From Candidatus Latescibacterota bacterium (GTDB taxonomy: Bacteria; Latescibacterota; UBA2968; GCA-2709665), in contig OZ242358.1 in NCBI GenBank assembly GCA_965208835.1, forward strand, positions 2,688,001 to 2,752,000: a DNA stretch of 64,000 nucleotides, read 5' to 3'. The notes beneath the pieces were generated by a model. The model saw only the letters and a program-made list of their open reading frames with translations, was not told the DNA's origin and ran no database searches. This document shows, in pieces, positions 1 through 64,000 of this stretch; position 1 is the stretch's first letter; each line of letters opens with the position of its first letter. A program made the translations under genes and the position numbers.

Positions 1-865
1 AGCGCTCGGAATCCACATCTACGCAAACCTCCGCGTTCGCCTCGAATTCATCGGACCGGACCCGTACCGTCGCGCCGTTGAGCCAGGCTGAACGCGTTTC
101 GACGTGAATGGCGCTCGACCGGGTCACGCAGAACGTGGGGTCGAACACCATCGCTATGGCGAGAGGATCGTGCAGAATGGGATGCTCCCGCCCGGAATCC
201 TTCCTCCACAACTGAATCAGATCGAAGCACAGCCGGTTGATTGGCCGGTCCACCGATCCGATCGCCTGTACCTGCGCGTTATCCAGACGGCACGCTTCGG
301 TCACGTCGAGGCCCACCATGGTGATCGTAACTCCGGCGCCGAACACCACGTGCGCCGCTTCTGGGTCGCAGAGGATATTCCACTCGGCGATCATCCGCCC
401 CACACATCCGCCCATCAGGCAGATTGTCGTCTTCTGTGCAAGCCGCGGCTCCACCGTCAACGCGGCGGCGATATTCGTCAGTGGGCCTATCGGTACAAGC
501 GTGATGTCGCCATCGCCGCCCATCAGCGTATCGACGATGTAGTCGACCGCACGCCCCTCGGCCGGTCGCGAGGGTCCCGGGTATTGCCGGATGGCCTCCA
601 TCTGCCGCGGTCGATGCGTCTCTATGGCGGCCCGGCCCTTCGAAGCGTCGTCGAACAGCGGCTTGCCGAGACCCGAGTAGACGGGAACGTCGCCCCTCCC
701 AAGCGCGTCGAGGACGCAACACGCCAGCTCAGCGCGCCGCGCCGTGTCGCGGAACACGGTGGTCACACCAACAAGCTCGATCTCCCCGCAAAGCAGGGCG
801 AACGTCAGCGCCAGCGCGTCATCGATGTCGTCGCCAATATCCGTATCGAGGATGATCTTCTTCAT
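1..865 (-). CDS. Nucleoside hydrolase (IU-NH family), 3' end runs off the window
   Basis: Absent from the ORF track and translated by hand from the ATG at 865: MKKIILDTDIGDDIDDALAL (DxDxxxDD motif), then PIGPLTN, LMGG, AEWNI..DPEAA and LHDPLA. Confidence 0.92.
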   Translation of the reverse strand, partial: MKKIILDTDIGDDIDDALALTFALLCGEIELVGVTTVFRDTARRAELACCVLDALGRGDVPVYSGLGKPLFDDASKGRAAIETHRPRQMEAIRQYPGPSRPAEGRAVDYIVDTLMGGDGDITLVPIGPLTNIAAALTVEPRLAQKTTICLMGGCVGRMIAEWNILCDPEAAHVVFGAGVTITMVGLDVTEACRLDNAQVQAIGSVDRPINRLCFDLIQLWRKDSGREHPILHDPLAIAMVFDPTFCVTRSSAIHVETRSAWLNGATVRVRSDEFEANAEVCVDVDSER

Positions 866-955
866 TTGCCTCGTCTCTCACATCCAATCTCCTGATGGTC
901 GCGTTTGACGCCCGTGTAATCGCTCGTTGGCATGTACCGATGGACAGACATTCGC

Positions 956-2134
956 TCACACCCCCACCGGCATCTCCCCTGCTTTGCGATCCGGACCCGG
1001 CCGGAAGTCCGGAACCTTCATGAGCTTGCCCCCTTCGACGATCGAATCGTGCGCCCGGATGGCGGGTGCGGTCGTATCCATTGCCCTGTAGACGTCCAGC
1101 GGCAGCGGCTTTCCGTCGCGTACGGCGTCCCTGAAGTGATGTTGGACGTAATAGTCGGCATCGCCGTGGCCACTGCCTTGAGCGCCTGAAGGGGCATCCG
1201 TACGCTGGTACTGCCAGTCCACCTCCGCCCAGTCGTTCATCTGCGTATCGGCGAGCCACATCTTCGGCTTCTCGTTGAGCGACCGCCGCCACTCGACGCT
1301 GCCCTTCGTGCCGATGAACTGCCACCAGTGGTGGTCGCCGTGCGGCCTCGGCTGGGTGAATCCGCACAGCATCCGGATCACCGTGTCCTTCTCCGTCTTC
1401 ATCAATGCGACCTGCATATCCGCGCGTGAGATTCGGGGCCAGGCGTAGCTGGGCTCCTTCGTGCTCATCCCCACAACCTCAACGACCCGGTCGTCCAGAA
1501 CCGTCAGCACCACGTCCATATCGTGTGAACCGATACCTCCGATGATCACGGGAAGTGAATGCAGCACCGTGGGTTCGGCTTCCGGATGGTCAGGCAACGC
1601 CTCGATGGGATACTGTTTTCCGGTCCTGAAATCCTGGAAGTACTGATGGGTACCGTACCACCCCACATACTGGCCCTCGGCATAGGTAATCCTGCCCAGC
1701 CGTCCCTCCGAGACCAGCTGCCGCCAGCCTTCGACCACACCCCAGAACCGCGTCTGCTCGGCCAGGCTATATACGAGGCCGGTCCGCTCCACGCCGGCCA
1801 CGATCCGCCAGCAGTCCGCCATCGTATACGCCGCGGGCACCTCGGAGTTTACGTGCTTCCCCGCCTCCAGCGAACGCGCCGCCATCTCCCCCACTTCCTT
1901 CCGCCTCACGCACAGGCCGACCGCGTCCATCCCATCGCACGTCAGGAAGTCCTCGTAATCTGAGAACACCCTTACATCGCCGCGGCGGCCGATGTGCTCC
2001 AGCGCGCGCTCCTGAAGGGGCTCGATCCAGTCGTAGATCGCCGTAATCCGGTAGCCCGGGATCGCCTGCAAAAGACGGATCCAGTGCAGCCCGCGATGGC
2101 CCAGACCGGCGATCCCGATTCGCACGTCGTCCAT
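956..2134 (-). CDS. Gfo/Idh/MocA family oxidoreductase
   Basis: MDDVRIGIAGLGHRG Rossmann motif and GKHVNSEVP motif. Start placed at the ATG at 2134, just after the upstream gene's stop. Confidence 0.88.
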   Translation of the reverse strand: MDDVRIGIAGLGHRGLHWIRLLQAIPGYRITAIYDWIEPLQERALEHIGRRGDVRVFSDYEDFLTCDGMDAVGLCVRRKEVGEMAARSLEAGKHVNSEVPAAYTMADCWRIVAGVERTGLVYSLAEQTRFWGVVEGWRQLVSEGRLGRITYAEGQYVGWYGTHQYFQDFRTGKQYPIEALPDHPEAEPTVLHSLPVIIGGIGSHDMDVVLTVLDDRVVEVVGMSTKEPSYAWPRISRADMQVALMKTEKDTVIRMLCGFTQPRPHGDHHWWQFIGTKGSVEWRRSLNEKPKMWLADTQMNDWAEVDWQYQRTDAPSGAQGSGHGDADYYVQHHFRDAVRDGKPLPLDVYRAMDTTAPAIRAHDSIVEGGKLMKVPDFRPGPDRKAGEMPVGV

Positions 2135-2145
2135 TGTGTTCCACC

Positions 2146-3249
2146 TTACCGCTGACCTGAAACCCGAACCGGGCCGATAAACAACTCGTCCGGCAACAGG
2201 CTCGTGGTCACGATCGAATGGGGGTGGTCGAAGCCATCGGTGGTGACCTGCGCCATTGCCGTGTAATGCGTGCTTTCTCCACTGACGCCGCAGCGGTTTC
2301 CACCGCTGTGTCCCCTCAGCCAGTCCGGATCGACCAGTTGCTCGCCCTCCCACTGCCCCCGCGTCGCCAGCAGATGGCCGAAGCGGGCGATATCAGACGG
2401 GCTCATCACCACCCAGCCCGGACCGCTTCGTACCACGTGACCGTTGATTTCATACGGCGGATCCAGATACGTGTACGAATCCGGAATGGCCGGATAGAAG
2501 AACTTGCTTTCACTCATCGTCCTCCCGGTATACCAGTCCCACCGCTTTGCCGGAATCCCTATCTTTCGGAACAGCCGCTCGTCCAGCACCGCTTTCAGGT
2601 CCCGGTTCCACACGCAGGTCAGAGCCTGGCCAAGCCGCCAGAACCCCGCGCTGCTGTAATGCTCAACCGTCCCGGGTTCAACGTGAGAATAGAGATCATA
2701 AAACGGATCCCCGGTCCAGGTCGCCCATGCCGGCCACAATGGGTCCGCCCCCGCGCTGCCGCGCCCCTCACGCCCCTTCGACCACACGCTTCCCAGTTCC
2801 ATGGGGAAGCCCCCCTGGTGGGCGCTCTTCTCCTTCGTGCCGATGAGGTGGCGCCAGGTAAGCGTCCGGTGGTGTCCCTGGTCCAGGTATTTGTGAGGAT
2901 GCGACAGTTCGCCTTCGCCCGTCCAGGTTCTGTGGATTGGCTCATCCGGATCCAGCATCCCCTCCTCCACCGCAAACCCGATCAGCACCCACATGAACGC
3001 CTTGCCCATCGAGGCCGTCTGGAACCGGTAATGGCGATCGCCCCAGGCGTGCACCAGGTACCCGCCGCGTGTGAGCACCGTGCCCCATTTATTGCCTGTG
3101 TGGTCCTCGCCGCCAAACGACGCGCCCTTTATTTCCAGGCCCGATAGAAAGCGTTCGAACTTCTCCACGTCCAGACCGGCTTCAGCGGGCGTGATCTCAA
3201 CCCACTCGTCCCGTGGATATGTCACCCACTCCGGGATCTCACGTTCCAC
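2146..3249 (-). CDS. Serine hydrolase (beta-lactamase/AmpC-like superfamily)
   Basis: SxxK (SMGK), PG...HYSS, SPSDIARFGHL..RGQWEGEQLV and HSG motifs. GTG start with GGAG upstream. Confidence 0.82.
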   Translation of the reverse strand: MEREIPEWVTYPRDEWVEITPAEAGLDVEKFERFLSGLEIKGASFGGEDHTGNKWGTVLTRGGYLVHAWGDRHYRFQTASMGKAFMWVLIGFAVEEGMLDPDEPIHRTWTGEGELSHPHKYLDQGHHRTLTWRHLIGTKEKSAHQGGFPMELGSVWSKGREGRGSAGADPLWPAWATWTGDPFYDLYSHVEPGTVEHYSSAGFWRLGQALTCVWNRDLKAVLDERLFRKIGIPAKRWDWYTGRTMSESKFFYPAIPDSYTYLDPPYEINGHVVRSGPGWVVMSPSDIARFGHLLATRGQWEGEQLVDPDWLRGHSGGNRCGVSGESTHYTAMAQVTTDGFDHPHSIVTTSLLPDELFIGPVRVSGQR

Positions 3250-3294
3250 GTTTTCGTCTCCACTAATGAATGTCTACGTCACCTTTGCATGGGT

Positions 3295-3335
3295 AACAAC
3301 AAAAGCGGCCATTCAAACATAAATGTCAAATGGCC
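3295..3335 (-). terminator. Probable intrinsic terminator after tRNA-Gly
   Basis: Imperfect hairpin GGCCATTTGACAT..ATGTTTGAATGGCC followed by GCTTTTGTTGTT on the minus strand. Confidence 0.45.
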
Positions 3336-3365
3336 ATTGGTTGCACGATAAAAGCGATATTTTAG

Positions 3366-3441
3366 TGGAGCGGGAAACGGGACTCGAACCCGCGACATCA
3401 AGCTTGGGAAGCTTGCGCTCTACCAACTGAGCTATTCCCGC
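3366..3441 (-). tRNA. tRNA-Gly (CCC)
   Basis: GCGGGAATAGCTCAGTTGGTAGAGCG CAAGC TT CCC AA GCTTG ... GGTTCGAGTCC CGTTTCCCGCT CCA; 76-nt cloverleaf. Confidence 0.97.
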
Positions 3442-3471
3442 CCCCGTCGACGTCGAAAACTACCATCTCCA

Positions 3472-4413
3472 TTAATGCGTGTCAAGGAATTTGAGGATGG
3501 TGGCCGGCGCATCGACCCGGCCGGCATCGATCCACGTCAGACGCGTTTCCTTGCGGAACCAAGTAAGCTGGCGTTTGGCATAACGCCTGGTTCCCATCTT
3601 GATCTGCGCCGCGGTTTCAGCCAGATCCATTTCGCCGTCCAGATGATCGAAAACCTCCCGGTATCCGAAGGTATTGAGCGCGTTGAGCTCACGGCTGTAA
3701 CCGCGGCGTTCCAGTTCCCGGACTTCGTCCACGAGTCCGGCCGCGATCATCCGGTCCACTCTTTCTTCGATCCTCCGGTAAAGCATCTCCCGGTCCATTT
3801 CCAACCCGAACCACTCGACGCGCCAGTCTTCTGCCCGTTTCGTGGGCTGCTGGTGAAGCACCGAGAGCGGCGTCCCTGTCAGTTCGAAGACCTCCAGCGC
3901 GCGTACGATTCGCTTGGTATCGTTGGCGTGCAAACGTCCGGCCGTCACGGGGTCGACCTCGCGCAGCCTCTGATAGATTCCCGCCGGATCTTCCTGCGCC
4001 GCATCCAACAAACGTCCTCGGACCGCCGGCGGAGTACGCGGGAGCGGTGAGAACCCGTCGAGCGTCGCCTTCAGATACAAACCCGACCCGCCGACCAGGA
4101 TCGGAACGCGATTCCGGTCCAGAATCGACGCGATCGCCGCGGTCGCATCGATCGCGTAGTGCCCGGCGCTATAGGTCTCATCGGGGTCCACGACATCGAG
4201 CATATGGTGCCTCGCGAGAGCGCGCTCTTCCGTCGTGGGTTTGGCGGTACCGATGTCCAAATACCGGTAGACCTGACGCGCATCGCCGGAAACCACTTCA
4301 CCGCCAAGCGCCCTCGCCAGGGCGATGCCAACCCGGGTCTTTCCGGACGCGGTGGGGCCCGCCAGCGCCAATACCCGGCGCCGGCTATCTGTTGAATTGC
4401 CGATCGAGTTCAT
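3472..4413 (-). CDS. miaA: tRNA dimethylallyltransferase
   Basis: GPTASGKT, DARQVYRYLDIGTAKP, GGSGLY and TRRYAKRQLTWFR motifs; follows mutL as is typical. Confidence 0.97.
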   Translation of the reverse strand: MNSIGNSTDSRRRVLALAGPTASGKTRVGIALARALGGEVVSGDARQVYRYLDIGTAKPTTEERALARHHMLDVVDPDETYSAGHYAIDATAAIASILDRNRVPILVGGSGLYLKATLDGFSPLPRTPPAVRGRLLDAAQEDPAGIYQRLREVDPVTAGRLHANDTKRIVRALEVFELTGTPLSVLHQQPTKRAEDWRVEWFGLEMDREMLYRRIEERVDRMIAAGLVDEVRELERRGYSRELNALNTFGYREVFDHLDGEMDLAETAAQIKMGTRRYAKRQLTWFRKETRLTWIDAGRVDAPATILKFLDTH

Positions 4414-6217
4414 CCAGAGACATCTTTACCACGGTTGGCCTGCCCTGCGGGCAAACGAACGGTTCGCGCGTGGCGAACAGCCGATCGATCAGCGCCCGCA
4501 TCTCCCTCGCGGACAGCCGCTCTCCCGTACGGATGGCGGTGTGCCGGGCGTAGGCGGCGGCCAGTCTGTGCTCAAGCGGAGAAAACGCCTTTTGACCGCC
4601 TGCCGGGACGGAAGATTGGCGCTCCCGTTCGCCAAGCTCGTCCACGATTTCCTGCAGAAGCCGGCCGTCTTCCCATACTTTGAGTTCCACGGGAATGGCA
4701 TCCACGACCACGGTGTTGGCGCCAAAATCCCTTATGCCGAAGCCCATGGCTTCCAGCAGCGGCATCGCCTCTCTGACCCTGTGGATCTGCCGCAAGCCGA
4801 AGTCAAGCGTGACGGGAAACAGAAGTCGCTGACCCAATCCGGCGTTGGATTCGAAAAGACTCAGCGTCTGTTCGTAGATCATCCGCTGATGAGCCAGGTG
4901 TTGATCCACAAAAATCAGGCCGTTCTTGATATGCGCGAGGACATATCTGTCGTGTACCTGCCAGACGGGGACCTGATCGACCGTTTCTTCGTCCGCCAGG
5001 TCTGTATCCGCAGCGCTGTCGGTTTGTTCCCTGCGCCCTCCGGCCGTCTTCCTCACGGTCAGTGAAAGCGCCATCTGCACGTCTTCCAGGCCCAGGGGCT
5101 CCGAAAGGTAGGCCTCCTGCTCCACCGGCGCGTCCGCAATGCCACCGGCCAGGTCCGGCGTTGCCTGCGCGGCCGCCCCCGCCGGAATCGCGGGTGAGGC
5201 GATGCCGTCGGCCACTTCCGGAACCAGGTCCTCCTCCCTCAACCCCGCTCGCACAACTTCAGCAACCGCGCTGTAAACCTTGGTTTCGTCCGCAAAACGC
5301 ACCTCGCGCTTGGCCGGATGCACATTGACGTCGAGACGTGAGGGATCCAGATCCAGAAGAAGCGCAAAAGCGGGATGGAAACCCTTCACGAGCAGTCCGC
5401 CAAAGCCATCGTGTACGGCGAACGTCACCCCCCTGTCTCGCACCCAGCGACCGTTGACGACCGTTGCCTGCTGCGCGCCCGACTTTCGCGCCAGTTCCGG
5501 CCTGCCGGCGAACCCCCAGACCCGAACACCGTGCCGTTCACCATCCAGAAAAACGGCGTCGCGGCCGAACCGAACGCCGAATACCGCCTCAAGGCGGTGT
5601 TGGCGCTCGGACCTGGCCAGGTTCAGGATTTCGCGCCCATTGTGAGAGAGCACGAATGCAACGGAGGGATAGGCCAGCGCCAGGCCCGTCAGTGCGTCCG
5701 ACACGTGTTTGAATTCGGTCTCGACGCCCTTCAGAAACTTTCGCCTGGCGGGTACATTGAAAAACAGGCCGTGAACGGCGACCGTTGTCCCCCGGTCCCG
5801 GCCTGTTGACGAAACGTCGCGCACCCGGCCGCTTTCGACCCGAACGCGTGTACCCTGCAACTCCTCCGAATCGCGGGTTTCGATAACCATTCGTGACACC
5901 GCAGCAATACTCGGCAGCGCCTCCCCGCGAAACCCGAGCGTACGCAGCGTGCGAAGGTCGGATAGATCGGCAATTTTGCTCGTGGCGTGACGTTCCAGGG
6001 CCAGCAACGCGTCTTCACGAGACATTCCGCAGCCGTTGTCACTGACCCGGATGGTTTCTTTGCCGCCGCCGGATACTTCAGCGACGATGCGGTCCGCCCC
6101 CGCATCGATCGCGTTTTCCACCAGTTCCTTAATCACAGAGCCCGGGCGCTCGACGGCTTCACCCGCGGCGATTCGATTGGCAATTTCGTCGGATAGAATC
6201 CGGATCCGGTCTGGCAT
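4385..6217 (-). CDS. mutL: DNA mismatch repair protein MutL (C-terminal endonuclease motifs degenerate)
   Basis: IAAGE, KELVENAIDAGA, GFRGEAL and DVNVHPAKREVRF motifs. C-terminus reads DQHLAHQRMIYE and CPQGRP. Start at the ATG at 6217. Confidence 0.97.
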   Translation of the reverse strand: MPDRIRILSDEIANRIAAGEAVERPGSVIKELVENAIDAGADRIVAEVSGGGKETIRVSDNGCGMSREDALLALERHATSKIADLSDLRTLRTLGFRGEALPSIAAVSRMVIETRDSEELQGTRVRVESGRVRDVSSTGRDRGTTVAVHGLFFNVPARRKFLKGVETEFKHVSDALTGLALAYPSVAFVLSHNGREILNLARSERQHRLEAVFGVRFGRDAVFLDGERHGVRVWGFAGRPELARKSGAQQATVVNGRWVRDRGVTFAVHDGFGGLLVKGFHPAFALLLDLDPSRLDVNVHPAKREVRFADETKVYSAVAEVVRAGLREEDLVPEVADGIASPAIPAGAAAQATPDLAGGIADAPVEQEAYLSEPLGLEDVQMALSLTVRKTAGGRREQTDSAADTDLADEETVDQVPVWQVHDRYVLAHIKNGLIFVDQHLAHQRMIYEQTLSLFESNAGLGQRLLFPVTLDFGLRQIHRVREAMPLLEAMGFGIRDFGANTVVVDAIPVELKVWEDGRLLQEIVDELGERERQSSVPAGGQKAFSPLEHRLAAAYARHTAIRTGERLSAREMRALIDRLFATREPFVCPQGRPTVVKMSLDELDRQFNR

Positions 6218-6368
6218 GACGAAACGCCCGCCATTTCCGCATTGACAGAAAAAACTCGGACTAACGCGGTTCAGAATTGACTTCGCCGCATCCCTCGGAA
6301 TCCCGGAAGCAAGACGCCAGAGTACCACAGGCCGCCCGCCTCACGAACGCGCATTCGCACCCCCTCCG

Positions 6369-7742
6369 TCACCGGCCCAGCAGGCCCTGCCCTTTCAATC
6401 TGTGCAGGGTGCGGTCGAATGCGTGTACAACGTGGTCGAGGTCTTCTTCGGTGTGCACGGATGCCGTTATGCCGACCAAGCCATTGAGGTCGACGCCCTC
6501 CAGTTGCATCGCGGCACGGAACGCATCTCTCAACGCGGGATCTGGGGACTTCAGCCTGCGGTAATCATACGTTCCACCTGCTATCCCCTCCAGGCTCTGC
6601 GCCATCGGCCCACTCTCGGGCAGAAATTTGACCCCCGAAAAGTCGCCATAGACGACCCAGTCCACGCCGTGGTCCAAAATAACGGCATTGAGACGGGCGC
6701 GAAGGACGTCGGCGTTCCGGTTTGCGCGCGCGATGTGGGTTCCGTCTTCGATCGCCCTGAGCGTGGCAATCCCTGCGGCCGCGGAAATCGGATTCGCGTT
6801 AAAGGTACCCTGATGGGGCATTTTCCGGCATGTATCCCACTCCCGTTCCCCCCTGAATTCCAGCAGGTCCATGATATCCTGCCGGCCCGTCAGGCAGCCC
6901 CCGGGAAGCCCTCCAGCAAGAATCTTCGCCAGCGAAGTGAGGTCGGGTTTGACGTTGTAGTGGGCCTGGGCACCCCCGGGCGAGCATCGAAAGCCGGTGA
7001 TGACTTCGTCAAAAACCAACAGAACGTCGTGCCGTGACGTTACGCGACGCAGCTCTTCAAGAAAACCCGGACGGAGGGGTACCACGCCGAAAGAGGCGCC
7101 GGTCGGTTCCACAATGACACAGGCAATGTCGTCGTCCCGTTTCAGAATATCCTCGACCTGATCGATCCGGTTCGGCGCACACAGGCAAACGGTATCCGCC
7201 ACTTCGCGAAGAACGCCGGCGGGCACGGGTTCGTCGAAGGGCGGCAACACGCCCACGATGAGGTTGTCGTGCCATCCATGGAAGTGGCCGAAGAATTTGA
7301 GGACCTTACGCTTTCCGGTAAACGTCCGCGCCAGCCGGAGCGCCATCAGCGTCGCTTCCGTGCCGGAGCTTGTAAATCGCACGCGTTCGGCGGAGGGGAT
7401 GAGTCTGGTGACCCACTCACCCCAGTCCACTTCCAGCTCGTGACACGCACCATAGTGAGTACCACGCGCCACCTGTTCCGATACTGCGGCTACCATATCC
7501 GGGAAGCAATGACCCAGCAACAGCGCCCCGTGCCCCATCCACAGGTCCACGTACTCCCGGCCGTCCACGTCCCATTTGCGGCCCGCCTCGGCGCGATTCG
7601 CATAGATGGGAAACGGCGCATAGTACCTTAAATCGTGGGTCACGCCGCCCGGAAAGATCCTCGATGCTTTTTCGTAAAGCGCCCGGGACCGGTGAAGCGT
7701 ATCTCCGAACTCTCCGTCTATTCCTTTAACCAATTCTTCCAC
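6369..7742 (-). CDS. Class III PLP aminotransferase (glutamate-1-semialdehyde aminomutase-like)
   Basis: FPGGV, SGTEA, FHGWHD, FDEVITGFR, AKILAGGLPGG and GTFNANP motifs. May be a HemL paralog rather than HemL itself. Confidence 0.85.
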   Translation of the reverse strand: MEELVKGIDGEFGDTLHRSRALYEKASRIFPGGVTHDLRYYAPFPIYANRAEAGRKWDVDGREYVDLWMGHGALLLGHCFPDMVAAVSEQVARGTHYGACHELEVDWGEWVTRLIPSAERVRFTSSGTEATLMALRLARTFTGKRKVLKFFGHFHGWHDNLIVGVLPPFDEPVPAGVLREVADTVCLCAPNRIDQVEDILKRDDDIACVIVEPTGASFGVVPLRPGFLEELRRVTSRHDVLLVFDEVITGFRCSPGGAQAHYNVKPDLTSLAKILAGGLPGGCLTGRQDIMDLLEFRGEREWDTCRKMPHQGTFNANPISAAAGIATLRAIEDGTHIARANRNADVLRARLNAVILDHGVDWVVYGDFSGVKFLPESGPMAQSLEGIAGGTYDYRRLKSPDPALRDAFRAAMQLEGVDLNGLVGITASVHTEEDLDHVVHAFDRTLHRLKGQGLLGR

Positions 7743-7867
7743 AACAGGTTATCTCTCTTGTTTAATGTTGTTGTCTACGAATGTCCGAGAACGACCGCCG
7801 CCCTGCGAACGATTCAAACGGAAAAAATAACGAACACGGAAGAAAAAGCAAACGGCAAAATCCCACG

Positions 7868-9961
7868 TCATGCCGGAGACTGCAGCGGGTAAGCGAATGT
7901 CCGGTCGGCATCCACGCCCGAGAGGTCCGGGACAACCTCCGACATGGCCCAGAAATGCGTCTCAGTCCCCGTGTGTACCAGGAATCCGGGGGTCCCTCCC
8001 GGGCCTTCCCTTCCAATCGCCTCGACGCGGCGGACCGAGGGCTCCGTGTCCCAGTGATGGATAAGCCCGACAAAGGTTGTCTCGCAGGCGGTTCGACGGC
8101 GGATGAGCAGATCGCCCGTTTCGGACGCGGACTGGAACGGCGCTTCTCCCAGGATGATTCGCGTGGCCCCGTCTTCAGGCAGGAATGCCCCCACCCCGCC
8201 CTTCGGCAGGCCCCATTCCAACGATACCATTTGCTCGGGTGCGAATTCAACCGGCTGCCGGACGTGGGCATATCCGTCGCCCGAAAGTGAAATCGACCCG
8301 CGACGCGACAGACCCGAGTGCCTGCGACGATGGGTCTGAAACCTGCAGACCCAGTCCAACTGGCATTCCTGCGGCGCCGCCACGTGGAACACATCCCAGA
8401 AATATGAATCCGTCCACAGAATTACCCGACGCATCGTAACCCCGGCGTAGAAGTCATTCTCCCACGTAACGCCGGCATCGACCACTTCGAAGCCGCTCGT
8501 TCGTTTTGCATCGAATCTCACCAATCGCCCTTCCGCCGGAGGCTGGGAGCGGCCGTTTATCGTTACGGTGTTGTGGCTGAGCGTCTGTCGATACCAGCTT
8601 TCGTTCAGGCCAACGCCGTATCCGGGCGTGCCCAGGTCCGTCGCGACCGGGCTTCCGCGTGCGTAGAAGGAAACGGAGAGTTTGTCGGGATGTCCGTGCC
8701 CGCCGCCGTGCGGGCCGTATTTCAGCAACACGCAGCTCTGCCGGTGGTGGGCCTCGCTCGACCTCAGGATGGCCAGTCCGGACGGCTTCAGAACGGTACT
8801 CCCGGTGTCGAGTCCGCCGCCGGAACCCGGCAAGTCGGCTCCATACAGCAGCGCTTCCACGGTCGTTCGTGCGCGCGCTTCATAGTTGCGTTCGAGAATC
8901 CGGGCGAAATCCGGTTCTCCATACCACCCGTATGCCACCTCGTAAAAGGATTCCGCCGGCGGCACGCCGTGGCAGACGTCCGACAGCAAGGAAGAGAAGT
9001 ACCAGCAGTCATTGGTGGCTGGAAGCCTGAAATCGGGAAACACCAGCGAGACGGGCGCGCGGAACATCGCCCGGAGCCTGTCGTCATCGTGCAGACCCGC
9101 GCCGACGTTCTCCGAAACCTGGATGTGGGCAATCAGGGCGGCGAGGGTATAGAAGTGGTAACTGGATGAACCCTCCCACCACATGCCGTCGTCCAGTACA
9201 CCCTCGCGCAACTGGTGGTGGAAGCCGAACCTGTCCTCGAGGGCCATCTTCTGAAACCCTGCGTCGTCCAGGCAGATTCCGACCGCCGCGATAGCCGCAT
9301 TGTGCCAGCATTCAATGTTGTGAATGCGGTGGAACTTCTGGCCCCGAATATGCTCAGCCGCAAGGGCGAGCAGGTTCGTTTCGATCTGCGTCCGCTCGTG
9401 GGCATTCAGGTTCTCCCGAACCAGATCGTAGGCCATGGTTATGGGAATCAGCCACACAGCTTCGTCAAGTGAGTGATTCGCCACCTTGCCCCAGCCGTAA
9501 GGCAGTTCCCGCTCAATCGGATACCCCGGATATCGCTCCGCGTAAGCCAGAAGAATCTCTCTGCAACGTGTCAGATATGCGCCGTTCCCATCCAACTGCC
9601 ACATCAGCGCGAGCCGGTACGCCATGTTGGAGAGTCTGTTGTTGACAAACCAGCGCCAGGCGGAATCGTACGGTTCGCCGGAAAAGACCCGCCCGTCCCT
9701 GGGACATCGATGCGCATGCGGCGATTCGGCGTCGAACGCGAGTTCAACGGCGTGATCCGGGCAAAAGTAATTGTGGTAGTATCCCGCCGGTCGATCCTGA
9801 GGTTGCATTTTATCGCAGAGGAAAGCCCTGGCTTCGGATTCCAGTTGTCGGTAGGCAAGGTGGTATGCCGGGTTCGACCTGCGTTGCCTCGCCCTTTCCA
9901 GGCGACTGCAAGAGATCAGATTCATCGCACGATCAATCCATTCGGAAAGGCCGTTTGCCAC
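7868..9961 (-). CDS. Heparinase II/III-family polysaccharide lyase (PL17-like oligo-alginate lyase architecture)
   Basis: IHNIECWHNAA, WEGSSSYHFY, PATND, GHGHPDKLS and TLSHNTVTING motifs; no signal peptide evident. Confidence 0.82.
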   Translation of the reverse strand: MANGLSEWIDRAMNLISCSRLERARQRRSNPAYHLAYRQLESEARAFLCDKMQPQDRPAGYYHNYFCPDHAVELAFDAESPHAHRCPRDGRVFSGEPYDSAWRWFVNNRLSNMAYRLALMWQLDGNGAYLTRCREILLAYAERYPGYPIERELPYGWGKVANHSLDEAVWLIPITMAYDLVRENLNAHERTQIETNLLALAAEHIRGQKFHRIHNIECWHNAAIAAVGICLDDAGFQKMALEDRFGFHHQLREGVLDDGMWWEGSSSYHFYTLAALIAHIQVSENVGAGLHDDDRLRAMFRAPVSLVFPDFRLPATNDCWYFSSLLSDVCHGVPPAESFYEVAYGWYGEPDFARILERNYEARARTTVEALLYGADLPGSGGGLDTGSTVLKPSGLAILRSSEAHHRQSCVLLKYGPHGGGHGHPDKLSVSFYARGSPVATDLGTPGYGVGLNESWYRQTLSHNTVTINGRSQPPAEGRLVRFDAKRTSGFEVVDAGVTWENDFYAGVTMRRVILWTDSYFWDVFHVAAPQECQLDWVCRFQTHRRRHSGLSRRGSISLSGDGYAHVRQPVEFAPEQMVSLEWGLPKGGVGAFLPEDGATRIILGEAPFQSASETGDLLIRRRTACETTFVGLIHHWDTEPSVRRVEAIGREGPGGTPGFLVHTGTETHFWAMSEVVPDLSGVDADRTFAYPLQSPA

Positions 9962-10079
9962 ATCGCCGGCCGGCCATTATCTTGTGGAGCATCCGATCGG
10001 CTCGAGCGCCGCAAGAGGGCGGTTCCGGGCATCGAATGCGAGCGGTCCACGGGTAACCACACGTCTTCCTGGTTCTTCT

Positions 10080-10712
10080 ATGTCCGACACCATACCGGAG
10101 GTCCTGATTACCGCCGAAAGAATCGAGGAGAGGGTCCGTCACCTGGGCGCCACGATATCGTCGGATTTCCGCTCGGACGGCGCCGCCTCCCCGGATCGCA
10201 CTGAAGATCAGTCGATGGGCGGTACAGAGCGGCCACTCATCCTTCTGGGCATTCTGAAAGGCGCCCTCTTCTTCCTCGCGGACCTGTCCCGGGAAATCTC
10301 CGTCGCGGCCGAGATCGAATATATGTCCGTTGCGAGCTATGGAAAAACGACGAAGAGTTCCGGCGTTGTACGGATCCTGAAGGATCTGGATCGGGATATC
10401 GCCGGCGCCGACGTGCTCCTTGTAGAGGACATTGTCGACACGGGCCTCACACTGGAGTATCTTCTGCGTATTCTGGCGACCAGAAGCCCGCGAACCTTAA
10501 AGGTATGCAGCCTTCTCAACAAGCCCGCCCGTCGAGTCGTGGAAGTGCAGGTCGACTACGTCGGCTTCACCATCCCGGATGAATTCGTCGTCGGATACGG
10601 CCTGGACTACGATCAGCGCTACCGGAATCTCCCGTACATCGCGTCATTGAGGAATCTTGAGACGTCGGGACAACAAGATCGCACGACACCGCCGAAAAGA
10701 ACCGGACCTTAG
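10080..10712 (+). CDS. hpt: Hypoxanthine phosphoribosyltransferase
   Basis: GILKGA, LVEDIVDTGLTL PRPP motif and FVVGYGLDYDQRYRNLPYI. Confidence 0.95.
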   Translation: MSDTIPEVLITAERIEERVRHLGATISSDFRSDGAASPDRTEDQSMGGTERPLILLGILKGALFFLADLSREISVAAEIEYMSVASYGKTTKSSGVVRILKDLDRDIAGADVLLVEDIVDTGLTLEYLLRILATRSPRTLKVCSLLNKPARRVVEVQVDYVGFTIPDEFVVGYGLDYDQRYRNLPYIASLRNLETSGQQDRTTPPKRTGP

Positions 10713-10738
10713 GAAGCTCTCGGAGTAGCCTCGCTCGC

Positions 10739-10848
10739 TGAAACGCGGTCATTGAGCTTGTCGAAATGCCCGCGTTTCACGATCCGCAAGGGGCCAATCT
10801 ACATCCCTTCGCCGACCCTTCGACAAGCTCAGGGAGCGGCTTAGGGAT
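10739..10848. repeat. Inverted pair of REP-like palindromic units between convergent genes
   Basis: TGAGCTTGTCGAA (10753-10765) and its exact reverse complement TTCGACAAGCTCA (10819-10831), each inside its own hairpin (TGAAACGCGG/CCGCGTTTCA and ATCCCT/AGGGAT). Confidence 0.7.
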
Positions 10849-10916
10849 TACACCCTGGTTCCTCAGCCCGTGGAAGGGTTGCCGGACAAGCGACTCGTCG
10901 GTTGGAATCAGGCTAT

Positions 10917-11678
10917 CTACGTCCGGGACAAAACACTGATCCCGCGATTCCGGTCTGGATCCGCAAGCAGGCGATTCACCGTCTCGAACAATCCTTCAAC
11001 CATCGGTTCCGTGAGCCTTCCCGTATTTATATTGTAACGGCTGAAGTGGTAACTGGCAACCAGAATCCTGGAATCGCGGTCGAACCGATACGTCCTTCCG
11101 TGCACGAACCGGTAGCGCCCCGGCCTCTCGACAATTCCGTCTTCCTTCAGAACACGCAGATAGGCCTCAAACGCGTCTTTCCCCATAGAGAGCACGACGC
11201 GAATCCGCCTCAATCGCTGCGTTTCCATTCGCAGCCAGCTCCGGCAGGCGCGTTTCTCGCTTCCGTTCGGCCTGTTCTCGGGCGGGACACACTTTACGGC
11301 ATTCGTAATGTAGACGCCTTTGAGTCTAAGACCGTCGTTCGCGTGGCTGGATTCCGATCGATCGCTGAATCCGTGCCGGAATAGCGCGCCGTAGAGTACC
11401 CGACCGGCATAGTCGCCCGTAAATGGCCTGCCGGTGCGGTTCGCCCCGTGGGCGCCCGGCGCGAGACCGATTACAAGCAGCCTGCCCGATGCATCGCCGA
11501 AACCAGGCACCGGTTTTGCCCAGTAGTCGTCAAATTCCTCATGCCGTTTTTCTCGCGATTCGAACGTCTTCCGGAAGTCGACCAGCCGTTCGCAGTTGCC
11601 GCACGCTGCGATCTGTTCAAACAGCAGCCGTTCCCCGCCCGCCTGGAGACGGGCGCCGCGCCTCGATCTGGAGCCCAT
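10917..11678 (-). CDS. Uracil-DNA glycosylase family 5 (UdgB-like, 4Fe-4S)
   Basis: CGNC, PVPGFGD, GLAPGAHGANRTGRPFTGD, KCVPPENRP and SYHFS motifs. Confidence 0.92.
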   Translation of the reverse strand: MGSRSRRGARLQAGGERLLFEQIAACGNCERLVDFRKTFESREKRHEEFDDYWAKPVPGFGDASGRLLVIGLAPGAHGANRTGRPFTGDYAGRVLYGALFRHGFSDRSESSHANDGLRLKGVYITNAVKCVPPENRPNGSEKRACRSWLRMETQRLRRIRVVLSMGKDAFEAYLRVLKEDGIVERPGRYRFVHGRTYRFDRDSRILVASYHFSRYNINTGRLTEPMVEGLFETVNRLLADPDRNRGISVLSRT

Positions 11679-11865
11679 GGCTTCGCCTTCGGTTCGTTGA
11701 GTACGCAGGCCTGTCGACTCGCCCCGTCACGGCCGCAACCGAGTCCGGTTTCATTCGTCGCGAAGGGGTTGCGAACCCCGGTACACCGTGCGCCGGTTAT
11801 CGATGCCCGGGCAGGGATTGTCCTGCGGATGCCACACGCAGTAGAACTGTTGGCGAGGGCCATGC

Positions 11866-11898
11866 AAAAGAGGCGGTCCCGATGGGGCCGCCTCTTTT
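11866..11898. terminator. Bidirectional-type intrinsic terminator downstream of the glutaredoxin gene
   Basis: AAAAGAGGCGGTCCC GAT GGGGCCGCCTCTTTT. Confidence 0.8.
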
Positions 11899-11922
11899 AT
11901 GGATCAATCTGGACCCTGTACG

Positions 11923-12285
11923 TCAATTTCCCGTCCTGTTATTGAAGAAAACCACCTCTTGAGACCTCGCCATGGCCTCGTGTTCCTCGTCCGTACAGGC
12001 ACTGTCCGTGGGAACACCGGGTTCGGGGCCCGCCGGCCGATATCCGTTATTGACCAGATAGGCTTCCAGTTCCTCCCCGCTGATATCGGCAAGAATCTGC
12101 CCGTCGAAGTCCAGCGTGGGCTGCAGAGGCTGGCCACTCTTGCGAACCATTTCCTCGTAGTTTTCAGGTACGTTGATAATGTCCTTGTCTTGGTATTCGA
12201 GCCCGTATTTGGCCAGCACCGCCCGTATGCCCCGGCTCCATCCGCATTGGGGCTTAAGGTAAGCGGTAATCGCGGGGTTACCCAT
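11923..12285 (-). CDS. Glutaredoxin family protein (CGWS monothiol motif)
   Basis: YLKPQCGWS and KSGQ..QPT..FDG motifs; AAGGAG Shine-Dalgarno upstream of the ATG at 12285. Confidence 0.85.
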   Translation of the reverse strand: MGNPAITAYLKPQCGWSRGIRAVLAKYGLEYQDKDIINVPENYEEMVRKSGQPLQPTLDFDGQILADISGEELEAYLVNNGYRPAGPEPGVPTDSACTDEEHEAMARSQEVVFFNNRTGN

Positions 12286-12529
12286 TTGAATTTCTCCTTT
12301 TCCGTGATTTATCGACCGGAGAACAACATTTCGAGTGCCCAATTAACATAACGAACTTTCCCTGAATTCGCAAGTCCAATCGCCATCCGGTGCGGCGGTC
12401 CGGAATGGTGAGGGTTCCCGGTTTCGCGGGATTGCGTTCGGGCCTGCCCGCTGGGCAATCGTGTCCAGGTCCTGCAATCCGGACCCGAACAGCCAGCACA
12501 GGGCATTGGACCGGAAGCCGAGCTGCAGG

Positions 12530-12832
12530 TTATTCAGCGGCATTCACCGCGCCGGCAAAATCGAGGTCTGCCCGGGTGACGGCGTTTTCGCTGTGAGTGG
12601 TCACCGTGACCGTGAGGGTCTTGCTCCTGCTGTCCAGATTGAGGTCCGAGTGATGGTTGTTATGGTCCATGACCTGGGTAATCGTGCGCACGAATGCCAT
12701 CGTCGGGACAAACTTCTGGAACTTCCATACCCTCTGTAGCGCCCTGTTTTCCCGATCGTATTCCCAGCCTTCCAGATCCTTCAGCGCTTCCCGGATTTCA
12801 TCCTCGGTCACCAGAGTCTTGTCCTCGTGCAT
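12530..12832 (-). CDS. Pterin-4-alpha-carbinolamine dehydratase family
   Basis: LEGW, NHHSD and TTHSENAVTRADLDFA motifs; GGAGG upstream of the ATG at 12832. Confidence 0.88.
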   Translation of the reverse strand: MHEDKTLVTEDEIREALKDLEGWEYDRENRALQRVWKFQKFVPTMAFVRTITQVMDHNNHHSDLNLDSRSKTLTVTVTTHSENAVTRADLDFAGAVNAAE

Positions 12833-12977
12833 AGCGCCCTCCCTGAAATGATGACGATACTGTAATTTGCTGTGCCAGCCCGCGCTCGCGTCGCCGTCCG
12901 GCCCGGCCGAGCGTCGACCGGCCAGCCGGCTGATGCGCGGGCAACCGGATTCAATATACCAAGATTCCCCGGGCCGA

Positions 12978-13589
12978 TCAATCCCCGCAGAGGATGCCGG
13001 CGGTTGAGAGCGCGTCGCTGTATTCCTCGGGCGTGTTGATATTTCGCAGCGACTCAAGTTCAGGATCGACGTTCCGTAAAGCGGAACCGGCCACCCTGCG
13101 GCAGCAGCAACGCTCCGTCAACGTCGTGAGTCTTAATGTGCCGGCATCCAGCATATCATGAATCAGAGGCAATACCGACACGCGATAGACGGCCGCAAGC
13201 GGATGCAGACGGCCGTTGGCGTGCGGCACGGTGATATCCGCGTCACTTGCCATTTGCACCAGGCGACGTATGAATCCCGGACGCAAAAAGGGTGCGTCGC
13301 AACCGCAGACGAATGCCGCGTCAGCATGCGGGGAGATCGCTTCGAGTCCCGACGCCAGTCCTTCCAGCGGTCCCCTGTCGGACACCCGATCGTGAACAAC
13401 GCCAACGTCCTCCGGAAGGCGCGGCAGTCGTTGCCCCGGCGCAGAAACCGCAAACACGGGCCTTAGCGTGGCCGGGAGCATCCGGACCACACGCTCCAGC
13501 AGGTACTCGTCGCCGAAACGCAACCAGGCCTTGGGACTGCCCATTCTTCGGCTTCGTCCGCCGCACATCACGAGGGCGCCGACTCTCAT
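12978..13589 (-). CDS. mobA: Molybdenum cofactor guanylyltransferase
   Basis: CGGRSRRMGSPKA, GPLEGL, CDAPF, HPLAAVY and NINTPEE motifs. The ATG lies 1 nt after the archease stop. Confidence 0.9.
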   Translation of the reverse strand: MRVGALVMCGGRSRRMGSPKAWLRFGDEYLLERVVRMLPATLRPVFAVSAPGQRLPRLPEDVGVVHDRVSDRGPLEGLASGLEAISPHADAAFVCGCDAPFLRPGFIRRLVQMASDADITVPHANGRLHPLAAVYRVSVLPLIHDMLDAGTLRLTTLTERCCCRRVAGSALRNVDPELESLRNINTPEEYSDALSTAGILCGD

Positions 13590-13590
13590 T

Positions 13591-14022
13591 TCAGATATCC
13601 AGAACGACAAACGCGCGCCAACGTCCGTCGACGCGTTCCACGACAAACCTGTGGAGTGTGACCGCCTTCACGTCGACGACCAGATCGTGGCGTTCCATAT
13701 CCAGCTCCTCTCCAACAAGGTCTGCCGACACCGTGCAGATGCCCTCACGCGCTTTCGCGACGACGTTCGCGGGCCGCAGAAGAAGCCGATTCGCATCCTT
13801 GAAGAAGATTACTTCCTGCAGAAAGTCGAACAGCAGCAGGTCGGGTTCTTCGGCCTCGAGATTCACAGTCCGTCGTTCCCTGATCGCCACGGAATCCAGG
13901 TCTGATACCATGACGTTCAGCGTCGCTTCCGCGGCCGCGGTCAGAACCCCGGCGAGATCTTCGCCCCAGGCCTCGAACGCGACGTCCGCGATTGCTATAT
14001 CTTCGATAAATCGATATGACAC
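13591..14022 (-). CDS. Archease (RtcB activator)
   Basis: IADVAFEAWG, DVKAVTLH and C-terminal VLDI. GTG at 14022 has AAGGA upstream; an alternative ATG lies at 14064. Confidence 0.93.
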   Translation of the reverse strand: MSYRFIEDIAIADVAFEAWGEDLAGVLTAAAEATLNVMVSDLDSVAIRERRTVNLEAEEPDLLLFDFLQEVIFFKDANRLLLRPANVVAKAREGICTVSADLVGEELDMERHDLVVDVKAVTLHRFVVERVDGRWRAFVVLDI

Positions 14023-14051
14023 CGCAACATTCCTTCCCGGGAAAGACGGTT

Positions 14052-14939
14052 CTACACCAGACATGCTTCGAGTTCGGACAGGACGCGCACCCGTGCTTCC
14101 GCCGCCCCCCTGCCAATGAAGACGAGTTCCGTACGGTCCGCCTCAAAGGGTTCCAGCGCCCATCTGCCCCCCGCGAAATTGAAGAGAAACGCGGCTTCGA
14201 CACACCGCAGGAATCCCTTCGAGCGATAAACCGCTTTCGGCATATTCTCCGCCAGGCGTTCGAATTTTTCGCGGTCCACGGGCCTGTCGGAAACGAAATC
14301 GAAGCTGTCTACTTCCGCAAGGTCGCTGTGGCTCGACGGCGCGCGCAATGGTCTCTGCCCCGTGTTAACGGCGCCGAAGACAAGCCCGGTGTCGAGCGCG
14401 CATCTCAGGGTGCGCACGACCGACGCGTCGGGATTCACCCGCCTCAGTTGCGCTTCGACCGCGTCGAGCTGGCAGGGCGAGACGAGGTCCACTTTGTTCA
14501 GCAGCAGCAAATCCGCGGCTTCAAACTGCGTGGTCGTCACGTATCCCAGATCGGGAAACCGCACCATCAGGTCGGCGTCCGCGACCACCACCACGCTGTC
14601 CAGACGGATGCCCTGAAGATTGTCCTCCACGTCGAAAATGACCGCGTCCGGTTCCGCAACGCCGGTGGTTTCAACGACAATGAGTTCGGGGCGCACCGTC
14701 GCGACGATCTCCTTGACCGCTTCCTCGAATTCCCCGGCCAGCGAACAACAGACGCACCCTCCGGCCAGTTCGGTCATTCGGATATGTTCGCCCTCCACGA
14801 CCTTGCTGTCGATGGCGATCTCTCCGAATTCATTCATCAGAATCGCGATCCGCCGGTCGGCACGCGTTACGAGGTGGCGCAGCAGCGTTGTCTTGCCGCT
14901 GCCAAGCGAACCCGCGATCAGTATCATGGAGATCTTCAT
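14052..14939 (-). CDS. COG0523/CobW-family P-loop GTPase (metallochaperone-like)
   Basis: GSLGSGKTTLL, NEFGE, GCVCC, ETTG and NKVD motifs, plus CobW_C RSKGF and ELVFIG; no His-rich insert. Confidence 0.93.
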   Translation of the reverse strand: MKISMILIAGSLGSGKTTLLRHLVTRADRRIAILMNEFGEIAIDSKVVEGEHIRMTELAGGCVCCSLAGEFEEAVKEIVATVRPELIVVETTGVAEPDAVIFDVEDNLQGIRLDSVVVVADADLMVRFPDLGYVTTTQFEAADLLLLNKVDLVSPCQLDAVEAQLRRVNPDASVVRTLRCALDTGLVFGAVNTGQRPLRAPSSHSDLAEVDSFDFVSDRPVDREKFERLAENMPKAVYRSKGFLRCVEAAFLFNFAGGRWALEPFEADRTELVFIGRGAAEARVRVLSELEACLV

Positions 14940-14953
14940 TCAAACGTATTCCT

Positions 14954-15037
14954 TCGAACGGCCGTCCTTTGTCTGCTCAGGTTCAGGCGCACGATCGCGG
15001 CCGGCCTCGCCTGCGAGCGACTCTATCAACGGACTGC
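14954..15037 (-). repeat. Partial copy (left arm plus variable core) of the intergenic inverted-repeat element
   Basis: Minus strand reads GCAGTCCGTTGATAGAGTCGCTCGCAGGCGAGG-[46 nt]-TTCGA, matching the copies at 17486 and 58181. Confidence 0.8.
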
Positions 15038-15042
15038 GAGGG

Positions 15043-16500
15043 TTACCCCTTCACGTTTCCGATGGGTGAGAATCGGACGACTCGCCGGCTGAGCCCCGCC
15101 CGCTGGGTCGCCTCGATGACTTCGTCGATATCCTTGTACGCGCCGCCCGCCTCTTCGGCAAGGCCCGCAAAGGACACGGACCGGACGTAGATGCCGCGGG
15201 CCTCCAGTTCCTTCTGAAGCCGCTTGCCGTGAAAACGCTTGCGAGCCTTCGTGCGACTCATCGTCCGTCCGCTGCCGTGAGCCGTGGAGAAGAATGCCTG
15301 GCTGCCGTCGGACGACCCCGCGAGCAGATAGGAACCGGTTTCCATACTGCCCCCGATGATCACCGGCTGTCCGTGAGCTTTGAAACGGTCGGGGACGCCG
15401 TCCATATCCGGCCCGAACGCGCGGGTTGCCCCCTTGCGGTGAACGAGCACCGTGCGACGCCGGCCATCGACCACGTGGCGCTCGAGCTTGGCTGTATTGT
15501 GCGCCACGTCGTACACCTGACGCATCTCCATATCTTCCGGGCTGCGTTTCAATACGTCGGAGAACACCTCGCGAATGCGATGAAGAATGACCTGCCGGTT
15601 AGCGAAGGACATGTTGATCGCGCACTTCATCGCGGCGAAATAGTCCTGGCCTTCCGGAGATTGGAACGGCGCGCACGCGAGTTCGCGATCGCGAATGGAA
15701 ATTCCGTATTTTTTTTGCATCACCTTGAGAAAAATCTGCAGATAGTCGGTTGCCACCTGGTGCCCGAAACCCCGGCTGCCGCAGTGAAACATCACGACGA
15801 CCTGATCGGGAAGCGTAACGCCGAACGCACGGGCCGCCTCCTCGTCGAACACCTGGTCGTGTCTGGCCACCTGGATTTCGAGATAGTGGTTTCCCGATCC
15901 GAGCGTGCCGATCTGGTTGAAGCCCCGCTCCACCGCCTTGCGGCTGATCTTCGTCGCGTCCGCTCCGGGAATACAACCACTTTCTTCGGTCCGCTCGAGA
16001 TCCTCTCGCCATCCGAAGTTATTTTCAACGCACCACCGCGCTCCCTCCTGCACGACCGTCCGAAACTCGTCGTGCGAGATCTTCAGAAATCCCGTACTTC
16101 CAACGCCCGCCGGCACGCGGTCGAACAGGCGATCCACGAGCTTCCTGAGGTGGGGCCTGACCTCGTCGTACGTCAGATTCGTGGTTACCAGACGCATCCC
16201 GCAGTTGACGTCGAAACCGATGCCTCCCGGAGAGATCACGCCCCGCTCGGCATCCATCGCAGCCACCCCGCCAATGGGAAAACCGTATCCCCAGTGACCG
16301 TCAGGCATACAGAAGGCGTAGTTCAGGATGCCCGGCAACGTGGCCACGTTCGTCACCTGGTCGATAACGCCCCGGTCCATATCCGACATCAGTTTTCGCG
16401 TCGCGTAAATTCGCGCCGGGACCAGCATCCCCTTCTTATATGAAGTCGGGATCTCCCACAGGGTCGGCGAAACCCGGGTAGCCTCGGGCGGGATGGGCAC
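15043..16500 (-). CDS. rtcB: RNA-splicing ligase RtcB (archaeal/eukaryote-like clade)
   Basis: MPDGHWGYGFPIGGV, GFDVNCG, GTLGSGNHYLE, HCGSRG, YDVAHN, HRKGATR, HGSGR and EEAGGAYK motifs. Confidence 0.97.
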   Translation of the reverse strand: MPIPPEATRVSPTLWEIPTSYKKGMLVPARIYATRKLMSDMDRGVIDQVTNVATLPGILNYAFCMPDGHWGYGFPIGGVAAMDAERGVISPGGIGFDVNCGMRLVTTNLTYDEVRPHLRKLVDRLFDRVPAGVGSTGFLKISHDEFRTVVQEGARWCVENNFGWREDLERTEESGCIPGADATKISRKAVERGFNQIGTLGSGNHYLEIQVARHDQVFDEEAARAFGVTLPDQVVVMFHCGSRGFGHQVATDYLQIFLKVMQKKYGISIRDRELACAPFQSPEGQDYFAAMKCAINMSFANRQVILHRIREVFSDVLKRSPEDMEMRQVYDVAHNTAKLERHVVDGRRRTVLVHRKGATRAFGPDMDGVPDRFKAHGQPVIIGGSMETGSYLLAGSSDGSQAFFSTAHGSGRTMSRTKARKRFHGKRLQKELEARGIYVRSVSFAGLAEEAGGAYKDIDEVIEATQRAGLSRRVVRFSPIGNVKG

Positions 16501-16509
16501 TTCAAACTC

Positions 16510-17460
16510 CTACGAATCGTGTTCGCAATCTGCGTAGTGGTTCTGTAACGGATCCAGACCGAAGTCGTTCTCCAGATCGCGCAGTACGGAGTGAATGTGG
16601 TTCGCGTCGTTCTGTGTATTGTCGTATTCCACGAGATGCGTGGGGCCGTGAATCCGGTAATAATGCTTCTCCCCGGGACGGACCCCGCCGGCCCACGCAA
16701 AGTGCAATCGGTCCACACCGGCAGTGCGGATTCGCGTCAGGTGCGCTTCGCCGAGGTCCGTACGCAGGTTCGCCGCGTACAGTTTCAGAATCCGCATCAC
16801 CGTCTCCTTCTGCGCCGGCGGCATGTCAGATACGGGAAGGCCCGCCGGATCGCCAATCCGGGCCACCTTGCTGTTCCTTGTGAGGATATCGCTTGGCGCC
16901 TCATCCGCGATGCGGACCGCGGCCTGCAGGTCCTCCGGCAGCGCTCTCAGAAGGCCACGCGCCGTGTCCTCTTCATCGCGCAGGACGCGCCAGCCCTTCC
17001 TTTCTCCTGACGGCACCCGCGCCGGGTTCGCACCCCAGAAGGCCGGCGTGGCCGACACCTTCTTTTCCGCGCCGACCGAGACCGTCACAGACAGATGGTG
17101 GCCGTCGATCCGCCAGCCCCAGGGCTCTGTCCCCGATGCGAGATCGCCGAACAGCGTCAGGAAATATCCGTCCGGGTCCCTTTCAAAACGCGATACCGAC
17201 CGGGACTCGATCTGGCCGAGAATGCCCTCCAGGACCATGATATCCACCGCCTTCTGATATCCGGAATCGCTGAGCGCGCTTCTCAGGAGACGATGCGCCG
17301 CTTCCCGCTGCTCCGGCGACATCCCCCTGAAAGGCACGCCGTTTCGCTTTACGGGTACGTAGTTCCAGTTGAAACGCTCCTCGTGGTCGAACGCGTACAG
17401 AACCCGGTTTCGCTGGTCCGTACTCAGTTCGTTCACGAAATCCTGTGCTGCTCGAAGCAT
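16510..17460 (-). CDS. DUF3500 domain protein
   Basis: WNYVP, LSDSGY, PWGWRIDGHHLS, TPAFWGANP and YYRIHGPT..VEYDNTQNDANHIHSV motifs; GGAGG upstream of the ATG at 17460. Confidence 0.9.
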   Translation of the reverse strand: MLRAAQDFVNELSTDQRNRVLYAFDHEERFNWNYVPVKRNGVPFRGMSPEQREAAHRLLRSALSDSGYQKAVDIMVLEGILGQIESRSVSRFERDPDGYFLTLFGDLASGTEPWGWRIDGHHLSVTVSVGAEKKVSATPAFWGANPARVPSGERKGWRVLRDEEDTARGLLRALPEDLQAAVRIADEAPSDILTRNSKVARIGDPAGLPVSDMPPAQKETVMRILKLYAANLRTDLGEAHLTRIRTAGVDRLHFAWAGGVRPGEKHYYRIHGPTHLVEYDNTQNDANHIHSVLRDLENDFGLDPLQNHYADCEHDS

Positions 17461-17485
17461 GGCATGCCTCCCCGTCAGGGTGGTG

Positions 17486-17590
17486 TAGCAGTCCGTTGAT
17501 AAAGTCGCTCTGCAGGCGAGGGCGCGCAACGCAGTATTTCGACCGCAAGGGCCGGCCGTAGCCCGGATGGACTTTTCCAACGGGCTGGTA
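17486..17590. repeat. Full copy of a MITE-like inverted-repeat element
   Basis: Left end TAGCAGTCCGTTGATAAAGTC, right end GACTTTTCCAACGGGCTGGTA (imperfect terminal inverted repeats); arms near-identical to 58181-58300. Confidence 0.88.
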
Positions 17591-17620
17591 GGGTATGTGT
17601 GCTCTCCGCGGCTGGACAGG

Positions 17621-19687
17621 CTAATTGATCGAATCGGCCGCAGCCGCGCGGAATTCCGCGACCGTCCGCTGACTGTTTGTGGATTCACCCGATTTGAGCG
17701 CCACCAGGATCGGGGCCGGATGCGCCAGTGAAGCGGAGGAAGTATCCGCGGGGACGCCGGTGATTGCATCGACGGGTACCTCGTAGACGTCGTCGGGCTT
17801 CCAGAAGTCCCGTGAAGCGCGCCCTGCCGTCGCCCGTGCCATAAACGCTGTCCAGATCGGCACGGCGTCGCGACCGCCAGTAATCCGGGTCTTCCTGCGG
17901 GTCTTCCGGTCGAATCCAAGCCAGACACACGTGGCGAGTTCGGGAGTGAAGCCGGTAAACCAGGCATCCGTATGGTCGTTTGTCGTGCCCGTCTTGCCCG
18001 CAGCGGGCCGGGCGAATCCCCCGGATCGAACCCCGCGTCCGGTACCTCGCTCGATAACGTTCTGAAGCAATCGGATCATGACGTAAGCATCCGCTGCCTT
18101 TATTGCGGGAACCGGTTGCACCCGGTGTTCGTATACCAAGCGCCCCCCGGAATCTTCGATCCGCCTCACAAAAGTCGGGTCGACGCGGACTCCGTAGTTG
18201 GCGATGGTCGCATAGACCGAGGCCATCTCCAGCGGCGAAACCTCGTTCGCGCCCAGCGCGATGCTCGGATACGCGTCCAATGCACTCCGTACTCCCAGTC
18301 GCCGGCCCATCTCCACAACCCGTTCGGGGCCGATGAGATCCATGACCTGCACGCTCGCCGAATTCGCGGAATTCACCAGAGCCCAGGCGGCAGTGGTCAC
18401 ACCCAGATACCTGTCTCTGAAATTCCTTGGCATCCATGGATTTCCGTTTACCGTGTAGGTCCTCGGCTCATCCACAAACAATGACACGGACGAAATCTCG
18501 CCCGACGCCAGCGCCGCCAGATACACGACCGGCTTGAAACCCGATCCCGGCTGTCGTCGGGCAGCCGTTGCCCTATTGAAGTAGCTGATGAAAATGTCAC
18601 GGCCGCCCACCAATGCCCGCACGTAGCCGGTCGCCGGCTCAAGGCTGACCAGGGCCGCCTGCATGTAATCACGCCTGCTCTCTTTGCCCGCACCCTCGTA
18701 CGCGCCAAATCCAAGCCGGACGTCCACATCTGCAAGTCCTTCCGCAACAGATTTTTCTGCGGCCTTCTGCATGTAAAAATCCAATGTAGTACGGATATTC
18801 AACGCACCGAAACTGAGCGCGGACCGTCCCCATCGCCGCACCACTTCATCCTTGATGATTTCAACGAAGTACGGCGTCCGATTCCTTTCGGGATGTTGCG
18901 ACGCCAGAACCGGTGACACAGCGAGAGCATCCTTCAACGCGCCCGTTTCCAGGAAGCCCGCCGCATGCATGCGCCTCAGAACGTGCGCAGTACGCGCCGC
19001 GGCCTGCCGGCCGCCGTCGCGAAACGGATTCAACGCGCCGGGTGAATTGGGCAGCCCGGCAAGCATGGCCGCCTCCGTGAGGGTCAGGTCTGCGGCGGCC
19101 TTACCGAAAAACGTCTGCGACGCATCCTCAACGCCGTAGGCGTTGGTGCCGAAAAAACTCCCGTTGATGTAAATCTCCAGCAATCTGTCCTTGGCCGACT
19201 CACCATACAACCTGGAGAACATCGCCTCCAGCTGCACGGCCAGCAGCGCCTCGCGCGCCTTCCGCAGATAGGTCTTCTCCCGTGACAAAAACACGTTCTT
19301 GACGATCTGCTGGGTAATCGTACTTCCGCCTCTGACTTTCCGGAGATGCCTCAGGTTTGCCAGGAACGCCCCTGCGATGCCTTTCAGGCTTACGCCCCGG
19401 TGGCGATAAAACGATTCGTCTTCGGTCGCAATAACGGCCTTGATAAACCAGGGGCTCACCTGGTCCAGCCTTACCTGGCTGACCCGACGGTTAAAGGTAA
19501 ACAGCAACTCCCCGGTATCCGCGAAGATGTTCACGCCCGCCTGGCTGCTCAATGCGTCGGGGTCGGGCGGAATTCGGGGCAGTGTTGTCATCAGCCAGAC
19601 GACGCCGAGGCCCGCAACCAGCAGCGCGTCGACAGCCAGGAATATCCCTGTCCGGGTCCAGTAGTTTCGAAGCCGGTTCCGGCACAT
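17621..19687 (-). CDS. Class A penicillin-binding protein (PBP1A family)
   Basis: Glycosyltransferase motifs EDESFYRHRG and GGSTITQQIVKN; transpeptidase motifs RQPGSGFKP, SAN and KTGT; N-terminal TM helix. Confidence 0.95.
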   Translation of the reverse strand: MCRNRLRNYWTRTGIFLAVDALLVAGLGVVWLMTTLPRIPPDPDALSSQAGVNIFADTGELLFTFNRRVSQVRLDQVSPWFIKAVIATEDESFYRHRGVSLKGIAGAFLANLRHLRKVRGGSTITQQIVKNVFLSREKTYLRKAREALLAVQLEAMFSRLYGESAKDRLLEIYINGSFFGTNAYGVEDASQTFFGKAAADLTLTEAAMLAGLPNSPGALNPFRDGGRQAAARTAHVLRRMHAAGFLETGALKDALAVSPVLASQHPERNRTPYFVEIIKDEVVRRWGRSALSFGALNIRTTLDFYMQKAAEKSVAEGLADVDVRLGFGAYEGAGKESRRDYMQAALVSLEPATGYVRALVGGRDIFISYFNRATAARRQPGSGFKPVVYLAALASGEISSVSLFVDEPRTYTVNGNPWMPRNFRDRYLGVTTAAWALVNSANSASVQVMDLIGPERVVEMGRRLGVRSALDAYPSIALGANEVSPLEMASVYATIANYGVRVDPTFVRRIEDSGGRLVYEHRVQPVPAIKAADAYVMIRLLQNVIERGTGRGVRSGGFARPAAGKTGTTNDHTDAWFTGFTPELATCVWLGFDRKTRRKTRITGGRDAVPIWTAFMARATAGRASRDFWKPDDVYEVPVDAITGVPADTSSASLAHPAPILVALKSGESTNSQRTVAEFRAAAADSIN

Positions 19688-20529
19688 CAGGGCCGCCCTC
19701 CGGCGCCGCCGAAGCGTTCATCCATTCCCGCGGATTCCACCTCGAATCTGACGGGGGCACGTTCCGGATCGACGTAAACCAATTCGCCGTGGTAGGTGCC
19801 GAGCCCACTCTGAATCAGTATCTGGCTCACACGACCCGATCGGAATTCTTCCATCAAACGGTTCCGCTCATCGGAACGGAATTGTTCGACAAAAGCCCTT
19901 TCCAGCCGCTCGCGAACGTCCGCCCGAATCGAATCCGCCACGAACATGGAGTCCGCTTCGTCGCGCTGAGCCGTCTCGCCCGCGTGCCGGTACAGTTCAT
20001 CGACCCGGCTCCGTATCCGGGCACGGTAACGCACGTCAGGCAAGATTGCCAACCGCAGAAGGGTCAAACCCAGATTGAACGCGTTGACGCTCTGTAGCAA
20101 CTCACGGGTTTCCGGCCCCCCGTTCCCCGTGCGTTCCGTGCGCCACACCGCGATGAAGGTAGGCAATCCCGACTCCGGCACGCGGTCCACGTCGAAGCGG
20201 GCGTCCGTCACGGCATCCGGCAAACCGGCGGCCGCGGGCGTTACAACGGTTTGCAACGAATCCCGGACCTGGGCCCGCGCGTCCAGCCGCTTCCACAGTG
20301 CGCCCGACGTGGCGCGCCTCGCGTTGTTCCGGTCCAGCGCTTCTCCCATCCATATTGCAATGGCGTTGGTCCGAAATTCCAGGAACGCGAAGATCGCACC
20401 GGCCACGGACAGCAACACCGCGCCGGCGGCGGGAAACAGCAGTTTCCTGAATCTCAGCCGTGAGAATTCACGATCGGCTGCCCGCCTGAACCGACAGATA
20501 CCCCGATGGACTCGATGCGGGAGATTCAT
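19687..20529 (-). CDS. Hypothetical membrane-anchored protein coupled to the PBP gene
   Basis: Basic N-terminus and one TM helix; its stop overlaps the PBP start (TGATG). Confidence 0.7.
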   Translation of the reverse strand: MNLPHRVHRGICRFRRAADREFSRLRFRKLLFPAAGAVLLSVAGAIFAFLEFRTNAIAIWMGEALDRNNARRATSGALWKRLDARAQVRDSLQTVVTPAAAGLPDAVTDARFDVDRVPESGLPTFIAVWRTERTGNGGPETRELLQSVNAFNLGLTLLRLAILPDVRYRARIRSRVDELYRHAGETAQRDEADSMFVADSIRADVRERLERAFVEQFRSDERNRLMEEFRSGRVSQILIQSGLGTYHGELVYVDPERAPVRFEVESAGMDERFGGAGGRP

Positions 20530-20611
20530 GGCGATCCGATGCCGTCAAAAAAAACCCGAAACAGCGCGCCTGCTGCTGTAACGGGATCGGTGGGCGGATA
20601 CCAGAAGAAAA

Positions 20612-21634
20612 TCAGGCGGCAATGCCCTCCATCTCAGGAACATATCTGCCGTCGCGTGCGGCGCTGTTAAGGCTTGCCCTGTGATGGAAAACTTTCTGTG
20701 CCGCCCCCACGTTGGCGGCCTTGCCGTTCCAGGCGGCGCGCGCAGGGTCCTGTAACGCCCTGCCGTACGAATAGCTGAGTTCCCAGGGAAATCCGCCAAT
20801 CCGATTCATGGCGTTCAGGTGCAACGTGGAAAGTTCGGGGCTCTGTCCCCCGGAAAGAAACACCACACCTGGAATAGAGGCGGGCACCGTTCGCCGAAGG
20901 CACCGCACGGTTGCTTGAGCCACTTCCTTAATACCTGCCTGTGTCGGGCAATCGACGCCGGACAGGACCATACTGGCTTTCAGCAACGTGCCTTCCAGAT
21001 TCACCCGGTGTTCTCCCAATTCTGAAAAAACGCTGCGTAATACCCACTCTGTTACTTCCTCGCACCGTTCGATGGTGTGCCCGCCATCCATCAACACCTC
21101 CGGTTCCACGATTGGCACCACTCCCACTTCCTGACACTCTGCGGCATAACGCGCAAGAGCGTGGGCATTGGCATGGATGCACCCCCGGGTCGGGATTCCG
21201 TTGCCGATTGCAATGGCGGCACGCCATTTCGCAAACCTGGCGCCGCCCTCGCGATACGCTTCCAGACGGGCGCGGAGTCCGTCCAGACCCTCGGTTATCT
21301 GTTCGCCAGGAAAGCCGGCCAGGGGAACCAGCCCCGCATCCGCCTTGATTCCTGGAATCATACCGCGATCCGCCAACAACCGCGGAAAGGGTACGCCGCC
21401 GTTCGTCGCCGTGTTCAGCGTCTCTTCGTACAAAATGACGCCGCTGATGAAGTCCGACAGATCCGGGGTCGTGAACAGCATTTCGCGATAATCCCTTCGG
21501 GATTCGGCGGTGGGTTCCAGGCCGATGTCCGCGAAACGCTTCGTGATCGTTCCCATACTCTCGTCCGCCGCCAGGATACCTCCGCCCGACGGAACGAGTG
21601 CGCGAGCCGTGGCTTCCAGTTCCCCTTTTGACAT
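20612..21634 (-). CDS. Fructose-bisphosphate aldolase class I
   Basis: GILAADES, FAKWRA, VPIVEPEV, FLSGGQS and SYGRALQ motifs. Confidence 0.96.
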   Translation of the reverse strand: MSKGELEATARALVPSGGGILAADESMGTITKRFADIGLEPTAESRRDYREMLFTTPDLSDFISGVILYEETLNTATNGGVPFPRLLADRGMIPGIKADAGLVPLAGFPGEQITEGLDGLRARLEAYREGGARFAKWRAAIAIGNGIPTRGCIHANAHALARYAAECQEVGVVPIVEPEVLMDGGHTIERCEEVTEWVLRSVFSELGEHRVNLEGTLLKASMVLSGVDCPTQAGIKEVAQATVRCLRRTVPASIPGVVFLSGGQSPELSTLHLNAMNRIGGFPWELSYSYGRALQDPARAAWNGKAANVGAAQKVFHHRASLNSAARDGRYVPEMEGIAA

Positions 21635-21728
21635 CGATTACGACCTCGTTTCCGGGTGTTAGACCGCAGGCTGTTCTTCTCACCGTAGAATATACGCTAT
21701 AATCCACCGTTGTCCAGCAGATTCCGGT

Positions 21729-23090
21729 CTATCTGCGAGGCTTGCCGTGAAGATCCGCGGCGCGAACCCAGACCCGAACTTCCGCCAGCGAAGGCTTTCG
21801 CACCTCGGATTTCAGTTCTTTGATTCGCTCGTACAGTGCTTCGGCGTTCGCGCTCGCCAGGCCCGCAACCCCGTCAATACCTGTGTTTCGAAGCAGTGTC
21901 GCCGCCTGGCAGCCCATCCCTTTGTGGATGGCGAGTTCCACGTGGAGGATCGCGTTTTTCAGGCGAAGTGAATCGACGCCCGAAGCGCCCGCGAGATACC
22001 GGATTTCTTGCGATTCGGCTGCGCGATAGAGCCGTTCGGGCGTGAAAATGCCGGCGGCGCGAAGCCGCTCACGGTCCTGAGCATCCAAACCGGCCACTTC
22101 GGACATCAGCGGGCGCCTGGACTTCAGAGTCTTCTCCTGTACCATACGAAACGTCGAAACGCTGAACAAGACCGCCAACACGGCCGCCACCCAGCAGCGA
22201 AATCGGACAGGCCGGCCGAAACCACCGCCGCTTTCCCAATTCCGTCCGCCACGCAACGCGTGGCACAACAAGGCATAGCAGGCGAACCCGTTGACCGCGA
22301 GAACGGGAAACCCCAGAAACCCGGGCAGGGGCATTTCGAACAGCTTCCATCCCTCCAGTCCGGGCACGGTGTAGATCCACTTGCACCTCGACCAGTAATT
22401 GAACCCCTCCCAGACCACCCCGGCCCAGGCGCCCCCGCACAGAAGGCGCAGTAGCCTCGCTGGACGCCCGTTCTCCAGATCACGCAACAGCGATGGAGCG
22501 CCCAGCCTGTAATTGACCGCCTCCGGAATACCCAGCGTTGCCCCCCAGACCAACCAGAAGGCATACCGCGGCCAGATCAGTGGCAGAATCGCACAGGCGG
22601 CGCCGACAACCCACATTGTCGCCTCCGTCTTCCACGTTACGCGGAGACCCCGGCATTGGATTGTGCGGAATCGGCGCATCGATTTCAGCCATTCCACATG
22701 CAAGAAACAGGCGGGCAATACGGTTGCAAAGGCCGCCGCAGAGAATGCGAATCCCCAGGTGTCCGACCGCAATCCGAAGACGTAGTACCAGTTTTCAATG
22801 ACCAGGTTATAGGCCTCGTACAAGAACCAGAAAGGCACTGACCAGAAAAGAAAAGCGACCGTCTCTCTGCGACGGTCGCTTAAAAACGATCGGCCCTGGC
22901 TGCGAAGGATCAACCCGTCAAGAACCAGGAGGTATCCATACCACGCCGGCAGGTACCAGACCGCGTTCCAGACGGGGACGTCGGCTGCCAGCAACCAGAC
23001 GCCCACACCGAAGACGCAGATGCCGGAGTATCCCCACCAGGGAAACGCCCTCTCGGATGCGGTCTTCGATTCGGATCGGGTGCAAGCCAC
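21729..23090 (-). CDS. Multi-pass membrane protein with C-terminal DUF4332-like (HhH-like) domain
   Basis: TM motifs YEAYN..IENW.Y and WEGFNYW...KW.Y...FEMPLPGFLGF; soluble C-terminus LRAAGI/GMG...LLRNTGI. GTG at 23090 has GGAG upstream. Confidence 0.72.
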   Translation of the reverse strand: MACTRSESKTASERAFPWWGYSGICVFGVGVWLLAADVPVWNAVWYLPAWYGYLLVLDGLILRSQGRSFLSDRRRETVAFLFWSVPFWFLYEAYNLVIENWYYVFGLRSDTWGFAFSAAAFATVLPACFLHVEWLKSMRRFRTIQCRGLRVTWKTEATMWVVGAACAILPLIWPRYAFWLVWGATLGIPEAVNYRLGAPSLLRDLENGRPARLLRLLCGGAWAGVVWEGFNYWSRCKWIYTVPGLEGWKLFEMPLPGFLGFPVLAVNGFACYALLCHALRGGRNWESGGGFGRPVRFRCWVAAVLAVLFSVSTFRMVQEKTLKSRRPLMSEVAGLDAQDRERLRAAGIFTPERLYRAAESQEIRYLAGASGVDSLRLKNAILHVELAIHKGMGCQAATLLRNTGIDGVAGLASANAEALYERIKELKSEVRKPSLAEVRVWVRAADLHGKPRR

Positions 23091-23112
23091 GCGAGAACGC
23101 TCCAGGGGTCCG

Positions 23113-24057
23113 TCAGGCCGTCTCGGCCCCATCGGCCGAATCGGGTGATTCAAGGGTCCAGACGTCGTTATAGACGACACTACCCGCAATGGACCCGCTG
23201 TACCCCCCGAGCAGCCAGATTTTGCGTTGAAAATCCAGGCAGGGAAACGCGTGGCGCACCCCCCAGGGCGCGCAGCGGACGGATTGCCGCCATGTCCGAC
23301 CGTCTTCGGAACACCAGACGTCGTTCACATTGATGGACGGCTCGATGGCGCCACCGGCAATCCACATCCTGCCGGCGTGGACAAAGGAACTGTGGAACCG
23401 GCGGGGGCCCCATCCGGCATCGACGGCCTCCCGATCCCACGTCAGGCCGTCCGGCGAGCACCAGACGTCGTTGTAATTGACCCCACGATCGTGGTAGTTT
23501 CCCCCGCCCAGAATCCAGATCCTGTTTCTGTATTCGATGGCGGGAAACATGGCCCTCGGCGCCCAAGGCGAGCGCTGCTCAACCAGATCCCACCGGTTTC
23601 CGTCGTCTGAGCACCAGACGTCGCCGAAATGCGCCCTTTGCTCCCAGTTGAGCCCGCCGAGAACCCAGATTCGCTTATTGTAAACCAGACTGCCGAAGGC
23701 GCCTCGACAACCCCATGGGGCGCATTTCGTCACGCAATCCCAATGCCGGCCGTCGCGTGAACACCAGACGTCGCCGAACGTATGGACACCGTCGAATCCG
23801 CCCATCAACCAGATCCGATCGTCCAGGACAACGCAGCCACCAAGGTTCCGTGCCGGCCACGGCGCTGCCCGCAACACGCATTCCCACGTCGTGCCGTCGG
23901 CAGAATGCCATACGTCGTTGAGACGCGGGAAGTTGCCCGGGCCCAGCATCTGCCAGCCCCCCAGCAACCAGATCCGATCCCGGAAAACCGCGGCGCCGGG
24001 CGAATCTCTGGGTGGCCAGGGCGCGGATTTGGTGATGCGGCTCCAATTCGCGGTCAT
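23113..24057 (-). CDS. Kelch-repeat beta-propeller protein
   Basis: Six repeats of PW..R......RIW..GG.....(N/G)DVW.S.DG..W. Start uncertain; ATG at 24057 chosen. Confidence 0.88.
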   Translation of the reverse strand: MTANWSRITKSAPWPPRDSPGAAVFRDRIWLLGGWQMLGPGNFPRLNDVWHSADGTTWECVLRAAPWPARNLGGCVVLDDRIWLMGGFDGVHTFGDVWCSRDGRHWDCVTKCAPWGCRGAFGSLVYNKRIWVLGGLNWEQRAHFGDVWCSDDGNRWDLVEQRSPWAPRAMFPAIEYRNRIWILGGGNYHDRGVNYNDVWCSPDGLTWDREAVDAGWGPRRFHSSFVHAGRMWIAGGAIEPSINVNDVWCSEDGRTWRQSVRCAPWGVRHAFPCLDFQRKIWLLGGYSGSIAGSVVYNDVWTLESPDSADGAETA

Positions 24058-24189
24058 CCTGCAAGTACACGGCAGGTGAAACCCGCCGGCCTCCCCATCC
24101 TGGCTTTTTCGTTTTCCAACACGTCGCTTTTCCGATATATTGACAACGGTTGCCGCTGAAGTCCTGAACCGGAAAAACCCACCGATCTT

Positions 24190-25008
24190 ATGTACGGCAC
24201 GCTCGTTTACTTCGTCTTCAGCCAACTCGCCGTCGGCGGGTTGTTGTCAATGCTGGTCGTTCCGCTCGAAGCAGGCAAACGCTTCTTCCGGTTCTGCACA
24301 CTCGCGTGTCTGGTGTTTCTCGCGCTGGCATTGTGGGCGGGGCCGTTCCCTCTTCTATCACCTGCGGTGGGCGGCTCGTCGGTTACCCTGTTGCCGCGCA
24401 GGCTTCTTGCGGCCAGTGCCGTGCTCGCGTTCGGCTACCTTCTCGCGGTGGTCGCCGAACGTACGGGACCCCAGAAAGCGCTGCTTGCCGTCGCAGGTCT
24501 GACCGGCGCCGCCGGCATTGTCTCCGACGGGCTTCTCGCTTGCGCCGCGTGTTCCCCGAACGCTGCAGGCGTATTGACCGCCGCCAGTTTCCTGCTCTCC
24601 GCCCTGTTCCTGGGCAGCGTCATTTTCGCAATGATCCTTGGCCACTGGTACCTGGTGGTTCCCGCGCTCCACATCCGGCCTCTGCGGACACTTACGCGGA
24701 CGATGCTCGTCGCCATCCTGGCCAAGACGATATTGACCGCACTCACGACTTACGTATTCTGGTTGGACGGGGATATTCAGGTGCGGGAAACGCTCCGTTC
24801 TTTCTGGGGGCCGGGCGGTCTTTTTCTCTGGGTACGCGTGCTCTTCGGGCTGATCGGGCCGCTAATCGTGGGATTCATGGTCTGGCAGACCGTCAAGCTG
24901 CATTCAACCCAGTCGGCGACGGGATTGCTTTACGTGGCCACGATATTCGTTCTGATCGGCGAATGTGTTTCCGCCTACATCTTCTTTACAACCACCATAC
25001 CGGTTTAA
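24190..25008 (+). CDS. Conserved hypothetical integral membrane protein
   Basis: About eight hydrophobic helices; MILGHWYL and STQSATGLLY motifs. Confidence 0.8.
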   Translation: MYGTLVYFVFSQLAVGGLLSMLVVPLEAGKRFFRFCTLACLVFLALALWAGPFPLLSPAVGGSSVTLLPRRLLAASAVLAFGYLLAVVAERTGPQKALLAVAGLTGAAGIVSDGLLACAACSPNAAGVLTAASFLLSALFLGSVIFAMILGHWYLVVPALHIRPLRTLTRTMLVAILAKTILTALTTYVFWLDGDIQVRETLRSFWGPGGLFLWVRVLFGLIGPLIVGFMVWQTVKLHSTQSATGLLYVATIFVLIGECVSAYIFFTTTIPV

Positions 25009-25012
25009 GCAC

Positions 25013-25459
25013 ATGGAAATCAGTTTTCGCTGTCCGGAATGCCAGGCCGTCAATTACATCAAGCCTTCACAGGCCGAGCCGACCTGTCAGGCCTGCGGTC
25101 GGGATTCTCCGATGGACTTCTCGAAAGGAATCTTACAGAATAACCAGGTCGACGTGTGCCCACGATGCGAAAAGACCGATTTTTACGTTCAGAGAGACTT
25201 CAACGGAAAAATCGGTCTGGGGATTGCCGTTCTGTTTGCCCTGGTCGGTCTGATTTTCGTGGCGCTGGACCGCCCTGTTTACTTCTATGCCTGCCTTGGC
25301 GCCGCCGCGATTATCGACCTCGCACTGTACCTGAGTCTGCCGGAAATTACGATCTGCTACAGTTGCAAGACCGCGTTCCGCGGCGCCCGAAAGAACCCGG
25401 CGCATGAACCATTCGATCTGCATACGGCGGACATGTACGACAATCGCGCCAAGGGATGA
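25013..25459 (+). CDS. Zinc-ribbon protein with two TM helices
   Basis: Four CxxC pairs (CPEC, CQAC, CPRC, CYSC) flanking a TM hairpin; ATG 4 nt after the upstream stop. Confidence 0.8.
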   Translation: MEISFRCPECQAVNYIKPSQAEPTCQACGRDSPMDFSKGILQNNQVDVCPRCEKTDFYVQRDFNGKIGLGIAVLFALVGLIFVALDRPVYFYACLGAAAIIDLALYLSLPEITICYSCKTAFRGARKNPAHEPFDLHTADMYDNRAKG

Positions 25460-25510
25460 CCCGCATCCCGTCGCCGCGGCCGCCGGCCGGCAAGCTGGCT
25501 GCCTTCCTCC

Positions 25511-26086
25511 TCAACCCTCCCGATTCCGCTGAAGCAATTCGAGGAATTCCTCACGGGTTGTGCGATCCTTGAATGCGCCCCGGACGGCTGATGTCGTCGC
25601 CCAGGCGCCCGGTTTTTCCACGCCTCGCATTTCCATACACAGATGGCGGGCCTCAATCACCACGATTGACCCTTTGGGTGCAAGTTCACGCTCCAGAAAC
25701 TCCACGATCTGGTGGGTCATCCGCTCCTGGATCTGCGGCCGTCGCGCGTAATACTCCACGATCCGCACCAGTTTGCTCAAACCCACGATCTGCTCCGTGG
25801 GAATATAGCCCACGTGAACCCTGCCCCAGAAGGGCAACAGATGGTGCGCACACATCGAATAGAACGAAATGTCGTTCATGGCCACCATGTTGTCGAACCC
25901 GTCTTCATTGGGAAACATCCTGACGTCGGGTTCGTTGTCTTCGTCGAGCCCCTTGAAGATCTCGAGGTACATCCGCGCGAAACGCCGGGGCGTGTCCCTC
26001 AGGTTCGGATCCTTCATATCCAGGTTGAGCACTTTCATGATTTCCGAGATATGGTACCCGATCCGTTCGATCCTGTCTTCCGCCAT
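25511..26086 (-). CDS. folE: GTP cyclohydrolase I
   Basis: TPRR, SMCAHHLLPF, GLSKL.R, QIQER and HLCM.MRGV motifs; GAGGAG Shine-Dalgarno. Confidence 0.95.
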   Translation of the reverse strand: MAEDRIERIGYHISEIMKVLNLDMKDPNLRDTPRRFARMYLEIFKGLDEDNEPDVRMFPNEDGFDNMVAMNDISFYSMCAHHLLPFWGRVHVGYIPTEQIVGLSKLVRIVEYYARRPQIQERMTHQIVEFLERELAPKGSIVVIEARHLCMEMRGVEKPGAWATTSAVRGAFKDRTTREEFLELLQRNREG

Positions 26087-26207
26087 GGCATCTCCTCTAT
26101 TGCCCATTCACGCGGACGCCCATGAGATCCGCTGTCTCTCTTACATCTCACCGCAACCCGTAGAAATCGCCTCGCAATAGCCGGTGTCGGTCCCGCAAAC
26201 CCTGTCG

Positions 26208-26777
26208 TCAGTCAGACGGGCCAAAAGCCAGGCCCAGGCTGACCCGGAACGACGAATCCTTCTCCTCATCGGCGATAATCATCTTGAGTTCACCGAACCA
26301 CAACACACCGGGCCCGACCCGTTTTCGGAATCCGAGTGGAATATTCAGGGTCACCTTCGTGTCGTCCGGAACCGTCACGTTGATCGAGTTTCCCTGACCA
26401 CCGGTTTCTATAATGTCGAACCGTGTCAGGTGAACGCCGATTCCGCCGCCCACATAACCATACGTATTGCCCTGTCCGAAAATGAACTGTGCTTCGCCGT
26501 TCAGGGAGTAGATCTTCAAATTGTCCTGTATCACCAGATCCACGCCCGGAACGAGATGGAGACGGGGAATGAAGATGGATCCGAAATCGACGTGTCCGCC
26601 AAGCGTCAATCTCGCGGAATCGAATTCGTACCCGATGTATTCCTCGGACTCCTGTCGCGTAAGGTCCACGCCGACCTTGATACCAAGGCCTCGCAATCCG
26701 AGAGCGTCTGCCCGGCAGTGGCCGAGCACAAGGCATGCGGCAATCACTCCGACTGTCAGGCGTGTACAATTGCCCAT
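26208..26777 (-). CDS. Small outer-membrane beta-barrel protein (putative)
   Basis: Signal peptide, alternating amphipathic strands, YVGGGIG, and a terminal strand SLGLAF. Confidence 0.72.
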   Translation of the reverse strand: MGNCTRLTVGVIAACLVLGHCRADALGLRGLGIKVGVDLTRQESEEYIGYEFDSARLTLGGHVDFGSIFIPRLHLVPGVDLVIQDNLKIYSLNGEAQFIFGQGNTYGYVGGGIGVHLTRFDIIETGGQGNSINVTVPDDTKVTLNIPLGFRKRVGPGVLWFGELKMIIADEEKDSSFRVSLGLAFGPSD

Positions 26778-26857
26778 AGGGTTACCCCCTTCTCTCAGTG
26801 AATTCCCGGCGGTCGGCATCGTCCAGGCGATGGGTTTCGCGACCGGCTTTCGTGCGA

Positions 26858-27949
26858 TCATTCGTTGAAGAGAAATCGAATCACGTCGCCGTCCCGAACG
26901 GCGTAATGCCCGCCCTCCGCGCGAACTCTGCCCGTTTCGCGCAATGAGGCGATGCTTCCCGCAGCAAGGACATCCTGGTAGGCGGCAACTTCCGCCCGGA
27001 TGAAACCGCGCTCCATGTCGGAGTGAATCCTGCCGGCGGCCGCCGCGGCTCCCGTGCCGTCACGAACTTCCCAGGCCTGCAGCTTTTCGTTTGCCGTGGT
27101 ATAGAAGGTTATCAGCCCCAGCAGGGCATATCCCGCGCGAATCAGCCGGCTGACCCCCGGCTGATTCAACCCCATGTCCGCGACAAAGAGCTCCCGGTCG
27201 GCCGGAGGCAATTCGCCAAGTTCCGCCTCGATCTGCGCGGCCAGCGGAAGTACGTTGTCGATGCCGACCCGCGCCCGCAACCGCGCCGTGGCCGCGCCCC
27301 CGTCCGGCAGATCGGTCTCCGAAATGTTCGACACGTAAAGCACGGGTTTGGCGGTAAGAAAACTGTAGGGTACGAGAGCTTCCGACTGCGCTTCCGTCAG
27401 ATCCTGTTCCCGTACGGGCACGGACCGCCCCAGACCGTCGATGGCCAACCCAAGCGCGTCGTATGCATCGCGTTCCGGGGCCCGCGGATCAGAACGCAGG
27501 ACTTTCTCGAGTCGGCGGGCGATTCCTTCCGCCGACTCGAGATCGGCCATTTTCAGCTCGGTTTCGACGGTCTCAACGTCCCGCACTGGATCCACGCCGC
27601 CGTCCACGTGCGGCACATTTCCGCTTTCGTAACAGCGAACCAGATGAACCAGCGCGTCGACCTCCCGAATCCGGGCCAGAAACCGGTTGCCCAGGCCTTC
27701 GCCGAGGCTGGCTCCCCTGACCAGGCCCGCAATATCCACAAAGTGCACGAACGAGGGTATGCAGGCTTCGGGGTGAAGCAACTCATTCAACCGTTGAAGA
27801 CGCTGGTCCGGCACTTCCACGACACCGACATTCGGCTCAACGGTACAAAAGGGATAGTTCGATGCTTCAACGCCCGCCCTGGTTAACGCGTTAAACAGGG
27901 TTGATTTGCCCACATTTGGCAGGCCGATAATGCCGATATTGAGGGCCAT
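26858..27949 (-). CDS. ychF: Redox-regulated ATPase YchF
   Basis: [32 protein letters not shown] and IHSD..RGFIRAE motifs. Confidence 0.97.
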
Positions 27950-27986
27950 ACTCGCTGCCCGGATGCAGCAGACGCACCTCCGCATG

Positions 27987-28027
27987 AAAAAAGAAACAGC
28001 CAGCGGCTAGACGCAAACCACTGGCCG
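27987..28027 (-). terminator. Intrinsic terminator of the molybdoenzyme operon
   Basis: CGGCCAGTGG...CCGCTGGCTG followed by TTTCTTTTTT on the minus strand. Confidence 0.75.
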
Positions 28028-28049
28028 ACAGAAGCTTGACCATCTATCG

Positions 28050-28316
28050 TTAAAGTCCGCCACTGATGGCGGTAACAAAGTGAACCTCGCTCTCCTCCGC
28101 TACCCTCTGACGCATGCCGTCGTTGCCGACCACGCCGTCGATGGCAACCGCCAGACCGGGCCTGATACGGCCATCTTCGCAGATTCGCTCGGTGATTCCG
28201 GGAAACCGTGCTTCAAGGTTCTCAATAACCTCCCGTACCGTCTCGCCGGGAACCTGAACCTGCTCCTGGCCGTGGGTGAGACTGCGCATAAGGGACGGTA
28301 TCCAGACCTCTGGCAT
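28050..28316 (-). CDS. MoaD/ThiS family sulfur carrier
   Basis: Beta-grasp signature; C-terminus AISGGL, with one residue after the diglycine. Confidence 0.9.
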   Translation of the reverse strand: MPEVWIPSLMRSLTHGQEQVQVPGETVREVIENLEARFPGITERICEDGRIRPGLAVAIDGVVGNDGMRQRVAEESEVHFVTAISGGL

Positions 28317-28319
28317 GGC

Positions 28320-30623
28320 TCACCCTCTCCCGTTGCCTCCGCCGTTTTTCTCAATGAGTGTTTTCAAGACACGGCCCGGTGACATGGGCAGGTCGCGCAA
28401 ACGCACGCCCACGGCATCGTAGATCGCATTCGCCACGGCGGCGGGCGGCGGGACAATTGGTACTTCCCCCACGCCACGCACGCCGTACGGGTGGCCCGGA
28501 TTGGGAACTTCCACGATTATCGTCTCGATCATCGGCAGGTCCAGGCAGGTGGGCATCCGGTAGTCCAGAAGGCTGGCGTTTACAAGGTCGCCTTCTTCGT
28601 TGTAGAAATATTCTTCGTTCAATGCCCATCCGATACCCTGCGCCACGCCGCCCTGCATCTGTCCTTCGACGTACGAGGGATGTATGGCTTTACCCGCATC
28701 CTGTACGATGGTTACCCTGAGTATGTCCACCTTCCCGGTATCGGGATCGACTTCCACGTCCACGACCATGACGGCGTACGCCGGACCCGCCGCCTTTCCC
28801 GCCACTGCCGCCCGACCGACCACGGGGCCGCCCGTCGCGCCCAGCTTACCCGCCAGTTCGGTAAACGTGATGGATTTCTCGGGCGCCGACCTGGATTTGA
28901 AAACACCGCCGTCAAACACCACGTCGTCCTCAGATATCTCCCACAATCTCGCCGCCCTCGCCTCCATCTGACGTTTCGCGTCGACTGCGGCTTCGTATCC
29001 CGCCCAGCCCGTGGCAAACGTCACCCTGCTGCCGCCGGTGCCGTCTGTCTGTCCGATGGCGTCGGTGTCCACCACCATTGGTTTTACCTGGGCTGCAGGG
29101 ATGCCCAGTACCTCCGCAACCTGCATTGCAATGGACGTACGCGTACCCCCGATATCGGGTGAGCCTTCGACCAGGCTGACCGTGCCGTCGGCGTTTACGC
29201 TGACCACAACCGTCGAAGTTCCGCCTCCATTGAACCAGAAGCCGGAAGCCACACCCCGACCCCGGTTGGGTCCGTCGAGTCTGGATTGGTAGTGGTCTGA
29301 CCCCTTCGCCGCTTTCACGCATTCGTCGTGGCCGATCCGGGGAAAGACGGGACCGTCCGCCCGCCGGCTGCCTTCCCTGGCGGAATTATTCAGGCGAAAT
29401 TCCAGGGGATCGGCGTCGAGAATCTCGCAAATCTCGTCGATGACCGTCTCCGCCGCGAATGCGCCATTGGTCGCCCCGGGCGCACGATATGCCGAGGTCT
29501 GTGGCTTGTTCACGACCACGTCGTACCCATCAATAACCACATTGGGAATGTCGTAAGGAGAAAAAATACAGCCGGCGCCTGCGCCCACCGGCGATCCGGG
29601 ATAGGCACCGGCCTCGTAGGCGAGATACGCCTTTGCCGCGACCAGACTGCCGTCGTTCGTCGCGCCCATCTTCACTTTCATGTAGGAACCCGGCGTCGGC
29701 CCCGTAGCCTTGAGGACCTCCGTCCGGCTCATTACCATCTTGACGGGCTTGCCCGTCATCCTGGACATCACGGCGGCCGTCGGTTCCTCGTAGACGCGGA
29801 ACTTGCCGCCGAACCCGCCGCCGATCTCCGCGGGCACCACCCGGACCCTGGAGGCGGGCACTCCCAATACGACCGCGACCTGGTCTCGTACCTCGAACGG
29901 CCCCTGCGTGCTCGTCCAGATGGTGATCTGATCGTCCAGATTCCAATAAGCCGTCGCGTTATGGGGTTCTATGTACCCCTGATGTACCGTCTGGGTGCTG
30001 AACTCCCGTTCAACCACGACATCGGCTTCGGCGAATCCACGCTCGATGTCGCCAAGGGAATGCTGGAAATGACTGGCGACGTTTCCGGACTTATCCGTCG
30101 TCTGACCCAGTGATTTCATTCTCATGTTTTCGTGCAGGATGGGCGCGCCGTCTTCCATGGCGGGACGGACGTCCAGCACGGGCTCCAGAACGTCGTATTC
30201 CACACGAATCAGTTCCAGGGCTTCCTCGGCAATATGGGACGTGGTTGCCGCGACAGCAGCGACCGCATGCCCCTCGTAAAGGACTTTGTCCGAAGCCAGC
30301 ACGTTTTTTATGAGGTCGGGAAGGTTTACGGACTCCTCCCCGATGGCGGCCACCTTGTCCTCGTAGTGCTGCGCGAGGTCGGCCCCCGTTATGACGGCCT
30401 TCACGCCCGGAAGGGCTTCGGCGGCGCTCGTATCGACGGATAGAATGCGGGCGTGCGCATGCGGGCTGCGAAGGGTTTTACCGATCAACACACCCGACGT
30501 ATGGGTATCCGCTCCGTACTTCGCACGGCCCGTTACCTTATCCGTGCCGTCGTGGCGAATCGGACGAGTACCCACCACGCTGTAGCTATCGATGCCAAGA
30601 TAATCTTCGGCTTTCGTGGCCAT
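28320..30623 (-). CDS. Xanthine dehydrogenase family molybdopterin-binding subunit (paralog 2)
   Basis: KVTGRAKY, LRSPHAHA, HQGYIEP, GGGFGGK, AYRAPG, EGQMQGG and RGVGE motifs. Confidence 0.95.
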   Translation of the reverse strand: MATKAEDYLGIDSYSVVGTRPIRHDGTDKVTGRAKYGADTHTSGVLIGKTLRSPHAHARILSVDTSAAEALPGVKAVITGADLAQHYEDKVAAIGEESVNLPDLIKNVLASDKVLYEGHAVAAVAATTSHIAEEALELIRVEYDVLEPVLDVRPAMEDGAPILHENMRMKSLGQTTDKSGNVASHFQHSLGDIERGFAEADVVVEREFSTQTVHQGYIEPHNATAYWNLDDQITIWTSTQGPFEVRDQVAVVLGVPASRVRVVPAEIGGGFGGKFRVYEEPTAAVMSRMTGKPVKMVMSRTEVLKATGPTPGSYMKVKMGATNDGSLVAAKAYLAYEAGAYPGSPVGAGAGCIFSPYDIPNVVIDGYDVVVNKPQTSAYRAPGATNGAFAAETVIDEICEILDADPLEFRLNNSAREGSRRADGPVFPRIGHDECVKAAKGSDHYQSRLDGPNRGRGVASGFWFNGGGTSTVVVSVNADGTVSLVEGSPDIGGTRTSIAMQVAEVLGIPAAQVKPMVVDTDAIGQTDGTGGSRVTFATGWAGYEAAVDAKRQMEARAARLWEISEDDVVFDGGVFKSRSAPEKSITFTELAGKLGATGGPVVGRAAVAGKAAGPAYAVMVVDVEVDPDTGKVDILRVTIVQDAGKAIHPSYVEGQMQGGVAQGIGWALNEEYFYNEEGDLVNASLLDYRMPTCLDLPMIETIIVEVPNPGHPYGVRGVGEVPIVPPPAAVANAIYDAVGVRLRDLPMSPGRVLKTLIEKNGGGNGRG

Positions 30624-30687
30624 TGTGATCAACTCTCCCGAAGTTGGCGCACCGCGCTCCTGTGCGGGGCACGCACACGGAACCTAC

Positions 30688-32967
30688 CTATGATCCGTTT
30701 TCATTCCACAGCGCTTTCAGGACGTTTCCAGGAGACATCGGTAACACGTTCATCCGGATCCCCGCGGAACGGTAGATGGCATTGGCGAGAGCGGCCGGCG
30801 GCGGGACAATTGGCGCTTCTCCCACACCGCGCACACCGTAGGGATGACCGGGATTGGGAACTTCCACAATAATGGTTTCAATCATCGGAAGGTCCAGGCA
30901 GGTGGGCATCCGGTAATCAAGCAGGCTGGCGTTTGTCAATTCACCCTTGTTGTTGTACCAATACTCTTCGTTCAGGCCCCAGCCGATCCCCTGCGCCGCG
31001 CCCCCCTGCATCTGGCCCTCCACGTATGCGGGATGGATGGCCTTGCCCGCGTCCTGCACCATCGTGACCCTGAGAATGTCCACCTTGCCCGTATCCGGAT
31101 CGGTTTCGACGTCGGCGATCATCAGCGAGAATGCGCCGCCCACTCCCTGCGGATCGACGGTCGCACGCCCGACGACAGGACCGCCGGTCTCATTGAGTTT
31201 TCCAGCCAATTCTTTGAATGTCAAGGATTTCGACGGATCGGACCTGGATTTGAACGTGCCGTCTTCAAAGGCCACGTCGTCCGACGGAATCTCCCAGTAT
31301 TTCGCGGCACGCTCGACCATTTGGGCGATGATGTCCTGTGCTGCATTGTAGGCAGCCCAGCCCGTTGCGAAGGTGACCCGGCTGCCGCCGGTCACGTCGG
31401 TCTCCCCCACGCCGTCGGTATCGGCCACCACCGGATTCACGTCTTCCGCGGGAATGCCCAGCGGCTCGGCGAGCTGCATGGCCACGGACGTCCGGGTACC
31501 GCCGATATCGGTGGACCCTTCGACCAGGCTTACGGTGCCATCCGTATTTACAGACGCACACGCGCTGGACTTGAGACCCACGTTGAACCAGAAGCCGGAA
31601 GCCACGCCGCGACCCCGGTTTTTCCCCTCCAGGGACGCGTTGTAGTGTTCGCTCGTCATTGCTGCCTTCAACACTTCCTCGTGTCCGATACGGGGAAAGG
31701 TTGGACCGTCGGCCCTGCGCGTACCTTCTTTCGCCGTGTTCTTCAGGCGGAATTCAAGCGGGTCCTCGCCAAGCTTCTCGCAGATTTCGTCGACGATGGT
31801 CTCGGATGCAAAAGCCGCGTTCGTGGCACCCGGCGCCCTGTAAGCCATCGTCTGCGGCTTATTTACAACAACGTTGTACCCGTCGATGACCACGTTCTCG
31901 ATATCGTAGGGAGCGAAGATGCACATGGCGCCGGGTTCGGCCCACGCTCCGGCGAATCCACCCGACTCGTAGGCCAGGTAGGCCTCTGCAGCCACCAGTT
32001 TACCTTCGTTTGTGGCCCCCATCTTGACCCGAATGTAAGACCCGGGCGTGGGCCCGGTGGCCTTTAATACCTCGTCGCGGTTCATCACCATTTTCACCGG
32101 ATGGCCGGACTTTTTCGAAAGTACAGCGGCAACAGGTTCCAGGTAAACCCTGATCTTGCCGCCGAATCCACCGCCGATTTCGGTGGGGATCACCCGGATA
32201 TTCACAGGCGATATCTGCAGCAGACCCGCCAGCTGCTCGCGCACCGTAAACGATCCCTGGGTGCTGCACCAGACCGTAAGACGCCCGTCGGGGTTCCAGA
32301 GCGCCGTGGCATTCTGGGGTTCGATGTATCCCTGGTGCACCGTGTCGGTTACGAATTCCCTTTCGATGACCACGTCGGCCTTTGCGAAGCCCGATTCGAT
32401 ATCGCCCAGCTTGTGCTGAAAGTGCGTGGCGACATTGCTTGGCTTTCCAGTGTCTTCGCCCAGCGACTCCGTAGTGAGGGAATCATGCAGAAGCGGCGAT
32501 TCCGGATTCATTGCCTCCCGTACGTCGAGCAGAGGCTCCAGGACCTCGTATTCCACGTCGATCAGCCCCAGCGCCTCCTCCGCGATATGCGGGCTGGTTG
32601 CGGCCACGGCCGCCACCGCATGGCCGTCGTAGACTGCCTTTCCGTCGGCAAGCACGTTGGCGCGCAGGTCCACCATATTCGCCGCGCCTTCTCCCAGGTC
32701 CTCCACCTTCTTCTCGGGTACGGGAATGTCGTCGACGGTGGCAATGGCCCTGACGCCGTCGAGCGCTTCGGCCTTTCCGGTATTGATGGATAAAATGCGC
32801 GCGTGAGCATGAGGACTTCGCAATACTTTTCCGTAGATCAGGCCGGCCATCCGGACGTCGGCTCCATATATCGCACGCCCCGTAACCTTGTCCACGCCAT
32901 CGTGCCTGATCGGCCTGGTGCCCAGCACCTTGTACTCCTGAATTCCGAGATAGTCCTCAGTTGGCAT
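30688..32967 (-). CDS. Xanthine dehydrogenase family molybdopterin-binding subunit (paralog 1)
   Basis: Same motif set as paralog 2; the ATG at 32967 overlaps the stop of the Fe-S subunit (TGATG). Confidence 0.95.
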   Translation of the reverse strand: MPTEDYLGIQEYKVLGTRPIRHDGVDKVTGRAIYGADVRMAGLIYGKVLRSPHAHARILSINTGKAEALDGVRAIATVDDIPVPEKKVEDLGEGAANMVDLRANVLADGKAVYDGHAVAAVAATSPHIAEEALGLIDVEYEVLEPLLDVREAMNPESPLLHDSLTTESLGEDTGKPSNVATHFQHKLGDIESGFAKADVVIEREFVTDTVHQGYIEPQNATALWNPDGRLTVWCSTQGSFTVREQLAGLLQISPVNIRVIPTEIGGGFGGKIRVYLEPVAAVLSKKSGHPVKMVMNRDEVLKATGPTPGSYIRVKMGATNEGKLVAAEAYLAYESGGFAGAWAEPGAMCIFAPYDIENVVIDGYNVVVNKPQTMAYRAPGATNAAFASETIVDEICEKLGEDPLEFRLKNTAKEGTRRADGPTFPRIGHEEVLKAAMTSEHYNASLEGKNRGRGVASGFWFNVGLKSSACASVNTDGTVSLVEGSTDIGGTRTSVAMQLAEPLGIPAEDVNPVVADTDGVGETDVTGGSRVTFATGWAAYNAAQDIIAQMVERAAKYWEIPSDDVAFEDGTFKSRSDPSKSLTFKELAGKLNETGGPVVGRATVDPQGVGGAFSLMIADVETDPDTGKVDILRVTMVQDAGKAIHPAYVEGQMQGGAAQGIGWGLNEEYWYNNKGELTNASLLDYRMPTCLDLPMIETIIVEVPNPGHPYGVRGVGEAPIVPPPAALANAIYRSAGIRMNVLPMSPGNVLKALWNENGS

Positions 32968-33449
32968 CAGGCCGTCTCCTTCATCGTTCCGGCGGTGTCC
33001 ATCACCGCTCGGACGATCTTGTCGTATCCGGTGCACCGGCAGAGATTCCCTGCCAGCCACAGTCGAATCCGATGCTCGTCGGGTTCCGGTTCCCGATCGA
33101 GCAGCGCCTTCGCCGCCACGATAAACCCGGGCGTACATACACCGCACTGAAGCGCCGCATGTTCCAAGAACTTCTGCTGCAACGGATGCAGGCCCTCCGC
33201 GGTGGCCACCCCTTCAATTGTTGTGATTTCGCAGCCCTGTGCCTCAACCCCAAGCGCCAGGCAGGAGTTGATCACGCGTCCGTCGACGATGACGCTGCAG
33301 GCGCCGCAGTTGCCGTTCCCGCAACCCTCTTTGGCGCCGGTGAGACCCAGGTTGTCGCGAATCACCTCCAGCAGCGTATCGCGTGGTTCACACAGGAAAT
33401 CCGTTTCTTCTCCATTGATCGTCGTTGTGACATGAACTTTGCCGGCCAT
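32967..33449 (-). CDS. 2Fe-2S small subunit (CoxS/XdhC-like)
   Basis: GCGNGNCGAC, QCGVCTPG and NLCRCTGY motifs. Confidence 0.96.
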   Translation of the reverse strand: MAGKVHVTTTINGEETDFLCEPRDTLLEVIRDNLGLTGAKEGCGNGNCGACSVIVDGRVINSCLALGVEAQGCEITTIEGVATAEGLHPLQQKFLEHAALQCGVCTPGFIVAAKALLDREPEPDEHRIRLWLAGNLCRCTGYDKIVRAVMDTAGTMKETA

Positions 33450-33501
33450 CTTTTGCGGACTCCTTTATTCGCGAATGATCGGAAGATTCCTGAGACGTAG
33501 A

Positions 33502-34371
33502 CTATCGGGCGCGTTCCACCGCGCCGCAAACTGCGCGCTTGGTGAGGACGCCCGCCAGGTGAACCCTTTGCTCTATGGTCCCGCGCATGTCCGTAATGGG
33601 TCTGGCGGACTGCCGGGCGATCTCGGCCGCCATTTCGATCGATTGATCCGATACCTCGCTGCCGGCAAGTGCGGCCCCTGCCGCGGGCAGGTAAAGCGGG
33701 ATGGGCGCCACGGCGCCAACGGCGATCCGGGCGGACTCAAACGTGTTCTTCCCGGCGTTCAACACCACGGATGCCGCGGCGTTGACAACGGCGATGTCCA
33801 TTTCGTTGCGGGGAATGAACCGGAGGAAATACGCCCCGGAGTTCGCCGCGGGAGGTGGAAAATGTACAGAAACGAGGAATTCGCCGTCCTGCAGCACCGT
33901 CTGCCCCGGTGCCGTGCAGAAGTCCTCCACGGCGACCTCTCTTTCTCCCGCCGGGCCTGCGATCCTCGCGGTGGCCCCCAGAACGATGAGCGTTGGAATC
34001 GTATCCGCCGCGGGGGACGCATTGCAAAGGTTTCCACCGATCGTCGCCCGACCCTGGATCTGGATGGATCCGATGAGTTCCGTCGAATCCACGAGCGCCG
34101 GGTAATTCGACGCGACATGCTCGTTCTCGTAGATGTCGCAGCAGGACACCCCTGCGCCGATCGTCAATCCCTTCCGGGCGTCGAACGCGAGCTCGTTAGC
34201 CGCGGGAATTTTCTTTACATCCACCAGCACCTTCACCTGCCGCCGCCCCTCTTTCAACTGTGCAATGATGTCGGAACCACCGGCCAACATCCTGGCATCA
34301 GACCCGTTTTCCGAGAGTACGGCGACGGCTTCGTCTACAGATTGTGGCGCTACGTAATCGAACGCATACAA
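33502..34371 (-). CDS. FAD-binding medium subunit (CoxM-like)
   Basis: AGGSD, ATIGGNLCNASPAAD and PITDMRGT motifs; TTG start at 34371 with AGGAGG upstream. Confidence 0.94.
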   Translation of the reverse strand: MYAFDYVAPQSVDEAVAVLSENGSDARMLAGGSDIIAQLKEGRRQVKVLVDVKKIPAANELAFDARKGLTIGAGVSCCDIYENEHVASNYPALVDSTELIGSIQIQGRATIGGNLCNASPAADTIPTLIVLGATARIAGPAGEREVAVEDFCTAPGQTVLQDGEFLVSVHFPPPAANSGAYFLRFIPRNEMDIAVVNAAASVVLNAGKNTFESARIAVGAVAPIPLYLPAAGAALAGSEVSDQSIEMAAEIARQSARPITDMRGTIEQRVHLAGVLTKRAVCGAVERAR

Positions 34372-34400
34372 GGTTCGTTCCTCCTGTACTGATGACTCAA

Positions 34401-34430
34401 CAGCCCGTTGAAAAAGCCCGGGATTGCGGC
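34401..34430 (+). repeat. Terminal fragment of the inverted-repeat element
   Basis: CAGCCCGTTGAAAAAGCCC is identical to the reverse complement of the right end of the 58181-58300 copy, and is followed by GGGATTGCGGC. Confidence 0.72.
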
Positions 34431-34432
34431 TA

Positions 34433-34461
34433 AGGATAAAGCCTCTTTCGCGTGATGTCAA
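34433..34461 (-). promoter_or_regulatory. Sigma-70 promoter of the molybdoenzyme operon
   Basis: TTGACA-17 nt-TATCCT on the minus strand. Confidence 0.65.
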
Positions 34462-34557
34462 GGGTTTTCCGGGCGCCCGATACGGTCCGCCCAGCCACCG
34501 TGCGCATGGCGGCCGGAACTCCATTTCCCGGCGCGAAACCACACGACCTCTGGCGCC

Positions 34558-35685
34558 TCAAGCCGCCGGGACGGCCGTCTTCGCGCCACTGGCGGACAAC
34601 ACCGTATATCCGTTTCGGGATACCACCTGATCCACCGCGTTGAAAACTCGCTTCATCGGTTTGAGGTACAGGCCCGGACGCATCGCGACGACCGCGAATC
34701 GCCCCTTCGGTTCGAGGTGTCGGGCGGCGCCCTGGACGAATCGCCGTGCCGTTGCCGCTCCCTCATGGGTGGGCCCGTTGCACAGGATGAGATCAAAGAC
34801 CCGACCCGAAACGGCTTCGAATCCGTCGCTGAGGGAAACCCGAGCGTTCGCCAGCCCGTTCCGGGCGATATTTCGCCTTGCGCAGCGAACCGCAAGCAGG
34901 TTGGAATCGAGCAACCGCACTTCGCGCGCCCGTTTCCCGGCCGCGATGCCGATCGCGCCGTAACCGCAACCCAGATCGAGTACGAGATCGCCAGCGTTGG
35001 CGTCGACCGCTTCAATCAGAATCCGGGTGCCAGGATCCAGTCCTCGACTCGAAAAGACGCCCGCAGACGCCTCAAACGTGCAAGTGCCCCCAGGCATATC
35101 CGCTACTTCGAAGACATGCGACGCGATCACCGGATGCGCGCCGTTTGCGGGAGTGCACTTGTCCGACCGGTACACGCGAAAACCCGATTTCGACGTCGCC
35201 GTTTCAACCCGCCCGAAGACCGCCTCCAGGCGGCGGCGATAGCTCTCCACGCCCGCATTGCGCCGTCCGGCCAGCAGGAAACGTCCGTGCATGGCCATTT
35301 TCCCGAACGCCGCATCGATGAGTTCGAACACACGCGCCTTGGACTCCCATCGGGCGGGAGCGTAAAGAACCGCGTCGAAGCACGGGCCGGCGAGGACCGC
35401 CGGCGACACTTCGAGCCAGGCGCACGCATTGTCCAGCGCCATTTGCCGGATCGCGTCCTCGCAAATCCTGATGGCGCGCAGGTCGGGACTAACGAAATGG
35501 ATACCGGCGGCGTCCAGTTCGAGCCCGGTGGGACGCCCGGCCATTCCCAGATCCAGAACGCGTTCGTGGGGTTCGACTGCCGCAGCCGCGAGCAATGCGG
35601 AGGCTTCCTGAGTCCGGAGTTTTCGGAATCTATCGATGAGCCGTCCATTCGATTTCGACGTCGGGTGCGGTACGGACCGGCACAA
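34558..35685 (-). CDS. RsmC/MTS-family SAM methyltransferase (two-domain)
   Basis: GVFSSRGLDPGT, LDLGCGYGAIG and SDG motifs; degenerate N-terminal domain; NGPT in place of NPPF. Start uncertain. Confidence 0.82.
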   Translation of the reverse strand: MCRSVPHPTSKSNGRLIDRFRKLRTQEASALLAAAAVEPHERVLDLGMAGRPTGLELDAAGIHFVSPDLRAIRICEDAIRQMALDNACAWLEVSPAVLAGPCFDAVLYAPARWESKARVFELIDAAFGKMAMHGRFLLAGRRNAGVESYRRRLEAVFGRVETATSKSGFRVYRSDKCTPANGAHPVIASHVFEVADMPGGTCTFEASAGVFSSRGLDPGTRILIEAVDANAGDLVLDLGCGYGAIGIAAGKRAREVRLLDSNLLAVRCARRNIARNGLANARVSLSDGFEAVSGRVFDLILCNGPTHEGAATARRFVQGAARHLEPKGRFAVVAMRPGLYLKPMKRVFNAVDQVVSRNGYTVLSASGAKTAVPAA

Positions 35686-35692
35686 TGGCTTC

Positions 35693-35740
35693 TTGACAAC
35701 AGGCGGTGAGTCACATATATTAATCTAGACTGTCTAGATT
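35693..35740 (+). promoter_or_regulatory. Toxin-antitoxin promoter with palindromic operator
   Basis: TTGACA (35693)-17 nt-TATATT (35716), then the perfect inverted repeat AATCTAGAC-T-GTCTAGATT (35722-35740). Confidence 0.8.
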
Positions 35741-35760
35741 TTTAAACAGGAGGATAATTG

Positions 35761-36012
35761 ATGAATACAGTTTGGGCGTTACAGGATGCCAAGAATCGAT
35801 TGAGCGAGGTGGTGAACAGTGCTGTCCGAGAAGGCCCTCAAACGATCACCCGCCGAGGCAAAGAAACGGCCGTCGTGATTTCCATTGAAGACTTTCAGCA
35901 ACTTACGACATCCCCGGGCTCTCTGGTTTCCTTCTTCCGCAATTCCCCCCTGTCCGGTTCGGCCCTTGACCTGGAAAGGAATCCGGATGACGGACGGGAG
36001 GTTGTTCTATGA
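35761..36012 (+). CDS. Phd/YefM family antitoxin
   Basis: WALQDAKNRLSEVV...GPQTITRRG...AVV; AGGAGG Shine-Dalgarno. Confidence 0.93.
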   Translation: MNTVWALQDAKNRLSEVVNSAVREGPQTITRRGKETAVVISIEDFQQLTTSPGSLVSFFRNSPLSGSALDLERNPDDGREVVL

Positions 36013-36443
36013 GATACCTGCTCGACACCTGCGTCATTTCGGAAGTCGTGAAAAAGGCGCCTTCAAGCAAGGTAACGCAGTGGCTGGAACGGCAGGACGA
36101 GCTTTCGCTGTTTCTGAGCGTCATCACCTTCGGCGAACTACATAAGGGCATCGGACAATTGCGGACAGGGCGGAAACAGCGGGAACTGCATGATTGGGTC
36201 GAGGGCCAGCTGAGCAGGCGATTTACTGGACGAATTCTGGACATCGACAAGGACGTTGCCGTCCGTTGGGGCGAGATCTCGGCGGCGGCCGGAAGGGTCG
36301 GTCGAAATGTACCCGTACTGGACGGTCTGTTGGCTGCAACCGCCCTGACTTTCGGTTTGACGTTTGTCACGCGAAACACCGATCGCGTCCTTGAAACCGG
36401 TGTTCGTCTGCTCGATCCCTGGGAAACAGGATTCCCGCAATAG
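36009..36443 (+). CDS. vapC: PIN-domain VapC toxin
   Basis: YLLDTCVISE, GEL..G, DGLLAATA and VTRN motifs; ATGA overlap with the antitoxin. Confidence 0.93.
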   Translation: MRYLLDTCVISEVVKKAPSSKVTQWLERQDELSLFLSVITFGELHKGIGQLRTGRKQRELHDWVEGQLSRRFTGRILDIDKDVAVRWGEISAAAGRVGRNVPVLDGLLAATALTFGLTFVTRNTDRVLETGVRLLDPWETGFPQ

Positions 36444-36460
36444 GTCTCGACGCGAAGGGT

Positions 36461-37279
36461 TTACCCACTGCGCTTGAGGCGCCCCGTCCGCTTGGCGTAC
36501 ACCTCAGCCACGTGGAAGATCCACAGTCCCAGGGGAACCATGATTATGCCCGAGACCGTCAGAATAATGAGGTCGCCCTGAACGTCGGCGATACTCGCGT
36601 TGTCGAGCAGGGCCGTCCTGATGGAGCGGAGCGCATAGGTTCCGGGCGAAAAGGTGGATAACGGCCGCAGCCAATCAGGCAGTACCGACACATCGTAGTA
36701 GACCCCTGATATCAGCAGCACCAGCGTTCCGAATATGTCAGTCGCCCGTGCGCCTTTCTCCGGCGAAAGAAGCGGAAATACGGCAGCCATCAGCCCCATT
36801 CCCAGAAACGAGAGACTGGCCGTGGCCAAAACGGCGACCGCCGTGGTCAGATTCGCATCTGACAGGCTCAGATCGAAAAACAAAACGGCCGATACGAGGA
36901 CGATGCCGGACCTGAGAAACCCGTATATGATCGCATATATGCATTGTCCGGCGAGATGCGTAAGCCTGTAGACCGGAGACATAAAGGTGTATTCGATGGT
37001 CCCTTCCCACCGCTCCCAGGCGACGGCGTCAGCGACTTCGAAAAACAGAAGTCGCAGGAAGTTCCATAGCACGGCGCCCACAATCAGGAAGAGCACTGCC
37101 TCCCGCACCTTCTCGGGGTCGTCTCCGCCCATATACACACCGATCAAACCGATCGTCAACGCGTGCACTACGTTCCAGACTACAAAAATCAGTTCCCAGC
37201 TTGCGTATCGCCTCGCGAGATTGAAATTTCGCTCGATAAAGGCTACCGACGCCTTGATCTCGGCCGTCAAGGGGTTCAC
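36461..37279 (-). CDS. ABC-2 type exporter permease
   Basis: Six TM helices, WERWEGTIEY and SGVYY..VLP.WL motifs; GTGA overlap with the ATPase gene. Confidence 0.9.
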   Translation of the reverse strand: MNPLTAEIKASVAFIERNFNLARRYASWELIFVVWNVVHALTIGLIGVYMGGDDPEKVREAVLFLIVGAVLWNFLRLLFFEVADAVAWERWEGTIEYTFMSPVYRLTHLAGQCIYAIIYGFLRSGIVLVSAVLFFDLSLSDANLTTAVAVLATASLSFLGMGLMAAVFPLLSPEKGARATDIFGTLVLLISGVYYDVSVLPDWLRPLSTFSPGTYALRSIRTALLDNASIADVQGDLIILTVSGIIMVPLGLWIFHVAEVYAKRTGRLKRSG

Positions 37280-38181
37280 TCCCGGTCTCCTTCCGCGTCG
37301 CCTTCCAGATCGGCATGGGCAAGATCCATTCCCGTCATCTTGAAAAACACATCCTCCAGACTGCCCCCCACGCAGCCTGCGCGGACCTTGAGTTCATCGA
37401 CCGTTCCCATGGCGATGAATTTCCCGTGATGGATGATCGAGACCCGGTTGCAAACCCGTTCCGCTTCGTCCATGTCGTGCGTCGTTAACAGAACGGTCGC
37501 TTCGTGGCGCTCTCGTATTCCCAACACGTAGTCCTGGACCTGTCGTTTCGACACCGGGTCCAGTCCCGTCGTCGGCTCGTCCATCAACAGCAGAACCGGT
37601 GAGGTCAGGAGTGCGCGGGCGACGGCCACTTTCTGCTGCATGCCGCGTGACAGATCTTCCACGGGCTGGTCCACCCGGTCTGCGCCAAAGCCCAGCTCGG
37701 CCAGAATCGCCGTGGCTCGACGTCGGCCCTCACGCACGGGAACTCCGTACAACCGGGCCGCGTAACTCAGGTTTTCCCACGCCGACAGCTTTTTGAAAAA
37801 GGCCGCGTCGACGGACACCCGATTGATACAACGCCGCACGCCCATCGCATCCCGTTCAACGTGCAGCCCGAATACATGGGCCTCGCCACTGTCCGGGAAG
37901 ACGAGGGTCGAGAGGATTCGAATCAGTGTCGACTTCCCTGAGCCATTCGGACCCAGAATTCCGAAAATCTCGCCTCGTTTCACCTCAAACCCGACCCGGT
38001 CCACGGCCAGGATTTCTCTTCGGCGCCGCCTGAATCGGTCGAAAAATCCGTTCCCCCGGGACCTCTCGTTATCGGGCACCCGGAAGACCTTGGTCAAATC
38101 CGTCGCCCGAACCGCTGGCGCGTCATAATCGATGTCCAACGCGGATTGCCCCTTCCCGGCGGCGACCGCCGCCTCTGCCAC
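37276..38181 (-). CDS. ABC exporter ATP-binding subunit
   Basis: GPNGSGKS, LSRGMQQK, MDEPTTGLD and TTHDM motifs. Start uncertain; GTG at 38181 chosen. Confidence 0.92.
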   Translation of the reverse strand: MAEAAVAAGKGQSALDIDYDAPAVRATDLTKVFRVPDNERSRGNGFFDRFRRRRREILAVDRVGFEVKRGEIFGILGPNGSGKSTLIRILSTLVFPDSGEAHVFGLHVERDAMGVRRCINRVSVDAAFFKKLSAWENLSYAARLYGVPVREGRRRATAILAELGFGADRVDQPVEDLSRGMQQKVAVARALLTSPVLLLMDEPTTGLDPVSKRQVQDYVLGIRERHEATVLLTTHDMDEAERVCNRVSIIHHGKFIAMGTVDELKVRAGCVGGSLEDVFFKMTGMDLAHADLEGDAEGDRE

Positions 38182-38268
38182 GATACACCCGCACCCACCC
38201 GGTGCGTGCCGGTATGCTCCGGAGTCCGAGACGGCACGAACCGGGAACGAGAGCGCCCGCGGTTGATG

Positions 38269-38307
38269 AAAAAAGAAAACAAAAAGGGATGCGCCTCTGC
38301 GCATCCT
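38269..38307 (-). terminator. Strong intrinsic terminator or attenuator upstream of the ABC ATPase gene
   Basis: GGATGCGC-AGAG-GCGCATCC followed by CTTTTTGTTTTCTTTTTT. Confidence 0.82.
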
Positions 38308-38498
38308 GGTATGGACCCACGTTACGTCGCCCGCAACATCCGAACCGCTCCGCATACGCCGTGCGAAGCCACGCTATTGCGGCGATACCGCCCATTCCCT
38401 CGGCAACCTCCGGCTGCGCCTCGTCGGCGACGCGACCCGGATACCCCGAATTCCAAGTTTGACCGTCTGGACTGCCGTCCTGAAACGCACTTCCGCGC

Positions 38499-38936
38499 TC
38501 AGCGTCCCTTCTGTCCATCGTAGGAATTGTGATCCGTGACTTGTGTAGATACCGGCAACCCCGAATCCCGCCATCCGGCGACCTCCACCATCCCGGTTCC
38601 GGGATTGACCTTTCCGCCGAAACCCCCGACGACATTTGCAATGTTCAGATATCCGGCCTTTTCCAGCATTTCCGCCGCGTACTGTGAACGCACACCCGAC
38701 TGGCAGCCGCAGTAAATTTTCGTCTCACGGTTCAGCACACGCTCCGCCACGGCCTGAAAATCAGGGTTGGGCATCATGCCGCCGGCCGGACTTTGAAAGG
38801 CGACCGGAATATTGACGGCGCCCTCGGGGTGGCCCGCTGCGAATTCAGCTTCGGTACGCACATCCAGGTAAACCGCGTCGGCTTCGGCGTCGAGTCCCGC
38901 CTTTGCATCGGATGCCGAAATCTGCTCAATTGCCAT
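38499..38936 (-). CDS. Rhodanese-like sulfurtransferase
   Basis: YLDVRTEAEF..GHPEGA.NIP, CQSGVRS active-site loop, and GW...GLP. Confidence 0.92.
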   Translation of the reverse strand: MAIEQISASDAKAGLDAEADAVYLDVRTEAEFAAGHPEGAVNIPVAFQSPAGGMMPNPDFQAVAERVLNRETKIYCGCQSGVRSQYAAEMLEKAGYLNIANVVGGFGGKVNPGTGMVEVAGWRDSGLPVSTQVTDHNSYDGQKGR

Positions 38937-39074
38937 GGACGAGTCCCTCCTCGTATCCGCCAGTCCATCACGCCAGCGTAGTCCATACAGACGTGCCACA
39001 TTCCTGAGTCGCGTCTTCAATAACACAGCAGATTGAACCGCGTTCGTAACACGGCGGTCGATTCCCGATCATCA

Positions 39075-39103
39075 AATATACGCCCTTGCACCCCACATTG
39101 CAA
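39075..39103 (-). promoter_or_regulatory. Putative sigma-70 promoter of the rhodanese gene
   Basis: TTGCAA-17 nt-TATATT. Confidence 0.55.
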
Positions 39104-39108
39104 GTCCT

Positions 39109-41022
39109 CTACTCTGAACTTTGCAATTCTCCCAGATTCACCTGGCAAATCTCGAATCCGGAGGCGAAATACAGCGTACGGTCAACGATCGTCAGGTACT
39201 CTCCACTCTCGTGAATCACGGGTATATACTCGACCTCATCGCCGCGGAATTCCAGATGACCGATCTTACCCCCGGCAGACGTCCACAACCGGCCTGCCGG
39301 CGCGTCCAACACCACCTCTCGACATCCCGGTGGTGCCGGGCCCAGATCCCGCAAATCGCCCTCCCGGGCATTCCAACCGTAGAATCTCCCCCGCTGCGAC
39401 GCAAGCACCTCTCCCGACGCCAGGACGACCAGCACCCTGGCGGCGCTTTCGCCGTCTGCAATGGGCTGCGATCGTGCGACCGTCAGACTGTCCATATCGA
39501 ATGACAGCAGGCGGCCGGTGGTCTGGGTGGGCGGCGTGGAGTTCGCGTCCGCGAAGATCTCGGTTCCGCAGTAGACCCGGCGGCGGTCCGGATCGACCTG
39601 AACCGAGTTCACCTTCTGGTCCTGCACGAGATGGCGCCAGACCAGGATCTCGCCTGTCTTCGGATCGATGCGGCTGAGCGCGCCGCCCAGATGTCCGTAT
39701 TCGGGGCTGGTAGTCATCCAGACGTACCGGCCGTCGTGCACCAGGCCCGTGGGTCTCATCTGGCCTTCGTGCTGCGCGCTGGCCAGCACGCGCGGGTTGT
39801 TGGGCCAGTCCGGCCTTGCTTCGGGATCGAATGCGGTCACACTGGAGGTTGTGTAGCTGCTCTGGAGGACCCGCCGGGTGATCGGCTCCCAGATAATCTG
39901 GTTGATCTGCCCTCCTCCCGGCGCCGCCCGCCCGAAATCCTCGCCGCCTCCGGTTTCCATGTCGACCATCCAGAACCGCTGATTGATGAACGGAGCGCCG
40001 AAGATCAATCCCCTTTCCGGCACGGGGCAAAGGGCGTGCGCGCTCATCGGGCCGGTACTTTCCAGGTCCATTCGGTCCGTGTTTCCCGTACCCGGATCGA
40101 ACCGGAGGGCGATGCCATTCAGGGACACGCCGCAGACGAAGCGCTCGCCCCAACGACGAATAGTTGCCGGTCCGCCTTCCGTCCAATCCGCCGCGGCAAC
40201 GCCCCATTCCGCCGCTTCGCGATCCAGAGTGTAGAGGTGACCATCTGACGCGCTGTAGGCGAAGAGCCTCCCGTTGACCACGCAGGCGCCGCTACCGACG
40301 TTACCACGCGCGGGACCCGGAATCCGCTCTTGCAGATCGAGGCCGGGATAAGACATAAAGTGAAGCTCGCCTCGTACAAATGCCGCCAATGTATGGTCGT
40401 CCCAGAAGAACGCGTCGGACGTCGAACCGACGCCCTGTATATTTTCCGGGGTATGGGACTCGGCGGTCATCGTTTGGGGGTCGAGCAGAACGAACCGCGC
40501 CTGCGGAATGTCTATTGCGAGGAGGATTCTCCCGTCCGGCGCCTCCATGACACGGTGTGCATAAAGGGCGGTCGGGTATTCCGCGTCGACGGGCCGAAAT
40601 ACCTTGACGAGCCGCGACTCCCGCCAGTCGTACACCCCCACGTCGCCAGGGGATGCCTCCCAGACCGCATACCTGTCCGTCACGCATCCGCCCCACGTAA
40701 TGGACTTCAATTCGCCGGTTACCAGAATTTTGAAGCGATCGGCAACAGGGTCGTACCGGACCAGGTCCCCGTTACCGCAGCCCAGATAGAGGCAACCGTC
40801 GGCTGCGGTTCTCAACATATAGGCGCCGGGTATTCCTTCGGGAAGACTCCGCAATCCCTTTGATCCGGAATCCGGATTCCAGAAATAAATCCTGCCCCCG
40901 GAACTACCGCCCCATACACTGCTGACCAGATGGTCTTCACCCTGAAACGAGACCTGCTCCACCTCGGCATTGATGAAGGGCAGCCTGCTGTGCGGTATGG
41001 CGTACCGTCTGATGGATGCCAT
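39109..41022 (-). CDS. Large hypothetical protein, probable tandem beta-propeller
   Basis: Recurrent units such as LVRYDP, LRFDPGTG, AFDP and RIDPKTG; AGGAG upstream of the ATG at 41022; no signal peptide evident. Confidence 0.75.
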   Translation of the reverse strand: MASIRRYAIPHSRLPFINAEVEQVSFQGEDHLVSSVWGGSSGGRIYFWNPDSGSKGLRSLPEGIPGAYMLRTAADGCLYLGCGNGDLVRYDPVADRFKILVTGELKSITWGGCVTDRYAVWEASPGDVGVYDWRESRLVKVFRPVDAEYPTALYAHRVMEAPDGRILLAIDIPQARFVLLDPQTMTAESHTPENIQGVGSTSDAFFWDDHTLAAFVRGELHFMSYPGLDLQERIPGPARGNVGSGACVVNGRLFAYSASDGHLYTLDREAAEWGVAAADWTEGGPATIRRWGERFVCGVSLNGIALRFDPGTGNTDRMDLESTGPMSAHALCPVPERGLIFGAPFINQRFWMVDMETGGGEDFGRAAPGGGQINQIIWEPITRRVLQSSYTTSSVTAFDPEARPDWPNNPRVLASAQHEGQMRPTGLVHDGRYVWMTTSPEYGHLGGALSRIDPKTGEILVWRHLVQDQKVNSVQVDPDRRRVYCGTEIFADANSTPPTQTTGRLLSFDMDSLTVARSQPIADGESAARVLVVLASGEVLASQRGRFYGWNAREGDLRDLGPAPPGCREVVLDAPAGRLWTSAGGKIGHLEFRGDEVEYIPVIHESGEYLTIVDRTLYFASGFEICQVNLGELQSSE

Positions 41023-41151
41023 TTCCACTCCTGTCATCCGGATCGCGCTGGTAAGTTCTTCAATGAAATCTCCAGCGTCGACCCGAATAGATTCAATGTC
41101 TATAAATTTAATTTACTGTGACACCGTAATATACCACGAATTAATCATGTT

Positions 41152-41769
41152 TTACTCTATATATCTGCGAACCTCGATAACCTTTCCCAGGATCGAAAAC
41201 GGATCTCCGTCTTCACGAGGAATAATGGATTCGAAGGCTTCGTTTTCCGGGTGCAGTTCGATGCGGCCGCTCTTCTCCCGGTATCTCTTGACCGTCGCCT
41301 CCTCGCCCACCATGGCGACGACGATATCTCCCGGCCTTGCAGCCTGCTGTCGACGAACAATCACGGTGTCGCCGTGCAGGATGCCCGCCCTGAGCATACT
41401 GTCCCCCTGTACCGTGAGGGCGAAGAGTTCCGCGCCGTCGTATCGGGTCTGCTGGACCGGGAGGTAGTCATCCGGATTCTGAATGGCCGCAGTCAGGTCT
41501 CCGGCCTGGACCCGCCCCAGCACGGGTATCTGATGAGAGGAACGCGCGCTGCCCATCTTCGGCAGCCGGTGCGATCTCGCCTTTCCGGACTCTTTGACCA
41601 GCCTGCCCTCCAGTACCAACGCCTCCAGGTGTTGCCGGGCCGACTGCACCGCCCGGAATCCGAACGCCTTCTGCACCTCCCGCGTGCTGGGCGGGGTTCC
41701 ATTCAGGATCCGCTCCCTTACAAACTCATAGATTTTCTCACGCGTCTGCCCGGGCGGCGTATAGGCCAT
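41152..41769 (-). CDS. lexA: LexA repressor
   Basis: N-terminal wHTH (PPSTREV), Ala-Gly cleavage site in GRVQAG, catalytic Ser in GDSM, catalytic Lys in EATVK, and LHPEN. Confidence 0.93.
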   Translation of the reverse strand: MAYTPPGQTREKIYEFVRERILNGTPPSTREVQKAFGFRAVQSARQHLEALVLEGRLVKESGKARSHRLPKMGSARSSHQIPVLGRVQAGDLTAAIQNPDDYLPVQQTRYDGAELFALTVQGDSMLRAGILHGDTVIVRRQQAARPGDIVVAMVGEEATVKRYREKSGRIELHPENEAFESIIPREDGDPFSILGKVIEVRRYIE

Positions 41770-41829
41770 CTTTCACTCCTGGACTCGATCCATTGCAATT
41801 TGCTGACGGCCGGAACGAATTAATAAAAA

Positions 41830-41853
41830 ACAGACAAATATCTGTCTTGTCAA
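41830..41853 (-). promoter_or_regulatory. Candidate LexA operator next to a -35 box
   Basis: Dyad ACAGACAAATATCTGT(CT) immediately downstream of a minus-strand TTGACA (41848-41853). Confidence 0.55.
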
Positions 41854-41969
41854 GCGGATTCTTGCGAATTGGACGATCCGGAAGGCTATTGATTCACATG
41901 GATGGACAGGATTCAGAGCATTGTTGTCGAATTCGAGAAGATGGGTCGGATATTACTCTGTTCCCGCCG

Positions 41970-42311
41970 CTAACGTCCTTCGTTAAGTGGAGCGGAGAGT
42001 CTAACTTCGAAATTTCGATCAAGCTTTTCTTGAAGAACACAAAGGATGCCAGTAAGGTTATCCATCGTAGGATTACCCTTCTTCGATAACATTCGATGGA
42101 TGCTCTTGCTGGGCTTGTCGAGCTTTTTTGCCAGAAATTCGAAGCCGATCGTCGAATTTACGAGTTCACGAAGTACAAGACGGGCAGTCTCGGAATCCCC
42201 GCTTAGAAATAACGAGACCGCTTCATTCATCAGAGACGCGGCAAAATCCGGATCTCTTTCCGCCCTCGCTCTGACTGTTTGCTTGTAGTCGCGTGTCAGC
42301 GGCATATTCAT
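41970..42311 (-). CDS. HTH antitoxin (addiction module antidote, HigA-like)
   Basis: MPLTRDYKQTV..RAERDPDFA, IGFE.LA and KSIHRMLS..GNP; ATGA overlap with the toxin. Confidence 0.88.
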   Translation of the reverse strand: MNMPLTRDYKQTVRARAERDPDFAASLMNEAVSLFLSGDSETARLVLRELVNSTIGFEFLAKKLDKPSKSIHRMLSKKGNPTMDNLTGILCVLQEKLDRNFEVRLSAPLNEGR

Positions 42312-42619
42312 CTCCTCGATCTGTATTCGGTTGTCATCTCCTTGGCTCTCGCAATATCCCTCTGTTGTCGTTTTTTCGTGCCGCCTCCCAGCAATACGAT
42401 AACGTCGTCACCATCCCGGAGTAAATAGATTCGATATCCCGGTCCCCAATCGATCCTGAATTCTCCAAGCCCGGAGAACCAACGGATACTTGAAGTATTC
42501 CCCTGCTCAATCCGGGCCAATGCAATCGAGACTTTCGCTGCTGCCTGATAGTTCAGACGATCGAACCATATTTTGAACGGCGCTGTGCCATCTTTTCGAA
42601 TGTATTCCCGAACCCGCAT
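42308..42619 (-). CDS. RelE/ParE-superfamily toxin (addiction module killer, HigB-like)
   Basis: EFRIDWGPGYRIY and LLGGGTKKRQQRDI motifs. Confidence 0.92.
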   Translation of the reverse strand: MRVREYIRKDGTAPFKIWFDRLNYQAAAKVSIALARIEQGNTSSIRWFSGLGEFRIDWGPGYRIYLLRDGDDVIVLLGGGTKKRQQRDIARAKEMTTEYRSRR

Positions 42620-42625
42620 GGATCA

Positions 42626-42654
42626 ATGGTAACCTAAATGGTACCATTTGTCAA
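42626..42654 (-). promoter_or_regulatory. Promoter/operator of the toxin-first TA operon, probably leaderless
   Basis: TTGACA-17 nt-TACCAT ending 6 nt before the ATG; no Shine-Dalgarno; dyad AATGGTA...TACCATT overlaps the promoter. Confidence 0.72.
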
Positions 42655-42858
42655 TAATAGTTGTAACAATAAACAGGAAACAACGGGATAATCATCGAAT
42701 CGCCGGTCCATTCCAGGCATGACACCTGAATATCCATCGACGGATTCGGTATTCATTTGCTGCCCTGCGGCGCCTTCGATCAGACCGTAATCGTCCTCCT
42801 GGTTTTCCCGGCCACCGGTAATCTGCCCCGCCGCGAATCGTCCTTCCAGACGGTTCAT
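42634..42858 (-). pseudogene. N-terminal remnant of a PP2C-family phosphatase
   Basis: GGAGG then MNRLEGRFAAGQITGGRENQEDDYG (PP2C motif 1, RxxxED). The ADGMGG motif never follows and the frame runs into AT-rich TA promoter DNA. Confidence 0.6.
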
Positions 42859-42925
42859 GTCATTCCTCCGCGACCGCGCGAGACCGCTGACGTGTCATCG
42901 AGGGTTGACGTAAACCCAATCGCCA

Positions 42926-44791
42926 CTATTCAAATATCCACGTGCCGAAGTTTTCGAACTCCACGCCACGGTTGTAGCGGGTCTCCGACCACGTGCTGAA
43001 CTCGTGCACGCCGGTCGCGGGGCGTCGGTGGGTCCACCTGTGCAGGTTTCCCGTAAGACGGTCGCCCGGCTTCGGCGAGGCCATACCCAGCGTCCGCCAG
43101 GGAATAGCGAATTCAGCCGACCAGGAATCCGCTTCCTTCCGGGTAGCCGTTCGATATTCCCCCGACCACGTGGAATCACGACCGTAGACCTCCCGTCCGG
43201 TGGCAATATCGCTGCCGTGTTCACTTCGCCCCGTCCCGGTCCGTGAGTCCCAGCGCGCATTCGCGAGATCCAACCGGATATGAAAGTAGGCCGTCATCCC
43301 CTCGTCGGCGGCGACGGCCACCTCCACCTGATCGGCCCGCCCGCCCAGATCAGTGAACATTGTGGCGTGGGTCTTTTCCATCTCGGATTCATTGCACCGG
43401 AATGCAACGTAGAGCGCCGTATCATCGTACATCATGAGCGCTTCGGTTACCGTCTCCAGTTCTTTCACGCGTGCCGCGACGTAGTTGATGAAGGACTCCG
43501 AAGACCCCGCCTCTTTCCAAGCTGCGTCGGTCAATTCCCCGTCAATGTCGGGCGCAGCACCGCGCAGGCGGGGAACATGCAACGTCTTCGGTTGAATCGG
43601 CCGTTCCTCGGCTCTTGTCTTCCCCAGGTGGCCCTTCCGGGCAATCCCGTCGACGTCGAAACCCAGAGGCCTTCCCCGCGCGACTTTCTCCTTTGCAGAC
43701 CTGAGGGCGCTCTCCAGATAGCCGGGCAGGTTCCGTCCATTCCACCAGTCCATGCGTTCGCTGTAGAACCACACGTACCGGTCACTGCTCTTGAGCGCCC
43801 AGTAAGCATTGTGTTCCACCCAAAGCGCCCGTTCCTCCGGCGTGACATAGGTCGCTTCGGTATGGGTGGCCATGGTGCCGCAAAGATAGTCCCCGTAAAC
43901 GGCGTGCCCCGCCTGAACCTGCCGGCGGTACTTGCCGCGAAGCTCCGGGGGAATCAAAGCCTGGCCCGTCTGGTGGATGTTGTGATAGGTCCGGAAATAA
44001 TGCAGTTCGTTGTTGTTGTAATAAGAGTGCTCGTCCCCGTCCACGATTATGGTTCCCGGGCCGGCGGCCTCGAGCATGCCCGTCATGAACGCGGGCAGGA
44101 GGCCATAGTAGTCGGACTTGAGGATGGCTTCGCGCCTGGACGGGTCGGTCTCCAGCGCGGCCTCCTGAAAACGACGCATCGACGTCCAGAAGAGGGTGAG
44201 AATCACCGGATCGGTGAATTCCTCCTGGATCCGGTCCATATACTGCGCACCCCGTTTCCGCACAATCCGCTCGTACTCGGCGAAGCTCTTCTCCTCCCTG
44301 TGCTTCTGCCATTCATATTTCCACGCACAATACGGACGTCCCCAGTAGACGAACTCCGGATCGAAAGCAAGACCGACGCAGCCTCCCACCCGCGCGGCCT
44401 TCGCGCACCAGCCGATATTTCGCAGGAACGGGCTGTTCTCGCCCCACAGCGAATCGTCGAACCAGTCCACGTTGTCGTCGCAGTGGAAGTAGATGAAATT
44501 GTCGGTGAATTTCCGCCACTGGATTCTTCCCATTGCTTCGATCTCCGTCTCGGCGTCCGCTTCGTCCAGGTCCACCATGTAGAACGTATGGCCGAAGGTC
44601 GGGCGGATAAAGATCCCGTCGAAAGGGCGTTCCTCCATCTCCCGGATATGCTCCACCACATAGCTCGGCGGCCTCAGGTCCCACCCCATCTTGACCAGCT
44701 TCTTCGGAACGGTCCCGGAGTAACCCGTGAGCGGCATCGTGACCAACAGCACGCATATCAGCGAGCATACGAAAACCGTCCACTGTAACAT
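42926..44791 (-). CDS. Secreted hypothetical protein with C-terminal CBM9/DOMON-like sugar-binding domain
   Basis: Signal peptide; N-domain KKLVKMGWD...PFDGI and FDPE; C-domain APDIDGELTDAAW, YDDTALYVAF and WSAEFAIPW. Confidence 0.8.
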   Translation of the reverse strand: MLQWTVFVCSLICVLLVTMPLTGYSGTVPKKLVKMGWDLRPPSYVVEHIREMEERPFDGIFIRPTFGHTFYMVDLDEADAETEIEAMGRIQWRKFTDNFIYFHCDDNVDWFDDSLWGENSPFLRNIGWCAKAARVGGCVGLAFDPEFVYWGRPYCAWKYEWQKHREEKSFAEYERIVRKRGAQYMDRIQEEFTDPVILTLFWTSMRRFQEAALETDPSRREAILKSDYYGLLPAFMTGMLEAAGPGTIIVDGDEHSYYNNNELHYFRTYHNIHQTGQALIPPELRGKYRRQVQAGHAVYGDYLCGTMATHTEATYVTPEERALWVEHNAYWALKSSDRYVWFYSERMDWWNGRNLPGYLESALRSAKEKVARGRPLGFDVDGIARKGHLGKTRAEERPIQPKTLHVPRLRGAAPDIDGELTDAAWKEAGSSESFINYVAARVKELETVTEALMMYDDTALYVAFRCNESEMEKTHATMFTDLGGRADQVEVAVAADEGMTAYFHIRLDLANARWDSRTGTGRSEHGSDIATGREVYGRDSTWSGEYRTATRKEADSWSAEFAIPWRTLGMASPKPGDRLTGNLHRWTHRRPATGVHEFSTWSETRYNRGVEFENFGTWIFE

Positions 44792-45018
44792 GTCGCGACC
44801 CCTTGTCTGGGCTTCAGGTCTATACCGGATGGCCACGTATCGCGCTGTGACAGCTGTTTCACGGCCGGCCAACGGTATTCCGATTCGAAATAGGCCATCC
44901 CGTCCAGATCGGCGTCAGGGCTGTGAAAGACGATATTGTCCGGTTGCGACGTCAACTCCCAGAGCATGGCCAACCCTTCCGTGGCCAGGAAGTTCTCATT
45001 GCAAATGTCGTTGTTCAT
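44758..45018 (-). CDS. Possible small hypothetical protein or gene remnant
   Basis: GGAG upstream of the ATG and non-shadow amino acid composition; overlaps the start of the next gene. Confidence 0.3.
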   Translation of the reverse strand: MNNDICNENFLATEGLAMLWELTSQPDNIVFHSPDADLDGMAYFESEYRWPAVKQLSQRDTWPSGIDLKPRQGVATCYSGRFSYAR

Positions 45019-45105
45019 ATCCCGCTCCGTCTTTCATTCTGCGTTCGCCCGCGTTGCGAGTTCGACGACGCGCCGTCTATTTCAATATATGCGCAGATAT
45101 TCACG

Positions 45106-45141
45106 AAACAAGGGTTTACGCCAGATCGGCATAAACCCTTG
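45106..45141 (-). terminator. Hairpin terminator after tRNA-Pro(CGG)
   Basis: CAAGGGTTTATGCC...GGCGTAAACCCTTG followed by TTT. Confidence 0.65.
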
Positions 45142-45147
45142 AAATAG

Positions 45148-45224
45148 TGGTCGGGGCGCCCGGATTCGAACCGGGGGCCTCCTGCTCCCGAAGCAGGCGC
45201 TCTACCGGACTGAGCCACGCCCCG
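45148..45224 (-). tRNA. tRNA-Pro (CGG)
   Basis: CGGGGCGTGGCTCAGTCCGGTAGAGCG CCTGC TT CGG GA GCAGG ... GGTTCGAATCC GGGCGCCCCGA CCA. Confidence 0.97.
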
Positions 45225-45359
45225 AATTCGACTCCTAAAATACAAGAAACCGTACCGGTGGCAAGGAAAATCTCCGAATTGGCAAACGCAGAGCGCTCGG
45301 TCCGGAAGTCGTCGCCCGCGACATCTCCGGGCGGAACCCAAAAGCGCCGCGGCTGTCTT

Positions 45360-46289
45360 TCAACGGCGGCTTTCAGATAGCCGCTCCAGCACAACCACCA
45401 TTGCGAAACCCGTTGCCGCCAGCCCGATGGCGGCGGCCAGATCCCCGTCGAACATCCGGGGCAGCACGTTGATTTGCATTAGCGGGACCTCGGCGCCACA
45501 CGATTCGAGAGGCGACGATACGTCCGTTTTCCACGGCCAGACTTTCCTTAAGGAACCGGCCATTAACCCGGTCAACGCGGCTACGGTAACGTCGTGGTGC
45601 CGTTTGAAAATCCATGCCAGAACCCGCGCAAAACTGAGGATCCCGACGGCGGCGCCCGAGGCGAACAGGAAGATGGGGAAAAGCTCCCGGTCGTTCAATG
45701 CCGCCAGGAGATACTCGTACTTGCCCAGCAGCACCAGAATAAACGAACCGGAGATACCCGGCAGAATCATCGCCGATATGGCAACGACGCCGCAGATGAA
45801 AAGGAACCAGGGCGAATCCGGCGTCTTCACCGGCACGAGGCCGACGACAACATAGAACAGCAATCCTGAAGCGACCGCAGCGATCCAGGCGCGACCGCGC
45901 CATGCGACCACCCGTTTCCGAACGACGAAGACGGACGCCGCAACCAGTCCGAAGAAAAACGCCCAGATCAATTCCGGTTCATGTTGGAGCATCCACTGAA
46001 TACCACGCGCCAGTGTCGCCACAGCCAGCAGAATGCCCCCGAGAACGGGTCCCAGAAACCGCCACGGAACCCTGTTCAGCGCCTCCCTGAATCTGAGGAC
46101 CACCAGCAATCCGGCGAAGCGGCGATCGAAGGAACGGATGGAATGGATCAGTTCCTCATAGATTCCCGTAACGAATGCGATTGTGCCGCCGGATACGCCG
46201 GGAACCACGTCCGCCGCGCCCATGCAGGCACCGCGCAGGCCGAGGCCCGCGTACGCCTTCCAACCCCGCCGCACGATTTCAGGCTCCAT
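45360..46289 (-). CDS. DUF368 membrane protein (undecaprenyl-phosphate translocase family)
   Basis: MGAADVVPGVSGGTIA, AMILPGISGS and GSLRKVWPW motifs. Start approximate. Confidence 0.93.
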   Translation of the reverse strand: MEPEIVRRGWKAYAGLGLRGACMGAADVVPGVSGGTIAFVTGIYEELIHSIRSFDRRFAGLLVVLRFREALNRVPWRFLGPVLGGILLAVATLARGIQWMLQHEPELIWAFFFGLVAASVFVVRKRVVAWRGRAWIAAVASGLLFYVVVGLVPVKTPDSPWFLFICGVVAISAMILPGISGSFILVLLGKYEYLLAALNDRELFPIFLFASGAAVGILSFARVLAWIFKRHHDVTVAALTGLMAGSLRKVWPWKTDVSSPLESCGAEVPLMQINVLPRMFDGDLAAAIGLAATGFAMVVVLERLSESRR

Positions 46290-46411
46290 TTCCGCCACGC
46301 ATTCCCGATCTCGGAATAATTCGGTGGCAACGTTGCGGCGACCGGCGGTGTCGAAACCCGTGCCGCCCGCTTCGCCAACGGAACGGGCGCGACCATGTGG
46401 ACCGCCACTCG

Positions 46412-46449
46412 AAAAACAGGGACTCACGATCCACGTCGTAAGTCCCTGT
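46412..46449 (-). terminator. Hairpin terminator after tRNA-Pro(GGG)
   Basis: ACAGGGACTTACGA...TCGTGAGTCCCTGT followed by TTTT. Confidence 0.72.
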
Positions 46450-46454
46450 CAGTA

Positions 46455-46531
46455 TGGTCGGAGCGACTGGATTTGAACCAGCGACCCCTATCACCCCAAG
46501 ATAGTGCGCTACCGGGCTGCGCCACGCTCCG
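46455..46531 (-). tRNA. tRNA-Pro (GGG)
   Basis: CGGAGCGTGGCGCAGCCCGGTAGCGCA CTATC TT GGG GT GATAG ... GGTTCAAATCC AGTCGCTCCGA CCA. Confidence 0.96.
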
Positions 46532-46671
46532 AACCCAACTCTTTAATTGCCGAGGAAAAAACTAATGGGTCTTGCCATCGGCGTCAAGGGAAATGTCGTC
46601 CTCGGAGACCCGAGCTTCCCAAGACTGCCCTCCTGCCTGTATTTCTACGAAATACCGGTCGAGCGTTTCTT

Positions 46672-47916
46672 TTATTCGGTCTTGTAGTAAAGAGAATTAT
46701 AGTACCGTTCCGCGATGACTTTGCACAGGATATTGACGACGGCCGCAACCGGGATTGCAATGAGCATGCCGATGAAACCCCAGAAATGGGCGCCGACAAC
46801 CAGCGCGAACATCACCCAGACCGGATGCAGACCGACGCGCTGACCCACGACGCGGGGAGATAGAAAATTACCCTCGATACTTTGAACGACGACGAAAACG
46901 CCGACGACCTTGAGCAGGCTGCCGGCCGGGTCGGCATCCAATAACGCGACGAGGCACGCGACGCTGAATGCGACCGCGATTCCTATGTACGGAATCAGGT
47001 TGAAGAGCCCGGCCATGAGTCCCAGCAGAACCGCGTATCGGATCCCGAACAGCATGAGGCCGGTGGCGGTAAGCACCGCAATAAAGGTGCAGACCAGCAT
47101 CTGCCCGCGGAGGTATTGACCCAGAATCTCGTCCACCCGCACCAGGAATTCCCCGATGGACGCCGCGTGCCGCCGCGGAAGGACTCGAGCGACAGTCCTG
47201 ACAATGCGGTCGTAGTCCTTGATCATGTAGAAGGTCACAAAGGGGATCATCAGAAAATTCAGTAGCGTTGCCAGCCCGGAGCCCAAACCCTTAAGGGCCG
47301 CGGTTGTCTGTTCCGCGATGAGTTCACCCAGCTTCGGCAACCGCTCCAGAAGCAGCTGTTGTATCTGACCCTTCGGCAGGTTTACGCCGATCGACTGCAG
47401 CCAGTTGAATATCTGATCGTAGAACTGCTTCAGCATCGCTGCATAGACGGGAATGCGCCGCCCGAAATCGTGAATTTCCTGTGTGACCAAAGGAATGACC
47501 ACGATGCCGATCCCTGACAACGCCCCCAGTATCACGACTACGATCAGGGCGATGGCGATCGTGCGCGACATCCAGCGTTCCATCAGACCGACAAGCGGCG
47601 ACACCAGATAGGCCAACACAAACGAGGTCACAAACGGCCATAACAACCCGGCCAAATCTCCCATCAGCCAGGCGCCGAACAGCAGGACCACCACAACCCC
47701 GACGCCGGCTTCGAACCTTATCCCCTTTCGGACCATGACAAGGATGGCCAGCAGCGTGAGGCCGATCAGGAAGGGGGAGAGATCCTGATGGAGCACAAAG
47801 AGGAAACCCACCAGAAACAACAGAATCGCCATGCGAAAAAACGGCCTGTCGCCGGAAAGACGGCCGTCCGGATTATCCTCGCAATGCCCCGGTTTTGACT
47901 GTGATTTCGTATCCAT
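46672..47916 (-). CDS. AI-2E family transporter
   Basis: LAYLVSP, YLRGQ, NLIPYIG, EGNFLSP..VG..VGLHP and GMLIAIP motifs. Confidence 0.93.
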   Translation of the reverse strand: MDTKSQSKPGHCEDNPDGRLSGDRPFFRMAILLFLVGFLFVLHQDLSPFLIGLTLLAILVMVRKGIRFEAGVGVVVVLLFGAWLMGDLAGLLWPFVTSFVLAYLVSPLVGLMERWMSRTIAIALIVVVILGALSGIGIVVIPLVTQEIHDFGRRIPVYAAMLKQFYDQIFNWLQSIGVNLPKGQIQQLLLERLPKLGELIAEQTTAALKGLGSGLATLLNFLMIPFVTFYMIKDYDRIVRTVARVLPRRHAASIGEFLVRVDEILGQYLRGQMLVCTFIAVLTATGLMLFGIRYAVLLGLMAGLFNLIPYIGIAVAFSVACLVALLDADPAGSLLKVVGVFVVVQSIEGNFLSPRVVGQRVGLHPVWVMFALVVGAHFWGFIGMLIAIPVAAVVNILCKVIAERYYNSLYYKTE

Positions 47917-47934
47917 GCCATTGTCCGCAATCGG

Positions 47935-48786
47935 TCATTGTCCCGATTTCGCCTGCTCTTCATCCTCCGACACGACCAGAAACGTCTCTGACTGGGTGTC
48001 TACATTGAATATGCGAAGGTAGCGGCTGTGGCGAAGCCCGCCCACCTCTCCGATCAACTCCAGAACGCCGTCGCCGTCGATATCCAGATATCCCAGGCGG
48101 TCTCCAAAACCGTCGGCAAAGTACCACTCCAGGATCAACGTATCCATGTCGACGACCACACCCGTATTCAACACGGCCTCCAGGCCGTAGTCGTCGTCGA
48201 AATCCGCGATCACCATGCTCTGCGCGTGAATCGATTCTTTCGGTATCACGTCGCTGATTCCCTGTTCGAAAAGCTCCAGACAGTCGTATACATGGATGTG
48301 CATCTCGCTATGGCCCAGACTCTTGACCAGATAGACGAGTTCCAGTTGAGGATCATCGTCCACATTCGCGATTTCCATGTGGGTGATATCCTCCTGGATC
48401 TGCCATATAAAACTGTAGTCCTCCGCACTGTATAGCACAATACGTGTAAAGGTGTACGCGACAATTTCGAATTCACCGTCTGCATCCACGTCTTCCACAA
48501 ATACCCCCAGGACTGCAGATCCCAGTGGTTCGCTCTTCCACTCCTCGTATCCGCGCCCGTCGACGTATCTTACAACGTACAGGTTTCCCTGTGCGTCTCC
48601 GTAAACGACCCGCGGATTGGCTTCGTCACCCGACGGGAGGATGCGAATCTGAGGCAGTTCATCTATGCTTCCGCCCCAGCGGATGTGCCGGTTGTCGCGA
48701 AGAAGATACCAGTCCGCGCTGCCGGCTTGAACCGGTACGTACGCCGAAATCCAGAACACCGCGACTATGCAGATGTAATGTTTCAT
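47935..48786 (-). CDS. Secreted FG-GAP/VCBS-repeat protein (no heme domain)
   Basis: Signal peptide; Ca-binding-type loops DVDADGEFEI, NVDDDPQLEL, DFDDDYGLEA and DIDGDGVLEL; paralog of the upstream gene. Confidence 0.85.
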   Translation of the reverse strand: MKHYICIVAVFWISAYVPVQAGSADWYLLRDNRHIRWGGSIDELPQIRILPSGDEANPRVVYGDAQGNLYVVRYVDGRGYEEWKSEPLGSAVLGVFVEDVDADGEFEIVAYTFTRIVLYSAEDYSFIWQIQEDITHMEIANVDDDPQLELVYLVKSLGHSEMHIHVYDCLELFEQGISDVIPKESIHAQSMVIADFDDDYGLEAVLNTGVVVDMDTLILEWYFADGFGDRLGYLDIDGDGVLELIGEVGGLRHSRYLRIFNVDTQSETFLVVSEDEEQAKSGQ

Positions 48787-48788
48787 GT

Positions 48789-49958
48789 CTATCGGTCCTT
48801 CAAATCGGAAAGAATCGAATAGATCTCCGTATTCGCCCGTATTGCTTCCTCGCCATCGGGAACGGTACGCTGGTGGCACGCCAGGCATACCTCCCGCAGT
48901 TCCGGTTGGTGACAGTTTGTGCACTCGTTCACATTGCCGTACGGCGCAAAGAACGGCACCTCCCGCAGATGATAGGCCTCCTCGTCGATACGTCCGCCAG
49001 GGTTCTGATGCCCGACGGTACTGGTTACACCCTCTCTCTCGTGGCAGTCCTGGCAGAACGCCCTGAGTTTGTGGCAGGAAGCGCAGTCCGCAATCCTTCC
49101 CGACACCTCCGCTCCGTGGTTGCCGCGAAAATCGGAGGTGATTGAAATCACCCTGATGTGTCTCTCGGGCCGCAAACTTCCGTACTCACCTATCAGATCC
49201 GGCGTGCCATCGTAGTTCACGTCCACATACCCCATACGGTCGCATCCACCGAAGTGCCATTCGAAGTCGAGAGATCTCGCGTCGATCACCACGCCGGTGT
49301 TGATGGCAATTTCAAGCTCGGCGTCTTCGTCCAGGTTCGCGACGACGATGCTTTCCCCGATCAGGGTCTGCTCTCCGCGTCTCTCCTCCGCGAGATGCCT
49401 GGCGTCGTAGACGAACAACCTCGAGTCGCGTTCTCCCGACGCGTCCTCCGCTTCTCCGAGAAAGATCAATTCCAGTTGTGGGTCGCCATCCAGGTTTTCG
49501 ATCGCCATCGTCGAGATTGTCGCATACTCGTCATCTTTGCTGCGCCAGATCAACTCGTACGAATCCGCATTGTAAATCACGATGTCACCCCAATGCGAAT
49601 ATGCTACGATCTCGAGAACACCGTCCGCGTTGACGTCCGCTACGAAAACCTCTGCCACGGACGATTTCAAGGACTGGCTGACCCAGACCTCCCGGGAACG
49701 CCCCTCGGTGAACTCGAGTACGTGCAAAAGGCCCTGGCGGTCTCCGTAGACCAGTCGCTTTACCGAGTCGGCCGGAGCGGGAATAATCCTGACAGTGCGC
49801 ATTTCGCCAAGTGCGCCGCCGAAGGACACATCCTTTCCCCTTGCCCATCGGAACCACTCCATGTCCCCGGCGTGCGCCAGGGTCAGACCCGCGCACAGGC
49901 AGGCCAACACCCAGAATACATTTCGAGCAAATACCTCCCGCACGCTTCTTACCTCCAC
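48789..49958 (-). CDS. Secreted FG-GAP/VCBS-repeat protein fused to a C-terminal tetraheme c-type cytochrome-like domain
   Basis: Signal peptide; DVNADGVLEI, NLDGDPQLEL, NLDEDAELEI and DVNYDGTPDL loops; CASCH, CQDCH, CTNCH and CLACH. The GTG start abuts the mlaD stop. Confidence 0.85.
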   Translation of the reverse strand: MEVRSVREVFARNVFWVLACLCAGLTLAHAGDMEWFRWARGKDVSFGGALGEMRTVRIIPAPADSVKRLVYGDRQGLLHVLEFTEGRSREVWVSQSLKSSVAEVFVADVNADGVLEIVAYSHWGDIVIYNADSYELIWRSKDDEYATISTMAIENLDGDPQLELIFLGEAEDASGERDSRLFVYDARHLAEERRGEQTLIGESIVVANLDEDAELEIAINTGVVIDARSLDFEWHFGGCDRMGYVDVNYDGTPDLIGEYGSLRPERHIRVISITSDFRGNHGAEVSGRIADCASCHKLRAFCQDCHEREGVTSTVGHQNPGGRIDEEAYHLREVPFFAPYGNVNECTNCHQPELREVCLACHQRTVPDGEEAIRANTEIYSILSDLKDR

Positions 49959-50864
49959 TCAGAACAGGCTGACGTCCACGTTGAGATAGCGTTTGGGGTC
50001 CTCTTTGATGTCGTTGATAAGGCTGTCTACGGAGACAAGCGTCCGCCGGAGGTCTTTGTACAGTGTGTCGTCCTGAATAAGGCGGCCGAGCGTGCCCTCG
50101 CCGCGTCGAAGTCTTCCGCTGACCTCGTTCAGATCGGAAAGTGATCTCCTGAGCGATTCCAGTACGGTCTCGATGTTGCGCGTCACCCCATCCAACCTGT
50201 CGGTCGTGAGCCGCATATTCTCGACAACCCGGCGCACATCGGGCCGATTCTCGCCGATCATGTCGCGTGCGTTGAGGGTGGCCGCGGCCGCGGAATCCAG
50301 GACTGACGCGAGCGTCTCGCGGTTTTCGGAAACCGTCTGCTTGAGAATCGCGGCCGCGCTGTCCAGATTGGCCAGCAGGACCTCGACATGCCCCAGATTC
50401 CTGTCGGCAAGAACCGCTTCCAGACGCTGAGCCAGCACGCCGGCATGTTCCGCTATCTCCTCGATGCCGCCTTCAGACGACCCGCGAAGGGTGTCGTGGT
50501 CGGCGTACACCCTGTCGGAGGCCGTTCCTACCTGCACGTCGATCATCTTGCCGCCCAGCAATCCCTCGGCCTGTAACAGAACCTTCGAGTCCCGAGGCAG
50601 ATTTCGAAATTCGGCAAAACCGATACTTACAAGGGGCAAGCCGTGCGTAAGTCCGATATCGAGGACCTTGCCGGCCCAGACACCCCGGATGAACACCGGG
50701 TCTCCAGGCTGCAGGCCTGGTACACTGTCGAAAAAGACATGCAACTGATATCCACCTGCCGCTCCGGCGTAATTCTCAGACAGCCATGCCGCACCCAGTA
50801 CGGCAATCGCGATCGCCAGAAAAATGACGGCACCCAGAAACAACTGTTTTTCCCGACTTATCAT
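49959..50864 (-). CDS. mlaD: MCE-domain protein
   Basis: N-terminal TM helix, GLQPGDPVFIRGV..G.V, GLLG, a long helical region, and GEGTLGRLIQD..LY. Confidence 0.9.
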   Translation of the reverse strand: MISREKQLFLGAVIFLAIAIAVLGAAWLSENYAGAAGGYQLHVFFDSVPGLQPGDPVFIRGVWAGKVLDIGLTHGLPLVSIGFAEFRNLPRDSKVLLQAEGLLGGKMIDVQVGTASDRVYADHDTLRGSSEGGIEEIAEHAGVLAQRLEAVLADRNLGHVEVLLANLDSAAAILKQTVSENRETLASVLDSAAAATLNARDMIGENRPDVRRVVENMRLTTDRLDGVTRNIETVLESLRRSLSDLNEVSGRLRRGEGTLGRLIQDDTLYKDLRRTLVSVDSLINDIKEDPKRYLNVDVSLF

Positions 50865-50876
50865 TTGTCACCTGTA

Positions 50877-51620
50877 TCAGATCTTTCCCTGAACGAAAAG
50901 GTCGTAGACATCGTTCCCGCTCCTCTCGATCTCCTCCGGCGTCCCTTGAATGGCGGTTTCTCCGTTGTAAAGCAGGGCGATCCTGTCCGATATTCTACGG
51001 GCAAGCGGCAGGTCGTGCGTAACCACAACCGAAGTTACGTCCAGCTCATTCTGAAGCTTCAGAATGTAATCGCCTACCACCGCGGCCGTACCGGGATCCA
51101 GACCCGTTGTAGGCTCGTCATATAGAATGAAATCAGGCGACATTGCAATTGCCCTCGCCAGTGCGGCGCGCTTCCGCATGCCGCCGGACAGCTCGACGGG
51201 CATCGTCTGCTCCGCCCCGGAAAGACGAACCGCACCCAGGCATACGCCGACCCGTTCCTCAATCTCTTTCTCGGACATCCGGGTATGCATCCGAAGCCCG
51301 AATGCCACGTTTTCCTTTACATTCATTGAATCGAAAAGCGCGGCGGACTGAAACAGGACGCCAATCCTTTTGCGCAACGCCTTCAGATCTCTGTAACTGA
51401 TTGAGTTCATGTCGTGACCGTCCACCGTGACCCGACCGTGATCGGCCTGCTCAATGCCAATTATGTGTTTCAGTGTCACACTCTTGCCACAACCGCTGGG
51501 GCCCAGGATGGTGGTTACCTCCCCCCAGCGGACTTCCAGATCCATACCCGTCAAGACCTGCAATTCATCGAATCGTTTATGCACTGATTCGAATTCGACG
51601 GCTATGCCATTCTTTGCCAT
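50877..51620 (-). CDS. mlaF: MCE-system ABC ATPase
   Basis: GPSGCGKS, FQSAALFDSM, LSGGMRKR and YDEPTTGLDP motifs. Confidence 0.93.
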   Translation of the reverse strand: MAKNGIAVEFESVHKRFDELQVLTGMDLEVRWGEVTTILGPSGCGKSVTLKHIIGIEQADHGRVTVDGHDMNSISYRDLKALRKRIGVLFQSAALFDSMNVKENVAFGLRMHTRMSEKEIEERVGVCLGAVRLSGAEQTMPVELSGGMRKRAALARAIAMSPDFILYDEPTTGLDPGTAAVVGDYILKLQNELDVTSVVVTHDLPLARRISDRIALLYNGETAIQGTPEEIERSGNDVYDLFVQGKI

Positions 51621-51689
51621 TATCTTGTCTCATTCACCGAAACAGCACCGCGACGGGGCCCGATTTACGCTCAAGCCTTCAAACCGCCG

Positions 51690-52463
51690 TCAATAAAGCA
51701 ATGTCTTGGTCAGGAAGTAGTCCAGGATCAGAATGGACGCAGCCGAAATCACGACCGCCGCCGTCGCCGCCCGGCCCACGCCTTGAGCCCCGCCCGTTGC
51801 CGTCAGACCGGCGTAGGAACCGTAAAAGGTGATCATGCCCCCGTAAACCACGGACTTGATGACGCATACCACGAGATCGTACGAACTCCAGTCCAGCTTC
51901 ATTCCCTTCACAAAATCGGCAACCGTGATGTCCATCAGCAGGATCGACATCACGTAACCCGCATAGATCGACGTAAAGGCGGAGAAGACCACCAGCACGG
52001 GGATCATCACAATACCCGCGAGAACCCTCGGCATGAGGAGGTACCCAACCGGATCCACTGCCAGTGAAATCAGTGCATCCACCTGCTCGGAGACCTTCAT
52101 TGTACCCACTTCAGACGCAATGCCCGCACCCACCTGACCTGCCAGGACCAGCCCCATGAGAATCGGCGCCAGTTCCAGCAGCACCGATCGGACAACGATG
52201 CTGCCGACCATGTAGTCAGGTACATAGTCCTCCATCTGGTAGGCCATCATCGTGGATACGGCCATGCCGCTGAAGGCCGAAACAAGGATTACCAGTGACA
52301 GAGAATTCACACCAACCGAGTAACACTGCTCGATGATCTGCCGCCTGTAGAAGTAGACGTTCGGCAGTTCGCCAAGAAACCGTCGGAAATACCCGTACAT
52401 CGAATAGGTAAGCAAAAGAAACCGGGCGGTCTTCATGCCCACAAATTCCATCAGGCGCTTCAC
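51690..52463 (-). CDS. mlaE: MCE-system permease
   Basis: GVNSL, ELAP, EVGTMKVSEQVDAL and GGAQGVGRAAT.AVV motifs. Confidence 0.93.
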   Translation of the reverse strand: MKRLMEFVGMKTARFLLLTYSMYGYFRRFLGELPNVYFYRRQIIEQCYSVGVNSLSLVILVSAFSGMAVSTMMAYQMEDYVPDYMVGSIVVRSVLLELAPILMGLVLAGQVGAGIASEVGTMKVSEQVDALISLAVDPVGYLLMPRVLAGIVMIPVLVVFSAFTSIYAGYVMSILLMDITVADFVKGMKLDWSSYDLVVCVIKSVVYGGMITFYGSYAGLTATGGAQGVGRAATAAVVISAASILILDYFLTKTLLY

Positions 52464-52585
52464 GGGTCACTTCCTGAATTGGCTGAGCGGCCATATGCGA
52501 CCAGGTACGCCGTCCCGAGGATCGGGCGGCGCAAAGGGACGATGCGGTCGGAACCGGCGCGCCACGAAGTGCGAATTACACTTTC

Positions 52586-52614
52586 AATTTAACCATTAAA
52601 TACCGTTGGATCAA
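52586..52614 (-). promoter_or_regulatory. Putative sigma-70 promoter of the mla operon
   Basis: TTGATC-17 nt-TAAATT within an AT-rich patch. Confidence 0.5.
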
Positions 52615-52749
52615 TGACTATATACGTTTCCGGCATTGCCGGTTCGGTGGCCGTAAAGGCGCCGCGCCCGGGCTTGGGCAATGTCATGAAAAATGCGGGC
52701 CAGGGAGAGTACCCTGCCCGCGAGTTACCGAGTCGCTGCCGTTTCTCAA

Positions 52750-53631
52750 TCAGACCTGGTCCTGCCACGACTCTTCGGCGCGTACGCGTTGCCTGAAATA
52801 TCGGCGCAGTTTGCCGAGGGCGCGATTTCGGATCTGCCGTACGCGTTCCCGCGTGACACCCAGTTCCCTGCCGATTTCTCCAAGCGTCCTTCGATCTCCG
52901 CCCTCCAGGCCGAAATAAGAGCGGATGACGTTTGCCTCCCGCGGATCGAGGCTGCGCGCGAGAGAGGCGCTGATCAGTTCGGTGCGGTCTCTTTCCAGGA
53001 CCTCAAGATCGGGATAGGCTCCGGCACAGTCGAGCACCTGCAGCAATGTCTTCTCGCCTTCGGCGTCAATCGGAGATTCCAGGGAGAGGTCCGACCGGGC
53101 ACACCGAAGCGCGCGTTCAGCGCGCTTTCGACTGATCTTCATATCGCTGGCCACCTCTTCGACCGTCGGCACCCGCCCCAACTCCTGAGTCATCTGGCCC
53201 CATCGCCGGGCCATGCGATCCATGTCCTCCTGCCGGTTGGCAGGCATAGACACCGCGGACGTCCGTTTCAGCGCATTCAATATCGCCTGGCGAATCCACC
53301 AGACGGCATAGCTGATGAACTTGTACCCCCGGGTCTCGTCAAAACGGTTCAGGGCCTCCATCAACCCCATGTTGCCTTCGGCGATCAGATCCGAGAGTGG
53401 CACCCCCCGGCCCTGGTATTCGAGGGCGACGCTTACGACGAATCGCAAATTGGACGTAACGAGCCGTTCGATCGCCTTTTGATCGCCCTTTCGGGCCCGC
53501 GCGAGCGTTTCCATCTCCTCTTTACGCGTCATCGGGGGATAACGGCGCAGTTCCTTCAGGTATCGCTGTACGGAGGCGTCGTGCGGCAGACGTTTCCTTG
53601 TCGGTTCCTGGAAGTCCAAAGCTGAGTACAA
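52750..53631 (-). CDS. RpoD/SigA-family sigma-70 factor lacking region 1.1
   Basis: YLKEL, SNLRFVVSVA, DLIAEGNMGL, RFDETRGYKFISYAVWWIRQ and TRERVRQI motifs. Start uncertain (TTG at 53631 or 53619). Confidence 0.92.
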   Translation of the reverse strand: MYSALDFQEPTRKRLPHDASVQRYLKELRRYPPMTRKEEMETLARARKGDQKAIERLVTSNLRFVVSVALEYQGRGVPLSDLIAEGNMGLMEALNRFDETRGYKFISYAVWWIRQAILNALKRTSAVSMPANRQEDMDRMARRWGQMTQELGRVPTVEEVASDMKISRKRAERALRCARSDLSLESPIDAEGEKTLLQVLDCAGAYPDLEVLERDRTELISASLARSLDPREANVIRSYFGLEGGDRRTLGEIGRELGVTRERVRQIRNRALGKLRRYFRQRVRAEESWQDQV

Positions 53632-53839
53632 CCCCTTTTGCGGCGGAGAAGCCGCCGTCCAATCCCGCCGGCGTTTCCGGAACGGATGTGGATCGACGTA
53701 CGCATGGAACGATCTGGAATCACGAAAGTTCCAATTTCTTCGGATCCCGTACACGAGTCGCGGGCTGACTCCCGCCGCAAACGCGGGGGTCGCACCCCGG
53801 GTTCGATAGCACCGATAACCCGGAGTCGGTTTACAAACT

Positions 53840-53877
53840 AAAGAAAGAAACGAGCCGTCGAACAATCGACGGCTCGT
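53840..53877 (-). terminator. Intrinsic terminator after tRNA-Arg
   Basis: ACGAGCCGTCGA-TTGT-TCGACGGCTCGT followed by TTCTTTCTTT. Confidence 0.85.
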
Positions 53878-53889
53878 CGTGACAAGGTA

Positions 53890-53967
53890 TGGTGGGACAT
53901 ACAGGATTCGAACCTGTGACCTCTGGTTCCGGAGACCAGCGCTCTATCCAGACTGAGCTAATGCCCC
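53890..53967 (-). tRNA. tRNA-Arg (CCG)
   Basis: GGGGCATTAGCTCAGTCTGGATAGAGCG CTGGT CT CCG GA ACCAG ... GGTTCGAATCC TGTATGTCCCA CCA. Confidence 0.96.
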
Positions 53968-53986
53968 GCTGGACCCTTGAAAGTGG

Positions 53987-54076
53987 TCAGGCTTTCTTGT
54001 GGCGATCTCTTCTGCGACGTTTCTTGCGCTTGTGAGTCGCGATCTTATGGCGCTTTCGCTTTCTTCCGCAGGGCAA
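53987..54076 (-). CDS. 29-aa basic protein, bS22 (AURKAIP1/COX24-like) ribosomal protein family
   Basis: Translated by hand: AAGGAG, TTG start, MPCGRKRKRHKIATHKRKKRRRRDRHKKA*. Below the ORF-track size cutoff. Confidence 0.9.
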   Translation of the reverse strand: MPCGRKRKRHKIATHKRKKRRRRDRHKKA

Positions 54077-54128
54077 TTAATGCTCCTTGTCGTGAGACTG
54101 ATTCTGATGCGAAATGGGTTCAGACCGC

Positions 54129-54407
54129 CTATTCACCCGTAAGGCCCGCCCGCAACTCCCTGGAAGGTTTGAAAACCGGCGCGGGGCGTTCTGGAATTTT
54201 TACGACGTCGCCCGTTTTTGGATTGCGCCCTATCCTGGGTGCGCGGGTCACGACCTTGAACGTCCCAAACCCTCGAATTTCAATGTGCTCGCCATGTTTC
54301 AATGCCGCCACAACCGAGTCGAGGAAACCCTCCACGACCGCCGCCGTATCCGATTTCGGCAACCCCGTGGCCTCTGCAATCTGACTGACGATATCGGCTT
54401 TGGTCAC
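54129..54407 (-). CDS. HU/IHF family DNA-binding protein
   Basis: MTKADIV, IRGFGTF, GRNPKTG and PVFKPS motifs. Confidence 0.96.
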   Translation of the reverse strand: MTKADIVSQIAEATGLPKSDTAAVVEGFLDSVVAALKHGEHIEIRGFGTFKVVTRAPRIGRNPKTGDVVKIPERPAPVFKPSRELRAGLTGE

Positions 54408-54479
54408 CAGAACCCCTTTCGAAACCGGCTAATGACTCAACGAAAAACCGACCTGTCGAATTGGTTTGGACAAGCGAAA

Positions 54480-54508
54480 AGGATATACAAATGGAATCGC
54501 TTTGTCAA
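54480..54508 (-). promoter_or_regulatory. Sigma-70 promoter of the HU-bS22-tRNA unit
   Basis: TTGACA-17 nt-TATCCT with an AT-rich upstream tract. Confidence 0.65.
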
Positions 54509-54519
54509 CAAAAAACAGT

Positions 54520-56304
54520 CTACTGCCGGGCGCTGCCGATGTACTGGAGTTTGTGAAGCCGGTGATAGATACCCTTTCCGGCCAACAGGGCTTCGTGCGT
54601 CCCCGATTCGCGGATTTCACCCTTGTGGAGGACCAGAATCCGGTGCGCGCGCCGAACAGTCGAGATGCGATGCGCGATTACGATGGAAGTCCTCGACCGC
54701 ATCAGTCTGCCCACGGCATCCTGAATCCATGCCTCCGTCTCGGTGTCGACGCTGGACGTGGCTTCGTCGAGGACGAGAACGTCCGGATCAAACGCGATCG
54801 CCCGGGCAAAGGCCAGCAGCTGCCGCTGTCCGCCGGAGAGGGTGCCTCCCATTTCGGTTACGGCATGCCCGTATTCCCCGGGCAGCCGACTGATAAACCG
54901 GTCCGCGTTTACGTCTCTCGCGGCCTGCTCGACCCTCTGCTCCGAGATCTCGCGGTTTCTCAATCGGATATTCGCACCGATATCTCCCGAGAAGAGAAAC
55001 ACATCCTGCTGAACGACGCCGACGCGCCGCCTTAGTGCCTCCACGTCCCACTCCTTGATGTCGACCCCGTCAATTCGGATGTGCCCCCGCTGAATGTCGT
55101 AAAATCTGCACAGCAGATTGATAATGGTCGTCTTTCCTGATCCGGTCGCACCGACGATGGCCAGGCGTTCTCCCGGTTTCACCGTGAACGAAACGTCTTT
55201 CAGTACCCAGTCATCGTCGTTGTATGCGAACCAGACGTCGGAAAACTCGATCTCGCCACGGATCTTCTTCGGGCCCTCCTTGCCGAGGCCGGGCTCCGGC
55301 CGGGTATCCAGAAGTTCGAATATCCGCTCCGACGACGCCATCGCCGACTGAAGAATCGCGTACCGCTCCGCCACATCCAGAATCGGCCAGAAGAACCGCG
55401 GAATGTACTGCAGCATGGCGACCAGAGCACCCCACTCGATCTGAGACCGGATCACATCGCTGCTGCCCTGCCAGATAACGAGTGCCGTGGCAACGGAACC
55501 GAGCAGCTGCATAATCGGAAAATAGAGCGAATAATAAAGCGTAGACTCCAGATTTGCATTCAGGTACCGGCCGTTGATTCCGTCAAATCGATCCGCGTGT
55601 CGGCCCTCGCGGCCAAATAGCTGCACAACCGGCATACCCGTGATGTTTTCCTGCAAATAGGCGTTTAGTCGCGCCAACCGGGCGCGGGCAAGACGAAACG
55701 CCCGCAACATGCGGCCCTGGAACCAGAACGTCACCCCGAACATAACGGGCACGGTGGTGCAGACCAGCAGCGCCAGCGACGCGTCCATGTAATACATATA
55801 CGCCATAATCGCGATCAGCGTAAAGATATCGCTGAACACGGCCACGACCCCGTCTGTAAACAACTCGTTCAGCGCGTCCACGTCGTTGGTGTTTCGGGTC
55901 ATGAGGCGTCCGATCGGCGTGCGGTCGAAGAATCGTATGGGTAACCGCTGAAGGTGCGCGAAAATCTCCTTGCGTATATCGTACATGACCCACTGTCCGA
56001 CCATCTGCGTAACCATCCTCTGGGCGACGTCGGCCAGAAATTGAAACACAAGCAGGCCAACGAACACCAGGACGATCCGGTTCAGCCCCGCCAGATCTCC
56101 CGGCAGAATATGGTCGTCCACGGCAATCTTGCTCAAATATGGACCCGCCTGCCTGGCTGCAGACGTCAGAAGAATCAGCACGAACGCGACAATTACCCAG
56201 ACCCTGTACGGCCTTAGGTATCCCAGAAGGCGCCACATCAGCCGCGCGTCGAACGGCTTCCTGGTTATTTCCTCTTCGTGTATGTCGCGGCCTGTTTCAG
56301 TCAT
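54520..56304 (-). CDS. Heterodimeric ABC exporter subunit B (MdlB/YheH-like)
   Basis: TM domain plus NBD with GATGSGKT, LSGGQRQ, LDEAT and IAHR. Confidence 0.94.
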   Translation of the reverse strand: MTETGRDIHEEEITRKPFDARLMWRLLGYLRPYRVWVIVAFVLILLTSAARQAGPYLSKIAVDDHILPGDLAGLNRIVLVFVGLLVFQFLADVAQRMVTQMVGQWVMYDIRKEIFAHLQRLPIRFFDRTPIGRLMTRNTNDVDALNELFTDGVVAVFSDIFTLIAIMAYMYYMDASLALLVCTTVPVMFGVTFWFQGRMLRAFRLARARLARLNAYLQENITGMPVVQLFGREGRHADRFDGINGRYLNANLESTLYYSLYFPIMQLLGSVATALVIWQGSSDVIRSQIEWGALVAMLQYIPRFFWPILDVAERYAILQSAMASSERIFELLDTRPEPGLGKEGPKKIRGEIEFSDVWFAYNDDDWVLKDVSFTVKPGERLAIVGATGSGKTTIINLLCRFYDIQRGHIRIDGVDIKEWDVEALRRRVGVVQQDVFLFSGDIGANIRLRNREISEQRVEQAARDVNADRFISRLPGEYGHAVTEMGGTLSGGQRQLLAFARAIAFDPDVLVLDEATSSVDTETEAWIQDAVGRLMRSRTSIVIAHRISTVRRAHRILVLHKGEIRESGTHEALLAGKGIYHRLHKLQYIGSARQ

Positions 56305-56343
56305 CCGGTGCTCACGGGTTCGCGCAGTCTCGGATACAGGGTT

Positions 56344-58125
56344 TCAGATTGCATCCAGTTCGCGGGTCAACTGCTGCCGGCGGTACATAGCGGCATAGAT
56401 TCCGTCGCGGCCGATCAGTTCGTCGTGGGTACCGCGTTCGGCAATCGCCCCTCCGTCCAGTACCACAATCTGATCCGCATCCTGTACGGTCGAAATCCGG
56501 TGCGCAATCAGTATGGTGGTTCTGAGTTTCATGACGTCGCGCAGGCGATGCAATATCCTCTCTTCAGTCTGTGTATCGACGCTGGCGAGCGCATCGTCCA
56601 GGACGAGAATCTCCGGTCGACGAATCACCGCCCGGGCCAGAGCCGTGCGCTGCTTCTGGCCGCCCGACAAAGTGACGCCGCGCTCTCCAATTACCGTTTC
56701 GATCCCGTCAGGGAAATTCGCCAGATCGCTCGAAAGACCGGCGACCTCGCTCGCCCAACGTACGTCGGTCTCTGTTGCCCGGTCGCTTCCCAGGCAGATA
56801 TTCTCCCGAAGGGAGTCGGAGAAAAGAAACGTATCCTGCGGAACAAATCCGATGCAGGCCCTGAGTGTAGCCAGCGGAATCTCGTCCACGGGAATGCCGT
56901 CGATGAGCACGGTACCTCCGGGTGCCTGGAGCAGCCGCGGAATCAGGCGAGCCAGCGTGGTTTTTCCGGATCCCACGCGTCCAACCAGCGCCAATGTGCT
57001 TCCCCTGGGGATGTGAAGGTGGATGTCTTTCAGCACCGGCGCGCCGTTGTACGAAAAGGTCAGATTCCGGAATTCGATCTCGCCACCCAGCGTTGCGATA
57101 GCCCTGGTATTCGCCGTATCCTGAATTTCGGGCGATGTGCCAAGGACTTCCTGAATTCGCTTCATGGACGCCAGGCCCCGCTGGTACCGATCGATCATCC
57201 AACCCAGGGTAATCATCGGAAAGATCAGCCTGGTCAGGTAGGCGTTGAATGCCACAAAGTCCCCCAGGGTCAGCCGCCCGTCGATCACGTGTGCGCCCCC
57301 GATCCAGAGAATGACCGCCAGCGATGCGCCGCTGATAAGAAAGGTCAGAGGAAAAAGCAGACTCTGAATACGAATCAGGCTGCGGTTCTTTACCAGGTAG
57401 TCCCGGCTCAGTTCGTCGAACGCATCCATCTCCGCGCGGCCCTGGGCGAATGCCTTGACCACCCGGATGCCGGCCAGGTTTTCCTGGACCCGGGCGCTGA
57501 TACGCGAGAACTGTTCCTGCACGGATCGAAATCCGTGATGAACCCTGCCGGCCAGGCGGTTCATGACCAGAGCCATCACCGGCATCGGGACCACGGCAAG
57601 AATCGCCAGCTTCCAGTCGATCCAGCACATCACCAGCATACTCACGGAAAGGCCCAATACCGCGCCAAACAACATGCGTACACCGAATCCGAGAAACATC
57701 CGAACGGCGTTCATGTCGTTGGTCGCGCGGGATATCAGATCTCCCGTCGGCGTCCGATGATAGTAGCTCAGGGACAGTCTCAACAACGTCTTGAAATAGC
57801 CTTTCCGAATATCATACTCGACGAGTCGCGAGACGCTGATCAGACACCAGCGCATCCCCATTTCCAGACCCATCTGGGCGAGTGCAAGACCGACGATCAA
57901 CAGTACCCAGAATACAACCTGCTCGCCCACACTTTCCACCGAAGGAACGACTCCGCCATGCTCGCCGTCCAGCCACTCCTTTACCAGATCGACCGCCTCT
58001 CTCAACGCGAGCGGAATCGCGCTTGACGCCAGCTGACCTGCCGACAGCAGCACCAGACCCGCGAGGATACGGTTCCTGTAGGGTTTAAGATACTTCCAGA
58101 AGGGTCTGAAAGGATTGAGCGTCAC
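56344..58125 (-). CDS. Heterodimeric ABC exporter subunit A (MdlA/YheI-like, degenerate site)
   Basis: TM domain plus NBD with GRVGSGKT and LSGGQKQR; Walker B reads LDDA (catalytic E replaced by D). Confidence 0.94.
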   Translation of the reverse strand: MTLNPFRPFWKYLKPYRNRILAGLVLLSAGQLASSAIPLALREAVDLVKEWLDGEHGGVVPSVESVGEQVVFWVLLIVGLALAQMGLEMGMRWCLISVSRLVEYDIRKGYFKTLLRLSLSYYHRTPTGDLISRATNDMNAVRMFLGFGVRMLFGAVLGLSVSMLVMCWIDWKLAILAVVPMPVMALVMNRLAGRVHHGFRSVQEQFSRISARVQENLAGIRVVKAFAQGRAEMDAFDELSRDYLVKNRSLIRIQSLLFPLTFLISGASLAVILWIGGAHVIDGRLTLGDFVAFNAYLTRLIFPMITLGWMIDRYQRGLASMKRIQEVLGTSPEIQDTANTRAIATLGGEIEFRNLTFSYNGAPVLKDIHLHIPRGSTLALVGRVGSGKTTLARLIPRLLQAPGGTVLIDGIPVDEIPLATLRACIGFVPQDTFLFSDSLRENICLGSDRATETDVRWASEVAGLSSDLANFPDGIETVIGERGVTLSGGQKQRTALARAVIRRPEILVLDDALASVDTQTEERILHRLRDVMKLRTTILIAHRISTVQDADQIVVLDGGAIAERGTHDELIGRDGIYAAMYRRQQLTRELDAI

Positions 58126-58180
58126 GGTCGAATCCTATGGCTGATTCAACAATCCGTCCGACAGCGGCATACTGTCGGCC

Positions 58181-58300
58181 TATCGGTCCGTTGATAAAGT
58201 CGCTCTGCAGGCGAGGTATGGTATCCCGTCCCGGAAATATGTCACCATTCGACCGCAAGGGCCGGCCGCAGCCCGGATGGGCTTTTTCAACGGGCTGCTA
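58181..58300. repeat. Full copy of the MITE-like inverted-repeat element
   Basis: TATCGGTCCGTTGATAAAGTCGCTCTGCAGGCGAGG-[31 nt]-TTCGACCGCAAGGGCCGGCCGCAGCCCGGATGGGCTTTTTCAACGGGCTGCTA. Its terminal CTA is the stop codon of the adjacent ATL gene. Confidence 0.88.
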
Positions 58301-58624
58301 TGGGTCGGCGTGCCACCGATAGACGTCCAGATCGACTTTACCGTTCACGAAGGTCACGCCCTCGGCCTCGAGGAGCCGTTCCTGGACCAGGTGCGCCTTT
58401 CTTGCGCCTGTGCGAATCGACACGGTCCCCCGCGCGTTTATCACCCGATGCCACGGACACCTGGCACCTGCCGGCAATGCCTTGAGCGCCTGCCCCACCT
58501 GCCTGGGCCCAACACCCGCAATCCGGGCAATCTGTCCGTAGGTGGCCACGGTCCCTTCGGGAATCCTGTCGACCACCCGATAGATCCTTCGAAACGTGCG
58601 CTCGAATTCCGGCATTTTGTGCAT
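58298..58624 (-). CDS. Alkyltransferase-like protein (ATL/YbaZ-type MGMT family)
   Basis: IPEGTVATYGQIA, RQVG and PWHRV (Trp in place of the catalytic Cys). Confidence 0.92.
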   Translation of the reverse strand: MHKMPEFERTFRRIYRVVDRIPEGTVATYGQIARIAGVGPRQVGQALKALPAGARCPWHRVINARGTVSIRTGARKAHLVQERLLEAEGVTFVNGKVDLDVYRWHADP

Positions 58625-58683
58625 GACCCCTGCGCAAATGATGGATCCCGCCTGCGCCTGCCCGCGTGCCGGAAACGGCCGGT

Positions 58684-59742
58684 CTAACGATCCGATACAC
58701 TGTTTTTCAGCAGCCAGTCTTCCAGATACCGGGAGGGATCCGTCTGCGACTCACATTGTTTGAAGATCCGGACGGCTGCCTTGAGGTCCTGACCCAGCGT
58801 CCGGTACACGCGATCGAAGATGTCTACCTTTTCGTGGTAGGTTCGATAGGCCATCATCACGGCGTTATTCAACCGGCGCCGGGGAAAGCGGGAATACACG
58901 CCGGTCTTCAGATCCAGCCCGTAAAAGCGATGCTTCGCACGTTCGAAGATGACCTCTCGCTCTTGCAGCTTCTCTTCGTAGGGGCGTTCCGTTTCGTAGA
59001 GCGCCTGGAGTTCTTTCGCAACACCATGCATGAATCGTCTGAAAGTTCGTTCGTCGGACCTCCTGTCCAGCATGACCTTCACGAAGGCAGCCTCCGGTCC
59101 GTAACGCTGCCGCATGAACTGCAGGGCGCCGGTTTCTCCCACAAATGTCGCCAGGCTTTCGTTGAAGGAGACATGGTCCTGAATCCACACCGTCCCGTGC
59201 GCCAACTCATGGATGATGAGTTCCGCCAGGTCGCCATCGCCGTAGCGCAGCATCGTACTCAGGATCGGATCCGCGAACCAGCCCAGCGTACTGTAGGCGC
59301 CAACGGGACGCAACAGTGTATCGAAATCTTGCGCATCCAGTCGATTCCGATCCACTTTCGCCCGGTCCAGATCAAAATAACCCCGGTAGGGAAATCTTCC
59401 CACTACCGGGTACGTCCATAAAACGGGCTCGATCCGGTCCTTTGGCGACGCTGTCAACTGCCACGAAACCGGTCCCTCGCCGATATCGATGTAGGTGCCG
59501 TAATTGCGGGACCGGGCAAGCCCGATCCGTTGTTCCGCGAACCGTCGCACCTCCTGAATGAATTCGAGCCGTTTACGGACCTCCTGATCCAGATTCCCAC
59601 CCGCAAGCAGGTTCGTTACGGGTTGACGGTTCCAGAGCAGTTTCGCCTGGCCGCGAACCAGGTGCCAATAGTATCCGAGTTCCAGGTTCAGGCCGAAAAT
59701 CAGGGGCAGCAGAACGACCATGGCCGGGTGGGTCCTGCTCAT
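58684..59742 (-). CDS. Putative zinc aminopeptidase (DUF2265-like)
   Basis: PYRGYF, AYSTLGWFADP, HELAH and FNESLA motifs; ATGA overlap with the SIS-domain gene. Confidence 0.88.
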   Translation of the reverse strand: MSRTHPAMVVLLPLIFGLNLELGYYWHLVRGQAKLLWNRQPVTNLLAGGNLDQEVRKRLEFIQEVRRFAEQRIGLARSRNYGTYIDIGEGPVSWQLTASPKDRIEPVLWTYPVVGRFPYRGYFDLDRAKVDRNRLDAQDFDTLLRPVGAYSTLGWFADPILSTMLRYGDGDLAELIIHELAHGTVWIQDHVSFNESLATFVGETGALQFMRQRYGPEAAFVKVMLDRRSDERTFRRFMHGVAKELQALYETERPYEEKLQEREVIFERAKHRFYGLDLKTGVYSRFPRRRLNNAVMMAYRTYHEKVDIFDRVYRTLGQDLKAAVRIFKQCESQTDPSRYLEDWLLKNSVSDR

Positions 59743-60314
59743 CTCGATCGTTCCGCATCCATGAAATAGTAACAGACGATGTGCTGGAGAACCATATGGA
59801 TGTCTTCGACTCTCCCCATGTGGTCCGATTCCACGACGATGCAGTGACGAGCCAGATCTTTCAGCTTCCCGCCACCGAATCCGGCAAAACCCACCGTATG
59901 ACAACCCAGCCGGTTTGCATATCGCACGGCACGGAGGACGTTTTCTGAATTTCCGCTCCCGCTGATCGCCAGCAATACGTCCCCGGGTTCCGTGAAGTTC
60001 TTCATCTGCTCGACGAACACGTCATCGTAGCTCAGATCGTTGCTCAGCGCCGTCATCCACGCCACGTTGTCGGTTAGCGGAATCACCTTGAACCGGGTCT
60101 CACGGCCGACCGATGCCCCCTTCCCCATGTCGTTCACGAAATGGGAGGCCGTACCCGCGCTACCGCCGTTTCCTATGGCAAAAATCCGGTTTCCGGAGTC
60201 CCTGGCGTTCCGCATGAGCGTGATGACAGAGGCGATTTGGGCGGGATTCAACGACGCCAGAAGTTTCCCGCTTTCCTGGATATATTTGGCGGCAAAGGTC
60301 TCAATGGACTCCAT
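59739..60314 (-). CDS. SIS-domain phosphoheptose isomerase-like protein (GmhA family)
   Basis: GNGGSA, ALSND..YDDVF.EQ, ISGSGNS.NV and EDIH motifs. Confidence 0.9.
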   Translation of the reverse strand: MESIETFAAKYIQESGKLLASLNPAQIASVITLMRNARDSGNRIFAIGNGGSAGTASHFVNDMGKGASVGRETRFKVIPLTDNVAWMTALSNDLSYDDVFVEQMKNFTEPGDVLLAISGSGNSENVLRAVRYANRLGCHTVGFAGFGGGKLKDLARHCIVVESDHMGRVEDIHMVLQHIVCYYFMDAERSR

Positions 60315-60383
60315 GAAATTCCCCAATGTCCTGCGCCGAGACCGCACGCGCCGCCGTTCGGGCTTCGTTGCAACGCCTTACGG

Positions 60384-61250
60384 TCAGTCGCGTGAATCCA
60401 ACCCCGCCGCGCGCCAAGCTTCGTCCAGCCCCCGATGAGTCACGCGTACAGCTTCGCTCGCAGGTAGTTCCCTGACCTTCCGGCTGAATGGCTCCGGCGT
60501 GACGGGCCCTTTGTATCCGATCACGTTCAACGCGCTCAGGAAACCCACCAGATCGATCACGCCGGTCTCTGAGGGCAGCGCGCGAACCTGATCGATCTGT
60601 TCCCCCACGGCCACGTCGGCCGGCGCGTCATTCACGTGGACGTGAACGACGTCGTTCGGCGCGAGTCCCCTGATATCCGCCAGCGTTCCCAGCGAGGTAT
60701 ACCAGTGCCAGCAGTCCAGCAAGAGACCCGCGTTGCCGGTTCCGAGGGCCTCGCAGAATCCAAGCATGCCGGCAATGGAGTGGATGAAACCGTACGTCCG
60801 GTCGAGACGCTGCGTTCTCGGTCCGATGAACTCCAACCCAAGGCTGCATCCGTGGTCCTTCAACACATCACAAATCGGGCGCAGGCGGCCCACGCACCAC
60901 TGGAACTGCTCGCGGAAGGGCCGGTCATCGGAAGCCGGCGGTATCCACTGCGAGACCCTGAACGCGCCCACGGACGCGGCGGCTTCGGCCAAACCGGGCA
61001 ATACGTGCAGTTCACGCTTATAGTCCTCGAGCGGACCGTTCCAGGCAACCGGCAAACCCCATGCGCCGATTTTCAAGCCTGCATCGCGGAACAACCCCGT
61101 GACGTGGTCCGCACCCTTCTCTCGCACATACGCCGCCACCTCGCGAATATTGACATCCAGCCCCTGAAATCCCGCGTCCCTTGCAAATGAGAGTCCTTCC
61201 TCCAACGTCGCCTCGACACCGATGGCGCCGGGCGCCAGAGACTTGAACAT
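60384..61250 (-). CDS. Sugar phosphate isomerase/epimerase (xylose isomerase-like TIM barrel)
   Basis: LGLEF, LLDCWHW, HVHVND and GY.GPVTPE motifs; GGAGGT Shine-Dalgarno. Confidence 0.9.
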   Translation of the reverse strand: MFKSLAPGAIGVEATLEEGLSFARDAGFQGLDVNIREVAAYVREKGADHVTGLFRDAGLKIGAWGLPVAWNGPLEDYKRELHVLPGLAEAAASVGAFRVSQWIPPASDDRPFREQFQWCVGRLRPICDVLKDHGCSLGLEFIGPRTQRLDRTYGFIHSIAGMLGFCEALGTGNAGLLLDCWHWYTSLGTLADIRGLAPNDVVHVHVNDAPADVAVGEQIDQVRALPSETGVIDLVGFLSALNVIGYKGPVTPEPFSRKVRELPASEAVRVTHRGLDEAWRAAGLDSRD

Positions 61251-61265
61251 GCGGACCTCCATCGG

Positions 61266-62363
61266 CTAATTCAACGCTGCCGCGTGCGCTTTCAGCATTT
61301 CCGGGTTCAGTTCCACCCCGAGGCCAGGGCGTCGGCCAGGGCGGAGTCTGCCATTGACGATGTCTTCCGGCGGGAAGGTCTACTCCGCACGCCACCCGAT
61401 CTCGCCCCAACCATACTCCAGAATCAGGAAGCCGGGGTGGGTGAGCATGACCTGCATCCCGGCGCTTACGGCGACCGGTCCGAACGGCCCGTGCGGCGCC
61501 GTGGGTACACCAAACGCTTGCGCCGTGTCCGCGATCGCCTTCAGATTCGAGATACCCCCCACAACCGTCACGTCCGGCATGACCACGTCCATCGCCGCGC
61601 TTTCCAGCACCTCCCGGAACTCACTTCCCGCCATTCTCCCTTCGCCGCCGGCCGTACGCAACCCGCAGCGCCGGTTCACTTCGACGACGGCCGACAGACG
61701 ATCTTCAGAAACAGGCTGCTCGAACCAGTAAACGTCCAGATCACGGAGCGCCGCGGCGGTTTCAAGGGCACCCCCGATTGTGAAATGGCTGTGACAGTCG
61801 ACCAGCAGGTCCACATCCGGACCGACCGCCCGGCGGACAGCCTGTACGCGGGCGATGCCCGGCCTGGCTTCTTCCGCGGAGTCTATATTGCGATGCATCC
61901 CGTCAAATGGCGCCAGCTTCACGGCATCGAAACCCTCAGCGACAGCCCGGGCCGCCAGGTTCGCGAAGTTCTCCGGGCTGCGATCCTGCGATGCCCTGTT
62001 GATATTGGCATACAGGCGGACGTCATCGCGGACCGGTCCTCCCAGAAGTGTGTAAACCGGTACCTCGAGCGATTTTCCAAGAAGATCCCAAAGCGCCTGT
62101 TCCAGCGCGCTGACGGCGCCAAGGGTGTCTCTGTCGCAGTCAATCCGGGTAAACCGGTCCGAAAAGTCCCGAATCCGCCGGGGATCCCGGCCACGAAGCC
62201 ATTCGGCCAGCTCCTTCGTAGCCCGCAGTCGGCCGGCGTAGTTCCTGCCCGCGCGCAGTTCTCCGAGGCCGCGCAATCCCTCGTCGGTATTGACGGAAAC
62301 AAAAACCCAGTCCCCCAGGTGATTCACCCTGACGGCGGTCAGTTCGACACCGGTAATTCTCAT
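61266..62363 (-). pseudogene. Mandelate racemase/galactonate dehydratase-family enzyme interrupted by one in-frame TAG (61380-61382)
   Basis: EQALWD, VKLAPFD, VDCH, FEQP, GGE and APH motifs. After ...WRAE* the same frame continues TFPPEDIVNGRLRPGRRPGLGVELN... to a TAG at 61266. Confidence 0.8.
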
Positions 62364-62372
62364 TTCACCGAC

Positions 62373-63440
62373 CTAGGCCCGATAGACTTTGGCGACGCGC
62401 TTGGCGATACCGCGCCAGTCGAGCGATCTGGCGCGTTCGAACGCCGCACGGCCGGCCTCGTCGAGGTCGCGCCGTCTGATGTCGAGCAGCGCGTTTGACA
62501 GAGCCCGGCTGTCCTTCGGATCGTACAAAATGCCCATCGATTCGTCGACCAGTTCCGGCAGGCATCCGAGCGCCGGTACGATAACCGGTTTCCCGAATGA
62601 AAGTGCGGCGATTGCAGAACCGGACGTCAGAACCTGCGAAAACGGCAGCACGGCGACGTCCGCTGCATTCAGATAAATCTGAAAATCCTCATTGGGGAAA
62701 AAGGAGTGCGTGAACACGTGAATGCGTTCGTCTTCTTCCGCCAGGGCGATGACCTGGTCGGCGTGACTTCCGTCGAAAGCTCTTCGGGTCATGATAGCCA
62801 GCCGCGTGTCCGCGGCCGCACGTTCACGATACGCCCGGATCAGCTTTTCGATCCCCTTATAAACTCTCGCATTTCCAAAAAACAGATACACAAACGCGTC
62901 CGCGGGAAGCCGCAGCCGGCGCCGGGCAGCTTCTCTCGAGATTTCGTTTGGGAAGATGTCGATGTAGTGGCCGTGCGGAATGACGTGAAGGCGTTCGGTA
63001 CGGTAGAATAGCCTGCGTGCAAGCCGGGCGCCGTAGTTGCAGTGCGCAATCATGCTGTCTGCCAGGCGCCCCACGATCAACCGCGCCAGATGGTCCAGCT
63101 CCGGAAACGGTCGTTCGTGAGGATACCGGTTGTGCAACGTCCAGACAACCCGGTACCCCAGTTCCCTGGCATAGTGCAGGTTGTCCGCGAATCGGTTGAG
63201 CCGCGAAACCGATTTTTCAAGGGTTTCGTCACGGTAGAACCAGTGGAGCCAATTGAGGTGCAACACCGAATAGTCGTTGCGCGCGTCTTTCAACCAATCC
63301 TGCCGGAACGCGTAATCGCCGAGTTCGAGCTGGATACCGAGCTTTGCCAAATCGCGAGCAAGCAGGGGCCCATAGGGATTGCACCGGTCCTGAAGCGACA
63401 GGCCGCCGGCCGCGGCTTCCCAGAAAAAAAACGCCCGCAT
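62373..63440 (-). CDS. GT4-family glycosyltransferase
   Basis: NPY, HLNW, WTLHN, FFG.AR.YKG and ADVAVLPF...TSGS..ALSFGKPVI motifs. Confidence 0.9.
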   Translation of the reverse strand: MRAFFFWEAAAGGLSLQDRCNPYGPLLARDLAKLGIQLELGDYAFRQDWLKDARNDYSVLHLNWLHWFYRDETLEKSVSRLNRFADNLHYARELGYRVVWTLHNRYPHERPFPELDHLARLIVGRLADSMIAHCNYGARLARRLFYRTERLHVIPHGHYIDIFPNEISREAARRRLRLPADAFVYLFFGNARVYKGIEKLIRAYRERAAADTRLAIMTRRAFDGSHADQVIALAEEDERIHVFTHSFFPNEDFQIYLNAADVAVLPFSQVLTSGSAIAALSFGKPVIVPALGCLPELVDESMGILYDPKDSRALSNALLDIRRRDLDEAGRAAFERARSLDWRGIAKRVAKVYRA

Positions 63441-63443
63441 CGC

Positions 63444-64000
63444 TCAAAAGCCCTTCTTCTTGTCGATCACGCTCAACAGCGGCCGTCCGTCGCTCAACCG
63501 CTTGAGGTTTTCACAAAACAGGTTGACGATGCGGTCCTGCCTGTTCGGCGACCCGCCGGCGGTGTGCGGTGTGATCAGGACGTTGTCCAGCTTCCATAAG
63601 GGATGGCCGTGCGGCAGCGGCTCAACGGGTACGACGTCCAGTCCTGCTCCGCCGATCCGTCCTCGCGCCAGTGCGTCGACCAGCGCATCTTCGTCCATAA
63701 TGCCCCCCCGCGTTACATTGATCAGCAGCGAACCTGACTTCATGGAACGAAAAGCGCGTTCGTCGAACAGCCCCCGGGTATCGGGCGTCAGAGGCGCGCA
63801 TACGGCCACCACGTCGGACAGCGCCAGAAGGTCGTGAAACCGGTCCATCTTCCAGCAGGACGCCACGCAGGCGGGAACGTCCACGTCTTCCGGATCCACG
63901 GCCATCACCCGCATGCCGAACGCGCAGGCTCTTTTGGCAAGTTCCCGGCCCGTTCCTCCCAGACCCACGATTCCCATTGTCAGGCCCACCAGTTCCCAAC
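63444..64000 (-). CDS. D-2-hydroxyacid dehydrogenase, 5' end outside the window
   Basis: GIVGLGGTG, APLTPDT, INVTRG, AGLDV..VEP and ITPHTAG motifs. Confidence 0.92.
   Translation of the reverse strand, partial: WELVGLTMGIVGLGGTGRELAKRACAFGMRVMAVDPEDVDVPACVASCWKMDRFHDLLALSDVVAVCAPLTPDTRGLFDERAFRSMKSGSLLINVTRGGIMDEDALVDALARGRIGGAGLDVVPVEPLPHGHPLWKLDNVLITPHTAGGSPNRQDRIVNLFCENLKRLSDGRPLLSVIDKKKGF

What the first reader, a model, noticed from the sequence alone, without database searches (positions are those of the whole stretch)
47935..52463. Mla/MCE operon continues into paralogous FG-GAP proteins, one fused to a four-CxxCH domain
Seen: mlaE-mlaF-mlaD is followed with no gap by a signal-peptide protein with four FG-GAP-type Ca-binding loops. 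Its C-terminal ~100 aa contain CASCH (49071-49085), CQDCH (49041-49055), CTNCH (48909-48923) and CLACH (48873-48887), arranged as two pairs, each preceded by a spare His that could be a distal ligand. Two nt later a paralog aligns motif by motif (VYGD.QG.L, DPQLEL, NTGVV.D, DR.GY.D) but ends in an acidic tail where the heme domain begins. Known: exported CxxCH proteins are c-type cytochromes, and MlaFED move lipids or hydrophobic cargo with periplasmic partners such as MlaC, PqiC or LetB; no MlaC is visible here. Inference: an undescribed MCE accessory module that may couple lipid or hydrophobic-cargo transport to redox sensing or electron transfer, with the heme-less paralog as partner.
Basis: partly seen in the sequence, partly recalled or inferred. 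Interest (0 to 1): 0.78.

Follow-up and report, generated by a model that had tools for sequence, protein, structure and literature searches.

The report
Lipid-transporter operon with haem-carrying propeller protein
In an uncultured Latescibacteria genome, a lipid-transporter operon ends in two related secreted beta-propeller proteins, one fused to a small four-haem cytochrome, a partnership not described for this transporter class and still untested at the bench.

Summary
The minus strand carries mlaE, mlaF and mlaD, then a 384-aa secreted FG-GAP-like propeller ending in a ~110-aa domain with four CxxCH, then, 2 nt later, a 283-aa paralog without that domain. Only 5 CxxCH occur in all six frames of the window, and 4 lie here.

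The fusion is not a chimera. All 13 fused proteins, in three lineages about 50% identical to each other, keep four CxxCH and three extra His. All 13 also carry a Cys and a His in the propeller where all 26 unfused relatives have Gly.

The two genes are old paralogs, not a recent duplication. A second Latescibacteria genome has mlaE-mlaF-mlaD followed by one unfused propeller gene, in different flanks.

The MlaD is long and aligns end to end with Pseudomonas PA3213, a needle-forming MCE protein whose fourth operon gene encodes a PqiC-like ring. The propellers sit in that gene position.

Pairing of the two paralogs got weak support from a complex prediction.

Best reading: new periplasmic accessory subunits of a bridge-type MCE transporter, with a clade-specific redox module. 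Binding to MlaD, haem attachment and function are all inferred.

The parts
51690..52463 (-). mlaE, the permease of the MCE-type ABC transporter (257 aa)
   Evidence: Pfam MlaE 1e-62. NCBIfam MlaE family 6.6e-55, below the curated cut-off.
50877..51620 (-). mlaF, the ABC ATPase (247 aa)
   Evidence: Pfam ABC_tran 2.1e-32. NCBIfam MlaF model 7.4e-56, below the cut-off and one of many ABC models that match.
49959..50864 (-). Long mlaD (301 aa): an N-terminal membrane helix, one MCE domain, about 175 aa of helical C-terminal region, and a short hydrophobic C-terminal peptide (...DPKRYLNVDVSLF)
   Evidence: Pfam MlaD 2.1e-12; Mce4_CUP1 3e-7 (30.7 bits, below the 32.6 cut-off). Aligns at residues 4-294 with residues 4-301 of PDB 13hr_I (312 aa, E 2.4e-5). 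I take that chain to be PA3213 from its length and the paper's text. The C-terminal part alone gives E 0.077. It is 42% identical over its full length to the L001 MlaD.
48789..49943 (-). ORF4 (384 aa from GTG 49943; the longest ORF starts at 49958): a secreted FG-GAP-like propeller fused to a tetrahaem domain
   Evidence: All 11 close clusters (80-100% identical) are 384 aa.
49869..49943 (-). ORF4 signal peptide (residues 1-25, ending AHA|GD)
   Evidence: Read from the sequence. Modelled as an N-terminal helix, residues 2-19. Homologs lack the Cys, so a lipobox is unlikely.
49134..49865 (-). ORF4 propeller (residues ~27-270): five repeats, four of them with DxDxDG-type loops
   Evidence: AF2 pLDDT is 83-98 over residues ~41-250, with 19 strands. 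Foldseek returns beta-propellers only.
49242..49256 (-). His230-Phe-Gly-Gly-Cys234 in the loop before the last blade, specific to the fused clade
   Evidence: Cys is present in 13 of 13 fused proteins and Gly in 26 of 26 unfused. His is present in 13 of 13 fused and in 1 of 26 unfused (P0208).
48792..49130 (-). Tetrahaem domain (residues 272-384): CASCH287, CQDCH297, CTNCH341, CLACH353, plus His276, His312 and His325
   Evidence: Pfam Cytochrome_C7 E 0.0022 (18.2 bits, cut-off 24.8). PDB 19hc E 9e-4, with all four motifs aligned. A profile search did not confirm this. The Atlas neighbours are all class III cytochromes, at scores 0.80-0.83, which are leads only.
47935..48786 (-). ORF5 (283 aa): a secreted paralogous propeller with no haem domain and an acidic tail
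   Evidence: 38% identical to ORF4, E 7e-60. AF2 mean pLDDT 85.8, pTM 0.82, 20 strands in five groups of four. It belongs to a separate subfamily.
46672..47916 (-). AI-2E-family transporter gene, 18 nt downstream of ORF5 if the first ATG is used; possibly co-transcribed
   Evidence: Pfam AI-2E_transport 1.9e-66. No convincing terminator lies between it and ORF5. It is not present after the propeller gene in L001.

Best explanation
This is a Latescibacteria-type MCE transporter operon. MlaE and MlaF form the inner-membrane ABC part.

The 301-aa MlaD has one MCE domain and a long helical C-terminal region. Like Pseudomonas PA3213, it should form a hexameric needle that bridges the periplasm, which makes a soluble MlaC shuttle unnecessary.

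In the PA3211-PA3214 operon the fourth gene encodes a PqiC-like outer-membrane ring. Here the genes after mlaD encode secreted, roughly five-bladed FG-GAP-like propellers. I propose that these are periplasmic accessory subunits of the needle. In this clade they would act as a pair of old paralogs, ORF4 and ORF5.

ORF4 additionally carries a compact four-haem class-III-like cytochrome c domain. That domain has only three conserved spare His for four haems. A clade-specific Cys234 or His230 on the propeller is therefore a candidate eighth axial ligand. The alternative is one haem with an open coordination site. Either way the module would transfer electrons or sense redox state at the transporter.

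Shown: the gene anatomy, conservation of the fusion, the propeller fold, the linkage in two genomes, and the PA3213-like MlaD.

Inferred: binding to MlaD, pairing of ORF4 with ORF5, haem attachment and ligation, and any redox role in transport.
For: Operon packing. Gaps are 69, 12, 15 (or 0) and 2 nt, with a GGAGG before ORF4 and no credible internal terminator.

Linkage. Only 1 of the 5 loci returned by the genome scan holds a true ortholog (L001, another Latescibacteria chromosome). It carries mlaE-mlaF-mlaD followed by an unfused 298-aa propeller gene whose start overlaps the mlaD stop by 4 nt. Its flanks differ (restriction-modification genes upstream). Its MlaD is 42% and its propeller 46% identical to the window's.

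Real fusion. All 13 fused proteins have exactly four CxxCH, and 0 of 26 unfused proteins have any. The fused rows form one side of a branch (support 100/96) with three deep lineages.

Co-evolution of the two domains. Cys234 is in 13/13 fused against 0/26 unfused. His230 is in 13/13 against 1/26. A 2-residue deletion accompanies them.

Co-occurrence. ORF4-type and ORF5-type clusters share five 'longest contig' lengths: 5453092, 2432719, 55898, 15114 and 36815.

MlaD type. It aligns full-length with the 312-aa chain 13hr_I (E 2.4e-5). The PA3211-PA3214 paper describes a ~170 A needle, and a C-terminal seven-residue peptide of PA3213 bound by the product of the fourth gene (sections 5 and 6 read).

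ORF4-ORF5 complex prediction: weak support.
- Score 0.60 (runs 0.60, 0.65, 0.58); best of 3 controls 0.00.
- The mark was reached by 116 of 157 solved complexes and by 2 of 215 mismatched pairs.
- A score of 0.60 or under was reached by only 18 of those 157 solved complexes, and by both mismatches that passed.
- The runs agree in at least 76% of contacts, and the partner's pLDDT is at least 79.
- I used my own alignments and let four haems ride along, so these counts hold only roughly.

Phylum background. Passages in PMC5596340 report complete electron transport chains and cytochrome c oxidases in some Latescibacteria-like genomes.
Against: - No contact between either propeller and MlaD was tested.
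- The linkage rests on two genomes of one phylum.
- The neighbourhoods of the other two fused lineages (P0040, P0203) and of the wider ~250-aa family could not be fetched.
- The four distant FG-GAP loci fetched (L002-L005) have no mla genes nearby.
- None of the 8 N-terminally extended relatives scanned has an MCE domain, so there is no fusion evidence linking the families.
- The propellers lack a lipobox. Only 9 of 100 short relatives match a loose lipobox pattern. An outer-membrane anchor like that of PqiC is therefore not supported.
- The haem domain reaches no curated Pfam or NCBIfam cut-off.
- A profile of the haem domain found no solved relative below E 0.011 and did not recover 19hc.
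- AF2 models the haem domain at pLDDT below 50.
- No cytochrome c maturation genes lie in the window.
- The complex score is, in the tool's own words, more often wrong than right unless the guess was likely beforehand.
Confidence: 0.45

Rival explanations
1. Passenger genes. ORF4 and ORF5 form a periplasmic redox protein (pair) with a job of its own, for example an electron carrier or a haem-based sensor. They merely share a transcript with mlaFED and do not touch the transporter.
For: No interaction with MlaD was tested. Generic FG-GAP loci (L002-L005) are unrelated to mla. No MCE-propeller fusion was seen among the 8 extended relatives scanned. Small multihaem domains are typical soluble electron carriers (Atlas neighbours).
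Against: The mlaD-propeller junction is tight or overlapping in both genomes, despite different flanks and only 42-46% identity. The ancestral, unfused form has no redox domain at all yet keeps the linkage.
Confidence: 0.25
2. Soluble shuttle. The propellers replace MlaC. They would carry hydrophobic cargo through the periplasm, or hand it to the MCE ring, rather than being fixed parts of a bridge.
For: Both have cleavable signal peptides and no lipobox. No MlaC family was found in the window.
Against: The MlaD is the long needle type, which in PA3213, PqiB and Mce1 forms a continuous conduit. Nothing in the models or Foldseek matches points to a lipid pocket; only generic propellers are returned.
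Confidence: 0.15
3. Not a cytochrome. The Cys- and His-rich C-terminal domain binds zinc or forms disulfides, and carries no haem.
For: No curated cytochrome model reaches its cut-off. The profile search found no significant solved relative. Weak zinc-ribbon and B-box matches appear at E 1-5. No maturation genes lie in the window.
Against: The exact spacing C-x-x-C-H is kept four times in 13 of 13 proteins across three lineages, with His always following the second Cys. The protein is exported. Every weak sequence or feature match with a name is a multihaem cytochrome. Only one other CxxCH exists in six frames of 64 kb.
Confidence: 0.1

Closest known systems
Pseudomonas aeruginosa PA3211-PA3214, and the related Brucella Mpc 'chimeric Mla-Pqi' system
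   Same: Both have an MlaE-like permease, an ABC ATPase, a ~300-aa single-MCE protein with a long helical needle and a short C-terminal peptide, and then one or more accessory genes in the same operon. The window MlaD aligns end to end with the 312-aa chain 13hr_I. Sources: PMC13631591, abstract and sections 5-6 read; PMC12436622, abstract only.
   Different: The accessory there is a PqiC-like outer-membrane lipoprotein that forms an octameric ring. Here it is a soluble FG-GAP-like propeller, in two paralogs, with no lipobox, and one copy carries four haem motifs. No PqiC-type family was found in the window.
Canonical proteobacterial MlaFEDB-MlaC-MlaA
   Same: An MlaE, MlaF and MCE-domain core.
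   Different: The MlaD is 301 aa against 183 aa for E. coli MlaD. No MlaB, MlaC or MlaA is seen in the window. PMC10665443 (passages seen) describes MlaEFD as the ancestral core and long MlaD forms, but mentions no propeller or cytochrome: 0 occurrences of either word.
FG-GAP / VCBS beta-propellers (integrin alpha, ITFG2, Vibrio Bap1) and BamB-type scaffolds
   Same: DxDxDG-type loops, sub-threshold to significant Pfam FG-GAP_3 matches, and a propeller fold. The best superpositions of ORF5 are Sqt1 (TMq 0.56) and Bap1 (TMq 0.55).
   Different: It has about five blades in ~220 aa instead of seven or eight. No known member is described beside an MCE gene or fused to a cytochrome.
Class III multihaem cytochromes c (c3 / c7 type; the N-terminal domain of the nine-haem cytochrome 19hc)
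   Same: Four CxxCH in about 75 residues, arranged as two pairs with His between them. A single-sequence match to 19hc residues 42-128 aligns all four motifs (E 9e-4). The nearest Atlas clusters are c3/c7 families.
   Different: It falls below every curated cut-off. The profile search does not confirm the 19hc match. There are seven conserved His rather than eight, and no conserved Met. It is fused behind a propeller.

Membership tests
MCE/Mla-type ABC transporter core (MlaFED) | MlaE-family permease | tested here: met
   PF02405, E 1e-62, 212 bits against a cut-off of 22.5.
MCE/Mla-type ABC transporter core (MlaFED) | ABC ATPase encoded next to the permease | tested here: met
   PF00005, E 2.1e-32. 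The gene lies 69 nt after mlaE.
MCE/Mla-type ABC transporter core (MlaFED) | Membrane-anchored protein with an MCE domain | tested here: met
   PF02470, E 2.1e-12, 47.6 bits against a cut-off of 25.1. Solved MlaD chains match at E 2.8e-7.
Canonical proteobacterial Mla pathway | MlaB (STAS), MlaC and MlaA partners | tested here: not met
   None of these Pfam families appears among the 57 window ORFs scanned. The rest of the genome was not visible, so absence from the organism is untested.
PA3211-PA3214 / Pqi-like bridge-type MCE systems | Single-MCE protein with a long helical needle and a C-terminal peptide | tested here: met
   Residues 4-294 align with residues 4-301 of the 312-aa chain 13hr_I (E 2.4e-5). 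The helical part alone gives only E 0.077. Mce4_CUP1 scores 30.7 bits, below its 32.6 cut-off. The needle itself was not modelled here.
PA3211-PA3214 / Pqi-like bridge-type MCE systems | PqiC-like outer-membrane lipoprotein encoded after the MCE gene | tested here: not met
   The genes after mlaD are FG-GAP-like propellers with type I signal peptides. No PqiC-type family is found in the window.
FG-GAP / VCBS beta-propeller | FG-GAP repeat profile match | tested here: inconclusive
   The window proteins score 25.1 and 23.3 bits against a cut-off of 26.9. Orthologs pass: P0040 42.8, P0056 46.0, P0061 43.1.
FG-GAP / VCBS beta-propeller | Beta-propeller fold | tested here: met
   The AF2 models are confident (ORF5 pTM 0.82). 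The top 50 Foldseek PDB matches listed for each model are, by their descriptions, propeller-containing chains.
FG-GAP / VCBS beta-propeller | Seven-bladed ring, as in integrin alpha | tested here: not met
   There are about five groups of four strands. Whether the ring closes could not be judged, because coordinates are not returned.
c-type multihaem cytochrome (class III, c3/c7) | Exported protein with CxxCH haem-attachment motifs | tested here: met
   Four CxxCH are kept in 13 of 13 fused proteins. The signal peptide was read from the sequence.
c-type multihaem cytochrome (class III, c3/c7) | Curated family profile match | tested here: not met
   Cytochrome_C7 scores 18.2 bits against a cut-off of 24.8, and Cytochrom_c3_2 gives E 1.4. 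The profile search against the PDB gives a best E of 0.011.
c-type multihaem cytochrome (class III, c3/c7) | Bis-His ligation of every haem (eight His for four haems) | tested here: not met
   Only seven His are conserved across the three lineages, and no Met is conserved. Cys234 and His230 of the propeller are candidates for the missing ligand (inference).
c-type multihaem cytochrome (class III, c3/c7) | Covalently bound haem and a maturation system in the genome | not testable with these tools

The most novel reading that the evidence does not exclude
This would be the first redox-linked MCE transporter. A propeller-cytochrome sits on the periplasm-spanning MlaD needle as a heterodimer with its haem-less paralog. 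It uses a haem with His/Cys ligation, or with an open site, built between the cytochrome domain and the clade-specific Cys234/His230 of the propeller. Through that haem it senses redox or sulfur species, or acts chemically on the hydrophobic cargo (for example a quinone or an oxidised lipid). Lipid traffic between the two membranes would thereby be gated by, or coupled to, electron transfer.
Probability: 0.12. Interest if true: 0.85.

Novelty: new variant of a known kind. Interest (0 to 1): 0.6.

Why it matters
MCE systems move lipids and other hydrophobic molecules between the two membranes of diderm bacteria. What sits at the outer end of the needle-type systems is still being worked out: PqiC and PA3214 rings, beta-barrels on long MlaD forms.

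A different, soluble propeller partner would widen the known set of architectures. This one is conserved with MlaFED in a candidate phylum that has no cultured members.

A haem-bearing version would be the first hint that such a transporter can be tied to redox chemistry.

The Cys/His switch that accompanies the haem domain gives a concrete test at the level of single residues.

If the propellers turn out to be unrelated passengers, the finding shrinks to a new domain fusion of a small multihaem cytochrome.

Tried and rejected
- Assembly chimera: rejected. There are 11 clusters at 80-100% identity, all 384 aa, plus P0040 (366 aa) and P0203 (383 aa) at about 50%. All have four CxxCH.
- Recent tandem duplication: rejected. 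ORF5-type rows group with P0055 and P0039 (support 96/84), away from the fused clade. The root is at the midpoint only.
- MCE-propeller fusion proteins: none found. The 8 N-terminally extended relatives scanned carry low-complexity linkers and no MCE domain.
The window's own genome was not recovered.
- L002-L005: these are generic multi-repeat FG-GAP proteins with no mla genes nearby. They were not counted as family members.
- Plasmid collection: no match for ORF5 or P0063.
- The listing of cluster members, tried for taxonomy and accessions: unavailable.
- Profile search with five haem-domain sequences: did not strengthen the 19hc match.
- MlaD C-terminus (NVDVSLF) resembles the propeller C-terminus (NVDTQSETFL): dropped as chance. 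The L001 MlaD ends in SFSVF while its propeller ends in DVDLQSESFL.
- Lipoprotein anchoring: only 9 of 100 short relatives match a loose lipobox pattern, mostly inside signal-peptide cores.
- Promoter and terminator scan: counts are at or below those of shuffled sequence, so it is uninformative.
- Rfam: only the four tRNAs.
- Literature: 0 papers for FG-GAP + MlaD, 0 for MlaE + MlaD + multiheme, 0 for FG-GAP + CXXCH. MCE + MlaD + beta-propeller + operon gave one paper, unrelated by its title. The preprint on modular multihaem evolution (10.1101/2025.05.29.656830, passages only) has no occurrence of propeller, FG-GAP or MCE.

Full report
**What is in the sequence**

The minus strand of 52463-47935 holds five tightly packed genes:
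- mlaE: Pfam MlaE, 1e-62.
- mlaF: ABC_tran, 2e-32.
- mlaD: MCE domain 2e-12, plus a sub-threshold match to the helical Mce4_CUP1 region.
- ORF4.
- ORF5.

The intergenic gaps are 69, 12, 0 or 15, and 2 nt. Database orthologs of ORF4 are all 384 aa. This fits the GTG at 49943 behind a GGAGG better than the GTG at 49958 that abuts the mlaD stop.

In the six-frame translation of the whole window (127,996 codons) there are only five CxxCH, and four fall in this 72-residue stretch.

ORF5 is 38% identical to ORF4 over 268 residues (E 7e-60) and aligns motif for motif.

**Organism and family**

Names attached to close ORF5 homologs, and the title of locus L001, point to Candidatus Latescibacteria. One record is labelled Gemmatimonadota.

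An exhaustive HMMER pass over 1.84 billion representative proteins gave 1151 hits at E<=1e-3, 163 at E<=1e-10 and only 10 at E<=1e-30. The close family is therefore small and sits inside the huge FG-GAP/VCBS repeat world.

Typical members are secreted proteins of 250-300 aa that end in ...ExFL or ...REKW.

**The fusion is real and conserved**

There are 11 clusters at 80-100% identity, all 384 aa. P0040 (366 aa; 52%, about 50% in the alignments) and P0203 (383 aa, 48%) carry the same C-terminal domain.

All 13 fused proteins have exactly four CxxCH. None of the 26 unfused relatives examined has any.

Across the three lineages the haem domain also keeps His276, His312 and His325. That makes seven His in all, with no conserved Met. 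Four six-coordinate haems would need eight ligands.

The propeller of every fused protein reads W-H-F-(G/S)-G-C-D where every unfused relative reads ...G-F-G-(D/E). Cys234 is in 13/13 fused against 0/26 unfused. His230 is in 13/13 against 1/26. A two-residue deletion accompanies them.

This co-variation suggests that the haem domain packs against that loop, and that Cys234 or His230 may be the missing ligand. That is an inference. The three lineages count as three observations, not thirteen.

**How good is 'cytochrome'?**

- Pfam Cytochrome_C7 scores 18.2 bits against a cut-off of 24.8 for the domain alone.
- A single-sequence search hits the c3-like N-terminal domain of the nine-haem cytochrome 19hc at E 9e-4, with all four motifs and one His aligned.
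- A profile of five haem domains did not recover that hit. It gave only non-significant multihaem cytochromes, best E 0.011.
- Feature-based neighbours in the ESM Atlas are all c3/c7/paired-CXXCH clusters, at 0.80-0.83, which is lead level only.
- AF2 without haem models the domain at pLDDT below 50.

I read it as a compact tetrahaem domain of the class III kind that matches no curated family.

**Fold of the propellers**

ORF4 residues ~41-250 are modelled at pLDDT 83-98. ORF5 has mean pLDDT 85.8 and pTM 0.82.

DSSP gives 19-20 strands in five groups of four, matching five sequence repeats. Four of these have DxDxDG-type loops and one is degenerate.

Foldseek returns only beta-propellers. The best matches for ORF5 are Sqt1 (TMq 0.56) and the Vibrio matrix protein Bap1 (TMq 0.55). 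ITFG2, integrin alpha-V and BamB appear for ORF4.

The best matches are parts of seven- or eight-bladed rings, and no five-bladed propeller ranks high. I cannot tell whether the five blades close into a ring, because coordinates are not returned.

**History of the paralogs**

A maximum-likelihood tree of the propeller part (39 rows) separates three groups:
- the fused clade (support 100/96);
- an ORF5-type clade joined to P0055 and P0039 (96/84);
- a clade of single, unfused proteins that includes L001 (99/97).

The root is at the midpoint only. ORF4 and ORF5 are therefore old paralogs.

ORF4-type and ORF5-type clusters share five 'longest contig' lengths, so the pair co-occurs in several assemblies.

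**Link to the MCE transporter**

The one orthologous locus I could fetch is L001, on another Latescibacteria chromosome. It has mlaE-mlaF-mlaD and then a single unfused propeller gene of 298 aa whose start overlaps the mlaD stop by 4 nt.

Upstream lie restriction-modification genes and downstream an unknown 570-aa ORF, so only the four-gene block is shared. Its MlaD is 42% identical to the window's over the full length.

The other four loci returned are generic FG-GAP proteins at 23-35% identity, with no mla genes nearby. I do not count them as family members.

This is thin evidence: two genomes in one phylum.

**What kind of MlaD**

At 301 aa it is far longer than E. coli MlaD (183 aa). It aligns from residue 4 to 294 with the 312-aa chain 13hr_I (E 2.4e-5). 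From its length, and from the text of PMC13631591, I take that chain to be PA3213.

That paper (abstract and sections 5-6 read) makes three relevant points:
- PA3213 forms a ~170 A helical needle.
- The fourth gene of the operon encodes a PqiC-like lipoprotein that rings the needle tip.
- That lipoprotein binds the last seven residues of PA3213.

The window MlaD and its L001 ortholog both end in (D/N)PKRY(L/F) followed by a short hydrophobic peptide.

The propeller genes occupy the operon position of that lipoprotein. They have type I signal peptides and no lipobox.

**Do the paralogs pair?**

I ran one complex prediction: mature ORF4 with four haems riding along, against mature ORF5. It returned weak support.
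- Score 0.60 (runs 0.60, 0.65, 0.58); best of three controls 0.00.
- The mark was reached by 116 of 157 solved complexes and by 2 of 215 mismatched pairs.
- A score of 0.60 or under was reached by only 18 of those 157, and by both mismatches that passed.
- The runs agree in at least 76% of contacts, and the partner's pLDDT is at least 79.
- My own alignments and the ligand make these counts rough.

I treat it as a mild upward nudge, no more. MlaD was not included in the job.

**Interpretation**

Most likely (about 0.45) the propellers are periplasmic accessory subunits of a bridge-type MCE transporter. They would be functionally analogous to PqiC and PA3214 but unrelated to them. The tetrahaem domain would be a clade-specific redox add-on containing one unusual haem.

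Rivals:
- unrelated redox passengers in the same transcript (0.25);
- a soluble MlaC-like shuttle (0.15);
- a non-haem Cys/His domain (0.10).

What the haem does for a lipid transporter is open. Electron transfer to or from a hydrophobic cargo, and redox sensing that gates transport, are both compatible with the data, and neither is tested.

**Novelty**

The held library has no paper joining FG-GAP with MlaD, FG-GAP with CXXCH, or MlaE/MlaD with multiheme. The phylogenomic Mla survey PMC10665443 (passages only) mentions neither propellers nor cytochromes.

I rate this a new variant of a known kind: an MCE system with an undescribed accessory.

**Unchecked**

- Cytochrome maturation genes in the genome.
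- Neighbourhoods of P0040, P0203, P0055 and P0039, and of the wider family.
- Taxonomy of most hits (one search was unavailable).
- Supplements of the papers cited.

Noticed in passing
window 46672-47916 (-): An AI-2E-family transporter gene (Pfam 1.9e-66) starts 18 nt after ORF5 if the first ATG is used, with no clear terminator between them. It may be the sixth gene of the transcript. It does not follow the propeller gene in L001.
   Followed up: partly
window 39109-41037 (-), motif at 40547-40561: The only other CxxCH in six frames of the window (CTPCH) lies in a 642-aa ORF that has no Pfam match even at E 1. It could be a monohaem protein or chance.
   Followed up: partly
window 45148-46531 (-): Two tRNA-Pro genes (anticodons CGG and GGG) flank a polyprenyl-phosphate transporter-like gene (VCA0040-like, 4.6e-89; NCBIfam 3.7e-97, below its cut-off). 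A tRNA-Arg sits at 53890-53967, just upstream of a sigma-70 family gene (52750-53865) that precedes the mla operon.
   Followed up: no
window 28320-34542 (-): Two adjacent genes for large molybdopterin-binding subunits of the xanthine dehydrogenase / aldehyde oxidase family (770 and 819 aa), plus an FAD-binding subunit gene.
   Followed up: no
window 13591-16500 (-): An RtcB RNA ligase gene (1.3e-170) next to an archease gene, a known functional pair.
   Followed up: no
window 1-64000: GC skew is negative in every 2-kb window (cumulative -2.88), and nearly all long ORFs lie on the minus strand, as expected for a stretch within one replichore.
   Followed up: no
proteins P0062, P0066, P0070, P0073: More distant relatives of the propeller (32-36% identical) carry 200-320 aa Pro/Ala/Thr-rich low-complexity N-terminal extensions and end in ...DIDQRREKW. 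This suggests tethered forms of the same five-repeat module.
   Followed up: partly
window 49962-49982 (-) and 47977-48006 (-); L001 6950-6977: The window MlaD C-terminus (NVDVSLF) resembles the C-terminal strand of ORF5 (NVDTQSETFL). The resemblance is not kept in L001 (SFSVF against DVDLQSESFL), so it is probably chance.
   Followed up: yes
window 42926-44872 (-) and 7868-9961 (-): A CBM9-domain protein and a heparinase II/III / alginate-lyase-like protein. They fit the polysaccharide-degrading lifestyle reported for this phylum (PMC5596340, passages).
   Followed up: no
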